Source of the DNA: a phage | Length of the DNA: 59,621 nt | Sequence record: PZ049713.1 | Reading direction: 5' to 3' (one strand) | Shown: piece by piece, positions 1 to 59,621 of the stretch | How positions within the stretch are numbered: position 1 is the stretch's first letter | Layout of the letters: every line of letters starts with the position of its first letter | Notes under the pieces: generated by a model | Told to the model about the DNA's origin: nothing | The model's database searches: none | What the model saw: the letters and a program-made list of their open reading frames with translations, nothing else | Program-made: the position numbers and the translations under genes

Positions 1-242
1 ATTCCAATATAAGGCAACCATGCCCAAGCTATATGCGATGTGATAAAAGAAATATCCTGGGAACAGCACCGAATAGAAAGATGCCTGACGCGCTTCTCAT
101 ATACCCATCCTTGTAATAACAGCTAAAGAGTCGCTGCTCAGGAAGTCGTGGATTATGCCCGAATGGGGCGACTATCACCACCCGATTGAGACATTCGTTT
201 ACGTCCCGCCAGTCGGGTTTTTTTTCGTCTGAAGGATTACCC

Positions 243-720
243 ATGACCCTCTCTGAAATACGGAGCGCGCCATAGCGCCCGCTCTCGCGCTGCTGCCTGC
301 GCGAATGTCGAGCCGAGAGGCAGAGATCATGCTGCTTGCTATTACTCAGCAGGAAGATCCGGAACAGCGCGCCGCCAGTGGCCGACCGGGCCGGCCCGCG
401 GGCTGCTTCAGTTCGAGCAGGGCGGTGGTGTGCGTGGTGTGCTGAGCCACCCTTCGAGCCGCGACCACGCCCGTCGAGTGTGTGCTGCTCGAGGCGTTGC
501 GCCTGAGCCTGCCGCCGTGTGGGCTGCGCTCGAGCGTGACGACGTGCTGGCGTTCGCCTTCGGCCGGCTTTTGCTATGGACTGACCCGAAGCCTCTGCCA
601 GGCGAGCATGACGCTGCGGGCGGCTGGGATCTGTACCTGCGTACATGGCGCCCTGGAAAACCGCATCCGGATCGCTGGCCAGCCCGATTCGCCGCGGCCG
701 TGCGTGAGGTGATGCGATGA
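243..720 (+). pseudogene. SLT-type endolysin copy, frameshifted
   Basis: ATG at 243 reads MTLSEIRSAP then stop; one G missing relative to the 14364-14843 copy; C-terminal 96 aa intact in another frame (ORF 430-720). Confidence 0.6.
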
Positions 721-1412
721 CCGCCTGGCTGAAGTTCGTGCCCAGCTGGGCCTGGTGGGTGCTGGCTCTGGCTGCCGTGGCCGGCGGGCAGCAGATCCGG
801 GGCGCTATCGGCGCAGTCTGACGCCGCGCAGGCGCAGGCCGATCTGGCCTCCTACCGCACCGAAGTCAGCGAGCGCGACCGCCGCGCTGCGCTGTTCGTC
901 ATTCAGGAAAACCAGCGGCGCCAGGCCGCGACGGAGAAAGCAGATGCAGAGGCACAGGAACAACTGGCTGCGGCGCGTAGCGATGCTGAGCGCGCTGGTA
1001 GTGCTCTTGAGCGGCTCAAGTTGCGCCTCGCAGCATCTGAGCAGCGCAGTCGTGACGCCGGCAATGCCATCACTGCCCAGCTCAGCCAGGCAGCCGAGGA
1101 CGCCGCCAGAGTGCGAGCCGACTTGTTCGGCCGGATTGGAACGGCTGCTCAACTCTATGCCGCTGTCGCCGATGACCGAGGAATAGCTGGGTCGGCGTGT
1201 GAGAAAGCTTATGACGCGGTGAGGGGAATCGAGATTGCCCGGACGGGCTGAGATAGGGGGAACCTCGGGCAATTTTTGGGCAGGGTACGGTTTTTCGAGG
1301 GCCCGTGAGGGCATGCAGCCCAGTAAATACGGGAGCATACCCCGCCAAAACCCCCATTAGAACTGCATGGTGATGTTGGCGGTAGAAATCAAGAGGCTTT
1401 ATCTCGCGGGTT

Positions 1413-2602
1413 TCAGAGGCGTAGCGCTACGCTTGGGCACTTTCGGGCAAACTGCAATTTGCGCATCTCAGCCCAATCGCCTTCGCCGTCGATCCAGCGG
1501 GCATACCGAGACAGCAGAATCTGTATCGAATGGCCGAGCTGCTTGGCGATGAATGCCGGTGTCATTCCGGCCATCAGGCACATGGTTGCGTAGGTGTGGC
1601 GCGCATTGTACGGGGGCCGGTAGCGAATACCCAGCGCCTTTAGCGTCGGTCGCCACTGGTGATGCAGGTCGCTTGTCTGCTGCACGAACTGAGAGTTTTT
1701 GCTTGGCGGGAAGCAGAACGGAAAATCTGTCAGCCGCCCGCTGCCGGCCGCGCGCCGCTCGGCGTACTGCTTGGCGAACAGAAGGGCATGCACTGCCCGA
1801 TCATTCAGCAGCACAAACCTTTCCTTCTTGGTCTTCGTCCGCTCGACGACCTTCTTCTTTGCTACGGACCTGCAGACGTGGACCGTACGCCTCTTCAAAT
1901 CGACCTCTTCCCAGCGAAGGGCAGCGATCTCTCCTAACCGCATGCCGGTATAGAAAGCGAACTCGAAGAACGCAGCGTATATCTGGCTGGGCCAGCGCTC
2001 CGTTTCGTAGAGCCTGGCAATGATCCTGTCCGCCTCATCCTGCGTGAACGGGTCGACCTTCGCTTCCGTCCGCGTCGGTATGTCCAGCGCCTGAATTGGG
2101 TTCTCCGTCAGGAGCCTGTCCGAAACCGCCGACTCGAGAACGGCGTCAGCTTGTTCATGGCGTTCGCCTTCACGCCGTCCGAGGTCCATGGGATTTGAAC
2201 GACTAGCTCGCGCATGAAGGCGGTCGTCAGGTTGGGAAGGAGAGTTGTGGCCAGGTACGGCATCCACCAGACATTGAGCACTGACTTGTAGTTGTCGCGC
2301 GTGCCTTCCGAGATCGATCGGCTGTCGAGCCAGACCTGGGCGTACTGGCCGAACCCGCGCGAAACGCTCGATATGGCGTTCGGCGAGCCCGGAAGAGCTC
2401 GGCATACTTACGCTCGTCGAAGATGCCGTGCTTGATCTGCTGGACTACTTGATCGCGTAGACGGGATGCAGCGGCAATGCCCGCTTGCGTCGGGGAGGGC
2501 GAGGGTTTCTGAGCATCGCTTTCCGTTCCAGCTAAATCGGATGCGGATCGTATCGTTGCGTAGCTCAACTCCGGTGGGCAGTGCCATAGGCTTTCTTGCC
2601 AT
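1413..2602 (-). pseudogene. Tyrosine integrase copy disrupted by frameshifts
   Basis: ORFs 2408-2602 and 1413-2405 together match the N- and C-terminal parts of the intact 393-aa integrase at 12471-13652 but are in different frames with a diverged middle. Confidence 0.75.
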
Positions 2603-2793
2603 TCTTCGTACCTTGATCGGCTGTAGTAGATTCGTCCATTGATGCGATTCCAGACGCCCTCGGGAATCTGGTTCCGGCTTCGCCTGCCTTCTAGGGCTCG
2701 ATCGGTTGTGCCAAGTATCATGGCCATCTGCTGCTCAGTCACCTTGTCGGGGAACCACTCCGGCAGATTCTCTAGTTTCTCTGCGCCCATCCC

Positions 2794-3510
2794 TCACCCC
2801 CTCACCGTTACGCTGGCTGCTTCGATAACTTCAGGCAGCGTGTTCAAGTCCGTCAGCGTGAAATAGCCTTCATCCCGCCAGCCGACAGTGTCGATGTGAA
2901 CGACGTTGCCGAGGATTGCTGGCGTGCGCAGCGGGGTATGGCCGACCACAAGCGCGAGCAGGTCCGGTATCCCGCTTGTGTCGACCATCTCGATTCGAGT
3001 GCGCGACCACATACAGCTGTTCTTGACCAGTTTCAGGCGCTTCGGTGATTCCGGCGCGGTCAGCTCGGCGACCGTCTGAGCCCATGTCGGAAATGGGCAG
3101 TCGGCGTGCACGATGCCAACTAGCCCTGCGTCCGTCTCCAGTTCAATGGCGATCGGCAGCTCACGGAACTGGACGGCGTACTCTGCCTGCTCGTCGCTGT
3201 TGAGCGACAGGAACCAGCCGCCGCCGTTGATGAGCCAGTTGCCCAGCTCGCAGCTGTCGTACCGGCACACGTAGTCGTCGTGGTTGCCGCGCACCGGGTG
3301 GAACCAGGGCTTTGCCAGCCACTCCAGCGCCATGTCACATTCAGGGCCGCGATCAACCAGATCGCCAACCGAGAACAGACGATCGACTGCCGGGTCAAAG
3401 CCGATCCCGTCGAGCGCCTGCTGCAGCTTCGTAAAGCATCCGTGAATGTCGCCCACGGCAAAGTCACGGCCCGCCGTGTTCTTGGCGAACCGCTTGATGA
3501 GTTCGGGCAT
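2794..3510 (-). CDS. Ser/Thr metallophosphatase (duplicate of 11563-12279)
   Basis: 238 aa identical to the 11563-12279 product; motifs GDIHG, GDLVDRG, GNHD. Confidence 0.7.
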   Translation of the reverse strand: MPELIKRFAKNTAGRDFAVGDIHGCFTKLQQALDGIGFDPAVDRLFSVGDLVDRGPECDMALEWLAKPWFHPVRGNHDDYVCRYDSCELGNWLINGGGWFLSLNSDEQAEYAVQFRELPIAIELETDAGLVGIVHADCPFPTWAQTVAELTAPESPKRLKLVKNSCMWSRTRIEMVDTSGIPDLLALVVGHTPLRTPAILGNVVHIDTVGWRDEGYFTLTDLNTLPEVIEAASVTVRG

Positions 3511-3807
3511 GCTCTATCTCCTGCTGCGTGTGGGGTTAGGCGAGCTGAGCCGGCGCCCATCCTTTGATCTTGTCGACGGCTATCGACTTGCGTGTTTGGG
3601 CGTCGTACCACATGAAGAAGCACTCATTTCCCATGAAGACTAATGAGGTTGTGGCTGCGCGCGTCCTGCCGTCTTTAAGGAAAAGCTGAATCGGCTTACC
3701 GGCAGGCGGCGGCTCGGTAACGGGTCGCATGAATGGAATTACAGGCACGAGCAAATCCTCCCCGCCGACTCTCGCCGGCAGACTGTGGGTTTGGGTGGGG
3801 TTAGGGG

Positions 3808-4476
3808 TCAGTACGGAATGCACTCTAAGCAGTTGCCGGTCCAGCCTTTCGCTCCACAGCCCGAGCAGACGTGTTCAGGCTCGGCCTCCTTCGCAGCCAT
3901 GGCGGCGCCATTCAGCTCCCCGACAACCTCGCACGCAATTGCGAATGCGTCATCGCCAAGCCGTGTTGCCCGCATGATTCTGTTCATGCCATCGATCAGT
4001 TGTTCGCGCTCGTCAATGACCGTCTTTACACGTAGCGGTATGTCGGCATATCCGTACCGAGTAAGCTCCGGCTCAGGCCCTCGGAGTGCCACTGCTGTCT
4101 TGCTCAGTAGGCCCGACAGCTTATCGCGCAGAGCGTCCAGCTCTGTCACTTCCTCCAGCAGCCTATCCCGCTCGGCGGTCACGGCTGATAGGGCGGTTAG
4201 CGGGACCAGCTGGCGAAGCTCATAGTCATCGCGACGCCGAAGTATTTCCAAGGTCCGCTCATCAGCGGATTGCCAACAGCTCGGGCCTTCGTCTGGGCAA
4301 ACGTATCGTTGCTGCCAAGCCACCACCTCGACCCCTTCCGCCTCTGCGGGCTGTTCAAGAATGGCGCGCAAATCTTCCGCCACCGAACCTTCAACGCAGC
4401 CACCACCTGGCGCGTGCACCTCAAGCCATGTCGCCGCGCTGTCCAACAGCTCCCGATCAACCAATACCTTGCTCAT
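3808..4476 (-). CDS. Hypothetical protein (duplicate of 10595-11263)
   Basis: 222 aa, 1 aa different (V/I) from the 10595-11263 product; C-terminal CSGC...CLEC cysteine pairs. Confidence 0.5.
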   Translation of the reverse strand: MSKVLVDRELLDSAATWLEVHAPGGGCVEGSVAEDLRAILEQPAEAEGVEVVAWQQRYVCPDEGPSCWQSADERTLEILRRRDDYELRQLVPLTALSAVTAERDRLLEEVTELDALRDKLSGLLSKTAVALRGPEPELTRYGYADIPLRVKTVIDEREQLIDGMNRIMRATRLGDDAFAIACEVVGELNGAAMAAKEAEPEHVCSGCGAKGWTGNCLECIPY

Positions 4477-7467
4477 TCCACTGCCTCCAATGCCTTAGCC
4501 GGGTAAATCTGCACGCTGTTGCGATGGGCGCTGCTCTCGACTGCGTAGCCCTCTGGTGTCAGTTCCGTGGAGTAGGTGCCGCAGATATGGCCTTCCCACT
4601 CGCTGCCGGTGGACTTCTTCACGAGGTCGCCCATGCGGAACTTGCCTTGCGGGGCGGTCTGCGCGGAGCGGGTGAGTGACGCCGCGATGCGTTCGTGCTG
4701 GGCGACGGTCATATACTCCCCGTCGTCATCATCGGTCATATACGCCTCAACCTCAGAGGCGCGCCCGCAATGCGGCACGCTGGTCATCGGGCTGAACCGC
4801 TCCACCGCCTCCCGCTCATCCTGCGCCGGGCTGGCTCGTCGCCCTCCAGCTCTGCCGCTAGCTCGGGATTGCACACTGAGCAACCATCGCCAACCGTGCG
4901 CTCTCGCATCGTGCAGCGGCATTCCGACTCGGCCTGCTGGGATAGGGCGTCCTGATCCGTCCAGCCAGCGTGATCATGGAAAGGTGCAGGCCGCAGCCAT
5001 CGCCGTAGTGTTCGGCTTGGCAATCGACCACCTGCTGCGACGACCCGCGCATCGCTTCGTTCTCCGCCTTCGCAGCCCCCAGCTCAGCGCCGATTCGCCC
5101 GGCTACCTTCAGTGTGTCGTTCATTGCTCAATCTCCTTGATTGTGGCCAGCGGCAGCCCGCTCATTGCCAGCGGCTCGTCGTAGCAGACGCCCATCATCT
5201 CGGGCCATTTACGCGGCTCGCCCGGGTTTGATGGCGCCCTGGTATATGCCGGTCCCATGCCAGCCGATGCCGGATGACCTCGATACAAGTCCCACGCAAT
5301 GCCATCCTCGCGGCGCTTCGTGGCCTCCGGCATCAGTGTGCAGCCAGGCGCTGGATCTCGTGCCGCGTGGCGTGGACCTGCTCCCAGTCGCGCCGGTCGT
5401 AGAACCCGGCAGCCGCTCAATGGCGTGATCTGATCTGGCCGATCTTGATGCGTGCCAGTAGCTCACAGGCCTCTTGCAGCTCGGCGGCCTGGCGCTCGAG
5501 TTACGTGTGATGGTGTAGGTGCGCATTGGCGCCTCCTCGGCGGCTCCGGTGGGCGGCAGCGGAAACAGGGCGCATGGCCGATCCGCTTCCGTCTGTGCGG
5601 CAGAAGATTGGTGCGTTCACAGCGGCAGCGACCTGCACCGCAAGGCATTCGGCCTCGCCGTGGGGTGATGCAAGCCGATTCACTCGATCGCGCCACTCGT
5701 CCATCGACTCCCTGTGTCAGGGTGGCGGCCCGGCTTGTGGCATTCGGGCTGGAGAGGGCAGGCGCTGCAGCTGCTGCGGGACTTGAAGTTGTAGTGCTGG
5801 CGGCAGAGGGCCTTGGCGGTGTCGGATAGCTGGGTCACGGAGCAGATCCTTCGTAGCGGCTCACGCGGCGCAATGCGCGGCTCGACGTCGATGAACCGGA
5901 GCCTCGGAAGTCGCCATCGGTAGCGCGGCGACTGTCCACCTCAAGGCGCGCCGTGGCGTTAACCTCGGCCGCGACCTCGGCTACAGCCTTCGCTTGTCTC
6001 AATCGAGTAGGCTGCCGGCCAGCACGCCCTCCATCGTCTTGCCGAGGCATGGCGCGCAGATCACTGAGGTTGTTCATGGTGCTCTCCAGTTTGTCGAGCT
6101 TCCGCTCGAACCAGCCGAGCGTTATGGCTGCCTGGCGACCCTCGGGCGGATAGCGTTCGATTGAGTTGCGGCGCATGTCTTGTGCGGGTGACTAGCTCGA
6201 GGTTGTCGATTCCAGATGTTGGCGGGGTTGCGATCCTTGAAGACGAGGAAGTGCCCAGCCGGCACTGGGCCGCTGTGCCTTCCCACAACATCACGTGGAC
6301 CGGGCGCCAGTCAGTGCGCTTGTTGCCGGTGTCCGCCACCTTGCGGTAGAGGATGCCGCCCTTGTCGGTGCGCTCCGCTCCGATGGGGCGCCAGGTGTTC
6401 GATGGTCGGTGACCCAGCTTGAACTGCGTGTCCTTGGCCCGGCCTCCTGCCTGCCATCCTTTGCGGCCAGAGTTCCATGTCTGGTGGCCAGGCTTGAACC
6501 TGCCGCAGCCTGTGATTTCCTTGAACTCATCCGGTCGCGTTAGCTCCGAGTTTCGACACGCGATCGTGAATCGAGCCAGTGCCGCGCCCCATCAAGGCTG
6601 CTATCTCGGTGATGGGGCTTGGTGGCATAACAGTTCTGCCAGTGTTGCTGTCCTCTGCCGGCGTCCAGTGCCGGTATTCCGTGCGCCTCCTGCCGGCCAG
6701 TGGGCTCATTTCTTCCGTCTCCCGTGCGTTGTGGCTGTCCAGCCCGGCGCTGGCTACTTGGTTGCCGTGGTCAGCTATCAGGCTGTCGATCAGGGCGCCC
6801 ATGTAGGCGACTAGGCCAGTGACTGTTTCACCACGGGCCATCGCGCTGTGGGTGTGCTTCTCGCCGTTGGGCAGCACGAACCACGCGCTGGCGTTCCAGC
6901 TCGGAAGGGCGCCGAGGCTCAGTGCCGCGAACTACTGGCCGCGACACTCGGTTGTCGATTGAATAGAGCGTCACGATGCAGCTCATGGCTGGCACACCTC
7001 CAGCAGTGCCGCGTCGCTCAGATCACCAAGCGGCGCAGCGATGTATTGAGCAAGCGCGTAGACGCCCCACGGCTTGCCAGCGATTTCCGCCCGGTACGCC
7101 GCGTGACGGATGGCGTCGAGCACGTCGGGGAATCTCATGGCCACTCCTGCCGCAGCACGTCGTTCTGCTTGGCCTGCGGAGTGCCGCGCTTGCGCAGAGG
7201 GAGGCTGTTCGATACGGCAGAGTTGCGGGCGCCACGCTTGCGGCTGCGCTGGTCCGCCTCCGCGTTTCCGGCGTTGTTGAAGACGGCAGGCTTGATCTCT
7301 ATCGGCTTGCCGATGCTGTCGGGCAGCAGCTGGATCTTTCCGCCAGCGCTCAGGAATGCAGCCGGGCCGCGTCATCTGCGCGCGCGGAGCCTCGCCCTGC
7401 GCGACGGCATGGTTGTCGATGAGCGTGGGTGCGTACCGGGGAGGGGGCGGTGGCGCCGGGTGGATCA

Positions 7468-7603
7468 GATCAGCAGCAAGGGCAGCCGCAGCAACAGCGT
7501 CAAGGCCAGCCACAACGCAGCCAGCAGGCGGCGCCTCCAGCCTATGATGACGATGTGCCATTCGCCAACCCCTACTGCGGCGCCCGCTCGCTGCTGATCT
7601 GAT
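7468..7603 (+). other. 3' fragment of the 58480-58818 gene, truncated at the inversion junction
   Basis: 7468 onward is collinear with 58684 onward (Gln-rich C-terminus ...DQQQGQPQQQRQ...); sequence immediately upstream of 7468 is inverted-copy DNA. Confidence 0.8.
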
Positions 7604-7646
7604 CCACCCCGGGCGCCCAGCGCGCCCTCCTCCCCGGTACACACCC

Positions 7647-7940
7647 ATGCTCATAGACAACCATGCCATAGCGCAGGGCGAGGCTCTGCGCGCGCAAATT
7701 GACGCGGCCACGGCTGCATTCCTGAACGCTGGCGGAAAGATCCAGCTGCTGCCCGACAGCATCGGCAAGCCGATAGAGATCAAGCCTGCCGTCTTCAACA
7801 ACGCCGGAAACGCGGAGGCGGACCAGCGCAGCCGCAAGCGTGGCGCCCGCAACTCTGCCGTATCGAACAGCCTCCCTCTGCGCAAGCGCGGCACTCCGCA
7901 GGCCAAGCAGAACGACGTGCTGCGGCAGGAGTGGCCATGA
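7647..7940 (+). CDS. Hypothetical early protein
   Basis: 97-aa ORF; identical copy at 58863-59156; stop overlaps next start (ATGA). Confidence 0.45.
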   Translation: MLIDNHAIAQGEALRAQIDAATAAFLNAGGKIQLLPDSIGKPIEIKPAVFNNAGNAEADQRSRKRGARNSAVSNSLPLRKRGTPQAKQNDVLRQEWP

Positions 7941-8092
7941 GATTCCCCGACGTGCTCGACGCCATCCGTCACGCGGCGTACCGGGCGGAAATCACTGGCA
8001 AGCCGTGGGGCGTCTACGCGCTTGCTCAATACATCGCTGCGCCGCTTGGTGATCTGAGCGACGCGGCACTGCTGGAGGTGTGCCAGCCATGA
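7937..8092 (+). CDS. Hypothetical small protein (51 aa)
   Basis: Not in ORF track (below 60 aa); ATG 7937 overlaps upstream stop, TGA 8090-8092 overlaps next ATG; reads MRFPDVLDAIRHAAYRAEITGKPWGVYALAQYIAAPLGDLSDAALLEVCQP. Confidence 0.4.
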   Translation: MRFPDVLDAIRHAAYRAEITGKPWGVYALAQYIAAPLGDLSDAALLEVCQP

Positions 8093-8367
8093 GCTGCATC
8101 GTGACGCTCTATTCAATCGACAACCGAGTGTCGCGGCCAGTAGTTCGCGGCACTGAGCCTCGGCGCCCTTCCGACTGGAACGCCAGCGCGTGGTTCGTGC
8201 TGCCCAACGGCGAGAAGCACACCCACAGCGCGATGGCCCGTGGTGAAACAGTCACTGGCCTAGTCGCCTACATGGGCGCCCTGATCGACAGCCTGATAGC
8301 TGACCACGGCAACCAAGTAGCCAGCGCCGGCTGGACGGCCACAACGCACGGGAGACGGAAGAAATGA
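8089..8367 (+). CDS. Hypothetical early protein
   Basis: ORF-track frame 8080-8367; ATG at 8089 overlaps upstream stop. Confidence 0.4.
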   Translation: MSCIVTLYSIDNRVSRPVVRGTEPRRPSDWNASAWFVLPNGEKHTHSAMARGETVTGLVAYMGALIDSLIADHGNQVASAGWTATTHGRRKK

Positions 8368-9011
8368 GCCCACTGGCCGGCAGGAGGCGCACGGAATACC
8401 GGCACTGGACGCCGGCAGAGGACGCAACACTGGCAGAACTGTATGCCACCAAGCCCATCACCGAGATAGCAGCCTTGATGGGGCGCGGCACTGGCTCGAT
8501 TCACAATCGCGTGTCGAAACTCGGACTGACGCGACCGGATGAGTTCAAGGAAATCACAGGCTGCGGCAGGTTCAAGCCTGGCCACCAGACATGGAACTCT
8601 GGCCGCAAAGGATGGCAGGCAGGAGGCCGGGCCAAGGACACGCAGTTCAAGCTGGGTCACCGACCATCGAACACCTGGCGCCCCATCGGAGCGGAGCGCA
8701 CCGACAAGGGCGGCATCCTCTACCGCAAGGTGGCGGACACCGGCAACAAGCGCACTGACTGGCGCCCGGTCCACGTGATGTTGTGGGAAGAGCACAGCGG
8801 CCCAGTGCCGGCTGGGCACTTCCTCGTCTTCAAGGATCGCAACCCCGCCAACATCTCAATCGACAACCTCGAGCTAGTCACCCGCGCAGAGAACATGCGC
8901 CGCAACTCAATCGAACGCTATCCGCCCGAGTATCGCCAGGCAGCCATAACGCTCGGCTGGTTCAAGCGGAAGCTCAACAAACTGGAGCAGCACCATGAAC
9001 AACCTCAGTGA
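8364..9011 (+). CDS. HNH endonuclease (HNH_3-like) with N-terminal Myb/SANT-like HTH
   Basis: 215 aa; C-terminal ...HFLVFKDRNPANISIDNLELVTRAEN... resembles the HNH_3 core. Confidence 0.6.
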   Translation: MSPLAGRRRTEYRHWTPAEDATLAELYATKPITEIAALMGRGTGSIHNRVSKLGLTRPDEFKEITGCGRFKPGHQTWNSGRKGWQAGGRAKDTQFKLGHRPSNTWRPIGAERTDKGGILYRKVADTGNKRTDWRPVHVMLWEEHSGPVPAGHFLVFKDRNPANISIDNLELVTRAENMRRNSIERYPPEYRQAAITLGWFKRKLNKLEQHHEQPQ

Positions 9012-9234
9012 TCTGCGCGCCATCCTCGGCAAGACGATGGAGGGCGTGCTGGCCGGCACCTACTCGATTGAACAAGCGAAGGCTGTAGCCCAGGTCGCGG
9101 CCGAAGTTAACGCCACGGCGCGCCTTGAGGTGGACATGGCCCGCGCTACCGATGGCGACTTCCGAGGCTCCGGTTTCATCGACGTCGAGCCGCGCATTGC
9201 GCCGCGTGAGCCGCTACGGAGGATTGCTCCGTGA
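8995..9234 (+). CDS. Hypothetical early protein
   Basis: 79-aa ORF in operon orientation. Confidence 0.35.
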   Translation: MNNLSDLRAILGKTMEGVLAGTYSIEQAKAVAQVAAEVNATARLEVDMARATDGDFRGSGFIDVEPRIAPREPLRRIAP

Positions 9235-9452
9235 CCGAGCTATCCGACACCGCCAAGGCCATCTGCGCCCAGCACTACAACTTCAAGTCCCGCAGCAGCT
9301 GCAACGCCTGCCCTCTCCAGCCCGAATGCCACAAGCCGGCCGCCACCCTGACACAGGAGTCGATGGACGAGTGGCGCGATCGAGTGAATCGGCTTGCATT
9401 ACCCCACGGCGAGGCCGAATGCCTTGCGGTGCAGGAGTCGCTGCCGCTGTGA
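9231..9452 (+). CDS. Hypothetical Cys-rich small protein
   Basis: 73 aa; GTG start overlapping upstream stop; CNACPLQPEC motif. Confidence 0.35.
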   Translation: MTELSDTAKAICAQHYNFKSRSSCNACPLQPECHKPAATLTQESMDEWRDRVNRLALPHGEAECLAVQESLPL

Positions 9453-9543
9453 ACGCACCAATCTTCTGCCGCACAGACGGAAAGCGGATCGGCCAATGCG
9501 CCTGTTTCCGCTGCCGCCCACCGGAGCCGCCCAAGGAGGCGCC

Positions 9544-9948
9544 ATGCGCACCTACACCATCACCGTAACCGAGCGCCAGGCCGCCGAGCTGCAAGAGGCC
9601 TGTGAGCTACTGGCACGCATCAAGATCGGCCAGATCGATCACGCCATTGAGCGGCTGCCGGGCTTCTACGACCGGCGCGACTGGGAGCAGGTCCACGCCA
9701 CGCGGCACGAGATCCAGCGCCTGGCTAACACACTGATGCCGGAGGCCACGAAGCGCCGCGAGGATGGCATTGCGTGGGACTTGTATCAGGTCATCCGGCA
9801 TCGGCTGGCATGGGACCGGGCATATGACCAGGGCGCCATCAAACCCGGCGAGCCGCGTAAATGGCCCGAGATGATGGGCGTCTGCTACGACGAGCCGCTG
9901 GCAATGAGCGGGCTGCCGCTGGCCACAATCAAGGAGATTGAGCAATGA
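9544..9948 (+). CDS. Hypothetical early protein
   Basis: ATG at 9544 preceded by AAGGAGG; in frame with ORF-track 9394-9948. Confidence 0.45.
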   Translation: MRTYTITVTERQAAELQEACELLARIKIGQIDHAIERLPGFYDRRDWEQVHATRHEIQRLANTLMPEATKRREDGIAWDLYQVIRHRLAWDRAYDQGAIKPGEPRKWPEMMGVCYDEPLAMSGLPLATIKEIEQ

Positions 9949-10598
9949 ACGACACACTGAAGGTAGCCGGGCGAATCGGCGCTGAGCTGGGGGCTGCGAA
10001 GGCGGAGAACGAAGCGATGCGCGGGTTGTTGCAGCAGGTGGTCGATTGCCAAGCCGAACACTACGGCGATGGCTGCGGCCTGCACCTTTCCATGATCACG
10101 CTGGCTGGACGGATTAAGGACGCCCTATCCCAGCAGGCCGAGTCGGAATGCCGCTGCACGATGCGAGAGCGCACGGTTGGCGATGGTTGCTCAGTGTGCA
10201 ATCCCGAGCTAGCGGCAGAGCTGGAGGGCGACGAGCCAGCCCCGGCGCAGGATGAGCGGGAGGCGGTGGAGCGGTTCAGCCCGATGACCAGCGTGCCGCA
10301 TTGCGGGCGCGCCTCTGAGGTTGAGGCGTATATGACCGATGATGACGACGGGGAGTATATGACCGTCGCCCAGCACGAACGCATCGCGGCGTCACTCACC
10401 CGCTCCGCGCAGACCGCCCCGCAAGGCAAGTTCCGCATGGGCGACCTCGTGAAGAAGTCCACCGGCAGCGAGTGGGAAGGCCATATCTGCGGCACCTACT
10501 CCACGGAACTGACACCAGAGGGCTACGCAGTCGAGAGCAGCGCCCATCGCAACAGCGTGCAGATTTACCCGGCTAAGGCATTGGAGGCAGTGGAATGA
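9945..10598 (+). CDS. Hypothetical protein, Cys-rich
   Basis: 217 aa; ATGA overlap with upstream gene. Confidence 0.45.
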   Translation: MNDTLKVAGRIGAELGAAKAENEAMRGLLQQVVDCQAEHYGDGCGLHLSMITLAGRIKDALSQQAESECRCTMRERTVGDGCSVCNPELAAELEGDEPAPAQDEREAVERFSPMTSVPHCGRASEVEAYMTDDDDGEYMTVAQHERIAASLTRSAQTAPQGKFRMGDLVKKSTGSEWEGHICGTYSTELTPEGYAVESSAHRNSVQIYPAKALEAVE

Positions 10599-11263
10599 GC
10601 AAGGTATTGGTTGATCGGGAGCTGTTGGACAGCGCGGCGACATGGCTTGAGGTGCACGCGCCAGGTGGTGGCTGCGTTGAAGGTTCGGTGGCGGAAGATT
10701 TGCGCGCCATTCTTGAACAGCCCGCAGAGGCGGAAGGGGTCGAGGTGGTGGCTTGGCAGCAACGATACATTTGCCCAGACGAAGGCCCGAGCTGTTGGCA
10801 ATCCGCTGATGAGCGGACCTTGGAAATACTTCGGCGTCGCGATGACTATGAGCTTCGCCAGCTGGTCCCGCTAACCGCCCTATCAGCCGTGACCGCCGAG
10901 CGGGATAGGCTGCTGGAGGAAGTGACAGAGCTGGACGCTCTGCGCGATAAGCTGTCGGGCCTACTGAGCAAGACAGCAGTGGCACTCCGAGGGCCTGAGC
11001 CGGAGCTTACTCGGTACGGATATGCCGACATACCGCTACGTGTAAAGACGGTCATTGACGAGCGCGAACAACTGATCGATGGCATGAACAGAATCATGCG
11101 GGCAACACGGCTTGGCGATGACGCATTCGCAATTGCGTGCGAGGTTGTCGGGGAGCTGAATGGCGCCGCCATGGCTGCGAAGGAGGCCGAGCCTGAACAC
11201 GTCTGCTCGGGCTGTGGAGCGAAAGGCTGGACCGGCAACTGCTTAGAGTGCATTCCGTACTAA
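10595..11263 (+). CDS. Hypothetical protein with C-terminal CxxC...CxxC
   Basis: 222 aa; ATGA overlap with upstream gene. Confidence 0.45.
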   Translation: MSKVLVDRELLDSAATWLEVHAPGGGCVEGSVAEDLRAILEQPAEAEGVEVVAWQQRYICPDEGPSCWQSADERTLEILRRRDDYELRQLVPLTALSAVTAERDRLLEEVTELDALRDKLSGLLSKTAVALRGPEPELTRYGYADIPLRVKTVIDEREQLIDGMNRIMRATRLGDDAFAIACEVVGELNGAAMAAKEAEPEHVCSGCGAKGWTGNCLECIPY

Positions 11264-11538
11264 CCCCCCCTAACCCCACCCAAACCCACAGTCTGCCGGC
11301 GAGAGTCGGCGGGGAGGATTTGCTCGTGCCTGTAATTCCATTCATGCGACCCGTTACCGAGCCGCCGCCTGCCGGTAAGCCGATTCAGCTTTTCCTTAAA
11401 GACGGCAGGACGCGCGCAGCCACAACCTCATTAGTCTTCATGGGAAATGAGTGCTTCTTCATGTGGTACGACGCCCAAACACGCAAGTCGATAGCCGTCG
11501 ACAAGATCAAAGGATGGGCGCCGGCTCAGCTCGCCTAA
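11248..11538 (+). CDS. Hypothetical protein (start uncertain)
   Basis: ORF-track frame; GTG at 11248 or ATG at 11344, neither with a clear SD. Confidence 0.3.
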   Translation: MHSVLTPPNPTQTHSLPARVGGEDLLVPVIPFMRPVTEPPPAGKPIQLFLKDGRTRAATTSLVFMGNECFFMWYDAQTRKSIAVDKIKGWAPAQLA

Positions 11539-11562
11539 CCCCACACGCAGCAGGAGATAGAC

Positions 11563-12279
11563 ATGCCCGAACTCATCAAGCGGTTCGCCAAGAACACGGC
11601 GGGCCGTGACTTTGCCGTGGGCGACATTCACGGATGCTTTACGAAGCTGCAGCAGGCGCTCGACGGGATCGGCTTTGACCCGGCAGTCGATCGTCTGTTC
11701 TCGGTTGGCGATCTGGTTGATCGCGGCCCTGAATGTGACATGGCGCTGGAGTGGCTGGCAAAGCCCTGGTTCCACCCGGTGCGCGGCAACCACGACGACT
11801 ACGTGTGCCGGTACGACAGCTGCGAGCTGGGCAACTGGCTCATCAACGGCGGCGGCTGGTTCCTGTCGCTCAACAGCGACGAGCAGGCAGAGTACGCCGT
11901 CCAGTTCCGTGAGCTGCCGATCGCCATTGAACTGGAGACGGACGCAGGGCTAGTTGGCATCGTGCACGCCGACTGCCCATTTCCGACATGGGCTCAGACG
12001 GTCGCCGAGCTGACCGCGCCGGAATCACCGAAGCGCCTGAAACTGGTCAAGAACAGCTGTATGTGGTCGCGCACTCGAATCGAGATGGTCGACACAAGCG
12101 GGATACCGGACCTGCTCGCGCTTGTGGTCGGCCATACCCCGCTGCGCACGCCAGCAATCCTCGGCAACGTCGTTCACATCGACACTGTCGGCTGGCGGGA
12201 TGAAGGCTATTTCACGCTGACGGACTTGAACACGCTGCCTGAAGTTATCGAAGCAGCCAGCGTAACGGTGAGGGGGTGA
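11563..12279 (+). CDS. Ser/Thr protein phosphatase (calcineurin-like metallophosphatase)
   Basis: 238 aa; motifs GDIHG, GDLVDRG, GNHD in canonical order. Confidence 0.8.
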   Translation: MPELIKRFAKNTAGRDFAVGDIHGCFTKLQQALDGIGFDPAVDRLFSVGDLVDRGPECDMALEWLAKPWFHPVRGNHDDYVCRYDSCELGNWLINGGGWFLSLNSDEQAEYAVQFRELPIAIELETDAGLVGIVHADCPFPTWAQTVAELTAPESPKRLKLVKNSCMWSRTRIEMVDTSGIPDLLALVVGHTPLRTPAILGNVVHIDTVGWRDEGYFTLTDLNTLPEVIEAASVTVRG

Positions 12280-12282
12280 GGG

Positions 12283-12630
12283 ATGGGCGCAGAGAAACTA
12301 GAGAATCTGCCGGAGTGGTTCCCCGACAAGGTGACTGAGCAGCAGATGGCCATGATACTTGGCACAACCGATCGAGCCCTAGAAGGCAGGCGAAGCCGGA
12401 ACCAGATTCCCGAGGGCGTCTGGAATCGCATCAATGGACGAATCTACTACAGCCGATCAAGGTACGAAGAATGGCAAGAAAGCCTATGGCACTGCCCACC
12501 GGAGTTGAGCTACGCAACGATACGATCCGCATCCGATTTAGCTGGAACGGAAAGCGATGCTCAGAAACCCTCGCCCTCCCCCCGACGCAAGCGGGCATTG
12601 CCGCTGCATCCCGTCTACGCGATCAAGTAG
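12283..12630 (+). CDS. xis: Excisionase-like DNA-binding protein (3' end uncertain, overlaps int)
   Basis: N-terminal ~65 aa (...VTEQQMAMILGTTDRALEGRRSRNQIPEGVWNRINGRIYYSRSRYEEW) resembles excisionase-family HTH proteins; immediately upstream of int. Confidence 0.5.
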   Translation: MGAEKLENLPEWFPDKVTEQQMAMILGTTDRALEGRRSRNQIPEGVWNRINGRIYYSRSRYEEWQESLWHCPPELSYATIRSASDLAGTESDAQKPSPSPRRKRALPLHPVYAIK

Positions 12631-13652
12631 TCCAGCAGATCAAGCACGGCATCTTCGACGAGCGTAAGTATGCCGAGCTCTTCCCGGGCTCGCCGAACGC
12701 CATATCGAGCGTTTCGCGCGGGTTCGGCCAGTACGCCCAGGTCTGGCTCGACAGCCGATCGATCTCGGAAGGCACGCGCGACAACTACAAGTCAGTGCTC
12801 AATGTCTGGTGGATGCCGTACCTGGCCACAACTCTCCTTCCCAACCTGACGACCGCCTTCATGCGCGAGCTAGTCGTTCAAATCCCATGGACCTCGGACG
12901 GCGTGAAGGCGAACGCCATGAACAAGCTGAGCACCATTCTCGAGTCGGCGGTTTCGGACAGGCTCCTGACGGAGAACCCAATTCAGGCGCTGGACATACC
13001 GACGCGGACGGAAGCGAAGGTCGACCCGTTCACGCAGGATGAGGCGGACAGGATCATTGCCAGGCTCTACGAAACGGAGCACTGGCCCAGCCAGATATAC
13101 GCTGCGTTCTTCGAGTTCGCTTTCTATACCGGCATGCGGTTAGGAGAGATCGCTGCCCTTCGCTGGGAAGAGGTCGATTTGAAGAGGCGTACGGTCCACG
13201 TCTGCAGGTCCGTAGCAAAGAAGAAGGTCGTCGAGCGGACGAAGACCAAGAAGGAAAGGTTTGTGCTGCTGAATGATCGGGCAGTGCATGCCCTTCTGTT
13301 CGCCAAGCAGTACGCCGAGCGGCGCGCGGCCGGCAGCGGGCGGCTGACAGATTTTCCGTTCTGCTTCCCGCCAAGCAAAAACTCTCAGTTCGTGCAGCAG
13401 ACAAGCGACCTGCATCACCAGTGGCGACCGACGCTAAAGGCGCTGGGTATTCGCTACCGGCCCCCGTACAATGCGCGCCACACCTACGCAACCATGTGCC
13501 TGATGGCCGGAATGACACCGGCATTCATCGCCAAGCAGCTCGGCCATTCGATACAGATTCTGCTGTCTCGGTATGCCCGCTGGATCGACGGCGAAGGCGA
13601 TTGGGCTGAGATGCGCAAATTGCAGTTTGCCCCAAAAGTGCCCCAAGCGTAG
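12471..13652 (+). CDS. int: Tyrosine-type phage integrase
   Basis: 393 aa; C-terminal catalytic region with ...ARHTYATMCLMAG...LGHSIQILLSRYARW... (R, H-x-x-R, Y). Confidence 0.9.
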   Translation: MARKPMALPTGVELRNDTIRIRFSWNGKRCSETLALPPTQAGIAAASRLRDQVVQQIKHGIFDERKYAELFPGSPNAISSVSRGFGQYAQVWLDSRSISEGTRDNYKSVLNVWWMPYLATTLLPNLTTAFMRELVVQIPWTSDGVKANAMNKLSTILESAVSDRLLTENPIQALDIPTRTEAKVDPFTQDEADRIIARLYETEHWPSQIYAAFFEFAFYTGMRLGEIAALRWEEVDLKRRTVHVCRSVAKKKVVERTKTKKERFVLLNDRAVHALLFAKQYAERRAAGSGRLTDFPFCFPPSKNSQFVQQTSDLHHQWRPTLKALGIRYRPPYNARHTYATMCLMAGMTPAFIAKQLGHSIQILLSRYARWIDGEGDWAEMRKLQFAPKVPQA

Positions 13653-13851
13653 CACTACACCTCTGAAACCCGCGAGATAAAGCCTCTTGATTTCTACCGC
13701 CAACATCACCATGCAGTTCTAATGGGGGTTTTGGCGGGGTATGCTCCCCGTATTTACTGGGCTGCATGCCCTCACGGGCCCTCGAAAAACCGTACCCTGC
13801 CCCAAAAATTGCCCCGAGATTTGCCCCCTATCTCAGCCCGTCCGGGCAATC

Positions 13852-14367
13852 TCAATTCCCCCTCACCGCGTCATAAGCTTTCTCACACGCCGACCCAGCT
13901 ATTCCTCGGTCATCGGCGACAGCAGCATAGAGTTGAGCAGCCGTTCCAATCCGGCCGAACAAGTCGGCTCGCACTCTGGCGGCGTCCTCGGCTGCCTGGC
14001 TGAGCTGGGCAGTGATGGCATTGCCGGCGTCACGACTGCGCTGCTCAGATGCTGCGAGGCGCAACTTGAGCCGCTCAAGAGCACTACCAGCGCGCTCAGC
14101 ATCGCTACGCGCCGCAGCCAGTTGTTCCTGTGCCTCTGCATCTGCTTTCTCCGTCGCGGCCTGGCGCCGCTGGTTTTCCTGAATGACGAACAGCGCAGCG
14201 CGGCGGTCGCGCTCGCTGACTTCGGTGCGGTAGGAGGCCAGATCGGCCTGCGCCTGCGCGGCGTCAGACTGCGCCGATAGCACCCGGATCTGCTGCCCGC
14301 CGGCCACGGCAGCCAGAGCCAGCACCCACCAGGCCCAGCTGGGCACGAACTTCAGCCAGGCGGTCAT
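13852..14367 (-). CDS. Rz-like i-spanin
   Basis: 171 aa; N-terminal TM (WAWWVLALAAVAGG) followed by Ala/Gln/Arg-rich coiled coil; embedded +1-frame ORF; adjacent to endolysin. Confidence 0.6.
   Translation of the reverse strand: MTAWLKFVPSWAWWVLALAAVAGGQQIRVLSAQSDAAQAQADLASYRTEVSERDRRAALFVIQENQRRQAATEKADAEAQEQLAAARSDAERAGSALERLKLRLAASEQRSRDAGNAITAQLSQAAEDAARVRADLFGRIGTAAQLYAAVADDRGIAGSACEKAYDAVRGN
13899..14102 (-). CDS. Rz1-like o-spanin embedded in Rz
   Basis: Alternative-frame ORF: MLSALVVLLSGSSC signal/lipobox-like start then Pro-rich stretch ending ...PPECEP; the lipobox is not canonical. Confidence 0.4.
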   Translation of the reverse strand: MLSALVVLLSGSSCASQHLSSAVVTPAMPSLPSSARQPRTPPECEPTCSAGLERLLNSMLLSPMTEE

Positions 14368-14843
14368 CGCATCACCTCACGCACGGCCGCGGCGAATCGG
14401 GCTGGCCAGCGATCCGGATGCGGTTTTCCAGGGCGCCATGTACGCAGGTACAGATCCCAGCCGCCCGCAGCGTCATGCTCGCCTGGCAGAGGCTTCGGGT
14501 CAGTCCATAGCAAAAGCCGGCCGAAGGCGAACGCCAGCACGTCGTCACGCTCGAGCGCAGCCCACACGGCGGCAGGCTCAGGCGCAACACCTCGAGCAGC
14601 ACACACTCGACGGGCGTGGTCGCGGCTCGAAGGGTGGCTCAGCACACCACGCACACCACCGCCCTGCTCGAACTGAAGCAGCCCGCGGGCCGGCCCGGTC
14701 GGCCACTGGCGGCGCCGCTGTTCCGGATCTTCCTGCTGAGTAATAGCAAGCAGCATGATCTCTGCCTCTCGGCTCGACATTCGCGCAGGCAGCAGCGCGA
14801 GAGCGGGCGCTATGGCGCGCTCCCGTATTTCAGAGAGGGTCAT
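14364..14843 (-). CDS. Endolysin candidate (lytic transglycosylase / SLT-like)
   Basis: ATG at 14843 (MTLSEIRERAIAPALALL...); SLT-like ...LLAITQQEDPEQ... region; ATGA overlap with Rz. Confidence 0.5.
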   Translation of the reverse strand: MTLSEIRERAIAPALALLPARMSSREAEIMLLAITQQEDPEQRRRQWPTGPARGLLQFEQGGGVRGVLSHPSSRDHARRVCAARGVAPEPAAVWAALERDDVLAFAFGRLLLWTDPKPLPGEHDAAGGWDLYLRTWRPGKPHPDRWPARFAAAVREVMR

Positions 14844-14985
14844 GGGTAATCCTTCAGACGAAAAAAAACCCGACTGGCGGGACGTAAACGAATGTCTCAA
14901 TCGGGTGGTGATAGTCGCCCCATTCGGGCATAATCCACGACTTCCTGAGCAGCGACTCTTTAGCTGTTATTACAAGGATGGGTAT

Positions 14986-16146
14986 ATGAGAAGCGCGTCA
15001 GGCATCTTTCTATTCGTGCTGTTCCCAGGATATTTCTTTTATCACATCGCATATAGCTTGGGCATGGTTCCTTATATTGGAATCTTCACAATCACTCTAG
15101 CCATTGCGTGTGGCTACTTCCTAATTAAGCTATTTATTGGACTTCTGAGAAATCCTTACCCGATAGTGTCATTTGCAGATGCATGCTTTGTTCTGTTAAT
15201 AATCACGCTGTCTGCAATTACCATCGTGAACCACACGCTTAATGACGGTGCGTATATCGATACGGACGGACTTGTGTTTAGCGCATCAATCATCGTATCG
15301 ATGACTGGGCTTTATTTTTTAGGGAGAAATATAGTTCTGGAGCAGCAAAAGAAATCGACGCTTGCAGCGCTGGCTTTACTAGCCGGATACCTCGCATGCG
15401 CGATAATTTTCTATCAAGAAAACGGCGGCTATATGCTGCTCCCCACTCCGAGCGAATCGGCGCCGGAGCCCTCAAATTATCAGGGCCTTGCCCGCTCGGT
15501 TATGTACTCGCTGATTTTCACTTTGCCCTTTATCAAGTCTGGGCTCATGAGATTCGTCTACGCTGCAGCCAGCCTAGCCTGCTTGTATTTGATCGGTTCA
15601 AGAACGGACTTCGCACTTTGCGCTATGGTGTTCCTGGTTTCGATGCTGATAAGGTCAAGCATTAGAGGCGCAGTTATGGCATATGGATTGATGATACTCG
15701 CCTTACCAGCCGCGCTTTATTTTCTCTACCAGTCCGACAGATTCGCGATCAGCTCCACCGACCCGTCACTTGTTGCGCGTGGAATATTCACCGAATCATC
15801 AATAGACGGAATTTCGGGTTCACCTATCCTTGGTGATTACCTCGGGCAGGTTAGAGACTTCGGCGACATTGGAAGTTACGCGCACAACGCTCTTTCCATG
15901 TACCAGCAATTCGGACTAATACCGTTCATTGCTTACATTGCATTCATTATTTTTAGCTTATTGATCGCAATCAAGTCTCTCGCTATAAATCGTCGATCTC
16001 CATACACAGAGCTTCTGCTGCATCTTTCCGTCGTTGCGCTGGCCGGGGTCTTGGTGGCGAAGTCAATACTCTGGACGACCCCAGTACTGGCCTGGGGTCT
16101 TGCGGTGAGCATAAGGAGAAATCGCTACGCTTGTATTAGGCCGTAA
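14986..16146 (+). CDS. Polytopic membrane protein, Wzy-like (O-antigen polymerase/ligase family)
   Basis: 386 aa from ATG 14986 with AAGGA SD; many hydrophobic helices; markedly AT-richer than flanks; between lysis genes and tailspike. Confidence 0.5.
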   Translation: MRSASGIFLFVLFPGYFFYHIAYSLGMVPYIGIFTITLAIACGYFLIKLFIGLLRNPYPIVSFADACFVLLIITLSAITIVNHTLNDGAYIDTDGLVFSASIIVSMTGLYFLGRNIVLEQQKKSTLAALALLAGYLACAIIFYQENGGYMLLPTPSESAPEPSNYQGLARSVMYSLIFTLPFIKSGLMRFVYAAASLACLYLIGSRTDFALCAMVFLVSMLIRSSIRGAVMAYGLMILALPAALYFLYQSDRFAISSTDPSLVARGIFTESSIDGISGSPILGDYLGQVRDFGDIGSYAHNALSMYQQFGLIPFIAYIAFIIFSLLIAIKSLAINRRSPYTELLLHLSVVALAGVLVAKSILWTTPVLAWGLAVSIRRNRYACIRP

Positions 16147-18182
16147 CCCTTCCATGATCCAGGCGAGCCCGCTACCACGCAAACCCAGCCGCTGTACTGG
16201 CCTGCGGACGGATATCTATTAACTACTCTGTCGCCGGAGTTCCATGTGCCGGTTGTAGGTATGGCTGTGCCGAACCATTCCTTACCGAAGTTGCCCGCTT
16301 GGAGGGTTTCGTAAAGGTACAGGACACCCCCTACAAATTGATTGTCAGCATAATATCGAAGCGGCTCGGCAGGGTTCTTAAAGCGCATTGCAGTTACACG
16401 GAAGCCACTCACAGTATTGCGCGCCACTGACATTGTTGACTGAGTGCCCGATTCGATGAATATGCCGTGCTCCATGAGCGTGGCGTTACCGCGAATGGTA
16501 TTCCCAGTGATTTCTTTCTCTGACCCTGCGGTGATATGAATACCCAAGCCAGCACCGATGCCGCCTGCACGCCCAACATCCTCCAGCTTGTTATTGCTTA
16601 TCTTTGCACCTACACCGTTTGCGTCGAAAATGCCTTGATACTGGGTTTGGCGAATACTGTTCCCGGTCGCAACTAGGTTCGAATACTGATCAAAATAAAG
16701 GCCGGAACGACCCACTACGGCGACAGAGTTGCCTGTAACGTTGGCGTCGGCCGCATACCGAACCGCAATACCATCTTGACCAACGTTAGCAATCGTATTG
16801 CCCGTAATGGACAAGACCTTGCAGCGCATAGGAGTAGCCGTTGGCCCGGTGTTGATAACCTGAATACCGTCACCACCAGACACACCGCTGATCGTGTTAC
16901 CCGTGATTGAAACCGAACCGCTGTTGCCGCCGCCAGCGTCATAATTTTGAACTTTCAGACCTGACGCAACGGTGTTGCGGATAGTGTTACCAGTAATCGA
17001 AAGCCCAAAAATGCCCGTGTCGCAGTACAAGCCATGCTCGGTAACGATGTCGTGTATCACGTTGCCAGTGACGGTCACATTCTCTGAAAGCTGCCCGATG
17101 ATTCCGCCAGACGCTGTTCCCGATATTCTATTACCAAACACATTTATGTTTTTGCCAACCAGGGTGAAGCCTGTTGTGTTTCTGTAGTTGGGGTCGTTCA
17201 GTACCGCGGCACCCGGACCATGAACAACGTTGTACGCGAAGGTCGCACCGTCGACAGGGAGGTTTGTCATCACCGGCGAATATCGGAAATCACGGAAGAC
17301 GTTACCGATAATTTGCAGATTGATCGCTTCGGAGCCGCTGACCCCGATAGCTTGCGATGCTGGGCTATTTACATAGGTCGCCTCGTCGGCACCAATCAAC
17401 TCCAAACCGGTCACGGTTACATCAGACAGGCCATCAGCATCGAACAGTACCGTTTGCACCGCCGTTTGCCGGATCACTGCATGCCGCCCTGACAGATAAT
17501 GGCCAGACCTTAGCTGGAGCTTCCCATTGACCAGGTAATGATCACTCGCGTCACCGAAATCGACGTATAAGCCTGCATTCAGCGCAGCTTGGATTGCCAC
17601 CGTATCATCAGTAACCCCGTCCGCTACCGCGCCGTAAGAACGAGGGCGCACCGTCTTGTCGCTTTCTAGTATTTCAGCGACGGTCCGCGTACCCAGTCGT
17701 ACAAGACTAGCGCCTTCCGCTGCCGCCAACTCCTGCCGCAGCACGTCATCCCCAAGCAGCACGAGGCTGGCAGAGTCAGTCGCCCAAGTGCCAGTGAGCT
17801 CCAGAGGAAGCGTAGCGTCAGGGCCGGGCCGGTAGAGGCCTGCGGTCGTACCGGTAGTGGCCGCATTGACTGCAACGTACTCGTTCCGCTCCTCCAGTAC
17901 GACATTGGCCGCATAGTCGCCCTTGCTCACATAGCCGGAAGACACGAGAAACGCCTGGAACCGGCTCTCCTTATCGGCCTGACTCAGTGTGAACGCGGTT
18001 TCGCGGCCTTCCTGCGCATTGTTGAAGCTGTTTTCCATGCCGGACCACGACTCGCGCAGCTTGCCCAGTCGGTCGGCATAGAACGGATCTGCGCCGTTGA
18101 CCAGCTTGTCGAGGTTCTCGGCGTTGTCGTACAGGTCGCGCGGATCGGTGGACGGGACGTTGTTGCCGGTATTGAATGTCAT
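16125..18182 (-). CDS. Tailspike protein with right-handed beta-helix (depolymerase-like)
   Basis: 685 aa; repeated ...TGNTI/TGNV... strands (VTVTGNVI, SITGNTIRN, SITGNTISG, ITGNTIAN, VTGNSVAV, ATGNSIRQ, ITGNTIRG); last gene of the tail operon. Confidence 0.7.
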   Translation of the reverse strand: MTFNTGNNVPSTDPRDLYDNAENLDKLVNGADPFYADRLGKLRESWSGMENSFNNAQEGRETAFTLSQADKESRFQAFLVSSGYVSKGDYAANVVLEERNEYVAVNAATTGTTAGLYRPGPDATLPLELTGTWATDSASLVLLGDDVLRQELAAAEGASLVRLGTRTVAEILESDKTVRPRSYGAVADGVTDDTVAIQAALNAGLYVDFGDASDHYLVNGKLQLRSGHYLSGRHAVIRQTAVQTVLFDADGLSDVTVTGLELIGADEATYVNSPASQAIGVSGSEAINLQIIGNVFRDFRYSPVMTNLPVDGATFAYNVVHGPGAAVLNDPNYRNTTGFTLVGKNINVFGNRISGTASGGIIGQLSENVTVTGNVIHDIVTEHGLYCDTGIFGLSITGNTIRNTVASGLKVQNYDAGGGNSGSVSITGNTISGVSGGDGIQVINTGPTATPMRCKVLSITGNTIANVGQDGIAVRYAADANVTGNSVAVVGRSGLYFDQYSNLVATGNSIRQTQYQGIFDANGVGAKISNNKLEDVGRAGGIGAGLGIHITAGSEKEITGNTIRGNATLMEHGIFIESGTQSTMSVARNTVSGFRVTAMRFKNPAEPLRYYADNQFVGGVLYLYETLQAGNFGKEWFGTAIPTTGTWNSGDRVVNRYPSAGQYSGWVCVVAGSPGSWKGYGLIQA

Positions 18183-18255
18183 GCGTTTACTCCAGGCGTG
18201 AAAATCCGCACGGCGTCCTTGCGGGCCGTGTCCGGTATGTGGTGTTGGCTAGTGG

Positions 18256-20958
18256 TTAGGCGGGTGGCGTTGCGTCGTCGTAGGCGTAGACTTCTGGCGC
18301 GTAGTTGACTGCCTCTACTGACGCCCCATCTGTGCCGTTCGGGCTGATTGACGTGATCAGTGCCGGATAGCTCCAGCGGTTGACCGGCCCGAACAAGAGG
18401 TGCGGCGGTTCGATGCTCCACGAGGTGTCGGGCTCAAAGTCCAAGCCGGTGATCGACAGCCGATACTCATCGATGCGCGTCGCGGCGTATGGCCCAGAGA
18501 GCGTGCCATCAGGACGGCGAATACCGACCACATGCGCGCCACCGGCTGACCAGTCGAACGGCTCGGATGACTCGATGATGCCGCTGTCGTAGCTCAGCAT
18601 CAGCGCGCTCTGGCCGTAGCCCGGCACGTCGTCGGCCACATGGCAGAACGACATAAACCCCGAATTCAGCGCATCCAGCTCGGTCGCCCAGCGATACGCC
18701 CAGCGCCTATGTTTGTGCGCCATCCGCTGCCGCATCCCGAGGCGCCAAGCGCGCGTCCTGCTAGTGATGCCCTCTGCCGTAAGCTTCTCGACCTTGCGCC
18801 CGATATCGCCCGGCAGGCGGCACTCAACGGTCTCCACCGCCCAGGTGTTTTCGTCGACGTATTCCACATCCACGCCGTCGAAGTCGTCCGGGCCTACGGC
18901 GGAGAAGTCGCGCTCCAGCTCTTCTGTCATGTTCTGCGGCGTGTACAAGTCGGTTTTCGGCGCGAAGGTCTGCTGTGGCGTGTCGCGCGGCTCATCACGA
19001 GCAGCAGACAAGCGCCCGCGCTCGATAGTCAGGTCGGCAAAGCCGGCTTTTAGCGCATGGCCGATGATCTGCTTGACCGTGGACGCGGACTCGTAGGCCA
19101 TGTCAAAGCGGTCGCCGCGCTGCGCCCATAGGGCTCCGAGGCGATCCAGTTCGGCGAAATCCAGGTCGTCATCGGTATAGCCGATGGATCGTGCAACGTA
19201 GGCCACGAACGGCACGATATCGCGCGTCGGCGTCTCGACATCCCATGCGCCGTCACCTGTTCGAACAGGCAGCACGCGCGTGACCTCAGCGGAAATCAGC
19301 TGCTCTGACTGTGCGGCCAAGCGGTTGCCGCCCTTGACGCGCACGGCCATCACCGTGACGCCCTCGTATGCGGTCGGCGCCTGCAACTTGGCGCGCAGCC
19401 CGTACCACTCCACGCCATCAATGATCTGCGTGCTGTCGGATTTCGCGCCGATGCGCCTCAGCCGCACTTCGGGCCGCATCATGCTCGGCAGCGTCAGCGA
19501 TTCGGTGTAGCCGAGCTGGTCGACCTGCGCGCCGCTGTAGCTCTTGGTGATCGACGTCCAGGCGCCCGCCAGCGCGGCGTCGCGATACTGCATCTCCACG
19601 GTCACGGTAATCGAGAATTTGCGGCCCTTCTTATCGACGCCGCACAGGCCGCCGGGGAACATCACGTCCCACTCGATATGGCTGGCCACCTCGTTCGGCG
19701 GGCAGGCCATGAACGGCCCGGTCCAGTCGCCCTCCTGCGTGGATGCGTCGAGGCTGATCGAGGCGTCGGCACTGTTGAAGTCATCGAATCCCGGCCATGC
19801 GACCGGATCAGGCGCGCCGGTATCGGTCAGGCGCTCAACCGATATGGCCGATATGCCGGCCGCAACGATGCGATAGCGTAGGCCCGCATAGCCCACGCTC
19901 AGGCTCGCAGGGCCAGCCGGCAGCGCCGTAACGGGCGAGCCATTTAGGTAGTTCAGTGTGAGCTGGTCAGGCGCGCCTGGCGTGTAGCTGTGCACGACGA
20001 ACGAGCCGGCATAGTCGCCAGCCACCTCAATGACCATGCCCGCAAACGGCGCCATCCAAGCGAAGCTTCCTTCGATGATGTCTCGATCCGCCCCGCCGTC
20101 GATGACGGTAAAAGGTCGCGGAGCCTCGATGCGGACGATCATGCCCGGCGCCCATCCGGCTGGGAACGAGCCGGCACCGGACGGGATAGTGATGGTGTCG
20201 CCGCTGAAGATGTAGCTGGTTGCCGTAGGTTCTGGGTCGACGGCGTAGGTTGCCGTCAACTCCAGGCCTGCGGAGCCGGTCGAGGTAGCGCCCACTTCGT
20301 CAGCCGAGTGCCACCACTCTGCCGCAGCCTCGCCGGCCAGCGATTGGCCGGGCTGGTAGATCGAATATTCCGCATCGCTGCCGAGGGAAATCAGCGGAGT
20401 ATCGCCGACCAGGATGCGGCTGGCCGGGATTTCGAATTTGCCCTTGCCGATGCACAGCAACATTTCCACCCACTGATCGCGCGGGGCCGAGAAGAAGCGA
20501 TGCGGCGGCAACAGGTAATCGGGGTACACACGCCGCTTGCCTGCAACCTCTCGAATTGGGTCGTTGATTCGGACCTTGTTGCCCTTGGCCGAGGCCTCGT
20601 TGAGCGCATCGCCACGCCCCACTCCGCCGCCGCCTTTCGTCTGCGGCTTGGGCATCATCGAGACGACGAGCACCGCGGCCGCCACTGCGACGGCCGCATA
20701 GACGAGCATCGCGGTCGCGCTGATCGGCTCTTTCGGCTCAGGCGTGATATCCACCACATCGTCCGGCGCGATGACGAAGCTATCCCACTCCCCGGACGGC
20801 ACCAGGGCGCCATTCACCTCGAAGCTGATCGGGTGAACGTCGCGCTCGCTGTATGACGGGACGTTCGCGCGCAGCCAGGCGCCGATGGTCATCGCCGAGC
20901 CGATGTGATGCGTCTCCAGCGGCTCACCTTGGAGCTTGGACGGATAAATCCGAATCAT
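18256..20958 (-). CDS. Tail tip / host-specificity protein (lambda I/J-like)
   Basis: 900 aa; position after the NlpC/P60 tail protein and before the tailspike; N-terminal hydrophobic segment as in gpI-like proteins. Confidence 0.6.
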   Translation of the reverse strand: MIRIYPSKLQGEPLETHHIGSAMTIGAWLRANVPSYSERDVHPISFEVNGALVPSGEWDSFVIAPDDVVDITPEPKEPISATAMLVYAAVAVAAAVLVVSMMPKPQTKGGGGVGRGDALNEASAKGNKVRINDPIREVAGKRRVYPDYLLPPHRFFSAPRDQWVEMLLCIGKGKFEIPASRILVGDTPLISLGSDAEYSIYQPGQSLAGEAAAEWWHSADEVGATSTGSAGLELTATYAVDPEPTATSYIFSGDTITIPSGAGSFPAGWAPGMIVRIEAPRPFTVIDGGADRDIIEGSFAWMAPFAGMVIEVAGDYAGSFVVHSYTPGAPDQLTLNYLNGSPVTALPAGPASLSVGYAGLRYRIVAAGISAISVERLTDTGAPDPVAWPGFDDFNSADASISLDASTQEGDWTGPFMACPPNEVASHIEWDVMFPGGLCGVDKKGRKFSITVTVEMQYRDAALAGAWTSITKSYSGAQVDQLGYTESLTLPSMMRPEVRLRRIGAKSDSTQIIDGVEWYGLRAKLQAPTAYEGVTVMAVRVKGGNRLAAQSEQLISAEVTRVLPVRTGDGAWDVETPTRDIVPFVAYVARSIGYTDDDLDFAELDRLGALWAQRGDRFDMAYESASTVKQIIGHALKAGFADLTIERGRLSAARDEPRDTPQQTFAPKTDLYTPQNMTEELERDFSAVGPDDFDGVDVEYVDENTWAVETVECRLPGDIGRKVEKLTAEGITSRTRAWRLGMRQRMAHKHRRWAYRWATELDALNSGFMSFCHVADDVPGYGQSALMLSYDSGIIESSEPFDWSAGGAHVVGIRRPDGTLSGPYAATRIDEYRLSITGLDFEPDTSWSIEPPHLLFGPVNRWSYPALITSISPNGTDGASVEAVNYAPEVYAYDDATPPA

Positions 20959-21350
20959 GGTTTTTCCCTGTAGTAGACGACCCGTGCGAAGCGGGATTCG
21001 AACCTGGCCACGGTCGACCAGCTCGGGCCTGTCTTGCTGCCGGTGTCGAGCACGGCCAGGCGCCCGTCAATCTCGACAACGATGGCGATATGCACGCAGA
21101 TGCGCCCGCGCCAGACTGTGGCGATAGCACCAGGCCCAGGCCGGCACTCTTCGAACTCTGTCGCCGCCTGCTTGACGCAGCGCGTGAACTCGGCGGGCAT
21201 GGTGTTGCGGACATGGCCGAACGCAGGCAGATCGGCCTTACCGAACACCTCCTGTCGAACCAGCCGCACCAGGCCGTAACAATCCACGAACGGCAGTTCG
21301 CGCCCGCCGTCCCGATATGAGGAGGCGAGGTATTTGGTGAGCCAGGTCAT
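20955..21350 (-). CDS. NlpC/P60-family tail protein (lambda K-like)
   Basis: 131 aa; DCYGLV cysteine motif and downstream His; ATGA overlap with J-like gene. Confidence 0.5.
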   Translation of the reverse strand: MTWLTKYLASSYRDGGRELPFVDCYGLVRLVRQEVFGKADLPAFGHVRNTMPAEFTRCVKQAATEFEECRPGPGAIATVWRGRICVHIAIVVEIDGRLAVLDTGSKTGPSWSTVARFESRFARVVYYREKP

Positions 21351-21838
21351 AGGTAGCGGATGCCGGGAGCGAATGTGGCGGTGTACAGATCGCGCGGGAA
21401 TGCGGTATTGATCAGGTCGAAGAAGCCGGCCGTAACCTGCACCGTAGAGCCCTTGATCTTTCCGTTCAGCACCGTGGCGCGGTATACCTGATCGCTCGGT
21501 GCGGTCAAGTCGCTGGCCAGGTACACGCGGAAAATCAGGCTCACCTTCGCCTCCGCCTCCAGTGCCGCGTCAATTTTCCGCTGCGCCTCGCCGGTCACGT
21601 TGTCGATGGCGAAGGTCAGGTTCTGCGCGCCGGAGTTGGTCTTCTTCGGCAGCGCGACGGCAATGCCTGACGCCAGGAACGTCAGCTGCCGGCCGTCCTC
21701 GGTGATGCAGTGCTGATCATCGAACCCTTCGGCCAGCAGGATCGGCTCTGCCCATGCCTCGCATGTCAGCTCAAGCGTATAGAGGATGGTGTCGCCGCCC
21801 GAGGCATAGACTTTTTCAAGGACTGTCATTCGGGCCAC
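21347..21838 (-). CDS. Minor tail protein
   Basis: 163 aa, between tape measure and tail-tip genes. Confidence 0.45.
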   Translation of the reverse strand: MARMTVLEKVYASGGDTILYTLELTCEAWAEPILLAEGFDDQHCITEDGRQLTFLASGIAVALPKKTNSGAQNLTFAIDNVTGEAQRKIDAALEAEAKVSLIFRVYLASDLTAPSDQVYRATVLNGKIKGSTVQVTAGFFDLINTAFPRDLYTATFAPGIRYL

Positions 21839-22332
21839 TCCTCGTTAATCCCCTCGTCAAACGCACCCATGAAAGTCTGGTATTTCGATTCGGGCCATTC
21901 GCGGTTCATGGACTTGTCAAATAGGCTCGATAGCAGAATGTACTGCGGCGCATAAACCGCCCAACCAGGCGCAACCTTCGGTTTATCGCGCAGCTCAACC
22001 CTCGCCGTGTAGGCCCATCGATCGATCCCGAACAGAGCCGGCCCTTGCGGGCTTTCGAGGAATCTCGCCTGGTGCTCGGTTAGGCCGATCGGTGTCCTGA
22101 GCGTGAGCGCGAACCAGCCGGCGCCAACCACGTCGTCTGCCCAGCCTTCGAACAGCTGGGCCTGAGGCGTCGTGAATATCCAGCGCAACGACACGAATGA
22201 CGGGACGCTGGTGAACCTTATCCGCTGCCTAGCGCGACCGCTCTGCATCTCGGTGCGAAGGATTTTGTTTGCCGCCTCAAGCGCAAAGCCATCCCTGGTC
22301 GGAAACGGAAGCTCTACTGGATACTCAATCAT
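21826..22332 (-). CDS. Minor tail protein
   Basis: 168 aa, immediately downstream of tape measure. Confidence 0.45.
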   Translation of the reverse strand: MIEYPVELPFPTRDGFALEAANKILRTEMQSGRARQRIRFTSVPSFVSLRWIFTTPQAQLFEGWADDVVGAGWFALTLRTPIGLTEHQARFLESPQGPALFGIDRWAYTARVELRDKPKVAPGWAVYAPQYILLSSLFDKSMNREWPESKYQTFMGAFDEGINEEWPE

Positions 22333-25300
22333 CGACCCACTCCAGATATGCCGAACTTCCGTCCGATTGCTTGCGATGCAGGTCCGTCGCTATAGATGTC
22401 AGCGACGAATGCGTTCACGTTCCACGAGCCATCGCTGTTTTTAGTCTTCTCGACCTTGCCAGCCTTGCTTGAGTCCTCGATCAGGTTGACGTTGACAGTC
22501 ATGTCGCCGCCACCCTCACCGCCGCTTGAAAGGAAATCCTTCAGGTCGGCGTTCGTGCGCTGGTCAACGACTCGCTCTCCCTTGTCGAGTAGCCATGTGC
22601 CTTCCCGAGGCACGCTGTCGATACCGTCGTGCGCCATGCCGGCAAGCGCCAAGCCAGAAACCGCGGCAGCCATTGGCTCAGTTACAGCGAGCGCCGATGC
22701 CATTGCGGCAGGGGCCATCGCCCACCCAGTGATTGGTATCGCCGCGGCGCTCGCATAGGCGTTAATCCCAGCTTGCAGCGCGGAGGCTTGCGCATTTGTT
22801 GCCATAGCCGAGGCGGCGCTAGATTGCGTAGTCTTTCCGACTAGCAGCTGTACAGCCTGATAGGCAAGCCATTGCGCAGCCATCTGCCCAAGAGCGTTGA
22901 CTACAGAGCGCGCCATCCCTTCAGCCATGCCAGAAACTGCATCGCTCAACGATTCGGCGTCGAATACCATTGATTCGAAGGCATCGCCGAAGCGGCTGCT
23001 GAATCCTTCCACGACATTGCCGGCCAGCTCGTCGAAATTGCCAAGGCTTTCCTCGGCCGCGGCAAGGTATCGCTCCCAGTAGCTGCCATTGACCTCAAGC
23101 AGCTTCTCGTCGCGCTCCTGCTCCAGCCTGATCATGGCCTCGTTGCGCTCTTCTGCAGTGAGCAGCGTTGCGTCCATGATGATCTGGCGGCGGCGCTCGT
23201 AAGACGCTAGGATGGCCTCCTCTTCGGTCATTAGGGCATCGATGATCGATACCGCTTCCCGATTGGTATTTTCCTCAGCCTCGTTGACCTGACGGAGCGC
23301 CTCCGCTTGCTTCTCGTAAGCCTCAACCGCCTGCAAGGCATTGCGAGCACTAGCCAACTGAGACTCTGATGCGCCGTCCATTGACAGCTTGTACAGCGTC
23401 GCCTCGGTCGCGCTCATGCCAAGCATCTGCGCCTGCAGCTCAAGAGCCGATATCTGCTGCTTGAGGTTCTTCTCGGATGTCTTGCCGCGGGCGCGCTCGG
23501 CTTCTTCTAGTCGATAGAGCTGCGTAGCGAGCTGTTCGGCCTCTTCGCGTTCCTCCTTGGTGGCATCAGCGCCAAGCGACTGGATAGCTGCCAGGCGAGC
23601 CCTGGCTTCACCTTGCAGTTTCGCCAGGTCAAGCTGCTCACGCATCCGGGCAATTGCTTTCTGCCCCTCAGTGCTGGTCGTTGGCTCTTCCTGGTCGCTC
23701 AGTTCAGGTGCCTTGCTGCGCTTCGCTATCTCGTCATCGACGGCGCGCAGGCGCTTGCGGTACTTCTCCAGCGCCTCATCAGCGATCAGTGCCTTCTCTG
23801 CCGTGCGCTCCAGTTCTTCACGCCACTCTTGCGCCTTCGCGCTGTTCGGGTAGCGCTGCAGATTGTTGCGCAGCGTTTCGACGCGGGCGTTTAGTGCGGT
23901 GAGTTCGCCGGCCGCGCCGCTGGATTCGGTTTCAATCTTGGTCAGCAGATCCGCGCGCAGAGCGCGCAGCGTTGCATCGCCGAGGTCATTGACCGACTCG
24001 GTAAGCAGGTCGACCGGCTGCTTGGCGTCACGGGCGTTGCTAGCGAAGGTGTAGAGCGCCCCGGCGGCGAGCAAAACCACGCCGGCCGGGCCGCCGAGCA
24101 ACGCCATGGCACTGCGCAGCCCGCCGGCAACGATGGTTCCGACACGCATTGCGCTGTTGAGTGCGTTCTGTGCTGCGGCCTGGTTGGCTGCAGCCTGAAG
24201 CGCCACGGCTTGCGCGGCCGACAGGTTGCGGGCTGCGATCGCGTGGGCGTTGGTGCCCTTGGCGGCCTCGAACTCTGCCCTGGCGACAGCAAGGGCTGCC
24301 ATGGCCGACTGACGCTCAGCGGTAGCACTGGCAGCCGAAACAGCCAGCACCTCGCGCTCTTTTATGAGGCGCGCCCGCAAGGCAAGAAGAGCCTGCCCAT
24401 TCGCTGCGGTCCACGCCAGCATAGCGCTAGTCAGGCGCGCACCGTACGCAATGGCGACGAGTTCAGCAGCGGTACTGATGCCGTCGAGCGCACCCTTCAT
24501 CGCCTCAGTGTCTTCGCTGAACGCGAGTACTGAGTCAGCGGCTGCGATGATGCTATCGGTGACGCTCTGGATCGCCCCGCTCTGGTTCTCGAATGCGACG
24601 AGAATCGCGGTTGTCGCTGTCTTGGCGCGAACACCTGCATCGGTCAGGTTGCTCGCCATATTGGCGGCGGCCTTGGCGTTCTCGTCCAGCGACTTGCGCA
24701 GGCCTTCGGACAGATCACGCGCAGAGAGCTTTCCGGCGGCGCCCATTGCGCGGATCTCTGCCGAGGAACGACCTGTTGCCGCAGCGATGTCATTGATCAC
24801 CGATGGCAGGGCATTGGTGATTGTTTCCCACTGATCGGCGGCCACCTTGCCGGTGTTCATCGACTTGGAGAATGCGCTGATTGCCGTCTCGGCACGCTCG
24901 GCACTGGTGGCGTTCTTCACGAACGCATAGGACATAGAGTCCGTCACGTCCAGCGCCTGCTGAGTCGAGTAACCCATGCTCCGAAGGCTGTCGGCGGTGC
25001 GGATGTACAGCTCCTGGGCTTCCGACAGCGAACGGTAAGTGCCGTTAGCGGTGGCCAGCAGGCGGCGCTGCACAAGCTCGAACTCGGCTTGGCTGCTTGT
25101 GGCCATCTGCACGCGCTCGGCCATCTCCTGGTACGTCTGCACCAGGCCGGCAGCAGAGCGCAGCGCAGATACCGAAACAGCGGCGGCAAGGGTTGTGCCA
25201 AGCGCAGCCACGGCGGTCTTCAGTTGCCCGGTAGCAATGGCATTGCGGCGCGTCTGGCGCTCCAGCTGATCGAACCCACCTTCAGCCTTGCGGGATGCAG

Positions 25301-25382
25301 CTTCCAGGCGATCCAGATCGCTTGCAGCCTTCAGGCCGCTTGTGCTGTCCACGCTCAGGACAAGGCGGGCGTATTCGGTCAT
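22329..25382 (-). CDS. Tail tape measure protein
   Basis: ~1017 aa, Ala-rich helical; in-frame ATG at 25382 preceded by GGAGAAAA; ORF-track start 25412 lies inside an upstream hairpin. Confidence 0.85.
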   Translation of the reverse strand: MTEYARLVLSVDSTSGLKAASDLDRLEAASRKAEGGFDQLERQTRRNAIATGQLKTAVAALGTTLAAAVSVSALRSAAGLVQTYQEMAERVQMATSSQAEFELVQRRLLATANGTYRSLSEAQELYIRTADSLRSMGYSTQQALDVTDSMSYAFVKNATSAERAETAISAFSKSMNTGKVAADQWETITNALPSVINDIAAATGRSSAEIRAMGAAGKLSARDLSEGLRKSLDENAKAAANMASNLTDAGVRAKTATTAILVAFENQSGAIQSVTDSIIAAADSVLAFSEDTEAMKGALDGISTAAELVAIAYGARLTSAMLAWTAANGQALLALRARLIKEREVLAVSAASATAERQSAMAALAVARAEFEAAKGTNAHAIAARNLSAAQAVALQAAANQAAAQNALNSAMRVGTIVAGGLRSAMALLGGPAGVVLLAAGALYTFASNARDAKQPVDLLTESVNDLGDATLRALRADLLTKIETESSGAAGELTALNARVETLRNNLQRYPNSAKAQEWREELERTAEKALIADEALEKYRKRLRAVDDEIAKRSKAPELSDQEEPTTSTEGQKAIARMREQLDLAKLQGEARARLAAIQSLGADATKEEREEAEQLATQLYRLEEAERARGKTSEKNLKQQISALELQAQMLGMSATEATLYKLSMDGASESQLASARNALQAVEAYEKQAEALRQVNEAEENTNREAVSIIDALMTEEEAILASYERRRQIIMDATLLTAEERNEAMIRLEQERDEKLLEVNGSYWERYLAAAEESLGNFDELAGNVVEGFSSRFGDAFESMVFDAESLSDAVSGMAEGMARSVVNALGQMAAQWLAYQAVQLLVGKTTQSSAASAMATNAQASALQAGINAYASAAAIPITGWAMAPAAMASALAVTEPMAAAVSGLALAGMAHDGIDSVPREGTWLLDKGERVVDQRTNADLKDFLSSGGEGGGDMTVNVNLIEDSSKAGKVEKTKNSDGSWNVNAFVADIYSDGPASQAIGRKFGISGVGR

Positions 25383-25402
25383 GCTTTTCTCCGGGCATGA
25401 AA

Positions 25403-25423
25403 AAGCCCGCACTAGGCGGGCTT
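25403..25423 (-). terminator. Intrinsic terminator-like hairpin after lipoprotein moron
   Basis: Minus-strand RNA AAGCCCGC-cuagu-GCGGGCUU followed by UUUCAUG; 8-bp perfect stem. Confidence 0.5.
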
Positions 25424-25434
25424 CGTGAGGTCAT

Positions 25435-25815
25435 TTACTGCTGCTTTGGTGGCTGGGACTGCTGCATGACTTTGTAAGAGGCCTCAATTGTTTTCTGACT
25501 GGCCTCCATCATATCGGCTGTCAGCGTCTGGTTCCCCCATCGCGCAACCTTCCCGTTCTCAAAGGTCACGACCAATCGATCCTGGGCGAGCTGCTCGTTA
25601 TCTACCGGGGTGAAGCCAATCACGACCGGGTTCCAGTAGATCCAACGCTCGCGATCTTCGTTCACATCAGTTCTTCGGGGGAGGCCCATGGTCGCCTGTA
25701 CGTCAGCTTTTGACATTCCCAGCGACAAGTTCATGGACTGCCGGTTGTAGTCGATACGGTTGTTCGCGCAGCCTGCGATGATGAGCATCGCGGCAAAGAT
25801 GAGAATCTTGCGCAT
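25435..25815 (-). CDS. Lipoprotein moron (possible superinfection-exclusion factor)
   Basis: 126 aa; signal peptide MRKILIFAAMLIIAGC with lipobox; own SD (GGGAGAGG); between tail chaperone and tape measure. Confidence 0.65.
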   Translation of the reverse strand: MRKILIFAAMLIIAGCANNRIDYNRQSMNLSLGMSKADVQATMGLPRRTDVNEDRERWIYWNPVVIGFTPVDNEQLAQDRLVVTFENGKVARWGNQTLTADMMEASQKTIEASYKVMQQSQPPKQQ

Positions 25816-25847
25816 GGTTCCTCTCCCTGTTTGAAAGGGTCAGATTA

Positions 25848-26240
25848 TCACCGATTCTCGGCCATCGCCTTCAGTGCAGCGCGCTCCATGATCTGGATCG
25901 CCTCCAGGTGGTCGCGTTGCTGCTTGCGCTTGACGCGGTTCATTCGAAACAGCGACTCAAGGGCCGAGTAGTCAAGCCCTGTCGGCCCATTCATACCCAT
26001 GCGCCACTGGGTCTGCATCGAAAGGAAGATGTCGAACACCTGCCAGTTCTCTGGCCAGATTCCGAACCGCTCTTCCGGGAAGTCTTCGGGGCGAAGGCCG
26101 AAGCGGGCCATCTCTTCGGGGTCGGCGTCCTTCCTGAAAAGCCGCTCGACCGCCCCCTCTAGTTTCCCCGGCGGCCGTCCACCAGGGCGGTGATGTACGC
26201 GGAGAAGATGGCTTTCGGGGCCATGACGTAGTTCTTGCAC
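25848..26240 (-). CDS. Tail assembly chaperone -1 frameshift extension (T-like part of G-T fusion)
   Basis: Overlaps G by ~80 nt in the -1 frame; after slippage at GGGAAAC (26162-26168) reads ...GKLEGAVERLFRKDADPEEM..., matching the ORF-track translation. Confidence 0.6.
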   Translation of the reverse strand: MQELRHGPESHLLRVHHRPGGRPPGKLEGAVERLFRKDADPEEMARFGLRPEDFPEERFGIWPENWQVFDIFLSMQTQWRMGMNGPTGLDYSALESLFRMNRVKRKQQRDHLEAIQIMERAALKAMAENR

Positions 26241-26470
26241 AGCAGCTCGATGCTGGCCGGGCTGAATTCTTCGTCGAGATCCCAGCCCGCCAGGATTTCT
26301 CCAAGCAATGCGGGGTCTTTGATGCTCTTGTTCTTGACCAGGGCGTCGAGGCTGTCCTTGTCGCGGTGCTTGAACTCCATCACCGGCTTGGCAACCTGGC
26401 CATCAGGCAGCGGGATTTCTACCGGCGCCTTGAAGGTAGGGTTCGGGGTCAGGGTGAATTTCACGCTCAT
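26159..26470 (-). CDS. Tail assembly chaperone (G-like)
   Basis: 103 aa; ends ...RRGN* with slippery heptamer GGGAAAC in the last codons. Confidence 0.7.
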   Translation of the reverse strand: MSVKFTLTPNPTFKAPVEIPLPDGQVAKPVMEFKHRDKDSLDALVKNKSIKDPALLGEILAGWDLDEEFSPASIELLCKNYVMAPKAIFSAYITALVDGRRGN

Positions 26471-26524
26471 GGATAGTCCCTATCTGGAATTGGTAGGCCC
26501 GCCTAGTGACGGGCCTTAGCTGCC

Positions 26525-27172
26525 TTATGCGGCGTAACGCATCGGCTCCGAAGTCAGCGAAACGGTGCTCTGCAGGCCCATCAGCTCGTTCTTGGTGAGC
26601 GTCGGGGTCTTGTTCAGGGTCACATAGCCGTTGTAGTAGATCGCCGAGCCGGACGGCAGCACGACCGACACAGCACGCGGAATGCGGTCGTCGTTGGCGT
26701 CGGACAAGATGCTGTACCAGGGCAGCTCGGCGTCGTCGCCGATGGTCATGGCGAAGCTCGACGCGCTCTTGACGGTCGGGATCTGGTGCTCGACATCCTC
26801 CTCGAGGAACGAGTAGGTGACGAACTGCTGCTCGCCGCCCGAAGTGGTGAATTCCAGAACCTGGGTAATCTGCTGCCAGGTGCTGACCTTGCGCACGGAG
26901 CCGGCGCCACCGCCAGCCGGGTACAGGTTGGTCGAGGCGGTGTTGATGCCTTCCAGCTCGAAGGTGTCGGCGGTCACGTTGGCGACCCGAGCGACGCGGC
27001 TGTTCAGGCGCGACCAGCCGGAGGTGACTTCGACGATATCGCCATTGGCCAGGCCGTGGCCCACTGCAGAGGCGACCGCCGGATTGGCGTTGGATACAGC
27101 AGTAACTGTGATCGGCGCGGCATACGCGGAAGCGATGGATACTACGGCGCCGTTGGGTAGGCTCACACTCAT
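26525..27172 (-). CDS. Major tail protein
   Basis: 215 aa; position directly upstream of chaperone genes. Confidence 0.6.
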   Translation of the reverse strand: MSVSLPNGAVVSIASAYAAPITVTAVSNANPAVASAVGHGLANGDIVEVTSGWSRLNSRVARVANVTADTFELEGINTASTNLYPAGGGAGSVRKVSTWQQITQVLEFTTSGGEQQFVTYSFLEEDVEHQIPTVKSASSFAMTIGDDAELPWYSILSDANDDRIPRAVSVVLPSGSAIYYNGYVTLNKTPTLTKNELMGLQSTVSLTSEPMRYAA

Positions 27173-27234
27173 GGGTTTTTCCTCTGGGTATAAAAAAACC
27201 GCCTTTCGGCGGCTCTGGATTGCCCAACGGGCGG

Positions 27235-27648
27235 TTAAATCGTGTCGGCTCGGTAGGTGAAGCTAACCGGGAGCATGAAATGGGTGTCTTCATTGATCGG
27301 CGGGCCTTCACTGCAGGGGCTCGTGATCTGCAGGGCGAAGCTGCCGGACGTGAGGCGATCGTTCAGCGGGAACAGCTCGGCGATGTCAGCGGCCAGCGTT
27401 TCCGCCTCTGTCGGCCCCTTGCCTTTCGGCACGAACACGCTGATCTGGCACACGCCGCTGTACTCGCGGTGCGCTCCGGCCAGGTCGGCGCTGTCGGTCG
27501 GCGCTTTGAGCAGGTTGAAGCGAAGGTATTGCCCTGCAGGAGGCACGAACTGAACGTTTTCCCAGGCAACCGGCAACGTGCGCGCCGTAGCAAAGGTGTT
27601 CAGCCTGCCTTGGAGCAGCGAGCGAATCAGCTTTTGAGACATGGTCAC
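27235..27648 (-). CDS. Tail terminator / completion protein candidate
   Basis: 137 aa; position between neck proteins and major tail protein. Confidence 0.35.
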   Translation of the reverse strand: MTMSQKLIRSLLQGRLNTFATARTLPVAWENVQFVPPAGQYLRFNLLKAPTDSADLAGAHREYSGVCQISVFVPKGKGPTEAETLAADIAELFPLNDRLTSGSFALQITSPCSEGPPINEDTHFMLPVSFTYRADTI

Positions 27649-28040
27649 ACCTTGTTCTTGGCAACGGCCACGGCGACCATCTTCTGCACTCTGGCGAAGT
27701 TGATCCGGACCATCCCGGCGGGGGCTTGGGTGCTGCTGCCGTATTCAAGCGAGTAGATGTACGGCAGGTTGTTGGTCAGGAACACCTCCTGTCCCGCGCC
27801 CTCGGGCGTTTTAGCCTGCACCTCTGTCAGCGCCTGCGCGCCACTCTTGTCGTCTCGGTCGATCTCGTTTGGCGTTGGCTGGCCGACCGACGTCTGCCAG
27901 TTACCGCGGGCTCGGCCGGTATCGACAGGAGTCGAGCGGATCACGCTAGAGAACAACTCAAGGGCTGCAGTACGGGCGATTTTGTCGTGTGCCTCCGCAG
28001 CTTTAGCGGTAAACCTGCGGATGTCTTCGGAGAACGACAT
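27645..28040 (-). CDS. HK97 gp10-like head-tail joining protein
   Basis: 131 aa; ...GRARGNWQTSVG... motif; position. Confidence 0.5.
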   Translation of the reverse strand: MSFSEDIRRFTAKAAEAHDKIARTAALELFSSVIRSTPVDTGRARGNWQTSVGQPTPNEIDRDDKSGAQALTEVQAKTPEGAGQEVFLTNNLPYIYSLEYGSSTQAPAGMVRINFARVQKMVAVAVAKNKV

Positions 28041-28426
28041 CAGCGCCTCCCCTGGACCTCATAGGCCAGCACTTCACCGGTTGGATTGAGCGTGGAGACG
28101 GCAACGACTGTCCACACCTGGCCGGCTGCGGTGATCGTCGTCTCCAGCGTTGGCGGCCATTCAAGGCCAGCAGCGCCGAAGAAGATCTTCTTGTCGTCGC
28201 GCAGGATCATCGAGCCATCCGCGTACTGCGTGCCGGATGACTGCAGGGTGTAGTTGTCGAGGATTGCTTTCGCGGTCTGGGTTAGCGTCTGCCCCGGCGT
28301 GACGGAACCAGTCACAGGGTCGTAGCCACCAGCCTGCTCGAGCGTCAGCGTGATCGTTTCGCCGATCTCCTCGACGACAGCCAGCGCCTCGGCAGCACCT
28401 TCTAGAATCTCGTCGCGCAGCGCCAT
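28040..28426 (-). CDS. Head closure / head-tail adaptor protein
   Basis: 128 aa; position. Confidence 0.4.
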   Translation of the reverse strand: MALRDEILEGAAEALAVVEEIGETITLTLEQAGGYDPVTGSVTPGQTLTQTAKAILDNYTLQSSGTQYADGSMILRDDKKIFFGAAGLEWPPTLETTITAAGQVWTVVAVSTLNPTGEVLAYEVQGRR

Positions 28427-28427
28427 G

Positions 28428-28802
28428 TCAGACCCTCTTTAGGAGCGTGGTTGCCGACCGCCGCGTCCATGGCACCAGTAGCGCCAGGGCAAACGACTCG
28501 GCCGCGCTTACCGCCTTTGCACCCTTTGCATAGGTCTTCGAGCTGGTGACCGGCCCAGCGGTAACGCTCGTGCTGACAACCTCTCGATCTTCCGTGGCAA
28601 ACAGCCTTCCGGCTGCCGCCTCTTTTGCTACCTGCGCCCCTGCCAGCTTGATCTCGCCAGGTGCCGGGTCAGGCACAGGCCGCGTTATCTTGGCCGTCAA
28701 CCAGGCGTTGGCCATGGTCACGGCAAGGACCGCATCACCAGTGCCAGCCCAGTCAGGACCAAGCAGGGCATCCACATCGGCAGCGGTGATGAAGTCAGTC
28801 AT
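28428..28802 (-). CDS. gp6-like head-tail connector protein
   Basis: 124 aa; position downstream of capsid gene. Confidence 0.45.
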   Translation of the reverse strand: MTDFITAADVDALLGPDWAGTGDAVLAVTMANAWLTAKITRPVPDPAPGEIKLAGAQVAKEAAAGRLFATEDREVVSTSVTAGPVTSSKTYAKGAKAVSAAESFALALLVPWTRRSATTLLKRV

Positions 28803-28805
28803 GAA

Positions 28806-28937
28806 TCAGTCCTCGGCTTTTGCGGCTTTCGGCTTCGGAGCCGGCTTCTTCTGCTCGACCAGCTCAGGCTTTGCCTTCTCGGCTTTTGCGGCTTTCGCGT
28901 CTTTCCGTCGCCGCGCGTTGTGTGCTGCAAGTCCCAT
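28806..28937 (-). CDS. Small Lys/Ala-rich protein (43 aa)
   Basis: Not in ORF track; ATG 28937 with AGGAGG 5 nt upstream; reads MGLAAHNARRRKDAKAAKAEKAKPELVEQKKPAPKPKAAKAED; 3 nt from next gene. Confidence 0.45.
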   Translation of the reverse strand: MGLAAHNARRRKDAKAAKAEKAKPELVEQKKPAPKPKAAKAED

Positions 28938-28979
28938 CACATCCTCCTAATGGGGCGACCCGAAGGCCGCCCCGTCCGG

Positions 28980-29954
28980 TTAGGCCTTGGAAACCAGGCT
29001 GGCGATGCGGATCTGCTTGCGGTCGTAGACGCGGTTCCAGTTCGCAGCGGCAGCCAGCTCGGTGTTGGACGGCGCAGCGCCTGCAACCGAAGCGCCCAGC
29101 CAGCGGATGCCGCGCGGATGCATCAGGAAGTGGCGGCGAGTGATCAGGTACTCGATACCAGCCAGCGAGTCGCGGTCGGTTTCGGTGGGGACCTTTGGAG
29201 CGCCCTCGCCGTAACCGATGGCGCCATCACCGAACAGGTAGCTGGTGAACACGCGATCAGCGCCGGAGCCGCTTACCGGCATACCGTCATCGACCAGCAC
29301 GCGCTTGCCCATGTAGACGGCAATGGTCGGCTTGCCTTCGGAGTCAGGCAGGAAGTCGATCAGGTTCTGTTTGCGCATGGCGTTGTAGATGACGCTGTGC
29401 ACAGCCACGCCAGCAACCTGGCCGATGGCATCGCCAAAGGTCGCCTCGGCATCCAGATAAGCCTCTGCGCTGAACTTGGCGCCGTCGCCGACGACTGCAG
29501 ACACGTCGTGCACCATGTCGCTTGCATCGTTGGCCACGTTGTCAGCGAACACGCCACGCAGCGAGGAGATCAGGGTCTTCTGCTGCTGGCGAGCCCAGTA
29601 GCCGGCGACCAGATCAGCTACGCCGCGCATCGGGTCGTCACCAGCCAGAGCAGCAGCCAGGTCGTTGACGGCCCATGCCTTACCACGCAGATGCAGGACA
29701 GCAACGTCCTGGCCGGCAGTGATAGCCTCAGGGGTAAGCGGCGCGGAATCGTCCAGCACCTCATCAGCGCCGGTCAGGTCGTTCCAGAACGGCATGTTGA
29801 GGGTGTTGCCGCCAGTCGATGCCAGGCGGTCAAGCTCCGCATCGTTGGACACGATGCCGCCCATGCGGAGCAGGGTCAGTTCTCGGGTCAGGTTCCAGAC
29901 ATAGGGGTTGAATACCTCGGGAACGATTACGTCCGAGATTTTGGTGTCAGCCAT
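28980..29954 (-). CDS. Major capsid protein
   Basis: 324 aa; follows scaffold gene; order terminase-portal-scaffold-capsid. Confidence 0.7.
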   Translation of the reverse strand: MADTKISDVIVPEVFNPYVWNLTRELTLLRMGGIVSNDAELDRLASTGGNTLNMPFWNDLTGADEVLDDSAPLTPEAITAGQDVAVLHLRGKAWAVNDLAAALAGDDPMRGVADLVAGYWARQQQKTLISSLRGVFADNVANDASDMVHDVSAVVGDGAKFSAEAYLDAEATFGDAIGQVAGVAVHSVIYNAMRKQNLIDFLPDSEGKPTIAVYMGKRVLVDDGMPVSGSGADRVFTSYLFGDGAIGYGEGAPKVPTETDRDSLAGIEYLITRRHFLMHPRGIRWLGASVAGAAPSNTELAAAANWNRVYDRKQIRIASLVSKA

Positions 29955-30052
29955 GGGAAATTCTCCAGTATTGGCGGGGTTTGTTTGGTTTCAGGGTCGG
30001 CGCAGCCGATAGGGTTGCGGTCGGCAGCGCAGCCGCCAGCACCGGGGATTTA

Positions 30053-30826
30053 CTAGGCCGCTGCCTCGGACTTGAGGCGCGCGGCCAGTTGCGGGTTCTC
30101 ACGCTGAATGCGGGCCTGTTCGGTCAGATTCAGCGAGTCTTTCTTGAATGGGTTGCTTGCGATTTGGGCGCCTTGCTTGCCGCCCTGCGAGCCAACACCT
30201 TTGGCGGTAGGCAGGAGATAGCCGTGTTCTTGGCGAACGATGCGGTCGATCCACTCTTTTTGCGTGATCGGGCCTTTTTCGCCGGTCACGATTTGGCCGT
30301 CTGCGTCGCGCATGATCGGCTGCCCGTCTTCGACCTTGAACGCCTGGCGCGCGAGCATCGTGATGATCTTCAGTTTGCCTTCGCCCTCGATGCCGAACTC
30401 ACTGGCGGCTTGAATGGCGGCGTTGTCGATCATGATCTCGGCCAGCTTGGCGTCACGCTCAGACAGCGCTGCTTCCAGCTCAGCAACGCGCTTTGAGCTG
30501 CTTTCGAGAGCCGCTTTATGCTGCGCGCTCACCTTCTCAATCTTGCGGTCGATGACCTCTTGGGTTTTGCCCTCGGCGATCAGCTTGGCCTCCTCGTCAT
30601 TTTCGAAGCGGCTCATGATGGCCCGCACCTGGGCGGGGTCGATACCGTCGAACTCTTTGAGCTTGTCGGCCTGCTGCTGGCGAGCTTTGCGCTCTTCCTT
30701 CAGTTCGTCGAGGATCTGCTGCTTGTTGGTTTCAAGGCCGGCACGGTCTTGCTTGATCGCGTTGAGCAGCTGGCTGCGCTGGGCTTCATCGGTCACCGAT
30801 TGAGCCAACAGTTCTTCCAAGGTCAT
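30053..30826 (-). CDS. Capsid scaffolding protein
   Basis: 257 aa; acidic, Ala/Glu/Lys-rich coiled coil; directly upstream of capsid gene. Confidence 0.6.
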   Translation of the reverse strand: MTLEELLAQSVTDEAQRSQLLNAIKQDRAGLETNKQQILDELKEERKARQQQADKLKEFDGIDPAQVRAIMSRFENDEEAKLIAEGKTQEVIDRKIEKVSAQHKAALESSSKRVAELEAALSERDAKLAEIMIDNAAIQAASEFGIEGEGKLKIITMLARQAFKVEDGQPIMRDADGQIVTGEKGPITQKEWIDRIVRQEHGYLLPTAKGVGSQGGKQGAQIASNPFKKDSLNLTEQARIQRENPQLAARLKSEAAA

Positions 30827-30867
30827 GCGTGTCTCCTACCCCGCAGGGGATTGATGCGGCGCGGCCG

Positions 30868-30898
30868 CAAACGAAAAAGCCCCGCACGATGGCGAGGC
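30868..30898 (-). terminator. Intrinsic terminator (minus strand)
   Basis: Minus-strand RNA GCCUCGC-caucgu-GCGGGGC then UUUUUCGUUUG; motif shared with 38515 and 38760. Confidence 0.55.
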
Positions 30899-30951
30899 TC
30901 TAGAAATGGAAAACCCGGCGCGGGCCGGGTCTGGTGTCCTGTTCTGGCGGT

Positions 30952-31203
30952 TTAGGCCAAAACCACGTGCTGCCCCTTCATCAGGCAGAAGGCGCACAGA
31001 AGCTGCTTTGTGCCGCCCTGTGGCTTGCCATTCTTTACGATCATGCCGGTCTTTACCTCGACGACGCTCGAGCTGCCGCACCTATGGCAGTTGAGCAGGT
31101 ATGCAGTATCGGGCCTCGCCTTCTTTAGCTTTTCAGCCTTGATGCGCGGCGTTTCGTCTGTAGCGGTGCCGTCGATGACGGTGAGGCGTGGTTTGTTGGT
31201 CAT
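30952..31203 (-). CDS. Zinc-ribbon small protein
   Basis: 83 aa; CHRCGSS...CAFC cysteine pairs; start overlaps GIY-YIG stop. Confidence 0.45.
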   Translation of the reverse strand: MTNKPRLTVIDGTATDETPRIKAEKLKKARPDTAYLLNCHRCGSSSVVEVKTGMIVKNGKPQGGTKQLLCAFCLMKGQHVVLA

Positions 31204-32184
31204 TCAGCCATCATAGGCCGGCATGGCTATCGGCGCCAAGATGGGCAGGTGCCTCCACGACTTCCCGATGACGATGCCGCGAATGACGGACCTATGCTTC
31301 CCGTAGTCGCGCGCAATCTGAACCAAGGGCTCACCCCTCTGCGCTCTCCGCCTGATGTCCATGATCTCAGCTTCTGTGAAGGCCGCGTTGTAGACCTTTT
31401 CGCCACGGTGGTTTATTGGCGGGGTATCGCCTAGCGGGAGGTGCCTCCATGTTTCGCCGCTAATAATCTTGCTTACAGCACTCCTGCTCACCCCGTACAT
31501 CTCGGCAATCTTTGCAGCGCTATTGCCGGCCGCCCGCAGACGCCTTATCTCCAGAACCTTTTGATCATTCAGCTTGGCCGATGAGATGTGCTCGCCCTGC
31601 GCGGTCCCCTCTGTCCGCCTTTGCTCCCAGTTGGCACGGCCAGCTATGGAGCTTATAGCTGACCTCTTGGCGTCGGATATCGCCATGCGCCCTCGGCGCG
31701 CCCTTTCGCTGCGCACCGCCGGGCCTACCATCATGCGGGCTTCGTGCTGCGCGTCAGTCCATGGAACATCTTTCTTCACAGCAGACATGCGAGCGCGGTA
31801 CTCATCGCAGCTCCACAGCCTCTGCACTGCCGACCTTATTCGGTCTCTGAGCTCTGGCGGAGCATCCAGCATCCCTTCGCCGCCCGCTGTGTGATTGACC
31901 AGATTGGCGCCGCCGGCCTTGAGCTTTGCTATCCAGTAGCGCTCAGATTCGTTCCATGTGGCGTCTCGCTGCAAGACTCTCACGCAGGCCTCATCGCCCC
32001 GCGCTATAACTGACCGGACCCAGTAGTCGCGGTGGGTTGGCCTGCTGGTTGACCCTGAGCGGGTTACGTGCTGGCGCAGCCGTCGCTCCACGGAGACCAC
32101 GGTCTGCCCGACATAGCGCATCAGTCCGTCAGATTTTGCATATAGCGCGTATACCGTGCACGTGCGAGAATTGGCGTCAGCCAT
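31204..32184 (-). CDS. GIY-YIG homing endonuclease with tandem C-terminal HTH repeats
   Basis: 326 aa; N-terminal VYALYAKSDGLMRYVGQT...RLRQH; two repeats of ...(I/V)A(E/R)xYG(V/K)xRS(A/V)(V/I)...(E/K)(T/S)WRHLP. Confidence 0.75.
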   Translation of the reverse strand: MADANSRTCTVYALYAKSDGLMRYVGQTVVSVERRLRQHVTRSGSTSRPTHRDYWVRSVIARGDEACVRVLQRDATWNESERYWIAKLKAGGANLVNHTAGGEGMLDAPPELRDRIRSAVQRLWSCDEYRARMSAVKKDVPWTDAQHEARMMVGPAVRSERARRGRMAISDAKRSAISSIAGRANWEQRRTEGTAQGEHISSAKLNDQKVLEIRRLRAAGNSAAKIAEMYGVSRSAVSKIISGETWRHLPLGDTPPINHRGEKVYNAAFTEAEIMDIRRRAQRGEPLVQIARDYGKHRSVIRGIVIGKSWRHLPILAPIAMPAYDG

Positions 32185-32263
32185 GGCCGTGACTCCTTAA
32201 CAGTCAGGTTGTGGTTAGAGCCCGCACGGTGTTGGTAGCACCTGCGGGCTCGCTTATTCTAGC

Positions 32264-33349
32264 TTAAAGCCCAGCCTTCTTGAACGCTTCGGCGTCCTTC
32301 CTGCGCAATTCCTCAATCGTATATTCCCTACCCTTTGAGTCCACGAACCTGTCAAGGGTTAGGCCGCCATCACGGAACAGCTTTCCCTTAGTCGGGCCTA
32401 GGATGTCATCCTGAAACGCAGCCGGCTTCGACTTTAGCCAAGACTGGTAAGTCGTTGATCCAGCGACCTGGCCATCCATAGACGCCCTGTCAGCTTCGGC
32501 TATCTCGGTCTCGCTCAACCCGAGCGCCTCCCAGGCTGACTTCAAAACCGGCGCAGTCGACGAGCGGCAGCCCCAATGAGCAGGAGGTCGCGGACCCTTG
32601 TCTATCGGGAACACCTGACCGTCTCTGGCCTGACAGACGCTGGATGTCCTGCCGTCGAGTGTGCTGACCCATTGAACCTCTTTCACGATGTCGGCATTTG
32701 CCTCGAACACCGCCTGCCTGGCGTAGTTAGCCGTGTGGTTGACCGCGGTGCGCACCAATGCCTCGGCGCCTCGCCGGTCGATCTCCATCAGCCCATCGGC
32801 ATACCCTAGCGCGCGAGTGCCGCGCAGCCGGCGAACCATCTGGCTAATCGTCTCGCCTTCCACGAACCCCATGCGGATTGCATCGCGGATGCGTATCGCC
32901 TTCGCGGTCTCGATGTCCTTCAGCGCCTCCTTCAGCAGCTTGCCCTGGAATGGCCTAGCCATCGCCGCGGCATAGACCTGATTGGCCGAAACCGTGTTCA
33001 GGACCAGGGCGTCAGCCACTTGTGCAGGCAGAACGCTCTGTAGGACTCGATGCTGATAGCTCGCCTCATATCCAGCAAGCTCCAGCAGCGCCCCATCCAG
33101 CTCCTCTCCAGCGGCGCGGTAAGCCTCAGCGTTAAGGCCCCGCACCTGCACTAGCATCTGATCGAGACGCTGAACCGTGAACGACTCTGGTGGCAGACGC
33201 TCAAGCGCTTCGGTCAGCCTGGCGAACAGATCATCATCCACCCGGTTGAGCAGCTGCATGAAGCGCCGCACGACGCCGCCGCCGTAACGCTGCAGGTAAA
33301 TCTGATGAGAGATGGCAAGGTCAGCCAGCTTTTCGTTGGCAGTGGGCAT
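32264..33349 (-). CDS. Head morphogenesis protein (Mu F / SPP1 gp7-like)
   Basis: 361 aa; immediately downstream of portal. Confidence 0.55.
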   Translation of the reverse strand: MPTANEKLADLAISHQIYLQRYGGGVVRRFMQLLNRVDDDLFARLTEALERLPPESFTVQRLDQMLVQVRGLNAEAYRAAGEELDGALLELAGYEASYQHRVLQSVLPAQVADALVLNTVSANQVYAAAMARPFQGKLLKEALKDIETAKAIRIRDAIRMGFVEGETISQMVRRLRGTRALGYADGLMEIDRRGAEALVRTAVNHTANYARQAVFEANADIVKEVQWVSTLDGRTSSVCQARDGQVFPIDKGPRPPAHWGCRSSTAPVLKSAWEALGLSETEIAEADRASMDGQVAGSTTYQSWLKSKPAAFQDDILGPTKGKLFRDGGLTLDRFVDSKGREYTIEELRRKDAEAFKKAGL

Positions 33350-34692
33350 TACATACCTCCAAGGCCCGGCCCCTGCTCCTGAATCAGCTCAAGCTCAGCC
33401 AGCCAGTCGCGCTCAGGCAGCTTCCCGGTCGAGATGTAGCGCCAGAACGAGTCATGGCTAACGATGCCGGCCTGCGCCGCGGTGAGCAGCTGAGCCGCAA
33501 TCTGAGGATCAACGCCGGCGGAGGAAAAGTCAGGCTTAACAGCGAATCGCAGGTCACCGCTGGTAGCGACGATCTCAGCCGCATAGCGCAGGCACTGCTC
33601 GATAGCCTCTGCAACGGTGATAACAATCGTGTAGAGCGTGCTGTGCTGATCGCTTTGACGCGCCAGTCGCGCCTCGCCGGACTCGGTGCCACCGAGATCC
33701 ACGACGCGCGCCCCAGCCTCAAGCGCTGCATTGCGCTGCTGCTCCATCAGGCGCTCATTGATCGCGCTGCCAGCCCCGCTCGGCTCCAGATAGAACGCAT
33801 TTCCGCCAGTAGGCAGGCACCACGCAGCGGACGGCCCAGTGACGCGCAGGTCTTGATCATCATCCAGTCCAACCACAACAGGCTGCGCATGACAGGTAGC
33901 GTGCGCATTGCTGAACAGGTCGGCGCTGAGCTGGTAGCTCTTGAGCGCGGCCTTGGCCATGGTCAGCAGCGGGATCTCGTCAACGTCAGCGGCATTGTCG
34001 GTCGAACCGGCAATCACCATCGGGATGTAGCGGATAGCGCCGGCTACGCCACGAGCTGACTGCGGCTCCTCAATGGCAGCCCCCTTGTCGTCGAAAAGCT
34101 GCGAGGCATACGCCCCATCTTCCAGGCTCAGCACGCGGTAAACCGTGTCGACTTCATGGGCGAACCGATCATCACCCTTGCGGCGATCTTCCTGCAGGAC
34201 GACCAATGCCAAGTCCTGCCGGCCGCGCTGGTCGCTGAGCCCCCAATTGATGAGACTGAGCGCTGGATATAGCGTGATGTACGGGGCGCCGTCTGAGTCG
34301 ACGTCCACGAGCAGGCCAGCCCGTCCGAACAGAATCACATCGCGACAGGCGCGCATGAAGAGCTGACGCAGGCCGAAACCATCAGCGGTCGCGTCATCTT
34401 CCATCCGAGCGATACCAGCCGGCAGCGTGATCTCAGGCTGCAGGCGGGACACCATGCCGATCATGCTACGCAGCGCGTCCTTTACCCAATGCGGGTATTG
34501 GGCACGGAGCGTGTAGGCTTCGTACAGGTATGAGTTGGTCGGGTCGTCCTTCTCAGCTTCGACCATGCCGGCCGGCTTCGGCAGATTCGCCGGGTTCGCC
34601 TTTACGGCAGACTCGCCTTTTACCGCTTCGGCCATTATCAGCCAGTCGGCCAGGTGTGCCGTGTAGTCTGGATGACGGCTTGATACGGGCAT
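33349..34692 (-). CDS. Portal protein
   Basis: ~447 aa from ATG at 34692..34690, which overlaps the TerL stop (TAATG); ORF-track start 34860 is an upstream in-frame extension. Confidence 0.65.
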   Translation of the reverse strand: MPVSSRHPDYTAHLADWLIMAEAVKGESAVKANPANLPKPAGMVEAEKDDPTNSYLYEAYTLRAQYPHWVKDALRSMIGMVSRLQPEITLPAGIARMEDDATADGFGLRQLFMRACRDVILFGRAGLLVDVDSDGAPYITLYPALSLINWGLSDQRGRQDLALVVLQEDRRKGDDRFAHEVDTVYRVLSLEDGAYASQLFDDKGAAIEEPQSARGVAGAIRYIPMVIAGSTDNAADVDEIPLLTMAKAALKSYQLSADLFSNAHATCHAQPVVVGLDDDQDLRVTGPSAAWCLPTGGNAFYLEPSGAGSAINERLMEQQRNAALEAGARVVDLGGTESGEARLARQSDQHSTLYTIVITVAEAIEQCLRYAAEIVATSGDLRFAVKPDFSSAGVDPQIAAQLLTAAQAGIVSHDSFWRYISTGKLPERDWLAELELIQEQGPGLGGM

Positions 34693-35978
34693 TATGTGAG
34701 TCCTCGGATGCGGCGGGTGCCCGCTGCGCGCTTGATGATCGGGAAGCGGTGAACGACGAAGTAGCCGAAGGCATCGGCCGGGTCTTCCGTGCCGTCCTTG
34801 TTGGGCTCTCCGTGTTCGTTGTATGCCTGCTGCTCGAGCACCTGGGTGGTGACCGGGCATTTGTCGGTATTGACCTTCAGCCGGCGCACGCCCTCGCCAT
34901 TGAGGAACATGGCGTTAACGGCCAGAACGCGGTCACGAACCATTGGGTTAGCCGGGTTGACGCGAACCGTGAAGCCGGCCTGCTTGAGCAGGCTGTGATC
35001 CGACTCGCTGCCGTTGACGCTCTTGCGGTTCTTGCCGCTGGCGTCGGGGTAGACGGTGATCTTGTGGCCGGGGAATCGCTCCAGTAGCGCAGCGATCATT
35101 GCAGGCGTGTCGAACAGGCTGGTCAACTCATCCAGTTGCCGCGGCTCACCATCACGAATGACGAACACGCAGGCCGCCATCCGATTGATGTTGAAGTCCA
35201 TACCTACATGCAGCTCTTCACCCGGGCGAATCGTCTCGTCGGTGTGATTCAGGCGCCGGCAGAAGTTCGGATAGACCGATCCGCTCACTAGGTTGACGAA
35301 CTGGCCGTCAATGTAGGCGTCGACCAGGTTGGCCGGGTACGACTCGCGCAGCGAAGGGATGTAGTCCTTCGGCAGGTTCTTGGCGTTCTGCCGCGTGCTG
35401 GCATGGACGATGCCATACAGCGGGCGCTGGCTCGGATTGGCGGCCAGCTCCTTGACGAACTTGCGATATACCCAGTTGAACCCCTCCGGCGTGGTCGTCA
35501 CGTCGATGGTGTTCTCTCCGCGCGTCGGCCAGACAGTCGACATACGGGCGATGATCTTTTTCCAGGCGCTGTCAGCCTTCTTGATCGGCATGCAGTCGAT
35601 CTCGTCGACCAAGGCGTGCGCAATGTTGAAGCCGACGATGCGGCCAGGGTGCTCCATGCTCTTGCAGACGATCGTCGACAGGCAGCGGCCTTTCGAGTCG
35701 CGCAGATGCACCCGCTTGTTGCTCGGCACGATGTCAGCGAACAGCCCGAAGGCCTCGGCAACGCCCGGTATCGTGTCGTAGAAGATGTCCGCGATCTGCG
35801 GATAGGTAGGCGCGAAGTAGCCCTGCGGAATGCCGGGGTGCTCCAGCGCGTTGATACACAGCCGCACGCAGCCTACGAACGTCTTGCCGCTTCGATACCC
35901 GCCGACGAACGCTGAGAACTTCTTCGGGTGGCTGATAAACTCGAACTGCGGCTTATTCAGCTTCAGGGTCGCTTGCAT
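34692..35978 (-). CDS. Terminase large subunit
   Basis: 428 aa; Walker A VGGYRSGKT near N-terminus; followed by portal. Confidence 0.85.
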   Translation of the reverse strand: MQATLKLNKPQFEFISHPKKFSAFVGGYRSGKTFVGCVRLCINALEHPGIPQGYFAPTYPQIADIFYDTIPGVAEAFGLFADIVPSNKRVHLRDSKGRCLSTIVCKSMEHPGRIVGFNIAHALVDEIDCMPIKKADSAWKKIIARMSTVWPTRGENTIDVTTTPEGFNWVYRKFVKELAANPSQRPLYGIVHASTRQNAKNLPKDYIPSLRESYPANLVDAYIDGQFVNLVSGSVYPNFCRRLNHTDETIRPGEELHVGMDFNINRMAACVFVIRDGEPRQLDELTSLFDTPAMIAALLERFPGHKITVYPDASGKNRKSVNGSESDHSLLKQAGFTVRVNPANPMVRDRVLAVNAMFLNGEGVRRLKVNTDKCPVTTQVLEQQAYNEHGEPNKDGTEDPADAFGYFVVHRFPIIKRAAGTRRIRGLT

Positions 35979-36426
35979 CTTCCACCCCGATGATGACTTG
36001 CTTCGGCTCAGGCAAGCCCTGATTCGGGTCTTCCAGTTCGCGGCGCAGCTTCTCGTTGGTCAGACGCTTGGTGTCGAGCTCTTCGCGCGTCTTGGTCAGC
36101 GACTCGATGCGCGCCAAGTAGCGGTCAGCCAGCAGGTCGTAGCCGTCCGCCTTCGCCATCAGCACGCGATTCAGCAGAACCTTCGTCAGCCGAAGCTCTT
36201 GGTCGATCTGGTCAATCTCGGCAGCATGGAAGTCGGCCTGCTCTTCATCCGTCAGGTACTTGCTATAAATCGATCCAGGCTTGGCGGCATGCCTGTTGCC
36301 GTACTGCCTTGCAGGCTCTTTCGGCCCCGTGCTTTTACCGCCATGAAGGGAGCAGCGGCTTTTCCCCGCAACAGCATCTCTTTGGCATTCCCCGCCCGCA
36401 CGGGTACGAGCCCAGCACTTAGGCAT
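35953..36426 (-). CDS. Terminase small subunit candidate (HGGxSTG-domain protein)
   Basis: 157 aa; N-terminal Cys-rich ...CSLHGGKSTGPK... motif; overlaps TerL start. Confidence 0.5.
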   Translation of the reverse strand: MPKCWARTRAGGECQRDAVAGKSRCSLHGGKSTGPKEPARQYGNRHAAKPGSIYSKYLTDEEQADFHAAEIDQIDQELRLTKVLLNRVLMAKADGYDLLADRYLARIESLTKTREELDTKRLTNEKLRRELEDPNQGLPEPKQVIIGVEDASDPEAE

Positions 36427-36470
36427 GGTTCAACCTCGCTCATGGGGTTTCGTTTTCTCAGATCAGCGAA

Positions 36471-37205
36471 TCACATTAGAAGCGTGAACTGCCCATCCCA
36501 CGAATCGGACTTCTTTAGGTTCAGCTTGGCCCACATGGGGCGCAGGTTGTTTAGGCTGTTTGCAGCTTTTAGCTGCACGGGGTCAGTCAGATCAAAGGAT
36601 GACAGCGGTCTAATGTGGTCGATATGCCACTTATCCCTGTTGTGCCAGCCCATTCCACTATGGAATAGCGCTTCAAGGTGCTGGGCAAGGTCAGAGGCTG
36701 AATAGCCTAGGCATTCGGCAGTAACGTCTTCTTTCGCCTTCCCAACAAGCTCCAAGCAGCGCCTTATCATGCATCTTGATGCCTCTGCCGCCATCCCTTG
36801 CGGCGTCGATCTTCGACGCTTGCCTCTAATTGAGATTGACACTCTGCCCTTTTCAGACTTGGCATACTCAGCCTTGCGCTGGCGATACTCTTTAGTTTTG
36901 CGTTTGGCGCGAATCTTCTCTTGGAATTCAGGAGAGTAGTATTTCCTCCTAAGGCGCTCTTTTGCTTGTGGCGTAGCGTTTCTGGACTTCGCCCTTGCGC
37001 TACGCTTCGCCCGGTACTCCTCAGACTCTTCGCGTCTTGCTGCTCGCTCTCTCTCGCACTCTAGACAGTGCCCGGTTGCAGAAGACCTTTCCGAGTAATG
37101 CTCTCTGCGGCACGGGATGCCCGTAAAGTATTTGCTGAGCCCGACCTCTTTCGCTACTGAGCGCGAGACAATATGAATGCACGCGGATAGACTTGCGTCA
37201 GTCAT
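36471..37205 (-). CDS. HNH endonuclease, terminase-associated, with N-terminal zinc module
   Basis: 244 aa; C-terminal ...WHIDHIRP...NLRPMWAKLN...; N-terminal KYFTGIPC...GHCLEC module. Confidence 0.7.
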   Translation of the reverse strand: MTDASLSACIHIVSRSVAKEVGLSKYFTGIPCRREHYSERSSATGHCLECERERAARREESEEYRAKRSARAKSRNATPQAKERLRRKYYSPEFQEKIRAKRKTKEYRQRKAEYAKSEKGRVSISIRGKRRRSTPQGMAAEASRCMIRRCLELVGKAKEDVTAECLGYSASDLAQHLEALFHSGMGWHNRDKWHIDHIRPLSSFDLTDPVQLKAANSLNNLRPMWAKLNLKKSDSWDGQFTLLM

Positions 37206-37238
37206 TGCCGTGATCCTCGACCGATCAGGTGGTGGCTA

Positions 37239-37271
37239 GAAGCCCGGAAGTGTTAGCGCACTCCGGGCTTC
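37239..37271. other. Perfect 10-bp stem / 13-nt loop hairpin upstream of HNH-terminase genes (cos/pac candidate)
   Basis: GAAGCCCGGA-agtgttagcgcac-TCCGGGCTTC; no U-tract on either strand. Confidence 0.35.
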
Positions 37272-37294
37272 GTCATTATAGCGCTTCGCTTAAT

Positions 37295-37480
37295 CTATTT
37301 CCCCACCATTTCCATCCACTCCTCCACGATCCGCTGCAACACGGGCTCGGTCAGGATGCTGGATGGCTGCCTTCCGGCTATTACGTCGCGAAGGAGGCTG
37401 TGCGGTATCTGGTGCACTGCGTCAGACGCATCGATGATGACGTGCGGCTGCCTGTCGGCTAGATCGACGACGTTTTGCAT
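37295..37480 (-). CDS. Hypothetical small protein
   Basis: 61-aa ORF in operon orientation. Confidence 0.3.
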   Translation of the reverse strand: MQNVVDLADRQPHVIIDASDAVHQIPHSLLRDVIAGRQPSSILTEPVLQRIVEEWMEMVGK

Positions 37481-37579
37481 GGGCGCGCTCTCGGTTTACT
37501 GCCAACCACACCTCTTTCCCGATCATCACAGCGACACAGGCTGCGATGTATAGGAACAGGATGGTGGCGTGCAGGCGTT

Positions 37580-37795
37580 TCACTTCGGCTCACCAGTCAC
37601 CTTCGGCTGCGACACCACCCGGGCGACAGCCATAGCCACGCCGAGAACCATGTTCACGCTGGCCCATGCGACGGGGCTGATGTGGCCCTCGAACGCTACC
37701 CATGCACCGGCTGCGGCGTTGAGCACTGCGGTCAGGATGGCGAGCTGCACACTGGTCAGACGCCAGCACTTGCGCCATTCAGGAATCAGGTTCAT
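37580..37795 (-). CDS. Holin-like small membrane protein
   Basis: 71 aa with two hydrophobic segments; ATGA overlap with upstream gene; early in the late operon. Confidence 0.4.
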   Translation of the reverse strand: MNLIPEWRKCWRLTSVQLAILTAVLNAAAGAWVAFEGHISPVAWASVNMVLGVAMAVARVVSQPKVTGEPK

Positions 37796-38106
37796 GAGCC
37801 GAACCCCTTAGCCACGAACGGCCATAGCTTGTCGAAAACTGCCACCATCACCACGCCGGCGCCAATCCCATAGGTGAGCTTGTTGCTCAGTGTGTCCACC
37901 TTCCCGGCTACCTCGTCCTGGCTCTCTCCGATTGCGGTGAGCTGGCGGGTCATGTGCTCGAACTGCTGCTCGAGCTTGGTGAGGCGGTTGGGTGACTGGG
38001 CGTGGTCGCGGTCGAATCTGTCTAGGCGGTGCCGGGTTACGGCTGCCTCTTGCTCCAGGGCGCCGACTCGCTCATGCACTGTCCTGCCCTCATGGCTGTC
38101 GGTCAT
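37792..38106 (-). CDS. XhlA-like membrane protein (coiled coil plus C-terminal TM)
   Basis: 104 aa; N-terminal charged helix, C-terminal YGIGAGVVMVAVF TM. Confidence 0.35.
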   Translation of the reverse strand: MTDSHEGRTVHERVGALEQEAAVTRHRLDRFDRDHAQSPNRLTKLEQQFEHMTRQLTAIGESQDEVAGKVDTLSNKLTYGIGAGVVMVAVFDKLWPFVAKGFGS

Positions 38107-38213
38107 AGTGGAGTCTCGTTGGTGTTTGGTCCGGCCTCACATGCGCGTGCGATCCGCTCGGGGCAAGGAGGCAGGCATGGGGCCGGAATAGGGTTTAGGC
38201 GCGTGCGCCTGAA

Positions 38214-38462
38214 TCAGTCAGCTGGGGAAATGTCCACGTAGTAGGCTTTCCCCAGCTCAAGCTTGTTAGCCACCTCAGTGACCATGCCTGCCCGGAACTC
38301 ACCGTAAGGGGTCAGCCTGCCGAACACAGCGTTTTCATCTTCTTCCGTCCCGGTTACGCCGCTCGCATATACCGCGCCGAACCGAACGAGCGACATGCCT
38401 TCGGTGTGCTGGTTAAGCGAGATTTCGTGACAGATCATCTTGCAGCGAATGCGATGGGTCAT
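38214..38462 (-). CDS. Hypothetical protein, first ORF of late operon
   Basis: 82-aa ORF directly downstream of the tandem terminators. Confidence 0.35.
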   Translation of the reverse strand: MTHRIRCKMICHEISLNQHTEGMSLVRFGAVYASGVTGTEEDENAVFGRLTPYGEFRAGMVTEVANKLELGKAYYVDISPAD

Positions 38463-38514
38463 CTTGTGGTCCTTTGGTTGGTGCAGGATGGCCTATCAGT
38501 CTTTCGCCTGCTGA

Positions 38515-38544
38515 AACGAAGAAAGCCCCGCACTTGGCGAGGCC
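38515..38544 (-). terminator. Intrinsic terminator, late leader (downstream copy)
   Basis: Minus-strand RNA GCCUCGC-caagu-GCGGGGC then UUUCUUCGUUUC; the stem closes only on the minus strand (G-U wobble vs C-A mismatch on plus). Confidence 0.55.
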
Positions 38545-38759
38545 GAAAGATGTAGATCCCGATTCCCCGCACGTCTACGGGGCGATACCTGTTATCAGGT
38601 CGCGCAGTGTGCTGCGTGTGGCGCGTAGCCGATCGCAAGCAGGCCGGGGATTTGATGCGCTGTATTGGATGACGCGAGTATTAGCAGCGCTTGCCGTCGC
38701 ACGGCGTGGTGTTTGATGGGCGCAGGATGGCGAGGCCTTCGTCAGCCAGGTTCCGCCCG

Positions 38760-38789
38760 AAACGAAAAAGCCCCGACCGAAGTCAGGGC
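38760..38789 (-). terminator. Intrinsic terminator, late leader (upstream copy)
   Basis: Minus-strand RNA GCCCUGAC-uucg-GUCGGGGC then UUUUUCGUUU; 8-bp stem with UUCG tetraloop. Confidence 0.6.
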
Positions 38790-39035
38790 TCTTGAAGTTG
38801 TCCAAGGGGACTCTCCCCCTTGAGGCCACACCACTTTCTACTTGCGCTGATCAGACGCTTTCGCAGCAGGTGTCGCTGTATGCCGCGCCCGTAACGACAT
38901 TGGACCGGGACGATTCGCGACTCTCGGCCATCTCAACGCGAGAAATGACCAAGATAGGCATAGGATGGCTCATTGGCTCACAGGATGCAATAGCTGATTT
39001 GCACAAATCTGCGCTTTTTTGAGCAAATCTGCTGT

Positions 39036-39581
39036 TTATGCCGCTTGCTCAGCAATCAACCCCTCATTACCGAGGATCTCCTGCGCCTCAACCAGCGCTT
39101 GATCCACTTGGCGCTCCAGGTCACGGCGAATGTCCCGGCGCCACCGCTCCAGTGTCTTTTGCGGGCGGCCGTCTTCGTCCCAGCGGTCAAGCTCATACCA
39201 TGCGGCCGGCAATACGCTCGTGCTTCGCTTCCCTTCCGCGCCGGGCAGCTTCGGGAATGCCCAGGTGGCTACGGCGCACTGGATGAACCGGCCAGGTGCT
39301 GGCGACTTCACCGATCCGGCCAGCGCCATCATCGCATCGTGCTTGCGCTCCAGATGGGTGCTGTACTTGGCGACGAGCGCCAGCCACAGACCAACCGGCA
39401 GCGCCTTGTGCAGGCGACCATGGACCCAGCAGTCGGTTAAGAATGCCTCTTCCTTGCCGCAGATCGCCCCAGGCACTCGCTGGTCTTGCACCTTGGGGTC
39501 AAAGTCCACGCCGCCAGCGCTATTGATCGTCTCCGCAGCCAGAGCCCGGACTACTGCTGATACAACTGATGGGTAGGTCAT
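39036..39581 (-). CDS. Putative late-gene regulator (Q-like antiterminator candidate)
   Basis: 181 aa; positional only, last gene before the terminator-containing late leader; no motif recognised. Confidence 0.25.
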   Translation of the reverse strand: MTYPSVVSAVVRALAAETINSAGGVDFDPKVQDQRVPGAICGKEEAFLTDCWVHGRLHKALPVGLWLALVAKYSTHLERKHDAMMALAGSVKSPAPGRFIQCAVATWAFPKLPGAEGKRSTSVLPAAWYELDRWDEDGRPQKTLERWRRDIRRDLERQVDQALVEAQEILGNEGLIAEQAA

Positions 39582-40723
39582 CAGAACAATCTCCCAAGGG
39601 ATGCTGCGAATTCGTAAGGGTCTTTAGCGCTCTTGCGCAGGTTGCAAGGCGGGCACGCGATAACCAGATTGTCGACCACGTGCATTCCACCCTTCGATAG
39701 CGGCTGATAGTGGTCAACGTGATAGTTGTTTTCACACTTTGATTTGCACCAGTGGCAAAACTTTGGAACTGATCGCTCCCAGGCCATAATCACGGACGTA
39801 CTATCGCCACCAGCCTCTAGCTGTCTGCGCCTAGCCTTGTACGCTTTAGATATCGCCTTCCTGATCTCTGGATTCTTCTTTGCCCACTCTTTGGCTTTCT
39901 GCGCCCTTACTTCCCTGTTTTGTTCGTTGCGAATTCTCGCAAGTTGAATGATCCGATCCCTGTTTTCAGCAAGGTATTTCCGGTCGTACTCTTTTTTAAG
40001 TTCAGACCGTGAGAAAATTGCCAAGCACTCGACACATGATCCGGAGGCTGTATATTTCATGCCGCTGTGGCCCTTCGAGCACGGCCGTCCGACATACATT
40101 AAGGCGCCGCTTTCGAGCGCTATCTTTCGTGCGCTCTTGGCTATCCTGCGCTCCTTGCGACGAGCAGCTACCTCCGCCAGCCGAGACGATCGCTCTTCTG
40201 AGATTCGCTTGCGCTCTGCCTTCCCCTTCTCGTACTCCTCCAGCGTCATTCCGAACTTGGCGGCTGCCGATATAGCCTCGCATGTCCGGCAGCGATCAGT
40301 TGATACGTAGCGCTCTGCTGAATGTCCGTTAACGCACGGCAATCCGATGCTGTAGAACATCAGCCCGGCATCCATAGCAGCTTGCCGGAGAGAAGCGCGC
40401 CGTTCCCTCTCAGCTTTCCGCACGGCCAGCCCTGGATCTCGCTTCAGCCGTCGCGACATTTTCTTCTCTGCGCACAAAGGGTCAGAGTCACGCCGCAGCT
40501 TTTGCTCAGCGCGCTCGGCCTCTATGTTCGCGTGATACTTAGCTTTCCTCTTCAGCCTGGCGCACTCACAGCACGCGCCATTGATCGTGGCCCTGCTGGC
40601 GACGTGACCGGCAGGGCAAGGCTTGCCAGTGAAATAGGATTTGCTGCCGGCCTCCTTCGCCTCTTTTCGGCTGCAAGGAAGGTTCAAGTCATCTTGATCT
40701 TTGTTAGAATTCAAATCAGCCAT
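39581..40723 (-). CDS. HNH endonuclease with three N-terminal zinc-module repeats
   Basis: ~380 aa from ATG at 40723; C-terminal HVDHYQPLSKGG...NLVIACPPCNLRKS; three YFTG/YSIG/YVGxPC...GH...CxEC repeats. Confidence 0.65.
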   Translation of the reverse strand: MADLNSNKDQDDLNLPCSRKEAKEAGSKSYFTGKPCPAGHVASRATINGACCECARLKRKAKYHANIEAERAEQKLRRDSDPLCAEKKMSRRLKRDPGLAVRKAERERRASLRQAAMDAGLMFYSIGLPCVNGHSAERYVSTDRCRTCEAISAAAKFGMTLEEYEKGKAERKRISEERSSRLAEVAARRKERRIAKSARKIALESGALMYVGRPCSKGHSGMKYTASGSCVECLAIFSRSELKKEYDRKYLAENRDRIIQLARIRNEQNREVRAQKAKEWAKKNPEIRKAISKAYKARRRQLEAGGDSTSVIMAWERSVPKFCHWCKSKCENNYHVDHYQPLSKGGMHVVDNLVIACPPCNLRKSAKDPYEFAASLGRLF

Positions 40724-40806
40724 TTGTCGCTCCCATATAGCGCTAATGGTTAGGGCCGGCAGTGTGTTCCCGCACTCTGCTGGCCCGTTCAATTCTACCA
40801 AATTAA

Positions 40807-41934
40807 TCAAGCACATAACATTTCCGGCACAACTTCGTTAACTGCTACTCGCCCATATTCCTTGTGGTAGGTAATACCTATTGCGCGGCGGTTAGAGGCA
40901 TAGCCGAGTCTGGCTGCATATGATCCGGTCGCAGTCAGCGTCGGATGCCTGCGAACTATCATTCCGTTATGCGTAGCGACCTCTTCCTTGTGGTAGTGGC
41001 CGGTGTGCGCCTCTCTGTGCTTTGTGCAGCCCCAAATCTCGGGGAAGTTCGCCGCGAAGATGCCCGGCAGGTCCGAATTGCGCGCCTTGTGGCCGTGATG
41101 AAAGCCGAGCATCGTCTTGCCGTGCTGGTAGACGTAATACGGCGTCTCGCTCATGTTCACTTTCAATCTCGGCTCGTTTTCATATAGAGCCTCGAACATA
41201 TGGCGCAACCACAGCGATCCGGCCAAGTCATGGTTGCCCTCTGCAATTACCAGATGGACTTCCTCGTGCTTTGCCAGCGCCATATCAATAATGCTGCGTA
41301 GAACTTTGATACTAACCCGCACCAACTCTGCATATATGCCAGAGACGTTGAGCGGGTGCCGATTGGTTGGCGTTACTGGCTCCAGTCCGTCAAACGTCAG
41401 GAAGTCGCCTAGCTGGTTGATGACGCAATATCTCGCCTTGGCCGATGCGTTGATCATTGCGGCAAAGCAGCCGACAAGCACGCGCTCGGCTTCTTCGAGG
41501 TTCCAGTCGGCGCCACCCTGGATGGCAGTCGCGTATTCCCCGATGTGACAGTCCGTCAGGGTGTACAGGTTGCACAGCGCGTCGTCGGTTTGGGCAGGCC
41601 CGCCCATTGGCGCCAAGCGGTCTATCTGTTCGCCCATTGCTGCGGCTGCGGCGTGCATTAGCTCTAGCTGCCGTTCGTGGTCGATGCTGGACTTGACCCA
41701 CTGCAGCTTCTGCTCGCCGTCCTTGCCGTACAGTGTCGACGTGCCTTTCAGGTGGAAGCCGTCCGGCACGCTCTTGGTCATGTCGTGCTCCGGGCTCCAC
41801 CCCTGACGAGCCAAGCGCGCCTTATGGGTGTAGACGTTGCGCTCGTGCAGCCCAAGGATCTGCGCAGCCTCTGCCACAGTGCGGCCAGTCAGCGCGGCCT
41901 TGATTTCGTCGTCTGTCGCTTTGCGTGCGGCCAT
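40807..41934 (-). CDS. HTH-containing calcineurin-like metallophosphoesterase
   Basis: 375 aa; N-terminal HTH-like stretch; TDCHIG, GDFLTFDG, EGNHD, GFHHGH motifs. Confidence 0.5.
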   Translation of the reverse strand: MAARKATDDEIKAALTGRTVAEAAQILGLHERNVYTHKARLARQGWSPEHDMTKSVPDGFHLKGTSTLYGKDGEQKLQWVKSSIDHERQLELMHAAAAAMGEQIDRLAPMGGPAQTDDALCNLYTLTDCHIGEYATAIQGGADWNLEEAERVLVGCFAAMINASAKARYCVINQLGDFLTFDGLEPVTPTNRHPLNVSGIYAELVRVSIKVLRSIIDMALAKHEEVHLVIAEGNHDLAGSLWLRHMFEALYENEPRLKVNMSETPYYVYQHGKTMLGFHHGHKARNSDLPGIFAANFPEIWGCTKHREAHTGHYHKEEVATHNGMIVRRHPTLTATGSYAARLGYASNRRAIGITYHKEYGRVAVNEVVPEMLCA

Positions 41935-42299
41935 TAGGCTGCCTCCCCCGAGGTGTACTGCATGATGCGAACGCGTACCGCGCCGCCCTTCACGGTTTCG
42001 TCGCTCACGCTGAGCTGAGTCACGAACCGGTTGTCATCGATGCCCAGCGCGTCTGCCAGGCCGTCTCTGCCCGCCTTGAACGCGGCGAGCATGTTGTCGT
42101 CGTCCCGCTTGCGCCGATCGGGCGGCAGGAACTCGATTGCGAGCAGTGCGCGGCCTTCCGGCATTACCAGCCCGGCCGCCTTGCAGAGCAGGTGGCAGTC
42201 GGCTCGGTACTTCTTGGCGATCGGCGCCTTTGCTCGCCAGTGCTTGCGCGAGTTCGGGCTGAGTTCCTTCGGCGGCCAGGGCAGCAGGACTTCGGTCAT
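41934..42299 (-). CDS. rusA: RusA-like Holliday junction resolvase
   Basis: 121 aa; N-terminal ...PPKELSPNSRKHWR...; position in nin-like region. Confidence 0.65.
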   Translation of the reverse strand: MTEVLLPWPPKELSPNSRKHWRAKAPIAKKYRADCHLLCKAAGLVMPEGRALLAIEFLPPDRRKRDDDNMLAAFKAGRDGLADALGIDDNRFVTQLSVSDETVKGGAVRVRIMQYTSGEAA

Positions 42300-42523
42300 C
42301 TACTCCCCCTCGCCTTCGCTTCCAGCGCAGCGCGCACCATCTTGCGCAGCAGCGGGCTCATCCTCGACAGTTCGGCCGATACCCACTGGCGCCACTTCGG
42401 CAGACCCATTGGCTTGCAGCGCTCCCGCATCTTGTCCGCGATTGCGAGAGCAAGTGCTTCCGCATTGGCCTTTGCAGTCAGGCCTTCCGCTGTTAATCCA
42501 CGCCTCGCCGCAGAGCACTTCAT
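42296..42523 (-). CDS. Hypothetical protein
   Basis: 75-aa ORF, ATGA overlap with rusA. Confidence 0.35.
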   Translation of the reverse strand: MKCSAARRGLTAEGLTAKANAEALALAIADKMRERCKPMGLPKWRQWVSAELSRMSPLLRKMVRAALEAKARGSR

Positions 42524-42559
42524 CGCCTAGCCTCGCCTGTACGTCGATTCGAGAGAGCT

Positions 42560-42889
42560 TCATACGATGTACGCCTTCTCTTCTGGAGTGCGGCAGTCGA
42601 TGGTGTTCTGCTGGCCGAACTCTGGCGGCAGGCGGTCCTCGGCCAACTTCGCGTAGCCTTGGATGTCGTGCCAGTTGTCGGCGTAGTTCGGGTCGCCTGA
42701 GAGGATGCGCCCCACCTTGTCTGCGATTACCTCGAGCGATTGCTTCTGCACGTCAGTCAGGCGATCCCAGCCGGCTTCGGCGCACATGGTGCGTTTCAGG
42801 TTCTGGCAGATCCGGGCGTGGTCGGTGAAGTCGCCGTAACGGCTGCCGCGCTCTGCCAGGGTTTGTGCGAGTTTGTTTGCGTCAGTCAT
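42560..42889 (-). CDS. Hypothetical protein
   Basis: ~109 aa from ATG at 42889 (MTDANKL...) with AGGAAG SD; ORF-track frame 42560-43054. Confidence 0.4.
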   Translation of the reverse strand: MTDANKLAQTLAERGSRYGDFTDHARICQNLKRTMCAEAGWDRLTDVQKQSLEVIADKVGRILSGDPNYADNWHDIQGYAKLAEDRLPPEFGQQNTIDCRTPEEKAYIV

Positions 42890-43043
42890 TGCGGCTTCCT
42901 GTCTTGTCTGTTGTTTGCGATCAGGGGGAGCTGGCCGGGCTTTAGCGGCCATGGGTGTTCCTTGCGGCAGTCGTGGCACCAGACGATCTGGCGGCTGCTG
43001 AATGCCGTGGTGTCGTGGTTGGCGTTGGTGGGGCATGGGACTT

Positions 43044-43349
43044 TCAAGCTGCACCCCGCACAGTCAGCACGCCGGCCTGAATCAGCGCGATATGCGTTTC
43101 GGCGATTGCGCGCGGCATGTCCTGCCAGTCCACCTCGCCCCGGCCACGGCCATCGATTGCGTCGTGGCACGAGCTGCAGGCGAACACAGCAACGGTGTCC
43201 AGCCCTTTCATACCGACCCCGCGCTGGCCACATGGCAGGTGTGCCAGAACGGTGGTCTCGGGGTTGAAGTTGCAGACGCCCGGAATGCGGACGGTACAGT
43301 CCTGGCCGCGGGCGCTGTCGCGGAGCTTCTTGGAGACGATGCGGGTCAT
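43044..43349 (-). CDS. Cys-rich nin-region protein (DUF1364/YbcO-like candidate)
   Basis: 101 aa; cysteine clusters CTVRIPGVC and CSSCHDAIDG. Confidence 0.35.
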   Translation of the reverse strand: MTRIVSKKLRDSARGQDCTVRIPGVCNFNPETTVLAHLPCGQRGVGMKGLDTVAVFACSSCHDAIDGRGRGEVDWQDMPRAIAETHIALIQAGVLTVRGAA

Positions 43350-43786
43350 GCTGCCCTCCGCTCGCCATAGATGGCGTACATCAGGTCTTCCGGGTGCGGC
43401 AGCAGCAGGCCCAGCTGCTCGGCGCAGTAGGCGTCAAGCAGCTCCAGGTAAGTGGTCATCTGCTGGATCGTGAAGGCTCGAGTCTTGGCTCGGCCTACCC
43501 GGTACCGGGCGCCGTCCGGCAGCTCTACCGGGTGCACCTCGGACGGCCATAGCTTGCTGACCAGGATCTCGTGCCATTCCTCAGCGCTGGCGATCTGCCC
43601 GAACGACTCGCGAAGGTGCTGCTGGATCAGGCCGTTCCACTGCCAGAGCAGACGGTTTTGGGCGTCGGAGCGCTTGCTGCGAATCTCGGTGATTGCGACC
43701 TTGCGAGGCTTGGAGAGGTCCAAGCCCTGCAGGAAGCTGATCAGGCGCTGGCGGTCCATGTCGGAGCGGAGCATGAGGTCAGCCAT
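43346..43786 (-). CDS. ninB: NinB (Orf) family recombination protein
   Basis: 146 aa; ...RSDAQNRLLWQWNG... parallels the lambda NinB ...RSLDQNRKLWACLG... region; same length. Confidence 0.7.
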   Translation of the reverse strand: MADLMLRSDMDRQRLISFLQGLDLSKPRKVAITEIRSKRSDAQNRLLWQWNGLIQQHLRESFGQIASAEEWHEILVSKLWPSEVHPVELPDGARYRVGRAKTRAFTIQQMTTYLELLDAYCAEQLGLLLPHPEDLMYAIYGERRAA

Positions 43787-44480
43787 TTACGCGGCCTCCT
43801 TCAAAGCTGGCAGCGAGCTCAACGAATGCTGCGTAAGCCACTGCTGCCACTTGCCCGTTTCCAGAGGAGCGGTATCGGTCCACCCTTCCGGCCATCCCAT
43901 CAGCCACTCGTGGATTTCCGGGCTCGGACGCCCAAACACTCGCCGGAACTCGCGCGCGGCCGGCCACTTCTGCATTGAATCGGCGCAGTAGTTCGCCTTG
44001 GTCGTCGGCGTGTGCAAGTAGCCAGTAGCGCTGCCGAACGTGGTCAGCACCCAGGTCTGCCGCGGAGAGGGGAAGCATTCGGACTTGGTAACCCATGCGA
44101 ACGAGGTCGCGTCCGGCTTCTTCAATTGCTCGCTCGGCGACGTTCTCGGCGAAGACAAGCCTGGGAGCGACATCTGCCACGATCCGGCGCATCTCCGGCC
44201 AAAGGTTTTCAGCGTTGTTGCGTCCAGCAGCGGCAGTGCTGAAGGCCTGGCAGGGAAAGCCTCCAGATACGACGTCAACAATTCCGCGCCACGGTAGGCC
44301 GTCAAACGTTCGAACGTCATCCCAGATGGGGAACGGCGGGAGGACTCCATCGTTTTGTCGCTGGACCAGTACCCGCTGACAGTGCTCGTCGTGCTCGACG
44401 GCGCAGACAGGAGTGATGCCGAGCAGGTGGCTTGCGAGCAGGCCGCCACCAACGCCCGCGAATAGAGAAAGCTCATACAC
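43779..44480 (-). CDS. Compact DNA (cytosine-5)-methyltransferase, orphan
   Basis: 233 aa; motif I LFAGVGGG, motif IV GGFPCQAFS, motif VI ENV, motif VIII RQRYWLL; no adjacent restriction endonuclease recognised. Confidence 0.8.
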   Translation of the reverse strand: MYELSLFAGVGGGLLASHLLGITPVCAVEHDEHCQRVLVQRQNDGVLPPFPIWDDVRTFDGLPWRGIVDVVSGGFPCQAFSTAAAGRNNAENLWPEMRRIVADVAPRLVFAENVAERAIEEAGRDLVRMGYQVRMLPLSAADLGADHVRQRYWLLAHADDQGELLRRFNAEVAGRARVPASVWASEPGNPRVADGMAGRVDRYRSSGNGQVAAVAYAAFVELAASFEGGRVNG

Positions 44481-44736
44481 GGCGCGCCTCCCGCTTGTCG
44501 TGGTCGTCCTGGCATTCCTTGCAGCGCACGGCGTTCTTGACTGCGTGTAGCCGGCGCGGGTCGATGTCCTCGCCGCAATCCAGGCAGTCCGGCCGGCTTT
44601 CGCCAGTCATGCGCGACAGCACCATCGCCACGCCACCGATACGATCCGCTTCCTCTAGGCCAGAGGCGCGGTCTGTTACGTCGGGAGCCGTGCGGGCCTG
44701 CTCGAAGGCTTCGGCCATTTCCATGTAGTCGGTCAT
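44473..44736 (-). CDS. TraR/DksA-family C4 zinc-finger protein
   Basis: 87 aa; CLDCGEDI...(17 aa)...CKEC. Confidence 0.65.
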   Translation of the reverse strand: MTDYMEMAEAFEQARTAPDVTDRASGLEEADRIGGVAMVLSRMTGESRPDCLDCGEDIDPRRLHAVKNAVRCKECQDDHDKREARRV

Positions 44737-44891
44737 TTCCGTGCTCCTACGCCGCGCTGGGTGCTTCCGTCAGCACAGACGACGCGATGGTCATTGCCGC
44801 GTGATAGGCCTATGCCGGTCGCGGTGGTTTTTCGTATCTGGTAGCCCTGGCGCTGCAGGAGCTGGATGGCGTGCTGCTGGATAGGGGTCAT
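44733..44891 (-). CDS. Small protein (52 aa), translationally coupled between dnaB and traR-like gene
   Basis: Not in ORF track; ATGA overlap with dnaB stop and ATGA overlap with the traR-like start; reads MTPIQQHAIQLLQRQGYQIRK... Confidence 0.35.
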   Translation of the reverse strand: MTPIQQHAIQLLQRQGYQIRKTTATGIGLSRGNDHRVVCADGSTQRGVGARK

Positions 44892-46258
44892 GCGAAATCC
44901 CCCGATGCACTGCGACTGCGGAACCGGCCCATCTCAACTTCTTCCTGGCTGATCTCGCGCGCACCCGCGAAGCTCACGAACCGCGCGAACTGGCCTTGCT
45001 GCTGAAGGAGGCACGAGCCAACTTGCGCATGACGGCACTTTGTCATCAGGATTTCGGTGACGCCGTTCTGGCCTTCCTCGGTGTCCATGTCCCGGTGAAC
45101 CATGAGGATGCAGTGGGCGTCTGCCTCGATTTCGCCAGAGTCGCGCAGGTCAGCCGAGACGGGCTTTTTGCCTACGCGTTTGGTCGAATCACGGTTGAGC
45201 TGGGAAAGCAGGATTACGGGAATCCCAAGCTCTTTGGAGAGGTTCAACATCGCTTTGCTGATCTTGCCGACCTCTTCCGAGCGACTGCGCCCCTTCGCGT
45301 CAGCCGGGATCAGGCCGAGGTAATCGACCATCACGATGTCAAGGCCATGGTTGCGCTGAACCTGACGGGCTATCGACCGAATGCGCGCCGGGGTCATTCC
45401 AGGGCGGTCGCAGACGTAAAGTGGCTTGTCGACACACTTGGCTACTGCGGCGGTCATGCCCTGCCAATCGCCGTCCTGCATGTCTACGCCAGAGTCGAGC
45501 CGGCCGATATCAACCGACCCGAGAGATGCAATGACGCGCTGGCCAAGCTCTTCCTCTGGCATTTCCAGACTGAAGACCAGGCCAACACCCGCGCCGATCA
45601 TTGCGATGTTCTGAACGATCTGCAGGCCAAGCGTCGTCTTGCCGCTGCCAGGCAGGCCGGCAATCACGGTGACAGTACGGGGACGTAGGTGTCGGGTCAG
45701 CTTGTCGAGGTCAGGCAAGCCGGTGGAAAGCCCCACGACGCGCTTACCGTTGTGCTTCTCGTCGATCGTGTCGACGTTCTTGCGCACGATTTCGTCGATT
45801 CGCTTGTAGCCTGGCTCTCCGTCTTCCAAGTCGCGCAGGTCGGCCATCGCCTGCTGTGCGCTCGCGATAATGTCTGCAAGCGGCTTTTCCTCGGTCGCCA
45901 TCTCTGTCACGGCATTGGCGGCGTCCACCAGTCGGCGCAGAACGGCACGCTCGCGCACGGCTTTGGCATACGCTTCCCAGTTCGCCGTGCTGTAGGTGGC
46001 CTTTGCGATCTCTCCGGCATAGGCGATAGTCGAGTCGCCAGAAGGCAGCTCAGGGCGGAAGATCCCGACCGTCACAGGGTCGATAGGCTCGCCAGCGGCG
46101 TGGCAGTCGAGAATGGCCTGATACAGCGCGGCGTTTTCGATGTCGTAGAAGTCAGCCGCCACGACCTTGCCGCTGATCGCGTCAAACAGGCTCGGGTCGA
46201 GCATCATCGCGCCAAGCACGCCCCATTCGGCTTCGACGCTGTACAGTTCGCGGCTCAT
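44888..46258 (-). CDS. dnaB: Replicative DNA helicase DnaB
   Basis: 456 aa; Walker A GLPGSGKTT; RecA-like C-terminal domain. Confidence 0.9.
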   Translation of the reverse strand: MSRELYSVEAEWGVLGAMMLDPSLFDAISGKVVAADFYDIENAALYQAILDCHAAGEPIDPVTVGIFRPELPSGDSTIAYAGEIAKATYSTANWEAYAKAVRERAVLRRLVDAANAVTEMATEEKPLADIIASAQQAMADLRDLEDGEPGYKRIDEIVRKNVDTIDEKHNGKRVVGLSTGLPDLDKLTRHLRPRTVTVIAGLPGSGKTTLGLQIVQNIAMIGAGVGLVFSLEMPEEELGQRVIASLGSVDIGRLDSGVDMQDGDWQGMTAAVAKCVDKPLYVCDRPGMTPARIRSIARQVQRNHGLDIVMVDYLGLIPADAKGRSRSEEVGKISKAMLNLSKELGIPVILLSQLNRDSTKRVGKKPVSADLRDSGEIEADAHCILMVHRDMDTEEGQNGVTEILMTKCRHAQVGSCLLQQQGQFARFVSFAGAREISQEEVEMGRFRSRSASGDFA

Positions 46259-47046
46259 ACCTCACCCCCGCGCGCCGAGTCCCAATCAAAGATCACTGCT
46301 AGGCCTCCGTTTTCGCGCAGCCGGTCAAGCGCGCGATCGCCGATGTATGCAGCCAGCTCAGCGCTTGGCAGGTTCGAAGTCACGATGGTGGGAAACATGT
46401 TCCGGTAGCGGGCGTCGATGATCGTGTGCAGCGCCTGGCGCTCGAACTCGGTTCCGCCCTGGGCGCCGATCTCGTCGATCAGCAGCAGATCAACACTTGC
46501 CAGCTCTTCGAAAATCGCCTGCTCAGTCACCGCAGAGTCGCGCCCAAAACTGGACTTGATTGCGGCGATGATGTCGGCGGCCGGCACATAGAGCGCCGTC
46601 GCGCCGTACTGGCGAACCACGGCCTTGAGCACGGCGCAGCCAAGATGGGTCTTGCCGTTGCCGAAGTTCCCCAGCAGCAGCAAGCAGCGGCCTGCGTCGT
46701 AGTTCTCTTGGAACTGATCGACATAGGCTCGGCACTCATCGAGAGCGGCCTTCTGTCCAGCCAGCGGCGTGCGGTAGTTATCCAGCGAGCACTGACGGAA
46801 ACGTGCGGCGATGCCAGTTGCAAACAGAGCAGCGTTGACCGCCTCCCACTGCTTCGACTCGACGGCAGCGGCACGTGCAGCTTCGTCCGTCCCGTGGATG
46901 GCATCGAACCGGCAGCGCGGGCATCCGGTGACGCGGTGCTTGTCGTCAAATGATTCGATCAAGGTACGCTGGTACTCGCCGTGCAGTTCGCACTGCTCCG
47001 GGCGAGATTTGATCCGCGGCGAGGCGCCGAAGTTAGAAGTTCGCAC
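46255..47046 (-). CDS. DnaC/IstB-like helicase loader ATPase
   Basis: 263 aa; Walker A GNFGNGKTH, Walker B LLLIDEIG. Confidence 0.7.
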   Translation of the reverse strand: MRTSNFGASPRIKSRPEQCELHGEYQRTLIESFDDKHRVTGCPRCRFDAIHGTDEAARAAAVESKQWEAVNAALFATGIAARFRQCSLDNYRTPLAGQKAALDECRAYVDQFQENYDAGRCLLLLGNFGNGKTHLGCAVLKAVVRQYGATALYVPAADIIAAIKSSFGRDSAVTEQAIFEELASVDLLLIDEIGAQGGTEFERQALHTIIDARYRNMFPTIVTSNLPSAELAAYIGDRALDRLRENGGLAVIFDWDSARGGEV

Positions 47047-47842
47047 GACGAACCCCCAGGCGCTTGTTCTCTTCGGTCTTGGCGCGGATCTCTGCGGCGT
47101 TCACGGGCGGCAGGTTGGTGAATCGCGACATCTGGATCGGGCGGACATTGGCGGTCACCTTCTCAGGGAACAATCCGGTCCAGCCATTGGTGATCGAGAG
47201 CAGGATCACGGCGTCAGGGCTCGCGTGACCTTCCAGTTCCTTCGCCTGACGCTTGCAGCTCGTTTCGGTCAGCGGCTTGCGGATTTCCTTGCGGTGAGCA
47301 ACCCAGTCTGCCCAAACCTCAGCGGACACGTTGGCAGGCTTTGCAGCCAGAGCATCAAACTTCTTTCCCTTCGCCGGCGCGTCAGCGCCGTGCTCTTTCG
47401 GATCATTGATGGTTAAAGGATGGTTAAAGGACGGATTGGGTGCAGGAGCTGCACCCCGTTCTGTCGTGAGCTGCACCCCGTTCGTGCATGAGCTGCACCC
47501 CGTTGTGTCGTCAGATTCACCCCGTTCAGAACCGGGTGCATCTGCTGCACCCCGATCCATGCACAGGTCATATACCACTGGACGGCGGTCGTGGCGGTCA
47601 ATGTAGGCCGCAGCGATCGCCTGATTGCCCAGGGTGATTACCTCAGCCTCACGCAGAGACTCCAGCGCCGTGCGGATCGTGCGAACGGACAGGCCGGTGT
47701 CTTCGCTCAGGCTGCTTGCGGAAGGGAATGCGGCCTTACCATTCTTATCGGCGTAGTTCGCCAGGCACAGAAGAACATGGCGCGCCGTTGGCGAGGTAAC
47801 GATGCGCTGCTCAAGCGCCCAGGTCATGGCTTGAACACTCAT
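47033..47842 (-). CDS. Replication initiator (lambda O-like) containing ori iterons
   Basis: ~269 aa from ATG at 47842 (MSVQAMTWALEQ...); N-terminal HTH-like region; iterons in mid-gene. Confidence 0.6.
   Translation of the reverse strand: MSVQAMTWALEQRIVTSPTARHVLLCLANYADKNGKAAFPSASSLSEDTGLSVRTIRTALESLREAEVITLGNQAIAAAYIDRHDRRPVVYDLCMDRGAADAPGSERGESDDTTGCSSCTNGVQLTTERGAAPAPNPSFNHPLTINDPKEHGADAPAKGKKFDALAAKPANVSAEVWADWVAHRKEIRKPLTETSCKRQAKELEGHASPDAVILLSITNGWTGLFPEKVTANVRPIQMSRFTNLPPVNAAEIRAKTEENKRLGVRRANF
47446..47555. repeat. Iteron array (origin of replication candidate) inside initiator gene
   Basis: GAGCTGCACCCCGTT at 47446, 47468 and 47490 (22-bp period), with degenerate copies near 47516 and 47541; adjacent tandem ATGGTTAAAGG x2 at 47409-47430. 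Confidence 0.65.
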
Positions 47843-47843
47843 C

Positions 47844-48074
47844 TCAAATCTCCAGCTCGTCAGTGACGCGCTTGATGAACTCGTCGTAGCTCTCGGCCAT
47901 CTGAATACCCAGCTCTTCCAGGGCGCCGCGATAAGCCTTGGCCGATCCGTAGAGAGCCCAGCGATCACGCTCATGCAGATGCTTGAATGCCGAGTAGGAA
48001 GGCCACGGCCCTGCGATAACGGCGCTTGCGCGCTGCTGGTCGATGGTGTTGCGGTGGAAGTCGTGTTGGCGCAT
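47844..48074 (-). CDS. Hypothetical protein
   Basis: 76-aa ORF ending 1 nt before the initiator start. Confidence 0.4.
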   Translation of the reverse strand: MRQHDFHRNTIDQQRASAVIAGPWPSYSAFKHLHERDRWALYGSAKAYRGALEELGIQMAESYDEFIKRVTDELEI

Positions 48075-48145
48075 AATTCACTCCAGTTCAGTTGTACCGC
48101 TGTTGAGAGCCCACCCTGTCCGGTGGGCTTTTTATTGCCTGCGAT

Positions 48146-48568
48146 TCAGGCGACCTTTACCGACTCGATCAGCACGTCGAGGCTCTTTTGCGCCTCTCCG
48201 ATCTCGCGCTTGATCAAGGCTTTCTCGGTTTGGGATACATGGCCGTCTTCCAGCGCTGCGGTGACGGCGCGGGTCACGTCGGCGACCTCTGCGTGCATGT
48301 GCAGGACGGCTGTGGAAAGCTGTTCCGACTTGGGGCGCTCCTTGGCTACCAGCTCGAAGCCGAACGAATCAGCCAGCGCTTCCAAGGGGCGCATATCGCC
48401 TGTGTGCAGCAGGATTCCGAACAGGTGCTCGATGGTCAGGTGATGGGCATCGTTGTCCGGGTTTGCGCGCTGAAGCAGGCTCACATGCGGAACGCCCATC
48501 TTTGCTGCCAGGGCCTTGGCTTCGTGGTCCAGCACTGCGGACTGGGTGGCTCTGAGGAAATCTTCCAT
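48146..48568 (-). CDS. CII-like regulatory protein candidate
   Basis: 140 aa; position between cro and replication genes; resemblance to CII (CP76)-type regulators recalled, not verified. Confidence 0.4.
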   Translation of the reverse strand: MEDFLRATQSAVLDHEAKALAAKMGVPHVSLLQRANPDNDAHHLTIEHLFGILLHTGDMRPLEALADSFGFELVAKERPKSEQLSTAVLHMHAEVADVTRAVTAALEDGHVSQTEKALIKREIGEAQKSLDVLIESVKVA

Positions 48569-48655
48569 CGCGTAAAACCTCTTTTCTCTTTCCGTGGAGC
48601 CCTACCGTTCGTCGGGCAATACTGGATTCATGGAAACCACTGACAGGGATGTCGC

Positions 48656-48838
48656 TTATGCAGCTACTGGAGCCTTGCGAACCGCCTTGAACTTGCCGCG
48701 GGACAGGACCTGAATTTGGTACTGGCGAGACTCGGGAACCGTCTCCCCCCACATGGTTACTGCGCTGGGGCGGATACCGAGGGCGTCCGCTAGCTTCTTC
48801 TTGCTGCCGAAGAAATCGGCCACGTCTTGAGTCTTCAT
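48656..48838 (-). CDS. cro: Cro-like HTH repressor
   Basis: 60 aa; HTH ...KKKLADALGIRPSAVTMW...; divergent from cI across an operator region. Confidence 0.7.
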   Translation of the reverse strand: MKTQDVADFFGSKKKLADALGIRPSAVTMWGETVPESRQYQIQVLSRGKFKAVRKAPVAA

Positions 48839-48859
48839 TGCTCGACCTCGGGTTAGCTT

Positions 48860-59621: not shown

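Follow-up and report, generated by a model that had tools for sequence, protein, structure and literature searches.

The window, by which we mean the whole 59,621-nucleotide stretch of the phage record PZ049713.1 that was analysed, contains a complete phage genome unit, a short terminal overlap and, at its left end, an inverted copy of part of the unit. The features are as follows:

1 to 7467, minus strand: left arm, the reverse complement of 7600-15083 with many errors, outside the phage genome
7468 to 7477, plus strand: microhomology S, GATCAGCAGC, the strand-switch point, equal to the reverse complement of 7590-7599
7478 to 7589, plus strand: loop of 112 nt, non-palindromic, the centre of the foldback, authentic genome sequence
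7590 to 7599, plus strand: microhomology S', GCTGCTGATC, inverted partner of S, directly followed by the SSB-like stop codon (7600-7602)
7600 to 15083, plus strand: right arm, the authentic copy
7468 to 58683, plus strand: canonical unit of the circular phage genome, its length of 51,216 bp given by the spacing of the exact direct repeats (58684 - 7468)
58480 to 58818, plus strand: SSB-like gene, intact (phrog_18187, 112 aa, E = 1e-32), spanning 58683/58684
58684 to 59604, plus strand: terminal overlap, a second copy of 7468-8388 (921/921 identical)
59605 to 59621, plus strand: garbled tail of 17 nt, interpreted as unpolished contig-end noise

The true genome, that of a temperate Pseudomonas/Stutzerimonas phage, is 7468-58683, a circle of 51,216 bp. 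Since 58684-59604 equals 7468-8388 at 100%, the authentic left neighbour of 7468 is 58683, and the exact repeat with 58684 onward begins at the first base of S. This overlap marks a circular or concatemeric template. It ends where the tail reads ...GGCAGGAGG|CTCAAGCGGCGCACGAAA, against ...GGCAGGAGG|CGCACGGAATACC at 8389 onward; degradation of the 3' end, as the first-pass annotation had described it, is real for these last 17 nt but does not extend to the 921 identical bases that precede them. The content of the unit is lambdoid, with a CI-like repressor, DnaB, a DnaC-like protein, TerL, portal, MuF, capsid, tape-measure protein, tail tip protein J, tailspike and integrase. The phage is present in the window in its excised, circular state, with attP intact, and not as a chromosomal prophage; no tRNA was found at the attachment site. 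Iterons at 47440-47527 mark the likely origin; the foldback site lies elsewhere.

Sequences from other sources support the junction 58683|7468. A 32-nt probe spanning it matched nine IMG/VR contigs exactly, whereas the probe for the foldback junction gave 0 matches in IMG/VR and 0 in the JGI metagenomes. The HSPs of two related loci (L017 and L022) continue straight across the authentic junction, and those of four others (L014, L018, L019 and L021) extend about 130-180 bp beyond it. None of the 22 related loci examined has an inverted self-repeat of at least 200 bp. Related phages of 90-94% identity occur in many metagenomes; GenBank holds no near-identical phage, the best match being phage PS-1 with 11% coverage and about 90% identity. 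The assembly collection, searched for exact matches to the integrase and metallophosphatase proteins in order to find an independent assembly, returned none.

Self-BLAST aligned 1-15083 with its own reverse complement (98.2% identity, E = 0), and in the alignment of the arms 1-7477 pairs with the reverse complement of 7590-15083 at 98.5% identity, with 113 differences. The inverted duplication proposed by the first-pass annotation is therefore confirmed, except that the right arm starts at 7590 (7600 without the microhomology) and not at 7604, and that the microhomology at the junction, given there as 5 nt, is the 10-nt GATCAGCAGC. The breakpoints of the two arms are 112-122 nt apart on opposite strands, and on its outer side the left arm just runs to the edge of the window. 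The junction does fall inside a gene, as had been noted: the foldback interrupts the SSB-like gene (ORF 58480-58818) at 7468, the 3' end of this gene being 7468-7602. Its translation includes a DDDVPF motif, and the loop, identical to 58694-58805, encodes its Q-rich C-terminal region. The SSB-like gene adjoins the phage recombination module. The idea that the 10-nt inverted repeat is special was rejected, as the genome unit holds 16 pairs comparable to GATCAGCAGC/GCTGCTGATC where about 10 are expected by chance. ONT ligation and PacBio SMRTbell adapters, sought with up to 3 mismatches, were absent from the junction and from the rest of the window, which makes a simple unsplit template/complement read unlikely.

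According to Pfam and PHROGs, the right arm carries, in order, a SutA-RBD-like gene, a hypothetical gene, an HNH gene, hypotheticals, a gene for an R67-DHFR-domain protein, further hypotheticals, a metallophosphatase, an excisionase, an integrase, attP (near 13719), a 179-aa ORF and the 5' part of a Wzy-like gene. Most genes of the left arm are frameshifted: indels disrupt the left copies of the integrase, excisionase, HNH, SutA-like and DHFR-domain genes and of several hypotheticals. Frameshifts in the integrase and HNH genes had already been reported, together with frameshifts in an endolysin and a spanin gene; the latter two labels were rejected, Pfam and PHROGs backing neither for any ORF of the arms.

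The 113 differences between the arms comprise 46 substitutions, 42 left-arm deletions and 25 left-arm insertions. All indels are of a single base, and they outnumber the substitutions 67:46 (59% of differences); 41 of the 67 lie within runs of at least two, and 15 of the 25 insertions add a G. The substitutions are strongly biased, with 35 AT->GC changes vs 4 GC->AT (p = 3e-11), and asymmetric between strands, 29 being from A vs 6 from T (p = 0.001), a pattern suggestive of reads in a single orientation. Among the A>G changes, 17/25 convert CpA to CpG. Within coding sequence (n = 42), substitutions are distributed 17/15/10 over the codon positions, and 32 are nonsynonymous and 10 synonymous.

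The differences are also clustered, as the first-pass annotation had pointed out (index of dispersion 5.9 per 250-nt bin). Dense patches at 7600-7840, 8840-9840 and 13590-13840 are found along with identical runs of up to 1015 bp; the longest of these, 11563-12577, includes the entire metallophosphatase gene, whose identity between the arms had likewise been recognised. The error density of the left arm peaks at 14% per 100 nt and 5.6% per 500 nt. Such a peak is close to a raw-read error rate and fits a scarcely polished long read. Homopolymer density was rejected as the source of the patchiness (rho = 0.03 overall), the attP-region bin 13590-13839 being the only one that is rich in homopolymers.

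Relatives of at least 85% identity covered 94 of the 113 differences (39 substitutions, 32 deletions and 23 insertions). At all 94 the derived state was in the left arm, with relatives matching the right arm 94:0; phage PS-1 by itself gave 12:0 for the right arm. Moreover, alignments to relatives needed 0-4 gap openings for the right arm vs 6-32 for the left. Altogether, the differences between the arms look like sequencing error and not like evolution.

Our results support the notion that the left arm 1-7467 is very probably an assembly artefact, derived from a chimeric foldback long read, and not part of the phage genome. The first-pass annotation had favoured an artefact over a genuine rearrangement, and this preference is borne out by the restriction of derived states to the left arm, the excess of indels, the AT->GC bias and the strand asymmetry, as well as by an authentic junction that is present in the window and in nine independent viral contigs while the foldback junction was found nowhere else. 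The 3' side of the contig also ends in garbled bases (17). One or a few chimeric foldback reads probably let the assembler extend the contig beyond the point of circularisation, and this extension was polished only in patches. In such a read, the minus strand, running leftward to about 7468, would be joined to the plus strand from 7600 by way of the 10-nt inverted repeat GATCAGCAGC/GCTGCTGATC, leaving the 112-nt loop. The join has the geometry of a snap-back or template switch, in which a free 3' end pairs with a short complement about 120 nt off, on the opposite or a displaced strand, and is then extended. Strand-displacing polymerases used in library repair and amplification make such snap-back products. 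We infer that the left arm is backed by one or a few reads, that its patchiness arose during polishing, when the correct arm competed for the mapped reads, and that the chimera formed in vitro; the sequencing platform was probably nanopore.

A rare molecule formed in vivo is the next reading to consider, although we regard it as improbable. The junction would then be physical yet outside the heritable genome: the nascent 3' end would have switched template at the 10-nt inverted repeat during rolling-circle or theta replication, or during break repair, giving a real minority snap-back or inverted-dimer molecule (a hairpin or inverted-dimer defective genome) that was sampled by one or a few reads. 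The geometry of the junction, a short inverted repeat with a loop, is that expected of replication template switching, the junction is without adapter, and the template is circular or concatemeric. The error-rich left arm is equally compatible with a minority molecule of low read support. The trace that an in-vivo snap-back leaves in the sequence would be identical to that of an in-vitro artefact. However, in-vitro processes yield the same geometry (PMC1855051; PMC12870357), and their baseline rate suffices for a single event. Moreover, the site is ordinary in view of the number of comparable inverted pairs, it lies away from the likely origin, and the structure is seen in no relative.

It is very unlikely that part of the phage or prophage was genuinely duplicated in inverted orientation, as a heritable structure now decaying by mutation. 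The first-pass annotation had left a decaying inverted prophage open as the other possibility, and it is effectively excluded by the one-sided derived states, the error-like spectrum and the excised circular form. It is true that an inverted copy is present in the deposited sequence and that many genes are disrupted in one copy and intact in the other. Neutral divergence should nevertheless affect both copies of a duplicated block, and the polarity observed is 94:0 (39:0 for substitutions alone). Nor is the divergence dominated by substitutions of the usual spectrum, since indels exceed them. Mutation pressure in bacteria is AT-biased, which is opposite to the 35:4 AT->GC excess seen here, an excess that is strand-asymmetric as well. 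A near-perfect 7.5-kb palindrome with a 112-nt spacer would be highly unstable in bacteria, for instance through SbcCD cleavage. The circular form with attP at about 13719 has no bacterial flanks, and a genome of 58.7 kb, or 115% of the unit, would fit awkwardly with a headful-type terminase. Finally, no relative carries the inverted copy.

There is only the slightest chance that a related phage or strain, present as a second one in a mixed sample, supplied the left arm and that a chimeric join placed it in inverted orientation. The occurrence of related phages at 90-94% identity in many metagenomes makes a mixture conceivable, but the two arms are 98.5% identical, and 0/94 of the left arm's private differences are shared with relatives, on which ground the reading was rejected. 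Real variants would be mostly synonymous, substitution-dominated and partly shared, whereas 59% of the differences are frameshifting 1-nt indels and 32/42 coding substitutions are nonsynonymous. An N15-type linear plasmid-prophage, with the palindrome as a head-to-head replication intermediate or an unresolved hairpin telomere, is just as hard to credit and was rejected: read-through of a hairpin does look like a long palindrome at a contig end, but the centre here is an asymmetric 112-nt coding loop in the SSB-like gene with no telRL-like perfect dyad, the genome closes circularly via 58683|7468, integrase, excisionase and attP are present, and Pfam found no protelomerase among the ORFs of at least 400 aa, all of which were assigned to other families (Wzy-like, tailspike, tail tip protein J, tape-measure protein, TerL, HNH, DnaB and a portal-position ORF).

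The value of recognising the foldback artefact is chiefly practical. Left untrimmed, the 7.5-kb arm raises the apparent genome size from 51.2 to 59.6 kb, introduces about 15 spurious frameshifted "pseudogenes", a second and broken integrase among them, and would mislead annotation, clustering and terminus-prediction tools with a false inverted repeat or "decaying prophage". The record needs to be reduced to 7468-58683 and closed into a circle. Even where reads are lacking, artefacts of this kind can be recognised by polarising the differences between arms with relatives, by the ratio of indels to substitutions and by strand asymmetry; the presence of the authentic junction elsewhere in the contig is a further sign.

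Replication-fork and snap-back models describe how large inverted duplications arise in vivo, in bacteria, yeast and Tetrahymena, when the template is switched at short inverted repeats and a palindrome results. The structure reported here resembles them in its short inverted repeat and in a spacer of about 100 nt kept as an asymmetric central loop; in contrast, in-vivo palindromes are clonally inherited, accurate copies, whereas here the error-like load is one-sided and the foldback occurs alongside the normal junction. Pseudomonas phage PS-1 (AP014684) and Stutzerimonas/Pseudomonas prophages share the gene order of the duplicated region, at 83-94% identity in patches, from the recombination module through the SSB-like, SutA-like and DHFR-domain genes to the excisionase and integrase. 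In these genomes the region is single-copy and in direct order, without an inverted copy.

Long-read-only phage assemblies are known to contain indel and homopolymer errors within coding regions (PMC10438801). Among the chimeras made by multiple displacement amplification (MDA), more than 85% combine an inversion with an intervening deletion, and more than 70% are primed at 2-21 nt of complementarity (Lasken & Stockwell 2007, PMC1855051); chimeric reads of the MDA type cause inverted duplications in assemblies (Pacasus, PMC6218980). The present case is alike in all these respects: an inversion with an intervening deletion (the skipped loop 7478-7589, 112 nt), 10 nt of complementarity (GATCAGCAGC/GCTGCTGATC) and an inverted duplication in an assembly. 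MDA data sets usually hold many chimeras, whereas a single one is visible here.

There is also a likeness to foldback reads, defined as two segments on opposite strands that map within 200 bp of each other (Heinz, Meyerson & Li 2026, PMC12870357). They make up about 0.55-0.6% of reads in ONT genomic DNA libraries and probably arise from library preparation (PMC12870357). Here, too, the breakpoints lie on opposite strands at the same locus and within that limit (112 nt), the junction is free of adapter, the second segment is of poor quality and the event is unique. The foldback is not genomic, the normal junction being found in the window and in the nine IMG/VR contigs while the foldback is unsupported elsewhere. 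In contrast to foldback reads as described, which are seen in a read, the present one is visible after assembly, as an extension of the contig.

The window matches itself on the reverse strand over 1-15083 in one self-BLAST alignment (98.2% identity), and the arm-to-arm alignment pairs 1-7477 (left arm) with 7590-15083 (right arm) at 98.5% identity across 7.5 kb. The inverted duplication of the phage's own sequence reported in the first-pass annotation is thus confirmed, with small corrections to coordinates and gene names. The arms differ at 113 positions, where the left arm carries 46 substitutions as well as 67 one-base indels (42 deletions, 25 insertions). Its outer end is window position 1 and is set by the contig edge, not by a sequence feature. 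The sequence of the centre places the junction at 7467/7468, as annotated, but the microhomology is 10 nt long instead of 5 nt. The arms do not meet in a perfect dyad, since 112 nt of non-palindromic sequence separate the following elements:

7468-7477: microhomology GATCAGCAGC
7590-7599: GCTGCTGATC, the complement of GATCAGCAGC

The window's 3' copy reveals the authentic neighbour of 7468, as the same sequence is preceded there by 58683. The annotated position of the junction inside a gene also holds; the corresponding authentic join is spanned by an intact gene:

58480-58818: SSB-like protein, 112 aa, phrog_18187, with a DDDVPF tail

A 32-nt probe for the authentic junction has exact matches in 9 independent IMG/VR contigs. 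Among the related loci, the HSPs of L017 and L022 pass straight across 58683|7468 and those of L014, L018, L019 and L021 extend ~130-180 bp beyond it; the gene order is also that of the relative Pseudomonas phage PS-1 (AP014684). A 29-nt probe for the foldback junction gave zero matches in IMG/VR and the JGI metagenome collection, and an inverted self-repeat of at least 200 bp was found in 0 of 22 related loci. Where a relative matches both arms, both map to one and the same region of that relative.

Self-BLAST further showed that 58684-59604 is a direct repeat of 7468-8388 with 100% identity (921/921), and the 17 bases past 59604, at the window's 3' end, diverge from 8389 onward. This makes the window a 51,216-bp unit, circular or concatemeric, with a short end overlap and an extra 5' inverted arm, and the clean phage genome is 7468-58683 (51,216 bp), circular. 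All right-arm genes and the remainder of the genome form long intact ORFs. The nearest GenBank phage is PS-1 and the nearest prophages are those of Stutzerimonas stutzeri and other pseudomonads. Integrated-prophage homology ends at window position 13719, which indicates that an intact attP is present and that the window represents the excised phage form, not a chromosomal prophage. The predicted gene content is typical of a lambdoid temperate siphovirus:

CI-like repressor, O-like initiator with a 44-nt tandem repeat, DnaC-like protein, DnaB
TerL, portal, MuF, major capsid protein, tape-measure protein, tail tip protein J, beta-helix tailspike
Wzy-like protein, integrase, excisionase
Rad52-like annealase, Gp157, small SSB-like protein

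Several loci of this genome deserve mention in their own right:

7647-7940 (+): 97-aa protein matching phrog_31907 and, with a score exceeding the gathering threshold, the SutA RNA-polymerase-binding domain (PF20661, E = 3e-8); it may be a phage-borne mimic of a Pseudomonas RNAP-binding factor
8364-9011 (+), 31204-32184 (-), 39581-40816 (-): three homing-endonuclease-like genes in one 51-kb phage, one GIY-YIG + HTH gene between the MuF and capsid genes and two HNH genes
9945-10598 (+): 217-aa protein with a C-terminal R67-type dihydrofolate reductase domain (PF06442, E = 1e-20), of the type II, trimethoprim-insensitive family; its homologue in PS-1 bears the annotation 'dehydrofolate reductase'
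13625-13830: homopolymer-rich attP region, also among the left arm's dense error patches; the attP core is probably at 13719, with several short TTGCCCC(A)-like repeats in its flanks as candidate integrase arm sites, and no tRNA was found at the attachment site
14755-18182: low-GC island (GC 0.46 at 15001-16000) just past attP, which looks like a seroconversion moron; it encodes a Wzy/O-antigen-ligase-like membrane protein (weak Pfam match, E = 0.002) adjoining the beta-helix tailspike (16125-18182, minus strand)
47440-47527: two tandem 44-nt units (89% identity), probably origin iterons, within the HTH_36 replication-initiator gene (47033-47974, minus strand)
49620-50330 (+): DUF3800 protein gene directly downstream of the CI-like repressor gene (48916-49590), possibly a lysogeny-expressed accessory or defence gene

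In addition, an 18.6-kb contig of a 'Coriobacteriia MAG' (L002, JBFHJN010000049.1) carries an integrase 98% identical to that of this Pseudomonas/Stutzerimonas phage, with flanking DNA ~93% identical, and was probably mis-binned.

Four independent properties of the arm differences, namely polarity, type, spectrum and density, indicate that they are errors, not mutations. Of the 113 differences, 94 are covered by relatives at least 85% identical that served as outgroups, and these have the right-arm state at all 94 (39 substitutions, 32 deletions, 23 insertions); PS-1 alone gives 12:0. Two real copies diverging by mutation would be expected to show changes in both, at least at silent sites. Indels outnumber substitutions (67:46), deletions being commoner than insertions, and 41 of the 67 indels lie within runs of at least two identical bases, for example with homopolymer compression from C7 to C4 at 11264 and from C6 to C4 at 12578. 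The left-arm substitutions include 35 AT->GC vs 4 GC->AT changes (p = 3e-11 given base composition), opposite to the AT-biased mutation pressure of bacteria. CpA becomes CpG in 17 of 25 A>G changes, and G is the inserted base in 15 of 25 insertions. Substitutions from A exceed those from T (29 vs 6, p = 0.001), a strand asymmetry expected if the left arm derives from single-orientation reads only. The highly uneven divergence and identical phosphatase gene noted at first pass are borne out by an index of dispersion of 5.9 and by identical stretches of up to 1015 bp that include the whole metallophosphatase gene; peak densities (14% within 100 nt, 5.6% within 500 nt) are close to a raw long-read error rate. 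Substitutions fall 17/15/10 over the codon positions (32 nonsynonymous vs 10 synonymous). Nearly all left-arm genes carry frameshifts as a result (SutA-like, DHFR-domain, excisionase, several hypothetical and, as previously annotated, HNH and integrase).

Together with the presence of the authentic junction, these properties support the earlier preference for a long-read foldback with unpolished contig-end errors; the inverted left arm is no biological feature. Read on the opposite strand, the genome's minus strand runs down to 7468, ending in GCTGCTGATC, and is followed by the plus strand from 7600. A 3' end terminating in GCTGCTGATC would anneal to GATCAGCAGC, 112 nt behind, either on its own strand or on the displaced complement, and its extension would constitute a snap-back or template switch. 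Comparable short inverted pairs are common in the phage genome (16 observed vs ~10 expected by chance), so the foldback site needs no special property. The junction geometry excludes a trivial unsplit template/complement read, from which a palindrome lacking a loop would result.

A rare snap-back molecule formed in vivo would leave a sequence trace identical to that of an in-vitro chimera; we consider it improbable, and it is the sole mildly novel reading remaining. Less credible still is a heritable, decaying inverted duplication, which conflicts with the polarity, type and spectrum of the differences, with its absence from relatives and with the coexisting normal junction; moreover, bacteria do not stably maintain long near-perfect palindromes. 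Chimeric joining of a second strain is contradicted by the left-arm variants, 0 of 94 of which are shared with relatives. Finally, a hairpin-telomere (N15-like) genome is contradicted by an asymmetric, coding palindrome centre, circular closure, an integrase/attP system and the lack of any protelomerase-sized unassigned ORF.

For the long-read foldback, an assembler probably used one or a few foldback reads to extend the contig. During polishing, correct reads would have mapped preferentially to the accurate right arm at sites of existing left-arm differences, and such competitive mapping would leave raw-read-quality patches amid stretches corrected or initially right. The deletion excess, homopolymer compression and 17 garbled bases at the 3' end are suggestive of nanopore sequencing, but no sequencing adapter was found that would establish the platform. 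Inverted duplications in assemblies are known to result from such chimeric reads (PMC6218980). With strand-displacing polymerases, the dominant chimera type (>85%) is inverted with an intervening deletion, and priming by 2-21 nt of complementarity occurs in >70% (PMC1855051); the window junction fits snap-back priming of this dominant type. Foldback artefacts make up ~0.55-0.6% of ONT genomic reads and are thought to stem from library preparation, and the window junction agrees with their operational definition (PMC12870357).

Follow-up and report, generated by a model that had tools for sequence, protein, structure and literature searches.

The late region described here has its closest known counterparts in phage lambda, in the Alp system of Pseudomonas aeruginosa and in phage PS-1 (NC_029066 / AP014684). 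In lambda, nin genes are followed by Q, a terminator-containing leader, the holin gene, terminase, head and tail genes; the lysis genes S-R-Rz/Rz1 form a contiguous cassette in which Rz1 lies inside Rz, and one long late transcript must ignore internal terminators. In P. aeruginosa, a small regulator, AlpA, is encoded directly upstream of a promoter, a terminator and the holin-like genes of alpBCDE. AlpA has been proven to control this prophage-derived lysis operon by processive antitermination (PMC7969949, PMC9371919), and its structure is available (7XYA; PMC9371919). PS-1 carries a 'holin' module, gp44/gp45, upstream of the terminase genes, and its endolysin and Rz are encoded separately by gp78 and gp79; our literature search found no paper describing these lysis genes.

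The DNA analysed here, called the window, is a stretch of 59,621 nucleotides of phage record PZ049713.1. It shares with lambda the order from nin-like genes through a Q-position gene, leader and holin candidate to the terminase, head and tail genes, the nesting of Rz1 in Rz, and the probable need for a late transcript that passes internal terminators. Unlike in the contiguous lambda cassette, its endolysin (R) and Rz/Rz1 genes lie away from the holin candidate, at the distal end of the operon and by attP, a place that corresponds to the lambda 'b-region'. Within the distal module, the order of the cassette is kept (endolysin, then Rz with Rz1 in the +1 frame). The separation of about 23 kb reported in the preliminary description is real, 22.7 kb on the same strand, but the oddity it implied is not supported: PS-1 and psageK9 have the same split and, related phages having an equal layout, it is ordinary for the lineage. 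Throughout the phiPSA1/psageK9 group and PS-1, holin-like genes lie between the Q-position gene and the terminase genes, while endolysin and spanin genes follow the tail fibre gene, by attP/int; in psageK9 the distal endolysin is a GH19 enzyme. Three lambdoid contigs (L096, L098 and L099) carry a holin-only module between the NinG/Q-position gene and terminase, at the lambda lysis position. PS-1 resembles the window most closely in genome plan, with nucleotide identity of 81-95% in patches. Its endolysin gp78 is 95.6% identical in protein sequence to that of the window, and gp79 is the last late-operon gene, beside int across the genome ends, as in the window. It differs in lacking the Wzy-like gene, the tail fibre gene stopping 48 nt before the endolysin gene, in the C-terminal part of its tail fibre and in its other reverse-strand inserts (the HNH gene gp76, and gp66).

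Every element of the preliminary description was located at the position first given for it or a few bases away (Table 1). The endolysin and Rz/Rz1 genes are all encoded on the minus strand, and a plus-strand Wzy-like gene does part them from the tailspike and the other tail genes; apart from it, all late genes are on the minus strand. The lysis genes had been called convergent with the Wzy-like gene; they are divergent from it, with 5' ends facing, and the convergent pairs are the Wzy-like gene with the tailspike gene and Rz with int. Nor does their place next to int deserve the weight put on it, because it merely results from the genome being shown in circular (attP) form: in L091, an integrated relative, the prophage ends with the spanin gene and host DNA adjoins it. 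No tRNA gene was found at att or anywhere else in the window. The sole Rfam match, a Proteo-phage-1 RNA at 54390-54469, is unrelated to the lysis question. The window begins with a second, inverted copy of the whole lysis/int block, in which the lysis genes are frameshifted and the endolysin ATG stands at 243. The two copies differ at 137 places, mostly 1-nt indels and C/T changes, and the second one is probably an assembly artefact.

Table 1. Position and main characteristics of the features discussed in the text.
Feature	Position	Strand	Characteristics
Inverted, error-rich second copy of 7575-15083	1-7491	+	98.4% identity over 7533 columns
Tyrosine integrase	12471-13652	+	Phage_integrase and Arm-DNA-bind_2; convergent with Rz
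attP region	13653-13851		Homology to integrated relative L091 breaks at about 13825
Rz-type i-spanin, 171 aa	13852-14367	-	PF10721 DUF2514 E 7e-13; phrog_312 'Rz-like spanin' E 1e-23
Rz1-type o-spanin, +1 frame inside Rz	13899-14141	-	phrog_11621 'Rz-like spanin' E 6.5e-13
Endolysin, 159 aa	14364-14843	-	Predicted divergent lysozyme-like / SLT-like muralytic enzyme; phrog_3108; cytoplasmic
Decayed intrinsic terminator	14861-14881	-	4-bp stem CCCG/CGGG (14869-14872/14878-14881), loop CCAGT, T8 (14861-14868); endolysin SD next
Divergent intergenic region, terminator to Wzy-like start	14882-14985		GC 0.49; shared with L091
Wzy_C / O-antigen-ligase-superfamily membrane protein, 386 aa	14986-16146	+	About 9-10 TMs; low-GC moron, candidate seroconversion gene
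Tailspike, 685 aa	16125-18182	-	Beta_helix E 1e-26, NosD; conserved N-terminal anchor, exchanged beta-helix receptor-binding part
Strong internal terminator of the late operon	30876-30901	-	10-bp stem
Holin candidate, 71 aa, DUF7940	37580-37795	-	phrog_1356 'holin' E 1.9e-19; PF25612 54.4 bits
Coiled-coil protein, 104 aa	37792-38106	-	One C-terminal TMD (81-99); phrog_31408; weak 'hemolysin' phrog matches
Late-operon leader, 573 nt	38463-39035	-	Contains two terminators (hairpin and T-run) at about 38797-38765 and about 38544-38524
Q-position gene, 181 aa	39036-39581	-	Candidate AlpA/Q-like processive antiterminator; phrog_3412

The endolysin gene starts at an ATG at 14843, behind an SD sequence GAAGGA (14850-14855), and its stop overlaps the Rz start in an ATGA (14364-14367). 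The earlier label 'SLT-type' appears to hold at the level of predicted fold and motif only. The AF2 model (pLDDT 94.6) has the lysozyme-like alpha-helical fold of the SLT domain and family 1 lytic transglycosylases (MltE, Slt70, phiKZ gp144), which count among the closest known systems for this enzyme; E38 is invariant in the family (ES in many members, ED in the window protein), and the motif G54-L-x-Q57-F58 resembles the GLMQ that follows E-S in SLT. No sequence model backs the label: the protein matched neither Pfam (E<=0.01), including the SLT model PF01464, nor NCBIfam, nor PDB sequences even with a 25-sequence profile. Its family, phrog_3108, comprises about 2800 relatives without a Pfam model and is always followed by Rz/Rz1 in the relatives inspected. 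A SAR endolysin, exported independently of a holin, was considered and rejected, as a hydrophobicity scan found neither a SAR nor a TMD segment (max KD19 0.84) and the N-terminal helix belongs to the globular fold. Bearing no export signal, the enzyme would require some holin. The Rz protein has the N-terminal TMD (WAWWVLALAAVAGG; KD17 1.56) and coiled-coil periplasmic domain of an i-spanin. In Rz1, a signal-like segment, MLSALVVLLSGSSC, precedes the mature part, which is rich in Pro; the segment ends in ...LLSGSSC, which differs from the canonical lipobox L-[AS]-[GA]-C. The Pro-rich part and the phrog_11621 match favour an o-spanin lipoprotein. The Rz1 homologue of L003 matches PF28595 RzoQ.

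The Wzy-like gene starts at an ATG at 14986 behind an SD sequence AAGGA, and its 3' end overlaps that of the tailspike gene by 22 nt (16125-16146). Its product matches Wzy_C (PF04932) with E 0.0012 and 19 bits, under the curated cut-off of 31.7, while all eight members of its family match this model (best E 6.1e-9); its about 9-10 hydrophobic segments agree with the polytopic membrane topology of the superfamily (about 10-12 TMs). Only 8 homologues were found in 5.8e9 proteins. In all contexts seen, they are phage genes on the reverse strand between the tailspike or tail fibre gene and the endolysin and spanin genes, and this slot holds them in three other phage types; elsewhere it is filled by a reverse Acyl_transf_3+SGNH gene (L004) or a reverse 112-aa gene (L003). 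The Wzy-like gene is a moron (Hendrix-type extra gene): it separates genes that are neighbours in relatives, and its composition deviates (GC 0.475 versus 0.60 for the genome). Of the promoter and terminator that such a gene would have of its own, a sigma-70 consensus scan found no promoter, and no terminator was found either; its promoter is presumed to lie in 14882-14985. The deviation extends to the C-terminal part of the tailspike gene (GC 0.53), and the PS-1 match in the tailspike region is limited to 17725-18253. A low-GC cassette consisting of the receptor-binding part of the tailspike and the reverse Wzy_C-family gene would have recombined between tail fibre and terminator.

Serotype-converting morons adjacent to tailspike genes include wzy-beta/iap of D3, those of epsilon15, oac of Sf6 and gtrABC of P22. 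As in the window, they are low-GC genes for O-antigen-modifying membrane proteins, located between the tail(spike) genes and attP/int in temperate phages with a beta-helix tailspike. They differ from the window gene in that the latter sits between tailspike and lysis module and belongs to a tiny family (8 members) with a putative polymerase, ligase or other activity. In VarioGold, as in the window, a reverse gene of the O-antigen-ligase family accompanies a tailspike and a lysis module (PMC9658991). Presumably, the Wzy-like gene serves lysogenic conversion by modifying the O antigen and is matched to the tailspike receptor. Because this moron lies between tailspike and lysis module, late transcription must cross it antisense to reach the endolysin gene.

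The weak hairpin followed by U8 reported just upstream of the endolysin SD is present, its T-run ending 17 nt before the ATG. Taken alone, it is not above chance (z -0.72; the MFE fold does not select it) and was missed by a terminator scan; it gains significance only through comparison with relatives. A strong hairpin with T-run occurs at the homologous position in PS-1, L003, L004, L006 and L091, and the window copy is the weakest of all (in PS-1, an 8-bp stem and T6 precede gp78; the window stem has 4 bp). As a MAFFT alignment of the junction shifts register between stems, we relied on per-sequence hairpin detection and shuffles instead of column-wise covariation. Hairpin and T-run were detected in 27 of 85 loci of the endolysin family, versus about 1% of shuffles. 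They end 19-28 nt before the ATG, have stems that differ between loci (CCCCG, CCCGC, CCGCC, GGCCGC) and, in most cases, directly follow a long tail fibre ORF that ends 46-64 nt before the ATG. All 58 remaining loci lack the terminator, and about 48 of them have a same-strand ORF with 1-3 TMDs abutting the endolysin start; among the 85 loci the two arrangements were never found together. In this slot, the same junction also stands 5' of endolysins of the GH19 and Hydrolase_2 families; counted with phrog_3108, at least three mutually unrelated endolysin families have it. Judged by this comparison, the window hairpin represents a conserved junction of intrinsic terminator and SD that has decayed here, and it may no longer gate anything.

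Most likely, a late transcript that depends on antitermination ends with the lysis genes. The Q-position gene directly follows the nin-like genes and directly precedes the terminator-containing leader, as expected of a regulator in Q/AlpA-type antitermination, and homologues occupy the equivalent place in PS-1, psageK9, D3, F10 and JBD44. Its product shows no sequence relationship to lambda Q, is weakly AlpA-like and has no Pfam match. The best match of its family profile in PDB is AlpA (7xya_G), near full length at a marginal E of 0.032, and hhalign aligns 42 C-terminal residues with the HTH DNA-recognition helix of AlpA (probability 55%, E 1.2e-4); a single-sequence AF2 model was unusable (pLDDT 40.6). 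The Alp system differs from the window in being a chromosomal domesticated remnant with a short operon, as opposed to a 25-kb virion operon.

The ORFs at 37580-38106 had been called holin-like. The 71-aa ORF bears this out and is a credible holin: it is small, with two TMDs (16-34 and 39-57) and a charged C-terminus (...SQPKVTGEPK) as in class II holins, and stands exactly at the lambda S position, behind the Q-position gene and the terminator-containing leader. A homologue, gp45 of PS-1, is annotated 'holin' and was the sole tblastn match on phage genomes. The 104-aa gene, translationally coupled to the holin candidate, possibly encodes a holin partner or regulator of XhlA-like architecture; a 105-aa gene is kept upstream of DUF7940 in L096, L098 and L099. 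The family labels of the 71-aa protein diverge, phrog_1356 being annotated as holin versus PF25612 (DUF7940), a family of unknown function in Pfam, and to our knowledge no DUF7940 member has been characterised experimentally as a holin. The two ORFs might instead encode superinfection-exclusion or other membrane proteins, the holin being located elsewhere or the endolysin released by another route. In keeping with this, DUF7940 genes adjoin terminase genes and never an endolysin gene in all contexts seen, and the endolysin relatives of Burkholderiales and Litunavirus have TMD proteins that are adjacent and unrelated. We nevertheless consider this alternative unlikely, given the holin features above, the need of the endolysin for some holin and the absence of a competitor beside the lysis genes. 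A search of 13600-16200 for hydrophobic segments, covering every ORF of 25 aa or more on either strand, found no adjacent holin gene, as the preliminary description had supposed; it returned only Rz, Rz1, the Wzy-like gene and two antisense ORFs, of which one, inside Rz, is spurious and the other, of 45 aa, lies within the Wzy-like gene (15156-15293).

For the transcription of the distal module, an own promoter and read-through antisense to the Wzy-like gene had both been envisaged, and read-through is the better supported of the two. Our scan, limited to sigma-70-type sites, found no promoter in 14844-14985 and only one consensus site in 13500-18400, on the minus strand inside the Wzy-like gene (15974-15946); one such site in 4.9 kb is fewer than the 3.2 expected from shuffles. 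Since the scan was so limited, a non-canonical or phage-factor-dependent promoter could lie in 14882-16146. A late or middle promoter of this kind on the minus strand, perhaps imported with the low-GC cassette, would make the endolysin and spanins independent of the 23-kb transcript. The promoter-like site in the AT-rich insert is compatible with it, transcripts begun upstream would pass the degenerate hairpin, and in L091 the module shows no obvious loss from a same-strand IS630-type element inserted between the Wzy-like and endolysin genes, at a TA inside the counterpart of 14882-14985. We rate this possibility as low. The gap from T-run to ATG is too short for a promoter; any promoter in 14844-14985 would lie upstream of the hairpin and still need to cross the T-run. 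In insert-free relatives such as PS-1, the tail fibre stop, about 10 nt from the hairpin, leaves no dedicated promoter region, and upstream conservation across the 27 loci is confined to a terminator and includes no promoter. Less likely still, the hairpin would be no more than the usual 3' terminator of the tail fibre gene or a stabiliser of its mRNA, with partial read-through lowering downstream expression and no dedicated antiterminator. The proximity of tail fibre ORF ends to the hairpin in most terminator-bearing loci suggests as much, intrinsic terminators are seldom 100% efficient, and the AlpA similarity of the Q-position protein is weak. However, with two terminators in the leader and the 10-bp-stem one located 16 kb ahead of the lysis genes, transcription reaching even the capsid genes would be scant without antitermination. 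Moreover, wherever a reverse-strand moron intervenes (the window, L003, L004 and L091), the junction travels with the lysis module and not with the tail fibre gene.

On balance, antitermination-dependent read-through gives the account that we consider moderately probable as a whole. Gene identities, synteny with relatives, conservation of the terminator junction and the classification of the Wzy-like gene as a moron are directly shown, and the holin function, antitermination, read-through and seroconversion are inferred. The phage would be a lambdoid temperate Pseudomonas/Stutzerimonas siphophage of PS-1 type, of about 51.2 kb and present in circular (attP) form, with a minus-strand late operon running from about 38.5 kb to 13.85 kb. 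This operon would open with a holin module (the 104-aa coiled-coil/TMD protein and the 71-aa two-TMD DUF7940 holin), continue through packaging, head and tail genes, and end beside attP with a cytoplasmic lysozyme-like endolysin and Rz/Rz1. The distal module would begin at a terminator (hairpin and T-run) that is fused to a strong ribosome-binding site, GGAG, and the endolysin gene would be reached only by RNA polymerase that ignores terminators, most likely in late-promoter transcription modified by the AlpA/Q-like product of the Q-position gene. After induction, the late transcript would cross the Wzy-like gene antisense.

More tentatively, and rather against our expectation, the hairpin/T-run/GCCTGGAG-ATG junction might be a portable, conserved 'gate' that opens the distal lysis modules of Pseudomonas-type temperate phages. 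It would make the endolysin and spanins strictly dependent on an AlpA-family antiterminator, which would also control the promoter-proximal holin, and serve at the same time as a recombination hotspot. If so, endolysin modules would be exchanged downstream of the junction, and receptor-matched conversion genes (Wzy-like, Oac-like) upstream of it.

These results leave the current views of phage lysis and of late-gene control standing; their value is chiefly for annotation and prophage biology. In the large Pseudomonas/Stutzerimonas/Azotobacter prophage group, the endolysin is an unannotated 159-aa gene after the tail fibre gene, far from the holin, and its family, phrog_3108, appears to supply the endolysin for which prediction failed in LIT1, LUZ7 and PEV2 in 2010. 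The terminator/ribosome-binding site junction provides a landmark for cargo insertion and shows where the distal lysis module begins, and the Wzy-like and tailspike genes together form a candidate cassette of seroconversion plus receptor functions.

The separation of the holin-like genes from the endolysin and spanin genes, pointed out in the preliminary description, follows a plan shared by Pseudomonas phage PS-1 and by psageK9, a phage of the phiPSA1 group. As in the window, PS-1 (NC_029066) encodes gp44 (104 aa), gp45 ('holin') and gp46 5' of the terminase, and carries at the end of its late operon gp78, 95.6% identical to the window endolysin, and the Rz gp79, which begin 48 nt past the tail-fibre gene. 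The gene order of psageK9 is NinG, a homolog of the gene at the Q position, small coiled-coil/membrane genes and terminase, then, at the distal end, tail fibre, GH19 endolysin, DUF2514 Rz and int. More distant lambdoid contigs carry, between the NinG/Q-position gene and the terminase, a module in which genes of 105 and 73-77 codons accompany a DUF7940 gene, with no endolysin near it. Re-annotation revealed no holin adjoining the window endolysin and no further TMD-containing ORF near it in the window. Nor were the ORFs at 37580-38106 found to be other than holins; the 71-aa product, which matches phrog_1356 'holin', is a candidate holin based on annotation, architecture and position. The split arrangement is normal for a phage lineage already described, to which a conventional insertion of a putative conversion gene was added.

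Features of the lysis and late regions of the window, and of compared loci
Feature	Position	Strand	Remarks
Rz-type i-spanin, 171 aa	13852-14367	-	PF10721 DUF2514 E 7e-13; phrog_312 E 1e-23
Rz1-type o-spanin, 80 aa	13899-14141	-	Other frame inside Rz; phrog_11621 E 6.5e-13
Predicted endolysin, 159 aa	14364-14843	-	ATG at 14843; SD GAAGGA at 14850-14855
Wzy-like polytopic membrane protein, 386 aa	14986-16146	+	ATG 14986; SD AAGGA
Tailspike	16125-18182	-	Beta_helix E 1e-26
Late-operon internal terminator	30901-30876	-	Hairpin and T-run; 10-bp stem
Candidate holin, 71 aa	37580-37795	-	Two TMDs, charged C-terminus; phrog_1356 'holin' E 1.9e-19; PF25612 DUF7940 54 bits
Coiled-coil ORF, 104 aa	37792-38106	-	Single C-terminal TMD
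Leader terminators (573-nt leader)	~38797-38765, ~38544-38524	-	Hairpin and T-run
Wzy-like homolog, L091/L092			98% identity to window protein; same phage type
Wzy-like homolog, L094/L095			37% identity; myovirus-like tail, GH19 endolysin, DUF2514 Rz, int
Wzy-like homolog, L093			37% identity; Mu-like tail, Hydrolase_2 endolysin
Junction, PS-1			GCCCCG-CAAGT-CGGGGC-T6
Junction, L091 (close relative)			GCCCGC-TGCGT-GCGGGC-T6
Junction, L004			CCGCCC-TAG-GGGCGG-T6
Junction, L006			CCCGC-CGAGT-GCGGG-T6
Junction, psageK9 (L102)	~11300-11361
Junction, L093	~3277-3330
Junction, L094	~6810-6850
Junction, L101	~4960-5000

Two large HNH/endonuclease VII-like genes (36471-37205 and 39581-40816, minus strand) flank the start of the late operon: the gene for the small terminase subunit immediately follows one of them, and the Q-position gene the other. 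The HNH genes of PS-1 lie at other places. The large-terminase ORF (428 aa versus 494 aa in PS-1) and the next 503-aa ORF overlap by 169 nt (33349-34860 and 34692-35978, minus strand), which may be no more than a wrong start codon picked by mechanical ORF listing, or may reflect an indel error of the assembly.

The 159-aa protein, whose gene is joined at its 3' end to the Rz start by an ATGA overlap, matched nothing in Pfam, NCBIfam or the PDB sequences, even as a 25-sequence profile, and its sole phrog match is phrog_3108, of 'unknown function'. Its AlphaFold model, built from 25 homologs, is confident (pLDDT 94.6), and a motif invariant in the family alignment, LQE(S/D)...GPARGxxQFE, is similar to the ES/GLMQ motifs found in lytic transglycosylases of family 1. 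The earlier designation as an SLT-type endolysin consequently holds at the level of fold and motif, while no sequence model makes the protein a member; structure and context lead us to consider it an endolysin. Since it contains no hydrophobic segment (maximum KD19 0.84), it would be a cytoplasmic enzyme requiring a holin. The gene has a GC content of 0.67 versus 0.60 for the genome, and the family comprises ~2800 relatives. The 2010 description of phages LIT1, LUZ7 and PEV2 stated that no muralytic enzyme was predictable (PMC3715699); the endolysin that escaped prediction there apparently belongs to this family. Some newer records label the family 'lysozyme', and no experimental characterisation of phrog_3108-type endolysins was found. 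In Litunavirus vB_Pae575P-3 (L100), the locus of note paired with the window endolysin gene is 2438-2962. Contig L012 (NZ_JBLXCL010000015), filed as an alphaproteobacterial MAG of 'Pelagibacterium sp.', encodes an endolysin with 96% identity as well as P0148, a homolog of DUF7940; it probably derives from a Stutzerimonas/Pseudomonas phage and was binned wrongly.

Comparison with PS-1 exposed window positions 1-7491 as the reverse complement of 7575-15083 (98.4% identity). The 137 differences between the copies are overwhelmingly 1-nt indels and C/T changes, the left copy is frameshifted, and the palindrome centre (~7491-7575) lies within the early-left operon, not at att. The left-end inverted copy is probably a fold-back assembly artefact (long-read or MDA), and the lysis genes studied here (13852-14843) belong to the good copy. 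Based on a 924-nt direct repeat (58684-59607, 99.9% identical to 7468-8391 in the right arm), we read the window as a circular or concatemeric form of a unit genome that spans ~51.2 kb (7468-58683). Homology with the integrated relative L091 ends at 13825, 27 nt beyond the Rz stop, and the int/Rz juxtaposition is thus the attP form; once the prophage is integrated, Rz is at one end of it and int at the other. The early-left region also contains a Proteo-phage-1 sRNA (Rfam RF03044; 54390-54469, plus strand; 70.2 bits, E 1e-10).

The coordinates bear out that a plus-strand Wzy-like gene stands between the minus-strand lysis genes and the tailspike. The lysis genes and the Wzy-like gene, previously called convergent, are in fact divergent; it is the tailspike gene with which the Wzy-like gene is convergent, the 3' ends overlapping by 22 nt, and int (12471-13652, plus strand) and Rz are likewise convergent. 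The window protein scores 19 bits against Wzy_C, under the cut-off of 31.7, and Wzy_C is matched by all members (8/8) of its very small family (best E 6e-9). Absent from PS-1, the gene has eight homologs among 5.8e9 proteins, all in phages and always reverse-oriented, with a tailspike or tail fibre on one side and an endolysin and spanin pair on the other. The same slot is occupied by a reverse Acyl_transf_3+SGNH gene (Oac-like) in L004, an Ectopseudomonas mendocina prophage, and by a small reverse gene in L003. In L091, the stretch from the Wzy-like start to the endolysin terminator has been invaded, at a TA, by an IS630-family (DDE_3) element on the lysis-gene strand (8902-9939; L092 30-1067). 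The Wzy-like gene of the window is a moron sited at a hotspot. O-antigen polymerase, ligase-family and acetylase genes beside tailspikes are well known from phages such as D3, epsilon15, Sf6 and P22. VarioGold has a reverse-oriented gene of the O-antigen-ligase family together with a tailspike and a lysis module (PMC9658991). GC content is 0.475 in the Wzy-like gene, 0.49 in the intergenic region 5' of it and 0.53 in the receptor-binding part of the tailspike. As this low-GC block takes in part of the tailspike too, it suggests a joint acquisition of receptor specificity and receptor modification.

The hairpin followed by U8 described just 5' of the endolysin SD is present (CCCG-CCAGT-CGGG-T8) and indeed weak alone, not being chosen by the MFE fold (z -0.72). 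Relatives possess stronger hairpin and T-run elements at the identical position, each followed by ...GCCTGGAG...ATG, and this comparison marks the window hairpin as a decayed copy of a conserved element. Among 85 endolysin-family loci (77 usable of 80 genome loci, with the window, PS-1, L003, L004, L006 and L008), 27 show a canonical hairpin and T-run whose 3' end lies 19-28 nt before the ATG, against ~1% in shuffled upstream regions; the remaining 58 show none. Instead, ~48 of these 58 have an adjacent holin: an ORF on the same strand, with 1-3 predicted TMDs, that abuts or overlaps the endolysin start. Loci of the terminator class have, 5' of the hairpin, either a reverse-strand insert or a long tail-fibre gene on the same strand that lacks TMDs and stops shortly before the hairpin.

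The late genes from 38462 down to 13852 all lie on the minus strand, the Wzy-like gene excepted, and the three leader and operon terminators are similar in sequence (…GCCTCGCC…GCGGGGCTTTTTCGTTT). The preliminary description had proposed either a promoter proper to the lysis genes or read-through antisense to the Wzy-like gene. A promoter scan detected no sigma-70-like promoter in 14844-14985, and the single match in 13500-18400, a count under chance expectation, sits within the Wzy-like gene. Furthermore, only 17 nt, SD included, separate the T-run from the endolysin ATG, so all endolysin transcripts must begin upstream and cross the terminator. Together, these features are typical of a late operon transcribed by a terminator-resistant polymerase. 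We infer from the presence of the terminators both that antitermination occurs and that transcription reads through. Antisense read-through is preferred: the endolysin and spanin genes would, somewhat probably, come last in a late transcript that depends on antitermination and reads antisense through the Wzy-like gene.

A candidate antiterminator is encoded at 39036-39581 (minus strand; phrog_3412), immediately 5' of the leader, the position of Q in lambda. Homologs annotated 'hypothetical protein' hold the same position in PS-1, psageK9, D3 (orf84), F10 and JBD44, and the phrog_3412 protein of PMG1 is likewise annotated 'hypothetical'. A 21-sequence profile searched against the PDB gave as best match, nearly end to end at a marginal E of 0.032, the Pseudomonas aeruginosa antiterminator AlpA (7xya_G). 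The two proteins align over the C-terminal HTH, with marginal similarity, and hhalign places the region of the invariant T143/W147 against the AlpA DNA-recognition helix (probability 55%, E 1.2e-4). Processive antitermination by AlpA has been demonstrated for a lysis operon of prophage origin in which a terminator lies just 5' of the holin-like gene (PMC7969949), and the protein is structurally Q21-like (PMC9371919).

The hairpin/T-run/GCCTGGAGAAA-ATG junction also precedes unrelated endolysins, GH19 in psageK9 and Hydrolase_2 in L093, and a degenerate version precedes the GH19 endolysin of L094. Consequently, the element is tied to a position, the start of a distal lysis module; it looks like a module boundary that goes with no particular endolysin family. 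More tentatively, this terminator/RBS junction could conceivably be a general antiterminator-gated gate and a recombination landmark for distal lysis modules, a role that we regard as rather doubtful at present.

Follow-up and report, generated by a model that had tools for sequence, protein, structure and literature searches.

A phage-borne polymerase gene of the D3 Wzy-beta type convergent with a beta-helix tailspike gene: a probable lysogenic-conversion module

The gene at 14986-16146 of phage record PZ049713.1 (the whole analysed stretch of 59,621 nucleotides is called the window here) probably encodes a Wzy-type polymerase acting on a surface polysaccharide of the Wzx/Wzy-dependent pathway, most likely O-antigen, and is likely to be a lysogenic-conversion moron acquired horizontally with the beta-helix part of the neighbouring tailspike. 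A Wzy-type conversion gene had been proposed in a sequence-only reading of this DNA, and the proposal is supported by homology to Wzy-beta of phage D3, conserved residues, predicted fold, homologues located beside wzx, a genomic slot shared with D3, cassette mobility and the temperate context. On these grounds we infer expression in lysogeny, the substrate, the linkage formed and the exclusion phenotype. As judged by sequence comparison, the gene and the tailspike are a new, divergent example of an already known lysogenic seroconversion module.

Organization of the locus

The features of the region are as follows:
12283-12630: excisionase-like gene accompanying the integrase
12471-13652, + strand: tyrosine integrase, a marker of a temperate phage
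about 13653-13851, strand not applicable: presumed location of the intact attP region, between integrase and spanin
13852-14367, - strand: Rz-like spanin (DUF2514), flanking context
14364-14843, - strand: endolysin-like gene (phrog_3108), 159 aa when started at the ATG at 14843, diverging from the wzy-like gene; flanking context outside the module
14844-14985, + strand: 142 nt separating the divergent endolysin start from the wzy-like gene, with the Shine-Dalgarno sequence inside
14986-16146, + strand: wzy-like gene, 386-aa putative inner-membrane glycan polymerase of the Wzy_C/WaaL-like superfamily, distant D3 Wzy-beta homologue
14977-17500, strand not applicable: mobile cassette (wzy-like gene plus the beta-helix part of the spike), delimited by nucleotide identity to prophage L002
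16125-18182, - strand: tailspike, 685 aa, right-handed beta-helix (Pfam, PHROG, AF2/Foldseek)
18256-20958, - strand: gpJ-like protein of the tail tip (phrog_469, E 1.6e-268), which precedes the tailspike in the late operon

The open reading frame enclosing the wzy-like gene spans 14755-16146 (+ strand). Its plausible start is the ATG at 14986, which yields 386 aa and is preceded, 7 nt upstream, by an AAGGA Shine-Dalgarno sequence (14974-14978). The multi-pass membrane protein convergent with a tailspike, as described in the sequence-only reading, was recovered: the product has nine hydrophobic segments (Kyte-Doolittle), its AF2 model has some 12-15 helices, and the 3' ends of the two genes overlap by 22 nt (16125-16146). 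The strongly atypical, low GC content attributed to the membrane-protein gene was likewise borne out. Its GC of 0.475 (GC3 0.53) is the lowest genome-wide among segments of the same size, which elsewhere in the genome have a GC of 0.605 ± 0.027 (z = −4.8). The promoter/terminator scan detected no sigma-70-like promoter on the + strand upstream of the gene; a promoter would have to sit within 14844-14985.

The phage encodes an integrase, an excisionase-like gene and a CI-like repressor. The integrase and the excisionase-like gene, with an intact attP presumed at about 13653-13851, show that the phage is temperate and not integrated in this sequence. The tRNA gene search found no tRNA genes. The host is probably Stutzerimonas or another Pseudomonas other than P. 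aeruginosa, as indicated by the related phages and the spike homologue.

Homology of the membrane protein to D3 Wzy-beta

Comparison of the 12-member family of the membrane protein with D3 Wzy-beta by hhalign gave a probability of 99.7% (E 1.8e-26, 361 aligned columns), and the match covered residues 10-377 of 386, i.e., the full length. Pairwise BLASTP against the same protein returned 23% identity over 324 aa (E 2e-9). The residues conserved in the wzy-like protein are R206, R265, D284, H300 and G310, the last two forming the HX10G motif; R265 and H300...G310 are invariant in all 12 family members. In D3 Wzy-beta, R254, R270, R272, K295 and H300 are essential by experiment (Taylor et al. 2016, PMC4815439). 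In our alignment R265 corresponds to D3 R270, and H300/G310 to H300/G310 of D3. D3 K295 aligns to R290, a conservative change, D3 R254 lies beside R252, shifted by one residue, and D3 R272 aligns to I267 and is not conserved. The protein therefore has the HX10G histidine and the arginine in the distal periplasmic loop that are conserved in the Wzy_C superfamily.

The search for a Wzy_C domain suggested by the sequence-only reading yielded a match below threshold. The protein itself scored 19 bits with Pfam Wzy_C (PF04932; E 0.0012, residues 193-283), below the gathering cut-off of 31.7 bits, whereas 10 of the 12 family members matched at E ≤ 0.01 (best 6e-10). D3 Wzy-beta, a proven polymerase, also remained under the cut-off with 21.9 bits; the Pfam model under-detects this branch. 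PHROG and NCBIfam searches of the membrane protein gave no match.

A profile search of PDB sequences with the membrane protein found nothing even at E ≤ 10, so a comparison of folds was needed. The top Foldseek matches of the AF2 model were WaaL, RodA and FtsW, and the polytopic architecture is that of a WaaL/SEDS-like, GT-C-type fold, in keeping with the Wzy_C superfamily, whose members have about 10-12 TM helices. An unrelated transporter family was rejected: every transporter match in Foldseek had E > 0.7 and a TM score below 0.2, with WaaL, RodA and FtsW on top. The D3 homology, the catalytic residues and this fold supported the assignment of the protein to the O-antigen polymerase/ligase type.

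Relatives of the wzy-like gene

The exhaustive search returned 2,745 cluster representatives at E ≤ 1e-3, a family annotated mostly as 'hypothetical' and missed by Pfam, NCBIfam and PHROG thresholds. The homologues P0005 (38% identity) and P0008 (25%) are encoded directly downstream of Polysacc_synt (wzx), amid sugar-nucleotide and glycosyltransferase genes, and their clusters hold WbpA/B/D/E-, HisH/F- and FnlABC-type genes. A Polysacc_synt_3 flippase (Wzx) gene is also present upstream of the Wzy relative in L013, L014 and L017 (Cupriavidus, Ralstonia). The homologues are thus found with a Wzx flippase in repeat-unit polysaccharide clusters. Wzy polymerases of this pathway join Und-PP-linked repeat units, and their loss results in semi-rough LPS. 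Among phages of sipho-, myo- and podo-like types, relatives with 34-38% identity converge on genes for tail spikes or fibres. The IMG/VR scan identified only two loci, and the scan of species-representative genomes found no close relative, the best full-length matches having 27-30% identity. In the phage collection searched by tblastn, the window protein matched only VG_p25 of VarioGold (22% identity, E 4e-4).

These data bear on the question of whether the protein is a polymerase or a WaaL-like ligase or O-oligosaccharyltransferase (PilO/TfpO/PglL type) of the Wzy_C superfamily, transferring glycan to lipid A-core or pilin. WaaL is the best match among solved structures, the Pfam family carries the name O-antigen ligase, and WaaL and Wzy-beta have the HX10G histidine in common. 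However, the PDB match lists contain no Wzy structure, so that WaaL is merely the nearest solved fold; the WaaL concerned (Cupriavidus metallidurans, PDB 7TPG/7TPJ) has 11% identity, is a ligase and has a different genomic context. The full-length homology is to a proven polymerase, 386 aa is exactly the size of Wzy-beta, and the chromosomal homologues are located beside wzx in repeat-unit clusters, the usual place of wzy, rather than in core-oligosaccharide or pilin loci. We therefore consider a ligase or O-oligosaccharyltransferase very unlikely.

The tailspike and its probable target

A beta-helix tailspike with TGNTI repeats had been read from the sequence, and the profile searches agreed. 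Pfam Beta_helix was matched with E 1.1e-26 (93.7 bits versus a cut-off of 25.9), NosD with 4e-12, and PHROG matches were to tail spike and tail fibre families. The protein contains eight [IVLF][TFIS]GN[TSVRA][IVF] repeats, four of which are exactly ITGNTI. Its N-terminal virion anchor (about aa 1-175) and last 45 aa are common to the tail fibre of phage PS-1, with 74% identity over the first 224 aa. The low GC of the wzy-like gene runs on into the central part of the tailspike gene, where codons 176-640 have a GC of 0.528, compared with 0.61 for the spike N-terminus and 0.643 for gene J. The central beta-helix domain, putatively the receptor-binding/depolymerase domain, is foreign.

The AF2 model of the tailspike (pLDDT 92.9) matched phage tailspikes and polysaccharide lyases or epimerases in Foldseek with E 1e-9 to 1e-6, including the Sf6, HK620, Det7, CBA120 and phi29 tailspikes. 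The best structural matches were the alginate C5-epimerases AlgE4/AlgE6 and the Vibrio exopolysaccharide lyase RbmB, and for this reason the target could be exopolysaccharide or capsule rather than O-antigen. Under such an explanation, the polymerase would be a Wzy for capsule or exopolysaccharide that changes the linkage of K-units, and the tailspike a depolymerase of that polymer. Phage-encoded alteration of capsule linkage is documented: the prophage polymerase WzyPh1 of Acinetobacter baumannii (K127 capsule) overrides its chromosomal counterpart and alters how the repeat units are linked (PMC9241936). Moreover, the Wzx/Wzy clusters of the homologues are unassignable to O-antigen versus capsule from their Pfam content alone. 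In contrast, D3 Wzy-beta, the closest characterised relative, works on O-antigen, the clusters of the homologues resemble the P. aeruginosa OSA clusters (WbpA/B/D/E-like, HisH/F, Fnl-like), and the O-antigen tailspikes of Sf6, HK620 and Det7 match the spike structure equally well. A capsule or exopolysaccharide target thus appears unlikely to us, and O-antigen is the preferred substrate.

Mobility of the cassette and occupancy of the slot

Between 14977 and 17500, the window and prophage L002 share 96-100% nucleotide identity, save for one dip to 86-88% at about 16277-16576. The flanks are more divergent, with 84-92% identity in the lysis genes, 56-61% in the N-terminal segment of the spike and 55-70% in J; because of this contrast, the wzy-like gene and the beta-helix part of the spike are seen to move as one cassette. 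The corresponding slot is empty in PS-1 and holds nothing in lytic phages with related spikes. In the Stutzerimonas nitrititolerans prophage L048, it is occupied by an O-acetylase-type gene (Acyl_transf_3+SGNH), which is also convergent with the spike; the beta-helix domain of that spike is 51% identical.

The notion that a related spike domain invariably accompanies the Wzy relatives was rejected on the L004 and L009 comparisons. The L004 spike has no significant similarity to the window spike, and L004 and L009 share a spike domain with 78% identity while their Wzy proteins are only 45% identical. The Wzy-spike link is consequently one of position and function, with no strict co-phylogeny.

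In the relatives L002 and L003, an insertion sequence (IS) lies at the equivalent of about 14968-14972, some 15 nt upstream of the wzy ATG, and for this reason the gene could be dispensable there. Together with the atypical GC and the outcome of the promoter scan, this insertion in the closest relatives would fit a silent passenger, i.e., a gene of recent transfer that is unexpressed or non-functional and hitch-hikes with the receptor-binding domain of the tailspike. The reading frame is nevertheless intact and its catalytic residues are family-invariant, pN/pS against the L002 copy is about 0.28 (from only 15 differences), and the position of wzy beside a receptor-binding-protein gene is kept across unrelated phage types at 34-45% protein identity. 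A silent passenger is accordingly regarded as highly improbable.

Comparison with known conversion systems

Seroconversion genes adjoin tailspike genes in P22 (gtrABC), Sf6 (oac) and epsilon15 (a polymerase and inhibitors). The logic is the same, an O-antigen-specific tailspike being paired with an O-antigen-modifying lysogen gene near the tailspike and att/int; these enterobacterial podoviruses differ in using a glucosyltransferase, an acetyltransferase or unrelated polymerases.

The likeness to D3 conversion seen in the sequence-only reading extended to genome slot, orientation and temperate lifestyle. The serotype-converting unit of D3 consists of iap, oac and wzy-beta (Newton et al. 2001; Taylor et al. 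2016, PMC4815439), and the D3 order (J - tailspike - iap - oac - wzy-beta - HNH - endolysin - attP - int - xis) is mirrored by xis-int-attP-lysis-wzy-tailspike-J in the window. Both phages are siphophages with a temperate lifestyle, and both carry a conversion gene, putative here, between the tailspike and the lysis/attP-int region, on the opposite strand from the late genes. The two polymerases, each a Wzy_C-type protein of 386 aa, show full-length homology and share the essential D3 residues Arg270 and His300, with an identity of only about 21-23%. The catalytic domain of the tailspike is unrelated, of the LKA1 gp49 pectate-lyase type (PF22442) in D3 and generic Beta_helix/NosD here.

D3 also has the inhibitor Iap and the O-acetylase Oac, and the window phage lacks both. 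In the search for an Iap-like peptide, the 13600-18400 interval yielded no small hydrophobic ORF save for one implausible ORF inside the spike gene, and no small TM ORF with low GC occurs anywhere in the window. No O-acetylase gene of the Acyl_transf_3 type was found in the window; apart from the wzy-like gene, just two of its ORFs with a length of 100 aa or more have at least three hydrophobic segments (55197-56234 and 57233-57865, three each), and these bear no indication of an O-acetylase. Single-TM ORFs of 47-49 aa occur upstream of wzy in L004, L006 and L009, but they are missing from L043 and L045, so a small upstream TM ORF was rejected as a universal partner. Complete conversion by D3 requires Iap, and wzy-beta alone placed in PAO1 results in mixed chains. 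Because no Iap-like inhibitor is encoded here, conversion may be partial, with mixed chains.

The lack of an encoded inhibitor of the resident polymerase would also agree with a phage that supplies the only working polymerase of its host, the prophage creating long-chain O-antigen and the gain being host fitness rather than receptor masking. A prophage Wzy is able to take over polymerisation (PMC9241936). Against this, the beta-helix tailspike implies that a polymer is displayed by the host before lysogeny, and the other occupants of the slot are modifying enzymes, e.g., the O-acetylase. We hold such a role to be very improbable and retain a polymerase that modifies an existing polymer.

Two further systems are comparable. 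WzyPh1 is likewise a single prophage-borne Wzy with no known inhibitor, and closely related Wzy genes occur in unrelated phages, as here; it acts on capsule, not O-antigen, and is not known to be linked to a tailspike gene (PMC9241936). The temperate Variovorax phage VarioGold encodes VG_p25, a D3-Wzy-beta-like, 10-TM protein of the O-antigen ligase family, located beside the lysis cassette in the orientation opposite to that of the late genes; it has been proposed as a moron (PMC9658991). In VarioGold, however, the gene is situated between lysis cassette and integrase and does not adjoin the tailspike. Three small proteins, membrane or secreted, are encoded after it, and the role of VG_p25 is putative (PMC9658991).

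Proposed mechanism and implications

In the proposed conversion, the wzy-like gene would be transcribed in the lysogen from the strand opposite to the late operon, and its product would enter the inner membrane and take the flipped, Und-PP-linked repeat units of the host. It would join them by an inter-unit linkage other than that made by the host Wzy, through a predicted catalytic loop with R265, D284 and H300 (HX10G) and, by analogy with Wzy-beta, in an inverting, beta-forming reaction. Since the altered chain would no longer be bound or cut by the adjoining tailspike, the lysogen would be expected to cease adsorbing this phage and others of the same receptor specificity.

A more far-reaching variant, which we put forward tentatively and regard as rather doubtful, is a one-gene, inhibitor-free conversion welded to the receptor-binding domain of the spike and transferred as one 'key plus lock-change' cassette among temperate phages of sipho-, myo- and podo-like types. 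On gaining a new recognition domain, a phage would then also gain the enzyme that hides its lysogen from that domain. Here, conversion would proceed by outcompeting the host Wzy or by joint polymerisation with it, needing no inhibitor, and in some relatives a 47-49-aa single-TM peptide upstream of wzy, not described before, may be an Iap analogue.

If the polymerase does act in conversion, lysogens would show an altered surface polysaccharide, with changes in serotype, phage susceptibility and possibly predator or host recognition. Such conversion has been familiar in principle since D3, epsilon15, P22 and Sf6, and the locus opens no new question. As the family is mostly 'hypothetical' and falls under database thresholds, its tie to D3 Wzy-beta makes conversion genes easier to annotate in prophages of Pseudomonas/Stutzerimonas and other groups. 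Two phages that diverge elsewhere share this near-identical cassette, an example of co-transfer of receptor recognition and modification with a bearing on host-range prediction and the design of phage-therapy cocktails.

Structure of the sequence record

Self-alignment showed that positions 1-7541 of the window are a noisy, inverted fold-back copy. A second prophage at the left end, with a second lysis cassette and integrase, was rejected on this basis. The actual genome is a circle of 51,216 bp.

Organization of the gene A region

The wzy-like gene (gene A) was located between the lysis genes and the tail operon, next to the tailspike gene (gene B). The local order was xis-like gene, integrase, gap, spanin, endolysin-like gene, gene A, tailspike and J:

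12283-12630 (+), excisionase-like gene
12471-13652 (+), tyrosine integrase, followed by a 200-nt gap
13852-14367 (-), Rz-like spanin
14364-14843 (-), endolysin-like gene, divergent from gene A
14986-16146 (+), gene A, encoding a 386-aa protein with nine strongly hydrophobic segments
16125-18182 (-), gene B, encoding a 685-aa tail protein, the tailspike
18256-20958 (-), gpJ-like tail protein, followed by the remainder of the siphovirus tail operon

Other genes of the window encode a CI-like repressor, a DnaB helicase, an exonuclease and an O-like replication initiator, and the phage is temperate and lambdoid. Its nearest sequenced relatives (PS-1, vB_PstS-pAN and ZRG1) infect Pseudomonas/Stutzerimonas. 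The mechanical ORF of gene A begins at 14755, and the ATG at 14986, past the divergent endolysin start (14843), is preceded by an AAGGA Shine-Dalgarno sequence 7 nt upstream. The sequence-only reading had described a low-GC membrane-protein gene convergent with a beta-helix tailspike bearing TGNTI repeats, and this description was correct in every detail. The 3' ends of the two genes overlap by 22 nt. The GC content of gene A (0.475, GC3 0.53) was the genomic minimum (z = -4.8 in comparison to 0.605 ± 0.027 for equal-sized windows elsewhere in the genome). The low GC carried on into codons 176-640 of gene B (0.528), and values were genome-typical in the gene B N-terminus (0.61) and in J, the gene that follows (0.643). 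In PS-1, the slot is empty, and the genes for spanin, endolysin and tail fibre follow one another without interruption; gene A is therefore an insertion (moron) in this lineage.

Gene B matched Pfam Beta_helix (E = 1e-26), NosD and the PHROG tail-spike/tail-fibre families. Of its eight [IV]xGNxx-type repeats, four read exactly ITGNTI. The AF2 model of residues 171-685 (pLDDT 92.9) formed a right-handed beta-helix, with the best PDB matches to the alginate C5-epimerases AlgE4/AlgE6, the Vibrio polysaccharide lyase RbmB and phage tailspikes (phi29 gp12, Det7, Sf6, HK620, CBA120 and Acinetobacter depolymerases). Based on the model, the tailspike is predicted to bind a polysaccharide, O-antigen or another polymer, and probably cleaves it.

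Gene A product as a probable repeat-unit polymerase

The search for a Wzy_C domain, suggested in the earlier reading, failed for the gene A protein itself, which gave only a sub-threshold Pfam match of 19 bits (cut-off 31.7), but succeeded for its family, as 10 of the 12 aligned members matched (best E = 6e-10). No match to the gene A protein was obtained in PHROGs or NCBIfam. Wzy-beta, the experimentally proven O-antigen beta-polymerase of the Pseudomonas phage D3, likewise has 386 aa and also falls below the Wzy_C cut-off (21.9 bits). A word-indexed protein search retrieved just 8-12 relatives of the gene A protein; an exhaustive HMM search extended this to 2,745 cluster representatives at E<=1e-3 (573 at E<=1e-30), almost all of which were full-length proteins (~400 aa). 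This Wzy branch is systematically under-annotated. The exact gene A protein was absent from a 15-billion-sequence collection. NCBI relatives from Pseudomonas urethralis and Pseudomonas sp. 382 (proteins P0161 and P0162) are labelled 'hypothetical protein'.

The gene A family profile aligned to Wzy-beta with an hhalign probability of 99.7% (E = 1.8e-26, 361 columns), and pairwise BLASTP gave 23% identity over 324 aa (E = 2e-9). Residues R254, R270, R272 and H300 (HX10G motif) are essential in Wzy-beta, and alanine substitution of K295 impaired its function (Taylor et al. 2016, PMC4815439). R270 aligned to R265 and H300/G310 to H300/G310 of the gene A protein, all invariant in the family, and K295 aligned to R290; R272 was not conserved and R254 was one residue out of register.

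Since the fold alone is unable to separate Wzy from WaaL, genomic context was used. Two homologues, P0005 (38% identity) and P0008 (25%), are encoded directly downstream of a Wzx flippase gene, the classical wzy position, in clusters holding WbpA/B/D/E-like, HisH/HisF, Fnl-like and glycosyltransferase genes. Cupriavidus and Ralstonia relatives likewise follow a wzx gene, and others lie among sugar-nucleotide genes. Because of the wzx-adjacent homologues and the homology to Wzy-beta, a repeat-unit polymerase rather than a ligase is the best assignment for the gene A product; a WaaL-like ligase or an O-oligosaccharyltransferase is quite improbable. A capsule/EPS rather than an O-antigen polymerase, for which Acinetobacter WzyPh1 provides a precedent (PMC9241936), is unlikely.

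Shared cassette of the polymerase and the receptor-binding domain

The segment 14977-17500, covering gene A and the beta-helix part of the spike, was 96-100% identical to prophage L002, save for a dip to 86-88% at ~16277-16576. In the flanks, identity was 84-92% for the lysis genes, 56-61% for part of the N-terminal region of the spike and 55-70% for J. In comparison to PS-1, only the first ~175-224 aa and the last 45 aa of the spike were conserved. In two other loci, L004 and L009, the spike domains are 78% identical and sit on unrelated anchors, and the Wzy proteins are 45% identical; the L004 spike had no detectable relationship to that of the window. Taken together, these comparisons show that the polymerase and the receptor-binding domain travel together, though not in strict co-phylogeny. 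In other phages, too, Wzy relatives lie beside the gene of a receptor-binding protein:

L004/L005, myovirus-like, flanked by lysis genes and a 731-aa beta-helix spike
L009, siphovirus-like, beside a 717-aa spike
L006, Mu-like, adjoining tail-fibre genes
L043/L045-47, Pseudomonas urethralis-type prophage, adjoining an 816-aa tail ORF
L044, adjoining a protein with a T7-tail-fibre N-terminal domain

In a Stutzerimonas nitrititolerans prophage (L048), whose spike beta-helix domain is 51% identical to that of the window, the same tailspike-lysis slot holds a 660-aa Acyl_transf_3+SGNH protein (7111-9093), convergent with the spike and with the architecture of an O-antigen acetylase of the D3 Oac type. 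Different surface-modification genes seem able to replace one another in this slot. In two lytic phages whose spikes are related, no surface-modification gene was present there.

The closest relatives of the gene A product (98% identity) are the Wzy proteins of L002 and L003. In both loci, a DDE_3 (IS630-like) transposase gene (L002 8879-9982, L003 30-1067) is inserted ~15 nt before the start codon of wzy (window equivalent ~14968-14972), which parts wzy from its presumed promoter.

Proposed role in serotype conversion

Gene A is likely a conversion gene. In the lysogen, it would be transcribed from the 142-nt region between gene A and the endolysin gene, in which a sigma-70 promoter scan found nothing. 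The enzyme would take the flipped Und-PP-linked repeat units of the host and join them by a linkage other than that of the host Wzy. The analogy to Wzy-beta, with its HX10G His, would make the reaction inverting and beta-forming. The altered polymer would escape the neighbouring tailspike, resulting in receptor-level superinfection exclusion, and released virions would not be wasted on lysogens. That the phage instead provides the sole polymerase of the host is highly improbable. The pN/pS of gene A against the L002 copy (~0.28, from 15 differences) hints that gene A is functional, and there is very little likelihood that it is a silent passenger.

The window exactly mirrors the gene order in D3 (J-like orf26, tailspike orf27, iap, oac, wzy-beta, HNH, endolysin, attP, int, xis). 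In both phages the polymerase gene occupies this slot and runs in the opposite direction to the late genes. In contrast to D3, the window encodes neither Iap nor Oac, its spike domain is different and identity to Wzy-beta is ~22%, making it a divergent example of the D3 paradigm. Further D3-type cases are those noted in phi297 and pMG1 (PMC4815439) and the one proposed in VarioGold (PMC9658991). The new points are modest: the Wzy branch is large and poorly annotated, wzy and the spike receptor-binding domain are clearly co-mobile, and an inhibitor is apparently absent.

No Iap-like inhibitor was found among the ORFs of the window. Expression of wzy-beta alone in PAO1 gave both alpha- and beta-linked chains (Taylor et al., PMC4815439), so that conversion by gene A may, by analogy, be partial or mixed. 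ORFs of 47-49 aa were observed immediately before wzy, and co-oriented with it, in L004 (~7990-8136), L006 (3814-4041) and L009 (1540-1689), and were absent from the window, L002 and L043/L045. Their products share a hydrophilic N-terminus, one C-terminal TM helix and an FW...G pattern, and could be functional analogues of D3 Iap.

Genome form and additional features

In a self-alignment, positions 1-15083 matched their own reverse complement at 98.2% identity (146 gap columns, centre ~7542), and 7468-8388 equalled 58684-59604 exactly, a 921-nt direct repeat linking the right end to 7468. The left arm contained many indels and frameshifts, with broken integrase and endolysin copies. This is most simply read as a long-read fold-back artefact attached to a circular genome of 51,216 bp (7468-58683) assembled with a terminal overlap. 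Positions 1-98 (-) are a noisy second copy of the gene A 5' end, not an additional gene. The int-attP-lysis junction was intact; the phage is therefore circular and non-integrated in this sequence.

A short GC stem (CCCG-CCAGT-CGGG) with a T8 run after it lies at ~14858-14880 (- strand), in the interval from the endolysin gene to wzy. It is below the stem threshold of the scan tool and may be a weak minus-strand intrinsic terminator, which might separate tail from lysis transcription. Three to four tandem 22-nt repeats (47440-47527, core GAGCTGCACCCCGTT), probably origin iterons, lie inside or beside the O-like replication initiator gene (47033-47974, -). Two paralogous genes of the endonuclease VII/HNH type (36471-37205 and 39581-40816, both -) occupy lower-GC patches (0.555-0.57) and are probably mobile, homing-endonuclease-like insertions; in PS-1 and D3, in contrast, an HNH gene adjoins the tail-fibre/wzy region.

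Follow-up and report, generated by a model that had tools for sequence, protein, structure and literature searches.

Cor, encoded by phi80, N15, HK022 and mEp phages, and Llp of phage T5 are outer-membrane lipoproteins that inactivate the receptor FhuA. Another lipoprotein, Ltp of the Streptococcus thermophilus phage TP-J34, reportedly stops DNA injection by interfering with the tape measure protein of the incoming phage. Gene 15 of phage HK97 is the subject of Juhala et al. 2000 and Cumby et al. 2012. This gene was the first moron to be described and occupies the slot between the tail chaperone and tape measure genes; its product, gp15, is made from the prophage and prevents injection of the genome (PMC3594210). 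Ltp is likewise an exclusion protein expressed from a prophage, and it acts after adsorption (PMC3952083). P-FimU exclusion genes are located inside the tail clusters of Pseudomonas phages and, together with P22 immI-type cassettes, indicate that junctions within the tail cluster serve as landing sites for accessory or conflict genes in general (PMC12952977). In addition, phage exclusion is exerted by lipoproteins whose genes lie in the structural clusters of mEpimmI phages (PMC11893012).

We analysed a 59,621-nucleotide stretch of DNA (PZ049713.1), here called the window, in which a lipoprotein open reading frame (ORF) lies within the tail operon of a Stutzerimonas-type prophage, a temperate siphovirus. 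The gene resides in the same late-operon slot as HK97 gene 15, and both encode small envelope proteins. Both also deviate in G+C content, appear to carry their own transcription signals and are present in some relatives and absent from others. Each was co-opted from a bacterial family, YebO in the case of gp15 and the BamE superfamily in the case of the window lipoprotein. However, the two proteins are unrelated in sequence and in fold: gp15 spans the inner membrane with a transmembrane helix, whereas the window protein is a lipobox lipoprotein with a predicted outer-membrane location. Homologues of gp15 are found in Enterobacteriaceae only, whereas the window family extends over Pseudomonadales, Oceanospirillales, Burkholderiales and Enterobacterales. 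Furthermore, exclusion by gp15 was shown experimentally, whereas exclusion by the window protein is proposed by analogy.

The window lipoprotein resembles Cor and Llp in being a small phage lipoprotein encoded in or beside the tail genes that would lie in the inner leaflet of the outer membrane and act from the periplasmic side. Cor and Llp are tied to one receptor, whereas the window family is nearly uniform across phages and hosts that could not share one variable receptor. Ltp differs in its Gram-positive host, in its unrelated HTH-repeat fold and in being encoded in a lysogeny module instead of the tail module. Similarly, the cargo of P22 immI-type and P-FimU cassettes consists of regulators or pilin mimics, whereas that of the window cassette is a predicted outer-membrane lipoprotein. 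No homology of the lipoprotein to Cor, Llp, Ltp or HK97 gp15 was found, and none of its PHROG or Pfam matches is a Cor or Llp family.

The cassette and its probable expression signals

The gene order runs from the G and G-T chaperone genes through the lipoprotein gene to the tape measure (TMP) gene. The features of this locus, all on the minus strand, are as follows.

26159-26470, minus: tail assembly chaperone G, upstream neighbour (Pfam Phage_TAC_4)
26162-26168, minus: -1 slippery heptamer GGGAAAC, just before the G stop codon (read from the sequence)
25848-26240, minus: T-frame chaperone ORF, upstream neighbour (Pfam DUF1799)
25842-25850, minus: extended -10-like promoter motif TGATAATCT (conserved TGnTAnnnT), of which TG(A) is the T-frame stop codon
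25408-25847, minus: variable cassette of 440 bp, the probable moron, missing from phage PS-1 (blastn)
25820-25827, minus: Shine-Dalgarno sequence GGGAGAGG, 4 nt before the ATG (read from the sequence)
25435-25815, minus: lipoprotein coding sequence, 126 aa, stop codon included (ORF list, phrog_18614, Pfam PF04355, AF2, Foldseek, dN/dS)
25768-25815, minus: signal peptide and lipobox MRKILIFAAMLIIAG followed by C, this Cys16 being the predicted lipidated first mature residue (sequence)
25399-25424, minus: intrinsic-terminator-like hairpin GAAGCCCGC-CUAGU-GCGGGCUUU with a 9-bp stem, 5-nt loop and 5-U run, the hairpin itself at 25402-25424 (RNA fold)
25383-25398, minus: conserved junction ATGCCCGGAGAAAAGC with the TMP Shine-Dalgarno sequence (GGAG, 25389-25392), common to PS-1 (comparison of lineages)
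22329-25382, minus: TMP gene, 1017 aa, ATG at 25382, downstream neighbour (Pfam TMP_3, E=2.7e-43; phrog_339, E=3e-122)

An earlier note on this DNA had proposed a lipoprotein gene that splits the chaperone and tape measure pair in the manner of a moron, with its own Shine-Dalgarno sequence and a terminator hairpin after it. The position is confirmed by the neighbours, with G and the T frame upstream and the TMP_3 gene downstream, and the interval proposed for the insertion (25403-25847) is nearly the same as the segment that differs from PS-1. When the window is aligned with this closest sequenced phage by using blastn, identity is about 91% on both flanks, and homology ends at 25848 and restarts at 25407. 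These breakpoints correspond to the T stop codon and the TMP ribosome-binding region. The PS-1 site is not empty. In place of the lipoprotein gene it holds other cargo, a 2830-bp Arc/Mnt/Ant cassette recognized by annotation and PHROG matches. The G+C content of the window cassette is 0.549, versus 0.596-0.633 in the G, T, tube, TMP and MCP genes.

Both expression signals claimed for the gene were also recovered, namely the Shine-Dalgarno sequence and the hairpin with its U-run, which has counterparts across lineages and slots. The 71-nt segment that includes the hairpin folds with -21.1 kcal/mol (RNA fold), although its z-score of -1.6 is unremarkable on its own. A comparable GC hairpin followed by T6-8 lies 3′ of the lipoprotein gene in nearly all of 57 distinct loci, and this retention in almost every lineage suggests that the hairpin is more than a chance structure. 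The U-run of the window hairpin, with five residues, is short.

The extended -10-like element did not figure in the earlier note. Its pattern, TGnTAnnnT, is present in 34 of the 47 distinct upstream regions of lipoprotein homologues, across all three slots, and among the 34 carrying regions it mostly lies 34-41 nt (around 38) upstream of the start codon. The pattern occurs 0-3 times in 46 control regions taken from these loci, and shuffled sequences yield a mean of 4.3 and a maximum of 11 in 47. In the window, the -10 hexamer TAATCT agrees with the consensus at three of six positions and is accompanied by the TG, with no -35 element. We infer that TGATAATCT may act as a promoter. A generic promoter and terminator scan of the strand that carries the lipoprotein gene did not call the hairpin and returned neither a sigma-70 promoter nor -35/-10 elements; the promoter-like motif and the terminator were recognized only through the comparison across lineages.

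The downstream edge of the cassette is conserved as well. In slots A and B, the sequence (A/T)TGCCYGGAG lies between the terminator and the gene that follows, including in distant lineages. Such junctions illustrate how cassettes can be swapped at the boundary between G/T and TMP without upsetting translation of the tape measure protein. The moron architecture, in the Hendrix/Juhala sense, proposed for the region between the chaperone and tape measure genes is strongly supported by the PS-1 swap, the low G+C content, the Shine-Dalgarno sequence and terminator of its own, the conserved -10-like element, the use of several slots and unrelated tail modules, and the match to the slot of HK97 gene 15, and the segment is very probably an autonomous, horizontally mobile moron cassette.

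The lipoprotein and its predicted fold

The 126-aa protein, whose amino terminus is MRKILIFAAMLIIAGC, matches phrog_18614 with E=5.6e-40 and scores 28.8 bits against Pfam BamE (PF04355), for which the gathering cut-off is 23.2. Its PHROG matches are restricted to phrog_18614 and phrog_3135, both of unknown function. We collected 127 homologues. For pairs with unsaturated dS, the lipoprotein gene has dN/dS values of 0.04-0.14 (0.06 versus L004 and 0.04 versus L026), and homologues are 56-67% identical in protein even where synonymous sites are saturated. The family matches, the number of homologues and the low dN/dS together demonstrate that the ORF at 25435-25815 did not arise by chance, and sequence comparison establishes it as a real gene under strong purifying selection.

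The classical lipoprotein signal that had been attributed to the protein was borne out by this analysis. Specifically, the signal peptide has a basic n-region and a hydrophobic h-region, and its lipobox, I-A-G-C, conforms to the rule [LVI][ASTVI][GAS]C. Cys16 is invariant in all 30 of the 30 aligned homologues, and among the ORFs of the window only this one has a canonical lipobox. Avoidance of the Lol pathway, and hence inner-membrane retention, follows the +2 Asp rule in E. coli and the +3/+4 Lys-Ser rule in Pseudomonas. Residues +2 to +4 of the mature lipoprotein are Ala-Asn-Asn, with neither Asp+2 nor Lys+3/Ser+4, and thus no inner-membrane retention signal is present. Judged by the E. coli and P. 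aeruginosa sorting rules, the protein is probably sorted to the outer membrane. An alignment of the homologues contains 33 invariant columns, and the conserved charged positions are R47, R48, D50, R55, E56, R57, D72, E74, D79 and R80.

An AF2 model of the lipoprotein has a mean pLDDT of 80, with values of roughly 85-95 over the domain. The domain is alpha-alpha-beta-beta-beta and is followed by a conserved C-terminal helix (residues 98-119). The top Foldseek matches of the model are BamE, OsmE, the T6SS immunity protein BtiO and BLIP; BamE chain 5wam_B is matched at E=6e-4, and several E chains of BAM complexes are also recovered. A fold search of BFVD returned only other uncharacterized lipoproteins or BLIP-like proteins. 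Sequence and model together establish a lipoprotein precursor with a predicted fold of the BamE/OsmE/BLIP type, which has been used repeatedly for protein binding or inhibition.

Homologues bear the database name ‘BamE domain-containing protein’, and the family does share features with BamE/SmpA/OmlA and OsmE, including the alpha-alpha-beta-beta-beta lipoprotein domain, the above-threshold PF04355 score and a GMSKxDVxxxMGxP...RW.Y motif that resembles that of BamE. In contrast to BamE, the window family is prophage-borne and sporadic, and it has the extra conserved C-terminal helix. No NCBIfam family is matched at E<=0.1. A profile search of 1.84 billion representatives yielded 209 matches at E<=1e-3 and six clusters at E<=1e-30, which means that the lipoprotein profile fails to reach most BamE proteins. 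Against BamE chains in the PDB the profile is marginal (E 0.26 to 1.6), and a single-sequence search of solved structures returned only noise. The gene is also sporadic, being present in the genomes of 14 of 185,579 species versus 74 viral contigs. Given the lack of an NCBIfam match, the location in a prophage tail operon, this sparse occurrence and the six clusters at E<=1e-30, the lipoprotein is, by sequence, not a BamE orthologue.

Slots and hosts of the homologues

Homologues that are 56-96% identical to the lipoprotein occur in Stutzerimonas, Alcaligenes, Halomonas and Enterobacterales prophages, and carriers of the family also include Klebsiella-type, Salmonella-type, Serratia and Pectobacterium prophages. 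The lipoprotein is 56-84% identical at loci where the tube, G and T proteins are not detectably similar to those of the window. A DNA search with an enterobacterial homologue gave no match in 5,426 complete E. coli genomes, and no contig was located for the homologue P0087.

Among 88 loci, the gene lies upstream of TMP in 48, in association with at least seven TMP types, between the lysis cassette and terminase (slot C) in 32, and just after TMP in two, as it does in the Flyfo phage. An obligate tie to TMP had to be rejected: the first five contexts were all of the chaperone-TMP kind, and the wider survey found the post-TMP and lysis/terminase placements. Adjacency to TMP is a preference, not a rule. 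A 703-aa ‘big ORF’ that lies downstream in the 32 loci was considered as a TMP and proved to be a lambda-type terminase. The neighbours of lipoprotein homologues include other small lipoproteins and antirepressor cassettes, and Arc/Ant cassettes occupy the same chaperone-TMP slot in PS-1 and Salmonella-type relatives.

Possible functions of the lipoprotein

The lipoprotein most likely alters the cell envelope of the lysogen, and we tentatively propose, by analogy with known systems, that it does so in the service of superinfection exclusion. The cassette would comprise, in order, an extended -10-type promoter element, the Shine-Dalgarno sequence, the lipoprotein ORF and an intrinsic terminator. 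In a lysogen, it would be transcribed from its own weak promoter and ended by its own terminator, and during lytic growth the gene would also be transcribed by read-through from the late operon. The lipoprotein would then bind a conserved envelope component and block a step after adsorption, one candidate being the crossing of the outer membrane or periplasm by the tail tip, by the tape measure or by DNA. Such exclusion would parallel that by gp15 of HK97, from the same slot, and by the Cor, Llp and Ltp lipoproteins. Taken as a whole, this explanation, from moron cassette through lysogen expression to exclusion, comes slightly short of an even chance of being correct, and we rate the exclusion function by itself about equally or a little lower.

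PADLOC returned no match for the lipoprotein, and our search of the literature on phage BamE-like, SmpA or OmlA lipoproteins found nothing specific and no experimental paper on the family. One candidate, mEp013_85 of coliphage mEp013 (30% identical; phrog_18614), was considered as a tested Lpp exclusion protein and rejected, since it occurs in mEp013 alone and has a Lys at position 2, whereas the tested type-C Lpp of mEp013 has a Gly there and is common to mEp010, mEp044 and mEp554.

The uniformity of the family, with 33 invariant columns in hosts of three orders and beside at least seven TMP types, argues against the masking of a variable receptor. This uniformity fits roles other than exclusion equally well. 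The same prophage also encodes a tailspike with a beta-helix and a membrane protein with a weak likeness to Wzy, so that other factors may already provide exclusion at the receptor level.

Envelope alteration could also serve the lysogen directly. The lipoprotein would in that case be a lysogenic-conversion or envelope-fitness factor apart from phage exclusion, which modulates biogenesis of the envelope or its tolerance of stress, as an additional BamE/OsmE-like subunit that acts on BAM or on the homeostasis of membrane or peptidoglycan, or which confers a Bor-like resistance phenotype. The Pfam BamE domain and the structural matches to BamE and to OsmE, an osmotically inducible lipoprotein, are in keeping with such a factor, as are the very strong conservation in hosts from both the Beta- and the Gammaproteobacteria, suggestive of a conserved host target, and the complete set of transcription-unit signals, which fits expression in a lysogen. 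However, hosts keep their own BamE, and the lipoprotein is not an orthologue of it by NCBIfam, profile search or the marginal PDB comparison. Moreover, recurrent placement in tail or late operons beside small lipoproteins and antirepressor cassettes is typical of phage-phage conflict genes. We regard this role as rather unlikely, although host-fitness morons such as lambda Bor and Lom are well known (PMC3594210).

A bolder form of the proposal is distinctly doubtful in our view. The lipoprotein might be a BamE mimic that acts on a universally conserved envelope machine (BamA/BamD) or on another periplasmic structure that siphovirus tails cross, and so constitute a pan-proteobacterial, plug-and-play defence module that stops genome delivery by many phages, or stops BAM-dependent invaders such as CDI toxins. 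This would explain why the sequence hardly varies among hosts of three orders and why the cassette travels with its promoter, its terminator and the downstream Shine-Dalgarno sequence.

The fold also invites comparison with periplasmic inhibitors or immunity proteins that neutralize an incoming enzyme or toxin active in the periplasm, for example T6SS effectors, bacteriocins or the phage-tail domain that degrades the cell wall; inhibition of that domain in a superinfecting phage would itself be a form of exclusion. Foldseek matches include BtiO, a T6SS immunity protein of Bacteroides (E=6e-3), and numerous complexes of BLIP with beta-lactamase, the BFVD matches include phage ‘BLIP’-like proteins, and the conserved charged positions from R47 to R80 would suit a protein-protein interface. 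Yet the likeness is at the level of fold only (TM 0.4-0.6, 13-20% identity), no cognate toxin gene lies nearby in the homologue contexts examined, and the family is too uniform for an immunity protein engaged in an arms race. Such a function is improbable.

Orientation with the late operon, which would bring co-transcription, the position directly upstream of TMP in 48 of 88 loci and a predicted outer-membrane location like that of o-spanins might suggest a part in the phage’s own cycle, as an outer-membrane spanin or lysis accessory, a TMP-linked tail-assembly factor or a virion component, but this is highly improbable given that PS-1, with flanking tail genes about 91% identical, is entirely without the gene, that other loci have the gene behind TMP or between the lysis genes and terminase, and that an exported, lipid-anchored protein cannot join tail assembly in the cytoplasm. 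The lipoprotein has no C-terminal transmembrane segment and is thus not a u-spanin. Identity as an Rz1-type o-spanin was also considered and rejected: about 11 kb separate the gene from the lysis genes, where Rz has an embedded Rz1-like ORF of its own, and in slot-C phages a separate candidate o-spanin, recognized from its sequence, directly precedes the lipoprotein gene.

13852-14367: Rz (phrog_312)
13899-14141: Rz1-like ORF embedded in Rz

For the locus as a whole, moron status is well supported, and a block to phage entry by the lipoprotein is plausible by analogy. Tail-operon morons account for much of the phage resistance and lysogenic conversion that prophages confer. Members of phrog_18614 are annotated only as ‘BamE domain protein’ or ‘unknown’, despite signs of an important role that include strong purifying selection, broad carriage and a compact mobile unit with conserved transcription signals. 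Should the lipoprotein exclude phages through a conserved host target, it would represent a resistance determinant of broad action that is easily transferred, which would bear on phage therapy and host-range prediction and would provide a handle on the passage of siphovirus tails through the outer membrane and periplasm. If it modulates the BAM complex instead, it would offer a rare example of phage interference with the building of the outer membrane.

A variable segment between the chaperone and tape measure genes

The lipoprotein open reading frame matches phrog_18614 (E=5.6e-40) and the Pfam BamE model (28.8 bits, gathering score 23.2), and a search of 5.8 billion proteins recovered 127 homologues with 53–99% identity. 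An alignment of 30 homologues contains 33 invariant columns, the lipobox Cys among them. Codon comparison yielded dN/dS values of 0.06 against the relative at locus L004 (dS 0.28) and 0.04 against that at locus L026; for most other pairs, synonymous sites are saturated while the mature proteins are still 56–67% identical. These matches, homologues, invariant columns and dN/dS values rule out a chance open reading frame, and the codon pattern points to strong purifying selection on the family.

An earlier note had described a lipoprotein gene with its own SD and a hairpin terminator, and all three elements were located in the sequence. The neighbours it named, the chaperone and tape measure protein (TMP) genes, agree with Pfam and PHROG matches, and a tube protein gene lies further upstream.

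Features of the lipoprotein gene and its neighbours
26525-27172, minus strand: tube protein (Phage_tail_3)
26159-26470, minus strand: chaperone G (Phage_TAC_4)
26162-26168, minus strand: canonical -1 slippery heptamer GGGAAAC
25848-26240, minus strand: T frame (DUF1799)
25842-25850, minus strand: extended -10-like motif TGATAATCT, in which TGA is the T stop codon
25820-25827, minus strand: SD GGGAGAGG, last base 4 nt from the ATG
25435-25815, minus strand: lipoprotein, 126 aa, N-terminus MRKILIFAAMLIIAGC
25402-25424, minus strand: hairpin GAAGCCCGC-CUAGU-GCGGGCUUU, with a 5-U tract directly after
22329-25382, minus strand: TMP (TMP_3, phrog_339)

The TAA stop codon of the lipoprotein gene lies 10 nt from the hairpin, and the U tract is followed by AUGCCCGGAGAAAAGC and then by the TMP ATG at 25382. 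The slippery heptamer (GGGAAAG in lambda) sits directly before the G stop codon and opens into the T frame, so the G/G-T assignment is sound; its position predicts a G-T fusion chaperone.

Pseudomonas phage PS-1 is homologous to the window across the whole tail region. In direct blastn comparisons, identity of roughly 91% extends as far as 25848, the final base of the T stop codon, and homology restarts at 25407, within the T-run ahead of the TMP ribosome-binding site. Between these limits lie 440 bp in the window versus 2,830 bp in PS-1, and thus the interval singled out in the earlier note (25403-25847) is almost exactly the segment in which the two differ. The PS-1 cassette (4905-7734 of its locus) carries a divergent Arc-like repressor, a Mnt/Arc-like ORF, two antirepressors and a small ORF. 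It is P22 immI-like and ends in its own terminator, immediately 5′ of the common ...TGCCYGGAGAAAAGCATG; the RefSeq name ‘partition protein ATPase’ within it is a mis-annotation. Arc, Bro-N and ORF6N genes are also extra content of the chaperone–TMP slot in Salmonella-type prophages (3500-5900 of loci L015 and L016), and this slot is a general island for accessory genes. The G+C content of the lipoprotein gene is 0.549, versus 0.596–0.633 for neighbouring genes. The PS-1 breakpoints, this deviating G+C and the use of several insertion slots support the proposal that the gene is a moron; the architecture is that of a textbook moron in a textbook slot.

Insertion slots and transcription signals of the family

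Homologous loci, comprising 74 viral contigs and 14 genome loci, were sorted by placement of the lipoprotein gene.

Placement of the lipoprotein gene
Upstream of TMP: 48 loci, at least 7 TMP types, 33 directly adjacent
Between lysis cassette and terminase: 32 loci, a single Klebsiella-type lineage
Directly after TMP: 2 loci, a placement also seen in Flyfo siphovirus Tbat2_3
Unclear or chromosomal remnants: 6 loci, including two truncated Alcaligenes copies

Individual look-ups placed homologues at the chaperone–TMP junction in Stutzerimonas, Alcaligenes, Rahnella, Halomonas and Salmonella-type contigs, among which the tube and chaperone families vary (YdaY/TAC_18, TTP_11/TAC_13/Phage_tail_T, Phage_tube_2 and Phage_tail_2/DUF6246). 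The lysis–terminase slot is preceded by a GH108 endolysin and spanin-like ORFs and followed by lambda-type small and large terminase genes. Only 14 of 185,579 species’ reference genomes contain the gene, and tblastn found zero similarity to the window tube, G and T proteins in loci whose lipoprotein is 56–84% identical. Three placements, few genomes and retained identity amid unrelated tail proteins show that the gene is mobile, with the chaperone–TMP junction preferred rather than obligatory.

At some loci the gene belongs to a tandem array of two or three lipoprotein genes. Small lipoprotein or signal-peptide genes of phrog_7441, phrog_19981, phrog_2320/13160 and phrog_29243 recurrently adjoin it (L042 5489-5899 and 6384-6707; L002 4613-4969; L026 5574-5969; L013 6449-6799; L015 6384-7004). 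For example, phrog_7441 lies upstream in a Salmonella-type locus and in the Flyfo phage, in differing slots, and phrog_2320 relatives lie beside the gene in Stutzerimonas- and Halomonas-type loci. The Flyfo homologue (L002 4044-4460) follows TMP in an accessory block with an annotated YafO-type toxin gene. Another Stutzerimonas-type locus (L006 1558-2073) holds an HNH_3/AP2 homing-endonuclease-like gene between the gene for the tail terminator and a major tail gene whose call is shortened (150 versus 215 aa). Truncated or start-less copies at about 6000-6345 in Alcaligenes parafaecalis and A. aquatilis (L097 and L099) lie in apparently non-phage chromosome with transporter and oxidoreductase-like ORFs, and are probably remnants of decayed prophages.

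A canonical intrinsic terminator, typically AACCTCGC-TTCG-GCGGGG followed by T6-8, lies 3′ of the stop codon in almost every lineage and in all three slots; the exceptions are loci in which the stop is overlapped by a further lipoprotein gene. Where the gene stands before or directly after TMP, (A/T)TGCCYGGAG(A)AAA comes between the terminator and the start of the next gene, and hence the junction provides the SD of the downstream gene.

Upstream of the gene, TGnTAnnnT, an extended -10 that keeps the three hexamer positions of highest conservation, occurs in 34 of 47 distinct sequences, mostly 34–41 nt ahead of the start codon. This compares with 0–3 of 46 in other stretches of the same loci and a mean of 4.3 of 47 (maximum 11) in shuffled sequences. 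In most of the other upstream sequences a TAnnnT hexamer occupies this position, with the TG missing. In an 81%-identical relative (locus L028), the motif TGGTACGCT and the T stop codon are about 30 nt apart, indicating that the motif is part of the cassette. A generic sigma-70 scan found no promoter for the lipoprotein gene, and the window -10 hexamer has only 3 of 6 consensus positions; the conservation of the motif supports its assignment as a putative promoter.

Export and fold of the lipoprotein

The protein has a canonical signal peptide and lipobox. Residues +2 to +4 are Ala-Asn-Asn and known inner-membrane retention signals are absent, from which we infer an outer-membrane location facing the periplasm. 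An AlphaFold2 model from a 30-sequence alignment (mean pLDDT 80, and about 85–95 over residues 21–90) consists of two short helices and a beta-sheet, with a further, C-terminal helix formed by residues 98–119. Foldseek searches of the PDB matched BamE (5wam_B, E=6e-4) and many BAM-complex E chains, as well as OsmE (4dm5), the Bacteroides T6SS immunity protein BtiO and BLIP/beta-lactamase complexes; the fold is in wide use for protein binding.

The lipoprotein shares the BamE domain superfamily, but a BamE orthologue is ruled out: no NCBIfam model matches, profile comparison with PDB BamE sequences gives E values of 0.26 to 1.6, and among 1.84 billion representatives a profile search returned few clusters (6 at E<=1e-30, 27 at E<=1e-10 and 209 at E<=1e-3). 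The family is small and tight, at the edge of the superfamily.

The prophage and candidate functions

Taken as a whole, the window is a prophage; it has lysis genes, and its module for tail and head is encoded by the minus strand. The surrounding genome has about 60% G+C, and the best protein matches come from Stutzerimonas stutzeri.

Other features of the prophage
12471-13652: integrase
13852-14367, minus strand: Rz-like i-spanin (phrog_312, DUF2514)
13899-14141, minus strand: Rz1-like ORF, +1 frame inside Rz, rich in proline and Cys
14755-16146, plus strand: 463-aa multi-transmembrane ORF
16125-18182: beta-helix tailspike (receptor-binding protein)
48916-49590: CI-like repressor

The Rz1-like ORF was missed by a strict lipobox search because its lipobox (LLSGSS|C) is non-canonical. 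The 463-aa ORF lies between the lysis genes and the tailspike gene, on the opposite strand, where G+C is 0.46 over 1 kb versus 0.60 overall; it has a weak Wzy_C (O-antigen ligase/polymerase) match under the cut-off (E=0.002) and no PHROG or NCBIfam match. The ORF resembles a second moron, one that would convert serotype, beside the receptor-binding protein gene. Two endonuclease VII/HNH-like paralogues (36471-37205 and 39581-40816, minus strand; phrog_1035/1081) with repeated Cys-rich modules lie on either side of the holin and small-terminase region, upstream of the gene for the large terminase.

Exclusion factors that are themselves lipoproteins include Cor, Llp and Ltp; the window lipoprotein has no homology to these or to HK97 gp15. 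The strongest lead to its function is positional and typological. In HK97 the chaperone–TMP slot is taken by gene 15, the first moron to be described; its product, expressed from the HK97 prophage, blocks genome injection in a manner dependent on the tail of the incoming phage (PMC3594210). In Pseudomonas F10-like phages the exclusion gene P-FimU lies between those for the tube and the chaperones (PMC12952977), and mEpimmI coliphages carry exclusion lipoproteins in the structural cluster (PMC11893012). Given the HK97 slot precedent and the others, superinfection exclusion, as the earlier note had suggested, ranks first as a plausible function, with a likelihood somewhat short of even. The family is conserved among hosts of three orders and alongside at least 7 TMP types, which suggests that the target would be a part of the host envelope that is itself conserved, and not a receptor that varies. 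The tailspike and the Wzy-like protein may already cover receptor-level conversion, which favours a block that would act after adsorption.

The same data fit a conversion factor that improves envelope fitness or modulates BAM, which we consider rather unlikely, and equally a periplasmic inhibitor or immunity protein, which seems distinctly improbable. An essential tail or virion function is ruled out, as PS-1 lacks the gene, the gene also occurs outside tail modules and its product is exported. An o-spanin is likewise ruled out, because the prophage has Rz and its embedded Rz1-like ORF and the phages with the lysis–terminase placement have a separate candidate o-spanin.

The family was already in databases without a function, as phrog_18614 and ‘BamE domain-containing protein’, and literature searches found no paper on it. 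What is new here is the precise definition of the cassette boundaries, the occurrence of the family in hosts from several orders and at three insertion slots, the strong purifying selection that it experiences, and its conserved promoter-like, terminator and downstream-SD signals.

Follow-up and report, generated by a model that had tools for sequence, protein, structure and literature searches.

A GIY-YIG homing endonuclease gene at a phage MuF/zinc-ribbon junction, and the SymR-like antisense RNA predicted in its leader

The phage DNA analyzed here (record PZ049713.1; 59,621 nucleotides, hereafter the window) carries, in its head-gene operon, a GIY-YIG gene between a MuF-like head-morphogenesis gene and a small zinc-ribbon gene. 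This arrangement raises the question of what exactly was inserted at this position, how it came to be there, and how its expression may be restrained. Homing endonucleases need enough expression to spread, but must not harm their carrier.

The endonuclease gene and its relation to I-TevI

The gene is located at positions 31204..32184 on the minus strand and encodes a free-standing protein of 326 amino acids. Pfam detects a GIY-YIG domain above its cutoff, at residues ~9-100 (nt 32160-31885), as well as HTH matches; the two HTH repeats span residues ~197-250 (nt 31596-31435) and ~262-315 (nt 31401-31240). In a structural model generated with AF2, the N-terminal domain has a pLDDT of ~90, the predicted fold is the alpha/beta fold of the GIY-YIG family, and the best structural match of the catalytic domain is I-TevI. 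Because the profile of the family, run against the sequences in PDB, returned HTH matches only, without reaching I-TevI, the fold assignment rests on this predicted structure. Seven residues (Y12, Y24, G26, R35, H39, E81 and N97) are invariant across nine members of the family, and they follow the catalytic order Tyr (GIY), Tyr-x-Gly (YIG), Arg, His, Glu, Asn. Their spacings are 12, 11, 4, 46 and 16; those of I-TevI are 11, 10, 4, 48 and 15. An earlier note on this DNA had described a GIY-YIG endonuclease with two C-terminal DNA-binding repeats, and the Pfam matches, the AF2 model and the invariant catalytic residues bear this out.

The protein thus resembles I-TevI and the free-standing Seg enzymes of T4 in its modeled catalytic fold with the same ordered catalytic residues, and in its modular build, i.e., nuclease, linker and helix-turn-helix DNA-binding modules. 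Like them, it is encoded between conserved phage genes, is sporadic, and has co-converted flanking markers. It differs from I-TevI, which has a zinc finger, a NUMOD3 helix and a single HTH, in that this family has one to three tandem sigma-r4/resolvase-like HTH units. Further differences from I-TevI and Seg are the host, a temperate Pseudomonas-type siphovirus; the site, a MuF/zinc-ribbon junction; a marginal sequence similarity to characterized enzymes (TIGR01453 scores 23 bits, with a cutoff of 56 bits, in addition to the PDB result); and a control that appears, by prediction, to be exerted by antisense RNA. To our knowledge, antisense-RNA control has not been described for GIY-YIG homing endonucleases.

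The leader and its predicted antisense RNA

The endonuclease gene is preceded by a conserved leader of ~80 nt, which includes a hairpin at 32218-32251. The stem has 9 bp (GAGCCCGCA/TGCGGGCTC) and can be extended to 13 bp. The earlier note had located this hairpin at 32190-32225 and read it as a boundary of the insertion; the 9-bp stem is real and belongs to the insert, but neither its position nor its role as a boundary holds. On the gene's own strand, no T-run follows the stem. Four nucleotides before the hairpin, on that same strand, is a -10-like box, TAGAAT (32256..32261, minus strand), and in 12 divergent leaders the pattern TAnnnT recurs without exception 3-6 nt before the hairpin. This box could be the cassette's own promoter, with its complement serving as the U-rich tail of an antisense RNA. 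The Shine-Dalgarno sequence of the endonuclease gene (AAGGAG, 32193..32198, minus strand) is part-paired in a small covarying hairpin on the sense strand and is fully complementary to a loop on the antisense strand.

On the plus strand, the leader is predicted to encode a SymR-like cis-antisense RNA (32179..32263) whose sequence complements the leader of the endonuclease gene together with its Shine-Dalgarno sequence and start codon. This stretch scores 83.3 bits with R1, a covariance model that we built solely from phage endonuclease-gene leaders. The predicted RNA consists of a first stem-loop, SL1 (32179-32216), closed by AGCCA/UGGUU and exposing an anti-Shine-Dalgarno loop; a second stem-loop, SL2 (32218-32251), which is the hairpin just described; and a U-rich tail (32252-32263). 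Its putative promoter is an extended -10 element, TGcGAGAAT (32163..32171, plus strand), inside codons 5-8 of the endonuclease gene; the predicted RNA begins 7 nt downstream of this element, at 32179. The predicted layout is therefore that of an embedded promoter of the SymR type, with the RNA starting a few nucleotides inside the ORF. In the window's copy the -10 hexamer is GAGAAT, i.e., it has a G at position 1; reading of the sequence revealed no good -35 for this promoter, and the terminator tail is U-rich to a moderate degree only. The upstream hairpin is most likely the terminator stem-loop of this predicted RNA and not a boundary marker.

Comparison of the two strands is informative in this regard. 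The antisense strand folds more stably in all 12 leaders (summed energies of -458 kcal/mol, versus -350 kcal/mol for the sense strand). The antisense consensus structure is 92.9% paired and has 11 compensatory pairs; none of 500 shuffles reaches the observed pairing and covariation values, and in slid controls the paired fraction drops to ~40%. Twenty-nine G.U cells, including one invariant G.U pair, exist on the antisense strand only, as they become A.C mismatches on the sense strand. The Alifold consensus energies are -23.6 kcal/mol for the antisense and -10.2 kcal/mol for the sense strand; RNAalifold applied to a MAFFT alignment of the sense strand gives a weak -6.75 kcal/mol, with misaligned stems. 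Two stem-loops, an anti-Shine-Dalgarno loop and covariation are thus found together opposite the 5' end of the target gene.

The R1 model detects the same module elsewhere. A second copy in the window (40718..40799, plus strand; 55.9 bits) lies opposite the start of a gene for a 380-aa HNH endonuclease (39581-40723, minus strand; HNH by Pfam and PHROGs) and has TAGAAT boxes on both strands. A third copy (37200..37282, plus strand; 43.8 bits) faces the start of an endonuclease VII-like gene located upstream of the small terminase gene (36471-37205, minus strand; 244 aa; phrog_1035, E 2.6e-20). Further matches precede HNH genes of phage PS-1 and of the locus L015, and a GIY-YIG gene of the locus L086. 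In the first 80 pattern-selected IMG/VR loci searched, 55 contain the module; at least 19 of the 46 distinct downstream genes in those loci (about 40% or more) encode HNH, EndoVII or GIY-YIG proteins, and one, on a phage contig with the module in front of it, encodes a homologue of the SymE toxin. Of 63 module copies, 80% have a -10-like hexamer that precedes the RNA 5' end by 6-7 nt; at other offsets the figure is ~5%. In two ORFs of the window and in several metagenomic proteins, the called N terminus is falsely extended across the leader.

Two known antisense RNAs share this design. SymR of E. coli represses translation of symE, and its promoter lies inside the symE ORF (Kawano 2007; PMC1891008). 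R1 assigns 45.4 bits to E. coli SymR, and symR also has a -10-like hexamer at the spacing seen in the phage copies. Like SymR (RF01809), the RNA predicted here is a ~77-nt transcript opposite the 5' end of its target; its putative promoter is within the first codons of the target (TAGAAT in E. coli, GAGAAT here, both at 7 nt); and a 5' stem-loop closed by AGYCA/UGRYU, with an anti-Shine-Dalgarno loop, is followed by a terminator stem-loop. Unlike SymR, the predicted RNA has a homing endonuclease gene as its putative target rather than the gene of the SymE toxin, and LexA control is not evident. The second relative is the 75-nt ctRNA of the IncQ plasmids R1162/RSF1010 (RF00043), where a hairpin, CUAACCAC, a Shine-Dalgarno hairpin and AUGGCU succeed one another in the leader, as in the phage. 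About 27 of 41 bases in the single-stranded part are identical; the IncQ RNA targets a helicase of plasmid replication. With R1, the repA start of an IncQ1 plasmid found by BLAST scores 40 bits on its antisense strand. BLAST showed no connection between the phage leader and the R1162/RSF1010 sequence, and nothing significant for the leader against plasmids and phages. The Rfam SymR model matches the antisense strand of the leader with 35.9 bits; because this is below the gathering threshold of 61, the leader RNA is not classed as RF01809 as now defined. The Rfam R1162 match is 35 bits, with a threshold of 55, and no Rfam gathering score is reached by any of 20 phage loci carrying the module.

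The main alternative is that the leader works on the sense strand only, and that no antisense RNA is made. The TAnAAT box would then be the endonuclease promoter, the large hairpin would stabilize the 5' terminus or weakly attenuate read-through out of MuF, and the small hairpin would partly mask the Shine-Dalgarno sequence. RNA hairpins that mask the RBS are an established control of T4-type homing endonuclease genes. The invariant TAnnnT in the 12 leaders, and the small covarying hairpin that takes in part of the Shine-Dalgarno sequence, are consistent with this view, and some of the leader's conservation could be due to the sense box and the 5' hairpin, with no antisense RNA involved. Nevertheless, we regard the sense-only explanation as unlikely, for the sense consensus fold is much weaker, the invariant G.U and 28 further G.U cells pair on the antisense strand only, the antisense -10 (often with a -35) is fixed in position inside unrelated coding sequences, and the very same R1 model detects SymR, an experimentally proven antisense RNA. 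A sense promoter and an antisense RNA are compatible readings; symE/symR itself has convergent promoters.

Insertion site, empty site and recombination mosaic

The gene upstream of the leader is the resident MuF / SPP1 gp7-like head-morphogenesis gene (32264..33349, minus strand; PF04233, phrog_241, TIGR01641), and its 3' end is the insertion site. The right junction of the insert (31204..31222, minus strand) is GCCGGCCTATGATGGCTGA, a degenerate copy of the empty-site sequence GCTGGGCTATGATGGCnnA, and the endonuclease ORF terminates within this copy. The earlier note had proposed a comparison with relatives that lack the insertion, and this comparison yields a sharp empty site, ...GCTGGGCTA TGA TGGCnnn ATG..., in 34 IMG/VR loci, in phage PS-1 and in the Caulobacter phage DMCA.

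In these same endonuclease-free genomes, the zinc-ribbon gene begins 7 nt after MuF. In the window it encodes 83 amino acids (30952..31203, minus strand), and its product matches phrog_15916 over its full length (E 3.5e-20); both the profile match and the position directly downstream of a MuF-like gene are as expected for this family. The AF2 model of this protein has a pLDDT of 60.6, which is too low for fold comparison. Two tandem terminator-like hairpins with T-runs follow the gene (30874..30930, minus strand), and these are near-identical in the empty-site genomes. A simple terminator scan of the region is not enriched (5 sites versus 6.3 expected), but both the upstream hairpin and the downstream terminator are real features, because both are conserved in relatives. 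A match to a sigma-70 promoter within the 3' end of the endonuclease gene (31239-31210) was discarded, since one site was found where 2.1 are expected by chance.

How the endonuclease gene reached this site is indicated by a mosaic of nucleotide identities. Outside ~32660-31215, the window is 85-100% identical to the genome L006; within this interval it is 91-100% identical to L068, a phage that is otherwise unrelated. The left breakpoint, at 32660-32668, is a sharp change from L006-like to L068-like sequence, and the right breakpoint is the stop codon of the endonuclease gene. Sliding identity and informative sites thus delimit a donor-type 3' third of MuF (32264..32660, minus strand) that was co-converted with the endonuclease; that is, flanking markers at the same target were exchanged between different backgrounds, over a MuF tract of ~400 nt. 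The alignment shows a moved segment of ~1.45 kb (~32660 to ~31215), in which ~400 nt of the MuF 3' end are followed by a 79-nt leader and by the endonuclease ORF. The window's zinc-ribbon DNA is of the recipient type and not of the donor type. The sequence reveals the donor and the recipient as well as the breakpoints and the empty site.

The distribution of the family points in the same direction. The closest relatives (amino-acid identities of 95% for the zinc-ribbon protein, 96% for the scaffold and 100% for the capsid) have no endonuclease gene, which is therefore dispensable for the phage. The homologues that we traced to contigs, with 94% and 47-56% identity, are all located 73-131 nt from the preceding gene; wherever the contig suffices (L068-L074 and L079), Pfam or synteny with the portal gene identifies this preceding gene as MuF-like. 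Thus, among homologues with an identifiable upstream gene, the same endonuclease family occupies the same site in unrelated phage backbones, and it does so sporadically, with intact empty sites in close relatives. In the locus L019, an HNH gene is found at the identical site; its leader is near-identical and its C-terminal HTH is related, but its nuclease domain is different. Barth, Dunham & Seed 2023 (PMC10448857) deal with phage homing endonuclease genes that lie at recombination boundaries and with the swapping of nuclease domains. The window resembles their cases in that an endonuclease gene lies beside essential structural genes at a mosaic boundary, with L019 as the HNH swap; judging by its abstract and outline, that work does not describe a shared antisense-RNA leader module.

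Could the ORF instead be a decaying or domesticated remnant, e.g., an HTH regulator or a recruited nuclease, in a mosaic produced by ordinary phage recombination? Relative to the 94% homologue, its dN/dS reaches 0.62 for the whole gene and 0.85 for the nuclease domain, versus 0.08 for the adjacent MuF tract. The family is also very rare: it has 15 matches among 5.8 billion proteins; locus searches with a family alignment found none in 185,579 species genomes and a single metagenome locus; a search of viral contigs for close relatives found none; and no member is present among 65 viral loci examined. Judged by its dN/dS, the gene could be decaying or evolving under relaxed selection, though every catalytic residue is intact. 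We nonetheless consider the remnant explanation improbable, more so than a sense-only leader. Every family member retains a full-length ORF and all catalytic residues, the recombination tract starts and stops at the endonuclease gene and its target gene, and the closest relatives do without the gene. Moreover, the endonuclease gene is 90-100% identical in nucleotide sequence between two otherwise unrelated phages, which points to a recent transfer.

Least tenable is the proposal of the earlier note, namely a two-gene mobile cassette of endonuclease and zinc-ribbon partner with the hairpin upstream and the terminator downstream as its limits, which has almost no chance of being correct and is already refuted by the comparative data: the two ORFs, said to overlap, in fact abut (TGA then ATG) and are flanked by two hairpin elements, but the zinc-ribbon gene is a resident neighbor rather than a partner, as it adjoins MuF in endonuclease-free relatives and lies in recipient-type DNA, the terminator is likewise resident and no cassette limit, since it is kept almost verbatim at empty sites, and endonuclease homologues adjoin unrelated small genes or none. 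What stands of the self-contained selfish insertion proposed there is the endonuclease gene, whose sporadic presence, empty site and mosaic strongly support its reading as a selfish insertion; the composition and boundaries of that cassette do not stand.

A model for spread and control, and its implications

Taken together, these data make it likely that a free-standing homing endonuclease of the I-TevI type entered the MuF/zinc-ribbon junction along with a SymR-like cis-antisense RNA control module. Entry would have occurred by intronless homing into a Pseudomonas/Stutzerimonas-type prophage. During a mixed infection, or an encounter of a prophage and a phage, the HTH repeats would bind the conserved 3' end of MuF, or the junction, in endonuclease-free genomes, and the tethered GIY-YIG domain would cut nearby, at a putative position deduced only from the asymmetric co-conversion tract. 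Recombinational repair templated by the carrier genome would then bring in the endonuclease gene along with the MuF sequence beside it. The carrier would be protected from its own endonuclease in two ways: its site is split by the insertion, and its co-converted MuF allele is unlike the sensitive allele.

In this model the cassette also brings its own control. A cis-antisense RNA of ~75 nt would be transcribed from the -10 box in codons 5-8, run through the anti-start codon and the anti-Shine-Dalgarno sequence in the loop of SL1, and end at SL2 and the U-rich tail. By analogy with SymR/symE and with IncQ ctRNA/repA, it would pair with the leader of the endonuclease mRNA, so that translation is kept off or low, e.g., in the lysogen, until sense transcription outruns the antisense RNA.

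The endonuclease appears to be an ordinary selfish element, yet an unusually clean natural case of intronless homing. The leader is the more valuable part. The chances seem to us about even that it represents a portable antisense 'safety catch' of the SymR type, i.e., a single, horizontally exchanged regulatory cassette that is put on unrelated dangerous genes. Its layout would be a sense -10, a terminator hairpin, CUAACCA, a Shine-Dalgarno hairpin, AUGGCU, and an antisense promoter within the first ~7 codons; its targets would be homing endonucleases of the HNH, GIY-YIG and EndoVII types in many phages, together with the SymE toxin and the RepA helicase of IncQ plasmids. If so, the module marks the 5' end of free-standing homing endonuclease cassettes, nuclease domains can be swapped behind a constant leader, as between L019 and the window, and E. 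coli symER is one domesticated case of a mainly phage-borne module.

Known controls of homing endonucleases are promoters, RBS-masking hairpins and autorepression. A cis-antisense RNA on several nuclease families would add a general solution to the problem of controlling their expression. It would connect three hitherto separate systems, namely SymR/symE, the copy-control RNA of IncQ plasmids and the homing endonuclease genes of phages, and annotators could use it to recognize homing endonuclease cassettes and to place their true start codons.

Empty site and limits of the insertion

The GIY-YIG endonuclease gene, a 326-aa ORF (31204-32184), lies in a run of minus-strand genes in the order large terminase (34692-35978), portal (33349-34860), MuF, i.e., the SPP1-gp7-like head-morphogenesis gene (32264-33349), endonuclease, an 83-aa CxxC...CxxC zinc-ribbon ORF (30952-31203), scaffold (30053-30826) and major capsid (28980-29954). 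The longest portal ORF shares 169 nt with the terminase ORF, and its N-terminal stretch is rich in arginine and proline; the true start is probably further downstream, near MPVSSRHPDY. The window is a prophage within bacterial DNA, with integrase genes at 1413-2405 and 12471-13652 and a DnaB gene at 44888-46258. Relatives of its MuF are found in Stutzerimonas stutzeri and Pseudomonas prophages and in Pseudomonas phages. Both integrases are of the tyrosine type and lie about 10 kb apart on the left side of the window, which points to two integrated elements side by side, or to a prophage beside another island.

Searching IMG/VR with the MuF protein gave 65 loci; in 34 of them the zinc-ribbon ATG is found 7 nt past the MuF stop codon. 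The gap is 7 nt in Pseudomonas phage PS-1 and 9 nt in Caulobacter phage DMCA, and no endonuclease separates the two genes in these 34 loci, PS-1 or DMCA. The comparison with insertion-free relatives, as proposed in the earlier note, thus defines an empty site, ...AAGGCTGGGCTA TGA TGGCnnn ATGAC..., which is conserved even between Pseudomonas and Caulobacter phages. The junction is also empty in all of the closest relatives (loci L003-L006), whose zinc-ribbon, scaffold and capsid proteins are 95%, 96% and 100% identical in amino-acid sequence to those of the window. Here, 1060 nt replace the 7-nt spacer. The left junction reads ...GCTGGGCTT TAA GCTAGAAT...; the right one, ...GCCGGCCTATGATGGCTGA ATGACC, repeats the target in degenerate form, and the endonuclease ORF terminates within it. 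The relic of the MuF 3' end in the window amounts to only about 19 nt. At locus L074 (2387-2470), a duplicate of about 60 nt of the MuF 3' end (...LDELRKRDAEYFRKAGI*) lies beyond the endonuclease stop codon; the cassette there therefore supplies a replacement MuF C-terminus, while the old one stays as a relic.

Because the relatives with an empty site have the order MuF-zinc-ribbon, we conclude that the zinc-ribbon gene is a resident that normally follows MuF. The earlier note had described a selfish cassette of two genes, bounded by a hairpin and a terminator, with the zinc-ribbon protein as partner of the endonuclease. The selfish insertion is borne out, both by the empty sites and by the donor/recipient mosaic described below, but the zinc-ribbon gene and the terminators downstream lie outside the mobile element. 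These tandem terminator-like hairpins (30874-30930), 3' of the zinc-ribbon gene, are found with almost unchanged sequence in genomes with an empty site, PS-1 among them, and so do not mark a cassette boundary. This non-coding two-hairpin element of about 65 nt occupies the same place in loci L001, L003-L007, L010, L015, L019 and L068; it is almost verbatim even where the flanking proteins share only about 50% identity, is conserved despite different types of downstream scaffold/capsid modules, and sits on a mosaic boundary. The L019 element gives a near-threshold Rfam match to isrJ (35.6 bits vs 37).

Acquisition by recombination at a hotspot

The endonuclease family is very rare: a search of 5.8 billion proteins gave 15 matches. 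The homologues that were traced to contigs are 94% and 47-56% identical, and every one of them lies 73-131 nt from the preceding gene. On every contig of sufficient length, Pfam or portal-gene synteny identifies that gene as MuF-like. The phages that carry the homologues otherwise differ in portals and capsids. At locus L079 (6431-6585), two tRNA genes (Rfam, 56.7 and 50.5 bits) are located a few hundred bases 3' of the homologue.

In a sliding comparison, the window is 85-100% identical in nucleotide sequence to L006 across the portal, over the 5' two-thirds of MuF, and again from the start of the zinc-ribbon gene. The stretch from about 32660 to 31215 departs from this and matches L068 at 91-100% identity. 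L068 is the carrier of the 94% homologue, and elsewhere it cannot be aligned to the window. Informative sites change from recipient to donor type between 32668 and 32660, near MuF residue 228, and return to recipient type at the endonuclease stop codon. The comparison shows that recombination brought the endonuclease gene into an L006-like backbone from an L068-like donor, together with about 400 nt of MuF and the leader of about 80 nt. Intronless homing with co-conversion is expected to leave such a mosaic, which suggests that the break is made in the 3' third of MuF or at the junction. Between the two endonuclease copies (window vs L068), dN/dS is 0.62, whereas the co-converted MuF tract gives 0.08; the former value is what selfish genes under weak constraint typically show, and calls for caution about endonuclease activity. 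The endonuclease itself is of a kind already known.

The MuF gene and its junction are a hotspot for several other selfish elements in relatives. Locus L019 (5087-6227) has a 358-aa HNH endonuclease at the identical MuF/zinc-ribbon junction, with a near-identical 5' leader, shared first codons (MAEA.., compared with MADA.. in the window) and a C-terminal HTH related to that of the window endonuclease (32% identity), an apparent swap of nuclease domains behind a constant leader. Locus L043 and the S. stutzeri KOS6 prophage (L086) share a classical GIY-YIG/NUMOD3 endonuclease after MuF, with no zinc-ribbon gene 3' of it in either. MuF is intact in L086 (2498-3586) and split by a frameshift in the IMG/VR contig L043 (3998-5087), probably through an assembly error or decay of a prophage copy. 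In L035 a Hint intein lies inside MuF at the HWNC|RS motif, and PS-1 has an HNH gene just upstream of MuF. L035 is a close relative; its MuF (3998-6217) is 739 aa long, and the intein (C|LPGDSRVL...VTHN|C) interrupts this conserved motif at about MuF residue 269, a position inside the window's co-converted tract.

A predicted antisense RNA in the leader

All 12 distinct occupied sites share one leader architecture. Past the MuF stop codon come a TAnnnT box, a gap of 3-6 nt, a hairpin with a stem of about 9-15 base pairs that varies in sequence among loci, the invariant heptamer CTAACCA, a small hairpin overlapping the Shine-Dalgarno sequence in part, and the start (A/G)TGGCT. An Rfam scan returned two full-length matches to the leader, on opposite strands and both below threshold: an R1162-like plasmid antisense RNA (35 bits vs a gathering score of 55) and SymR (35.9 bits vs 61). 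When both strands were folded, the antisense strand was the more stable in 12 of 12 leaders (-458 vs -350 kcal/mol, summed), and we therefore orient the RNA on that strand.

The antisense strands of the 12 leaders fold into the same RNA of two stem-loops. The helix at the 5' end, AGCCA...UGGUU, has an invariant G.U pair and encloses a stem with an anti-Shine-Dalgarno loop; the second hairpin follows, and then a U-rich tail. This second hairpin is the 9-bp stem of the earlier note, which is real, though located at 32218-32251 rather than 32190-32225. In a MAFFT alignment of the leaders, the antisense consensus has 21 pairs, with 92.9% of cells paired and compensatory changes at 11 pairs. None of 500 shuffles matched these values, and slid controls dropped to about 40%. 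The consensus energy is -23.6 kcal/mol, compared with -10.2 for the reverse complement.

A covariance model built from these 12 leaders only, R1, matches the experimentally characterized E. coli SymR, at precisely the position opposite the start of symE (45.4 bits), and the antisense region of the IncQ repA leader (40 bits). SymR represses symE translation, from a promoter inside the symE ORF (Kawano et al., PMC1891008). Among 63 copies of the module, 80% have a -10-like hexamer (A at position 2, T at position 6) 6-7 nt upstream of the predicted 5' end of the RNA, as opposed to about 5% at other offsets; TAGAAT is the commonest, and is likewise the hexamer of E. coli symR. Many copies have TTG about 17 nt further upstream. 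In the copy that precedes the GIY-YIG gene of the window, the box is GAGAAT, a weaker form, with an extended TG, and the RNA tail has only a moderate U content; expression of the antisense RNA is thus less certain here than for the family as a whole.

Distribution and proposed role of the module

R1 also detects copies of the module outside its building set. Two are in the window: one (40718-40799) faces a 380-aa HNH gene with its true start at 40723, and the other (37200-37282) faces a 244-aa endonuclease VII-like gene (36471-37205) 5' of the small terminase. The mechanical HNH ORF (39581-40816), with its start at 40816, reads through the leader. Further copies lie opposite the HNH genes of PS-1 and locus L015 and the GIY-YIG gene of L086. 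A plain-sequence pattern without the large hairpin was found at no fewer than 120 IMG/VR loci, and R1 verified the complete module at 55 of the first 80. Pfam assigned the 46 distinct proteins downstream of confirmed IMG/VR loci to HNH_3 (15), AP2 (5), HNH/HNH_5, NUMOD3 and Rha (2 each), and Endonuclease VII, GIY-YIG, zf-His-Me, Integrase and SymE toxin (1 each). Given these families, the module is strongly associated with free-standing nuclease genes. No module-bearing phage locus of the 20 scanned reached the Rfam gathering score of any family, and our literature search found no paper connecting SymR-like RNAs with homing endonucleases.

At L126 (7496-7899), a viral contig from IMG/VR, the module (52 bits) precedes a 109-aa ORF that is probably the SymE toxin match. 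Its first codons (MADAHSTAGT...) resemble those of the window endonuclease (MADANS) and of E. coli SymE (MTDTHS); this resemblance fits the first six or so codons being part of the RNA module.

We propose that the HTH repeats of the endonuclease would recognize the conserved 3' end of MuF, or the junction, in empty genomes; the enzyme would cut nearby, and repair would copy the cassette into the empty genome. The leader would encode a SymR-type antisense RNA. By pairing with the endonuclease's ribosome-binding site and start codon, this RNA would hold down nuclease synthesis, plausibly in the lysogen, until sense transcription, possibly from the TAGAAT box of the cassette or from the late operon, exceeds the antisense pool. 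The SymR/IncQ-type antisense module recurs ahead of nuclease genes from several families. It seems to vary a known type of regulation in a new way, and it is this module, rather than the endonuclease, that is worth following up.
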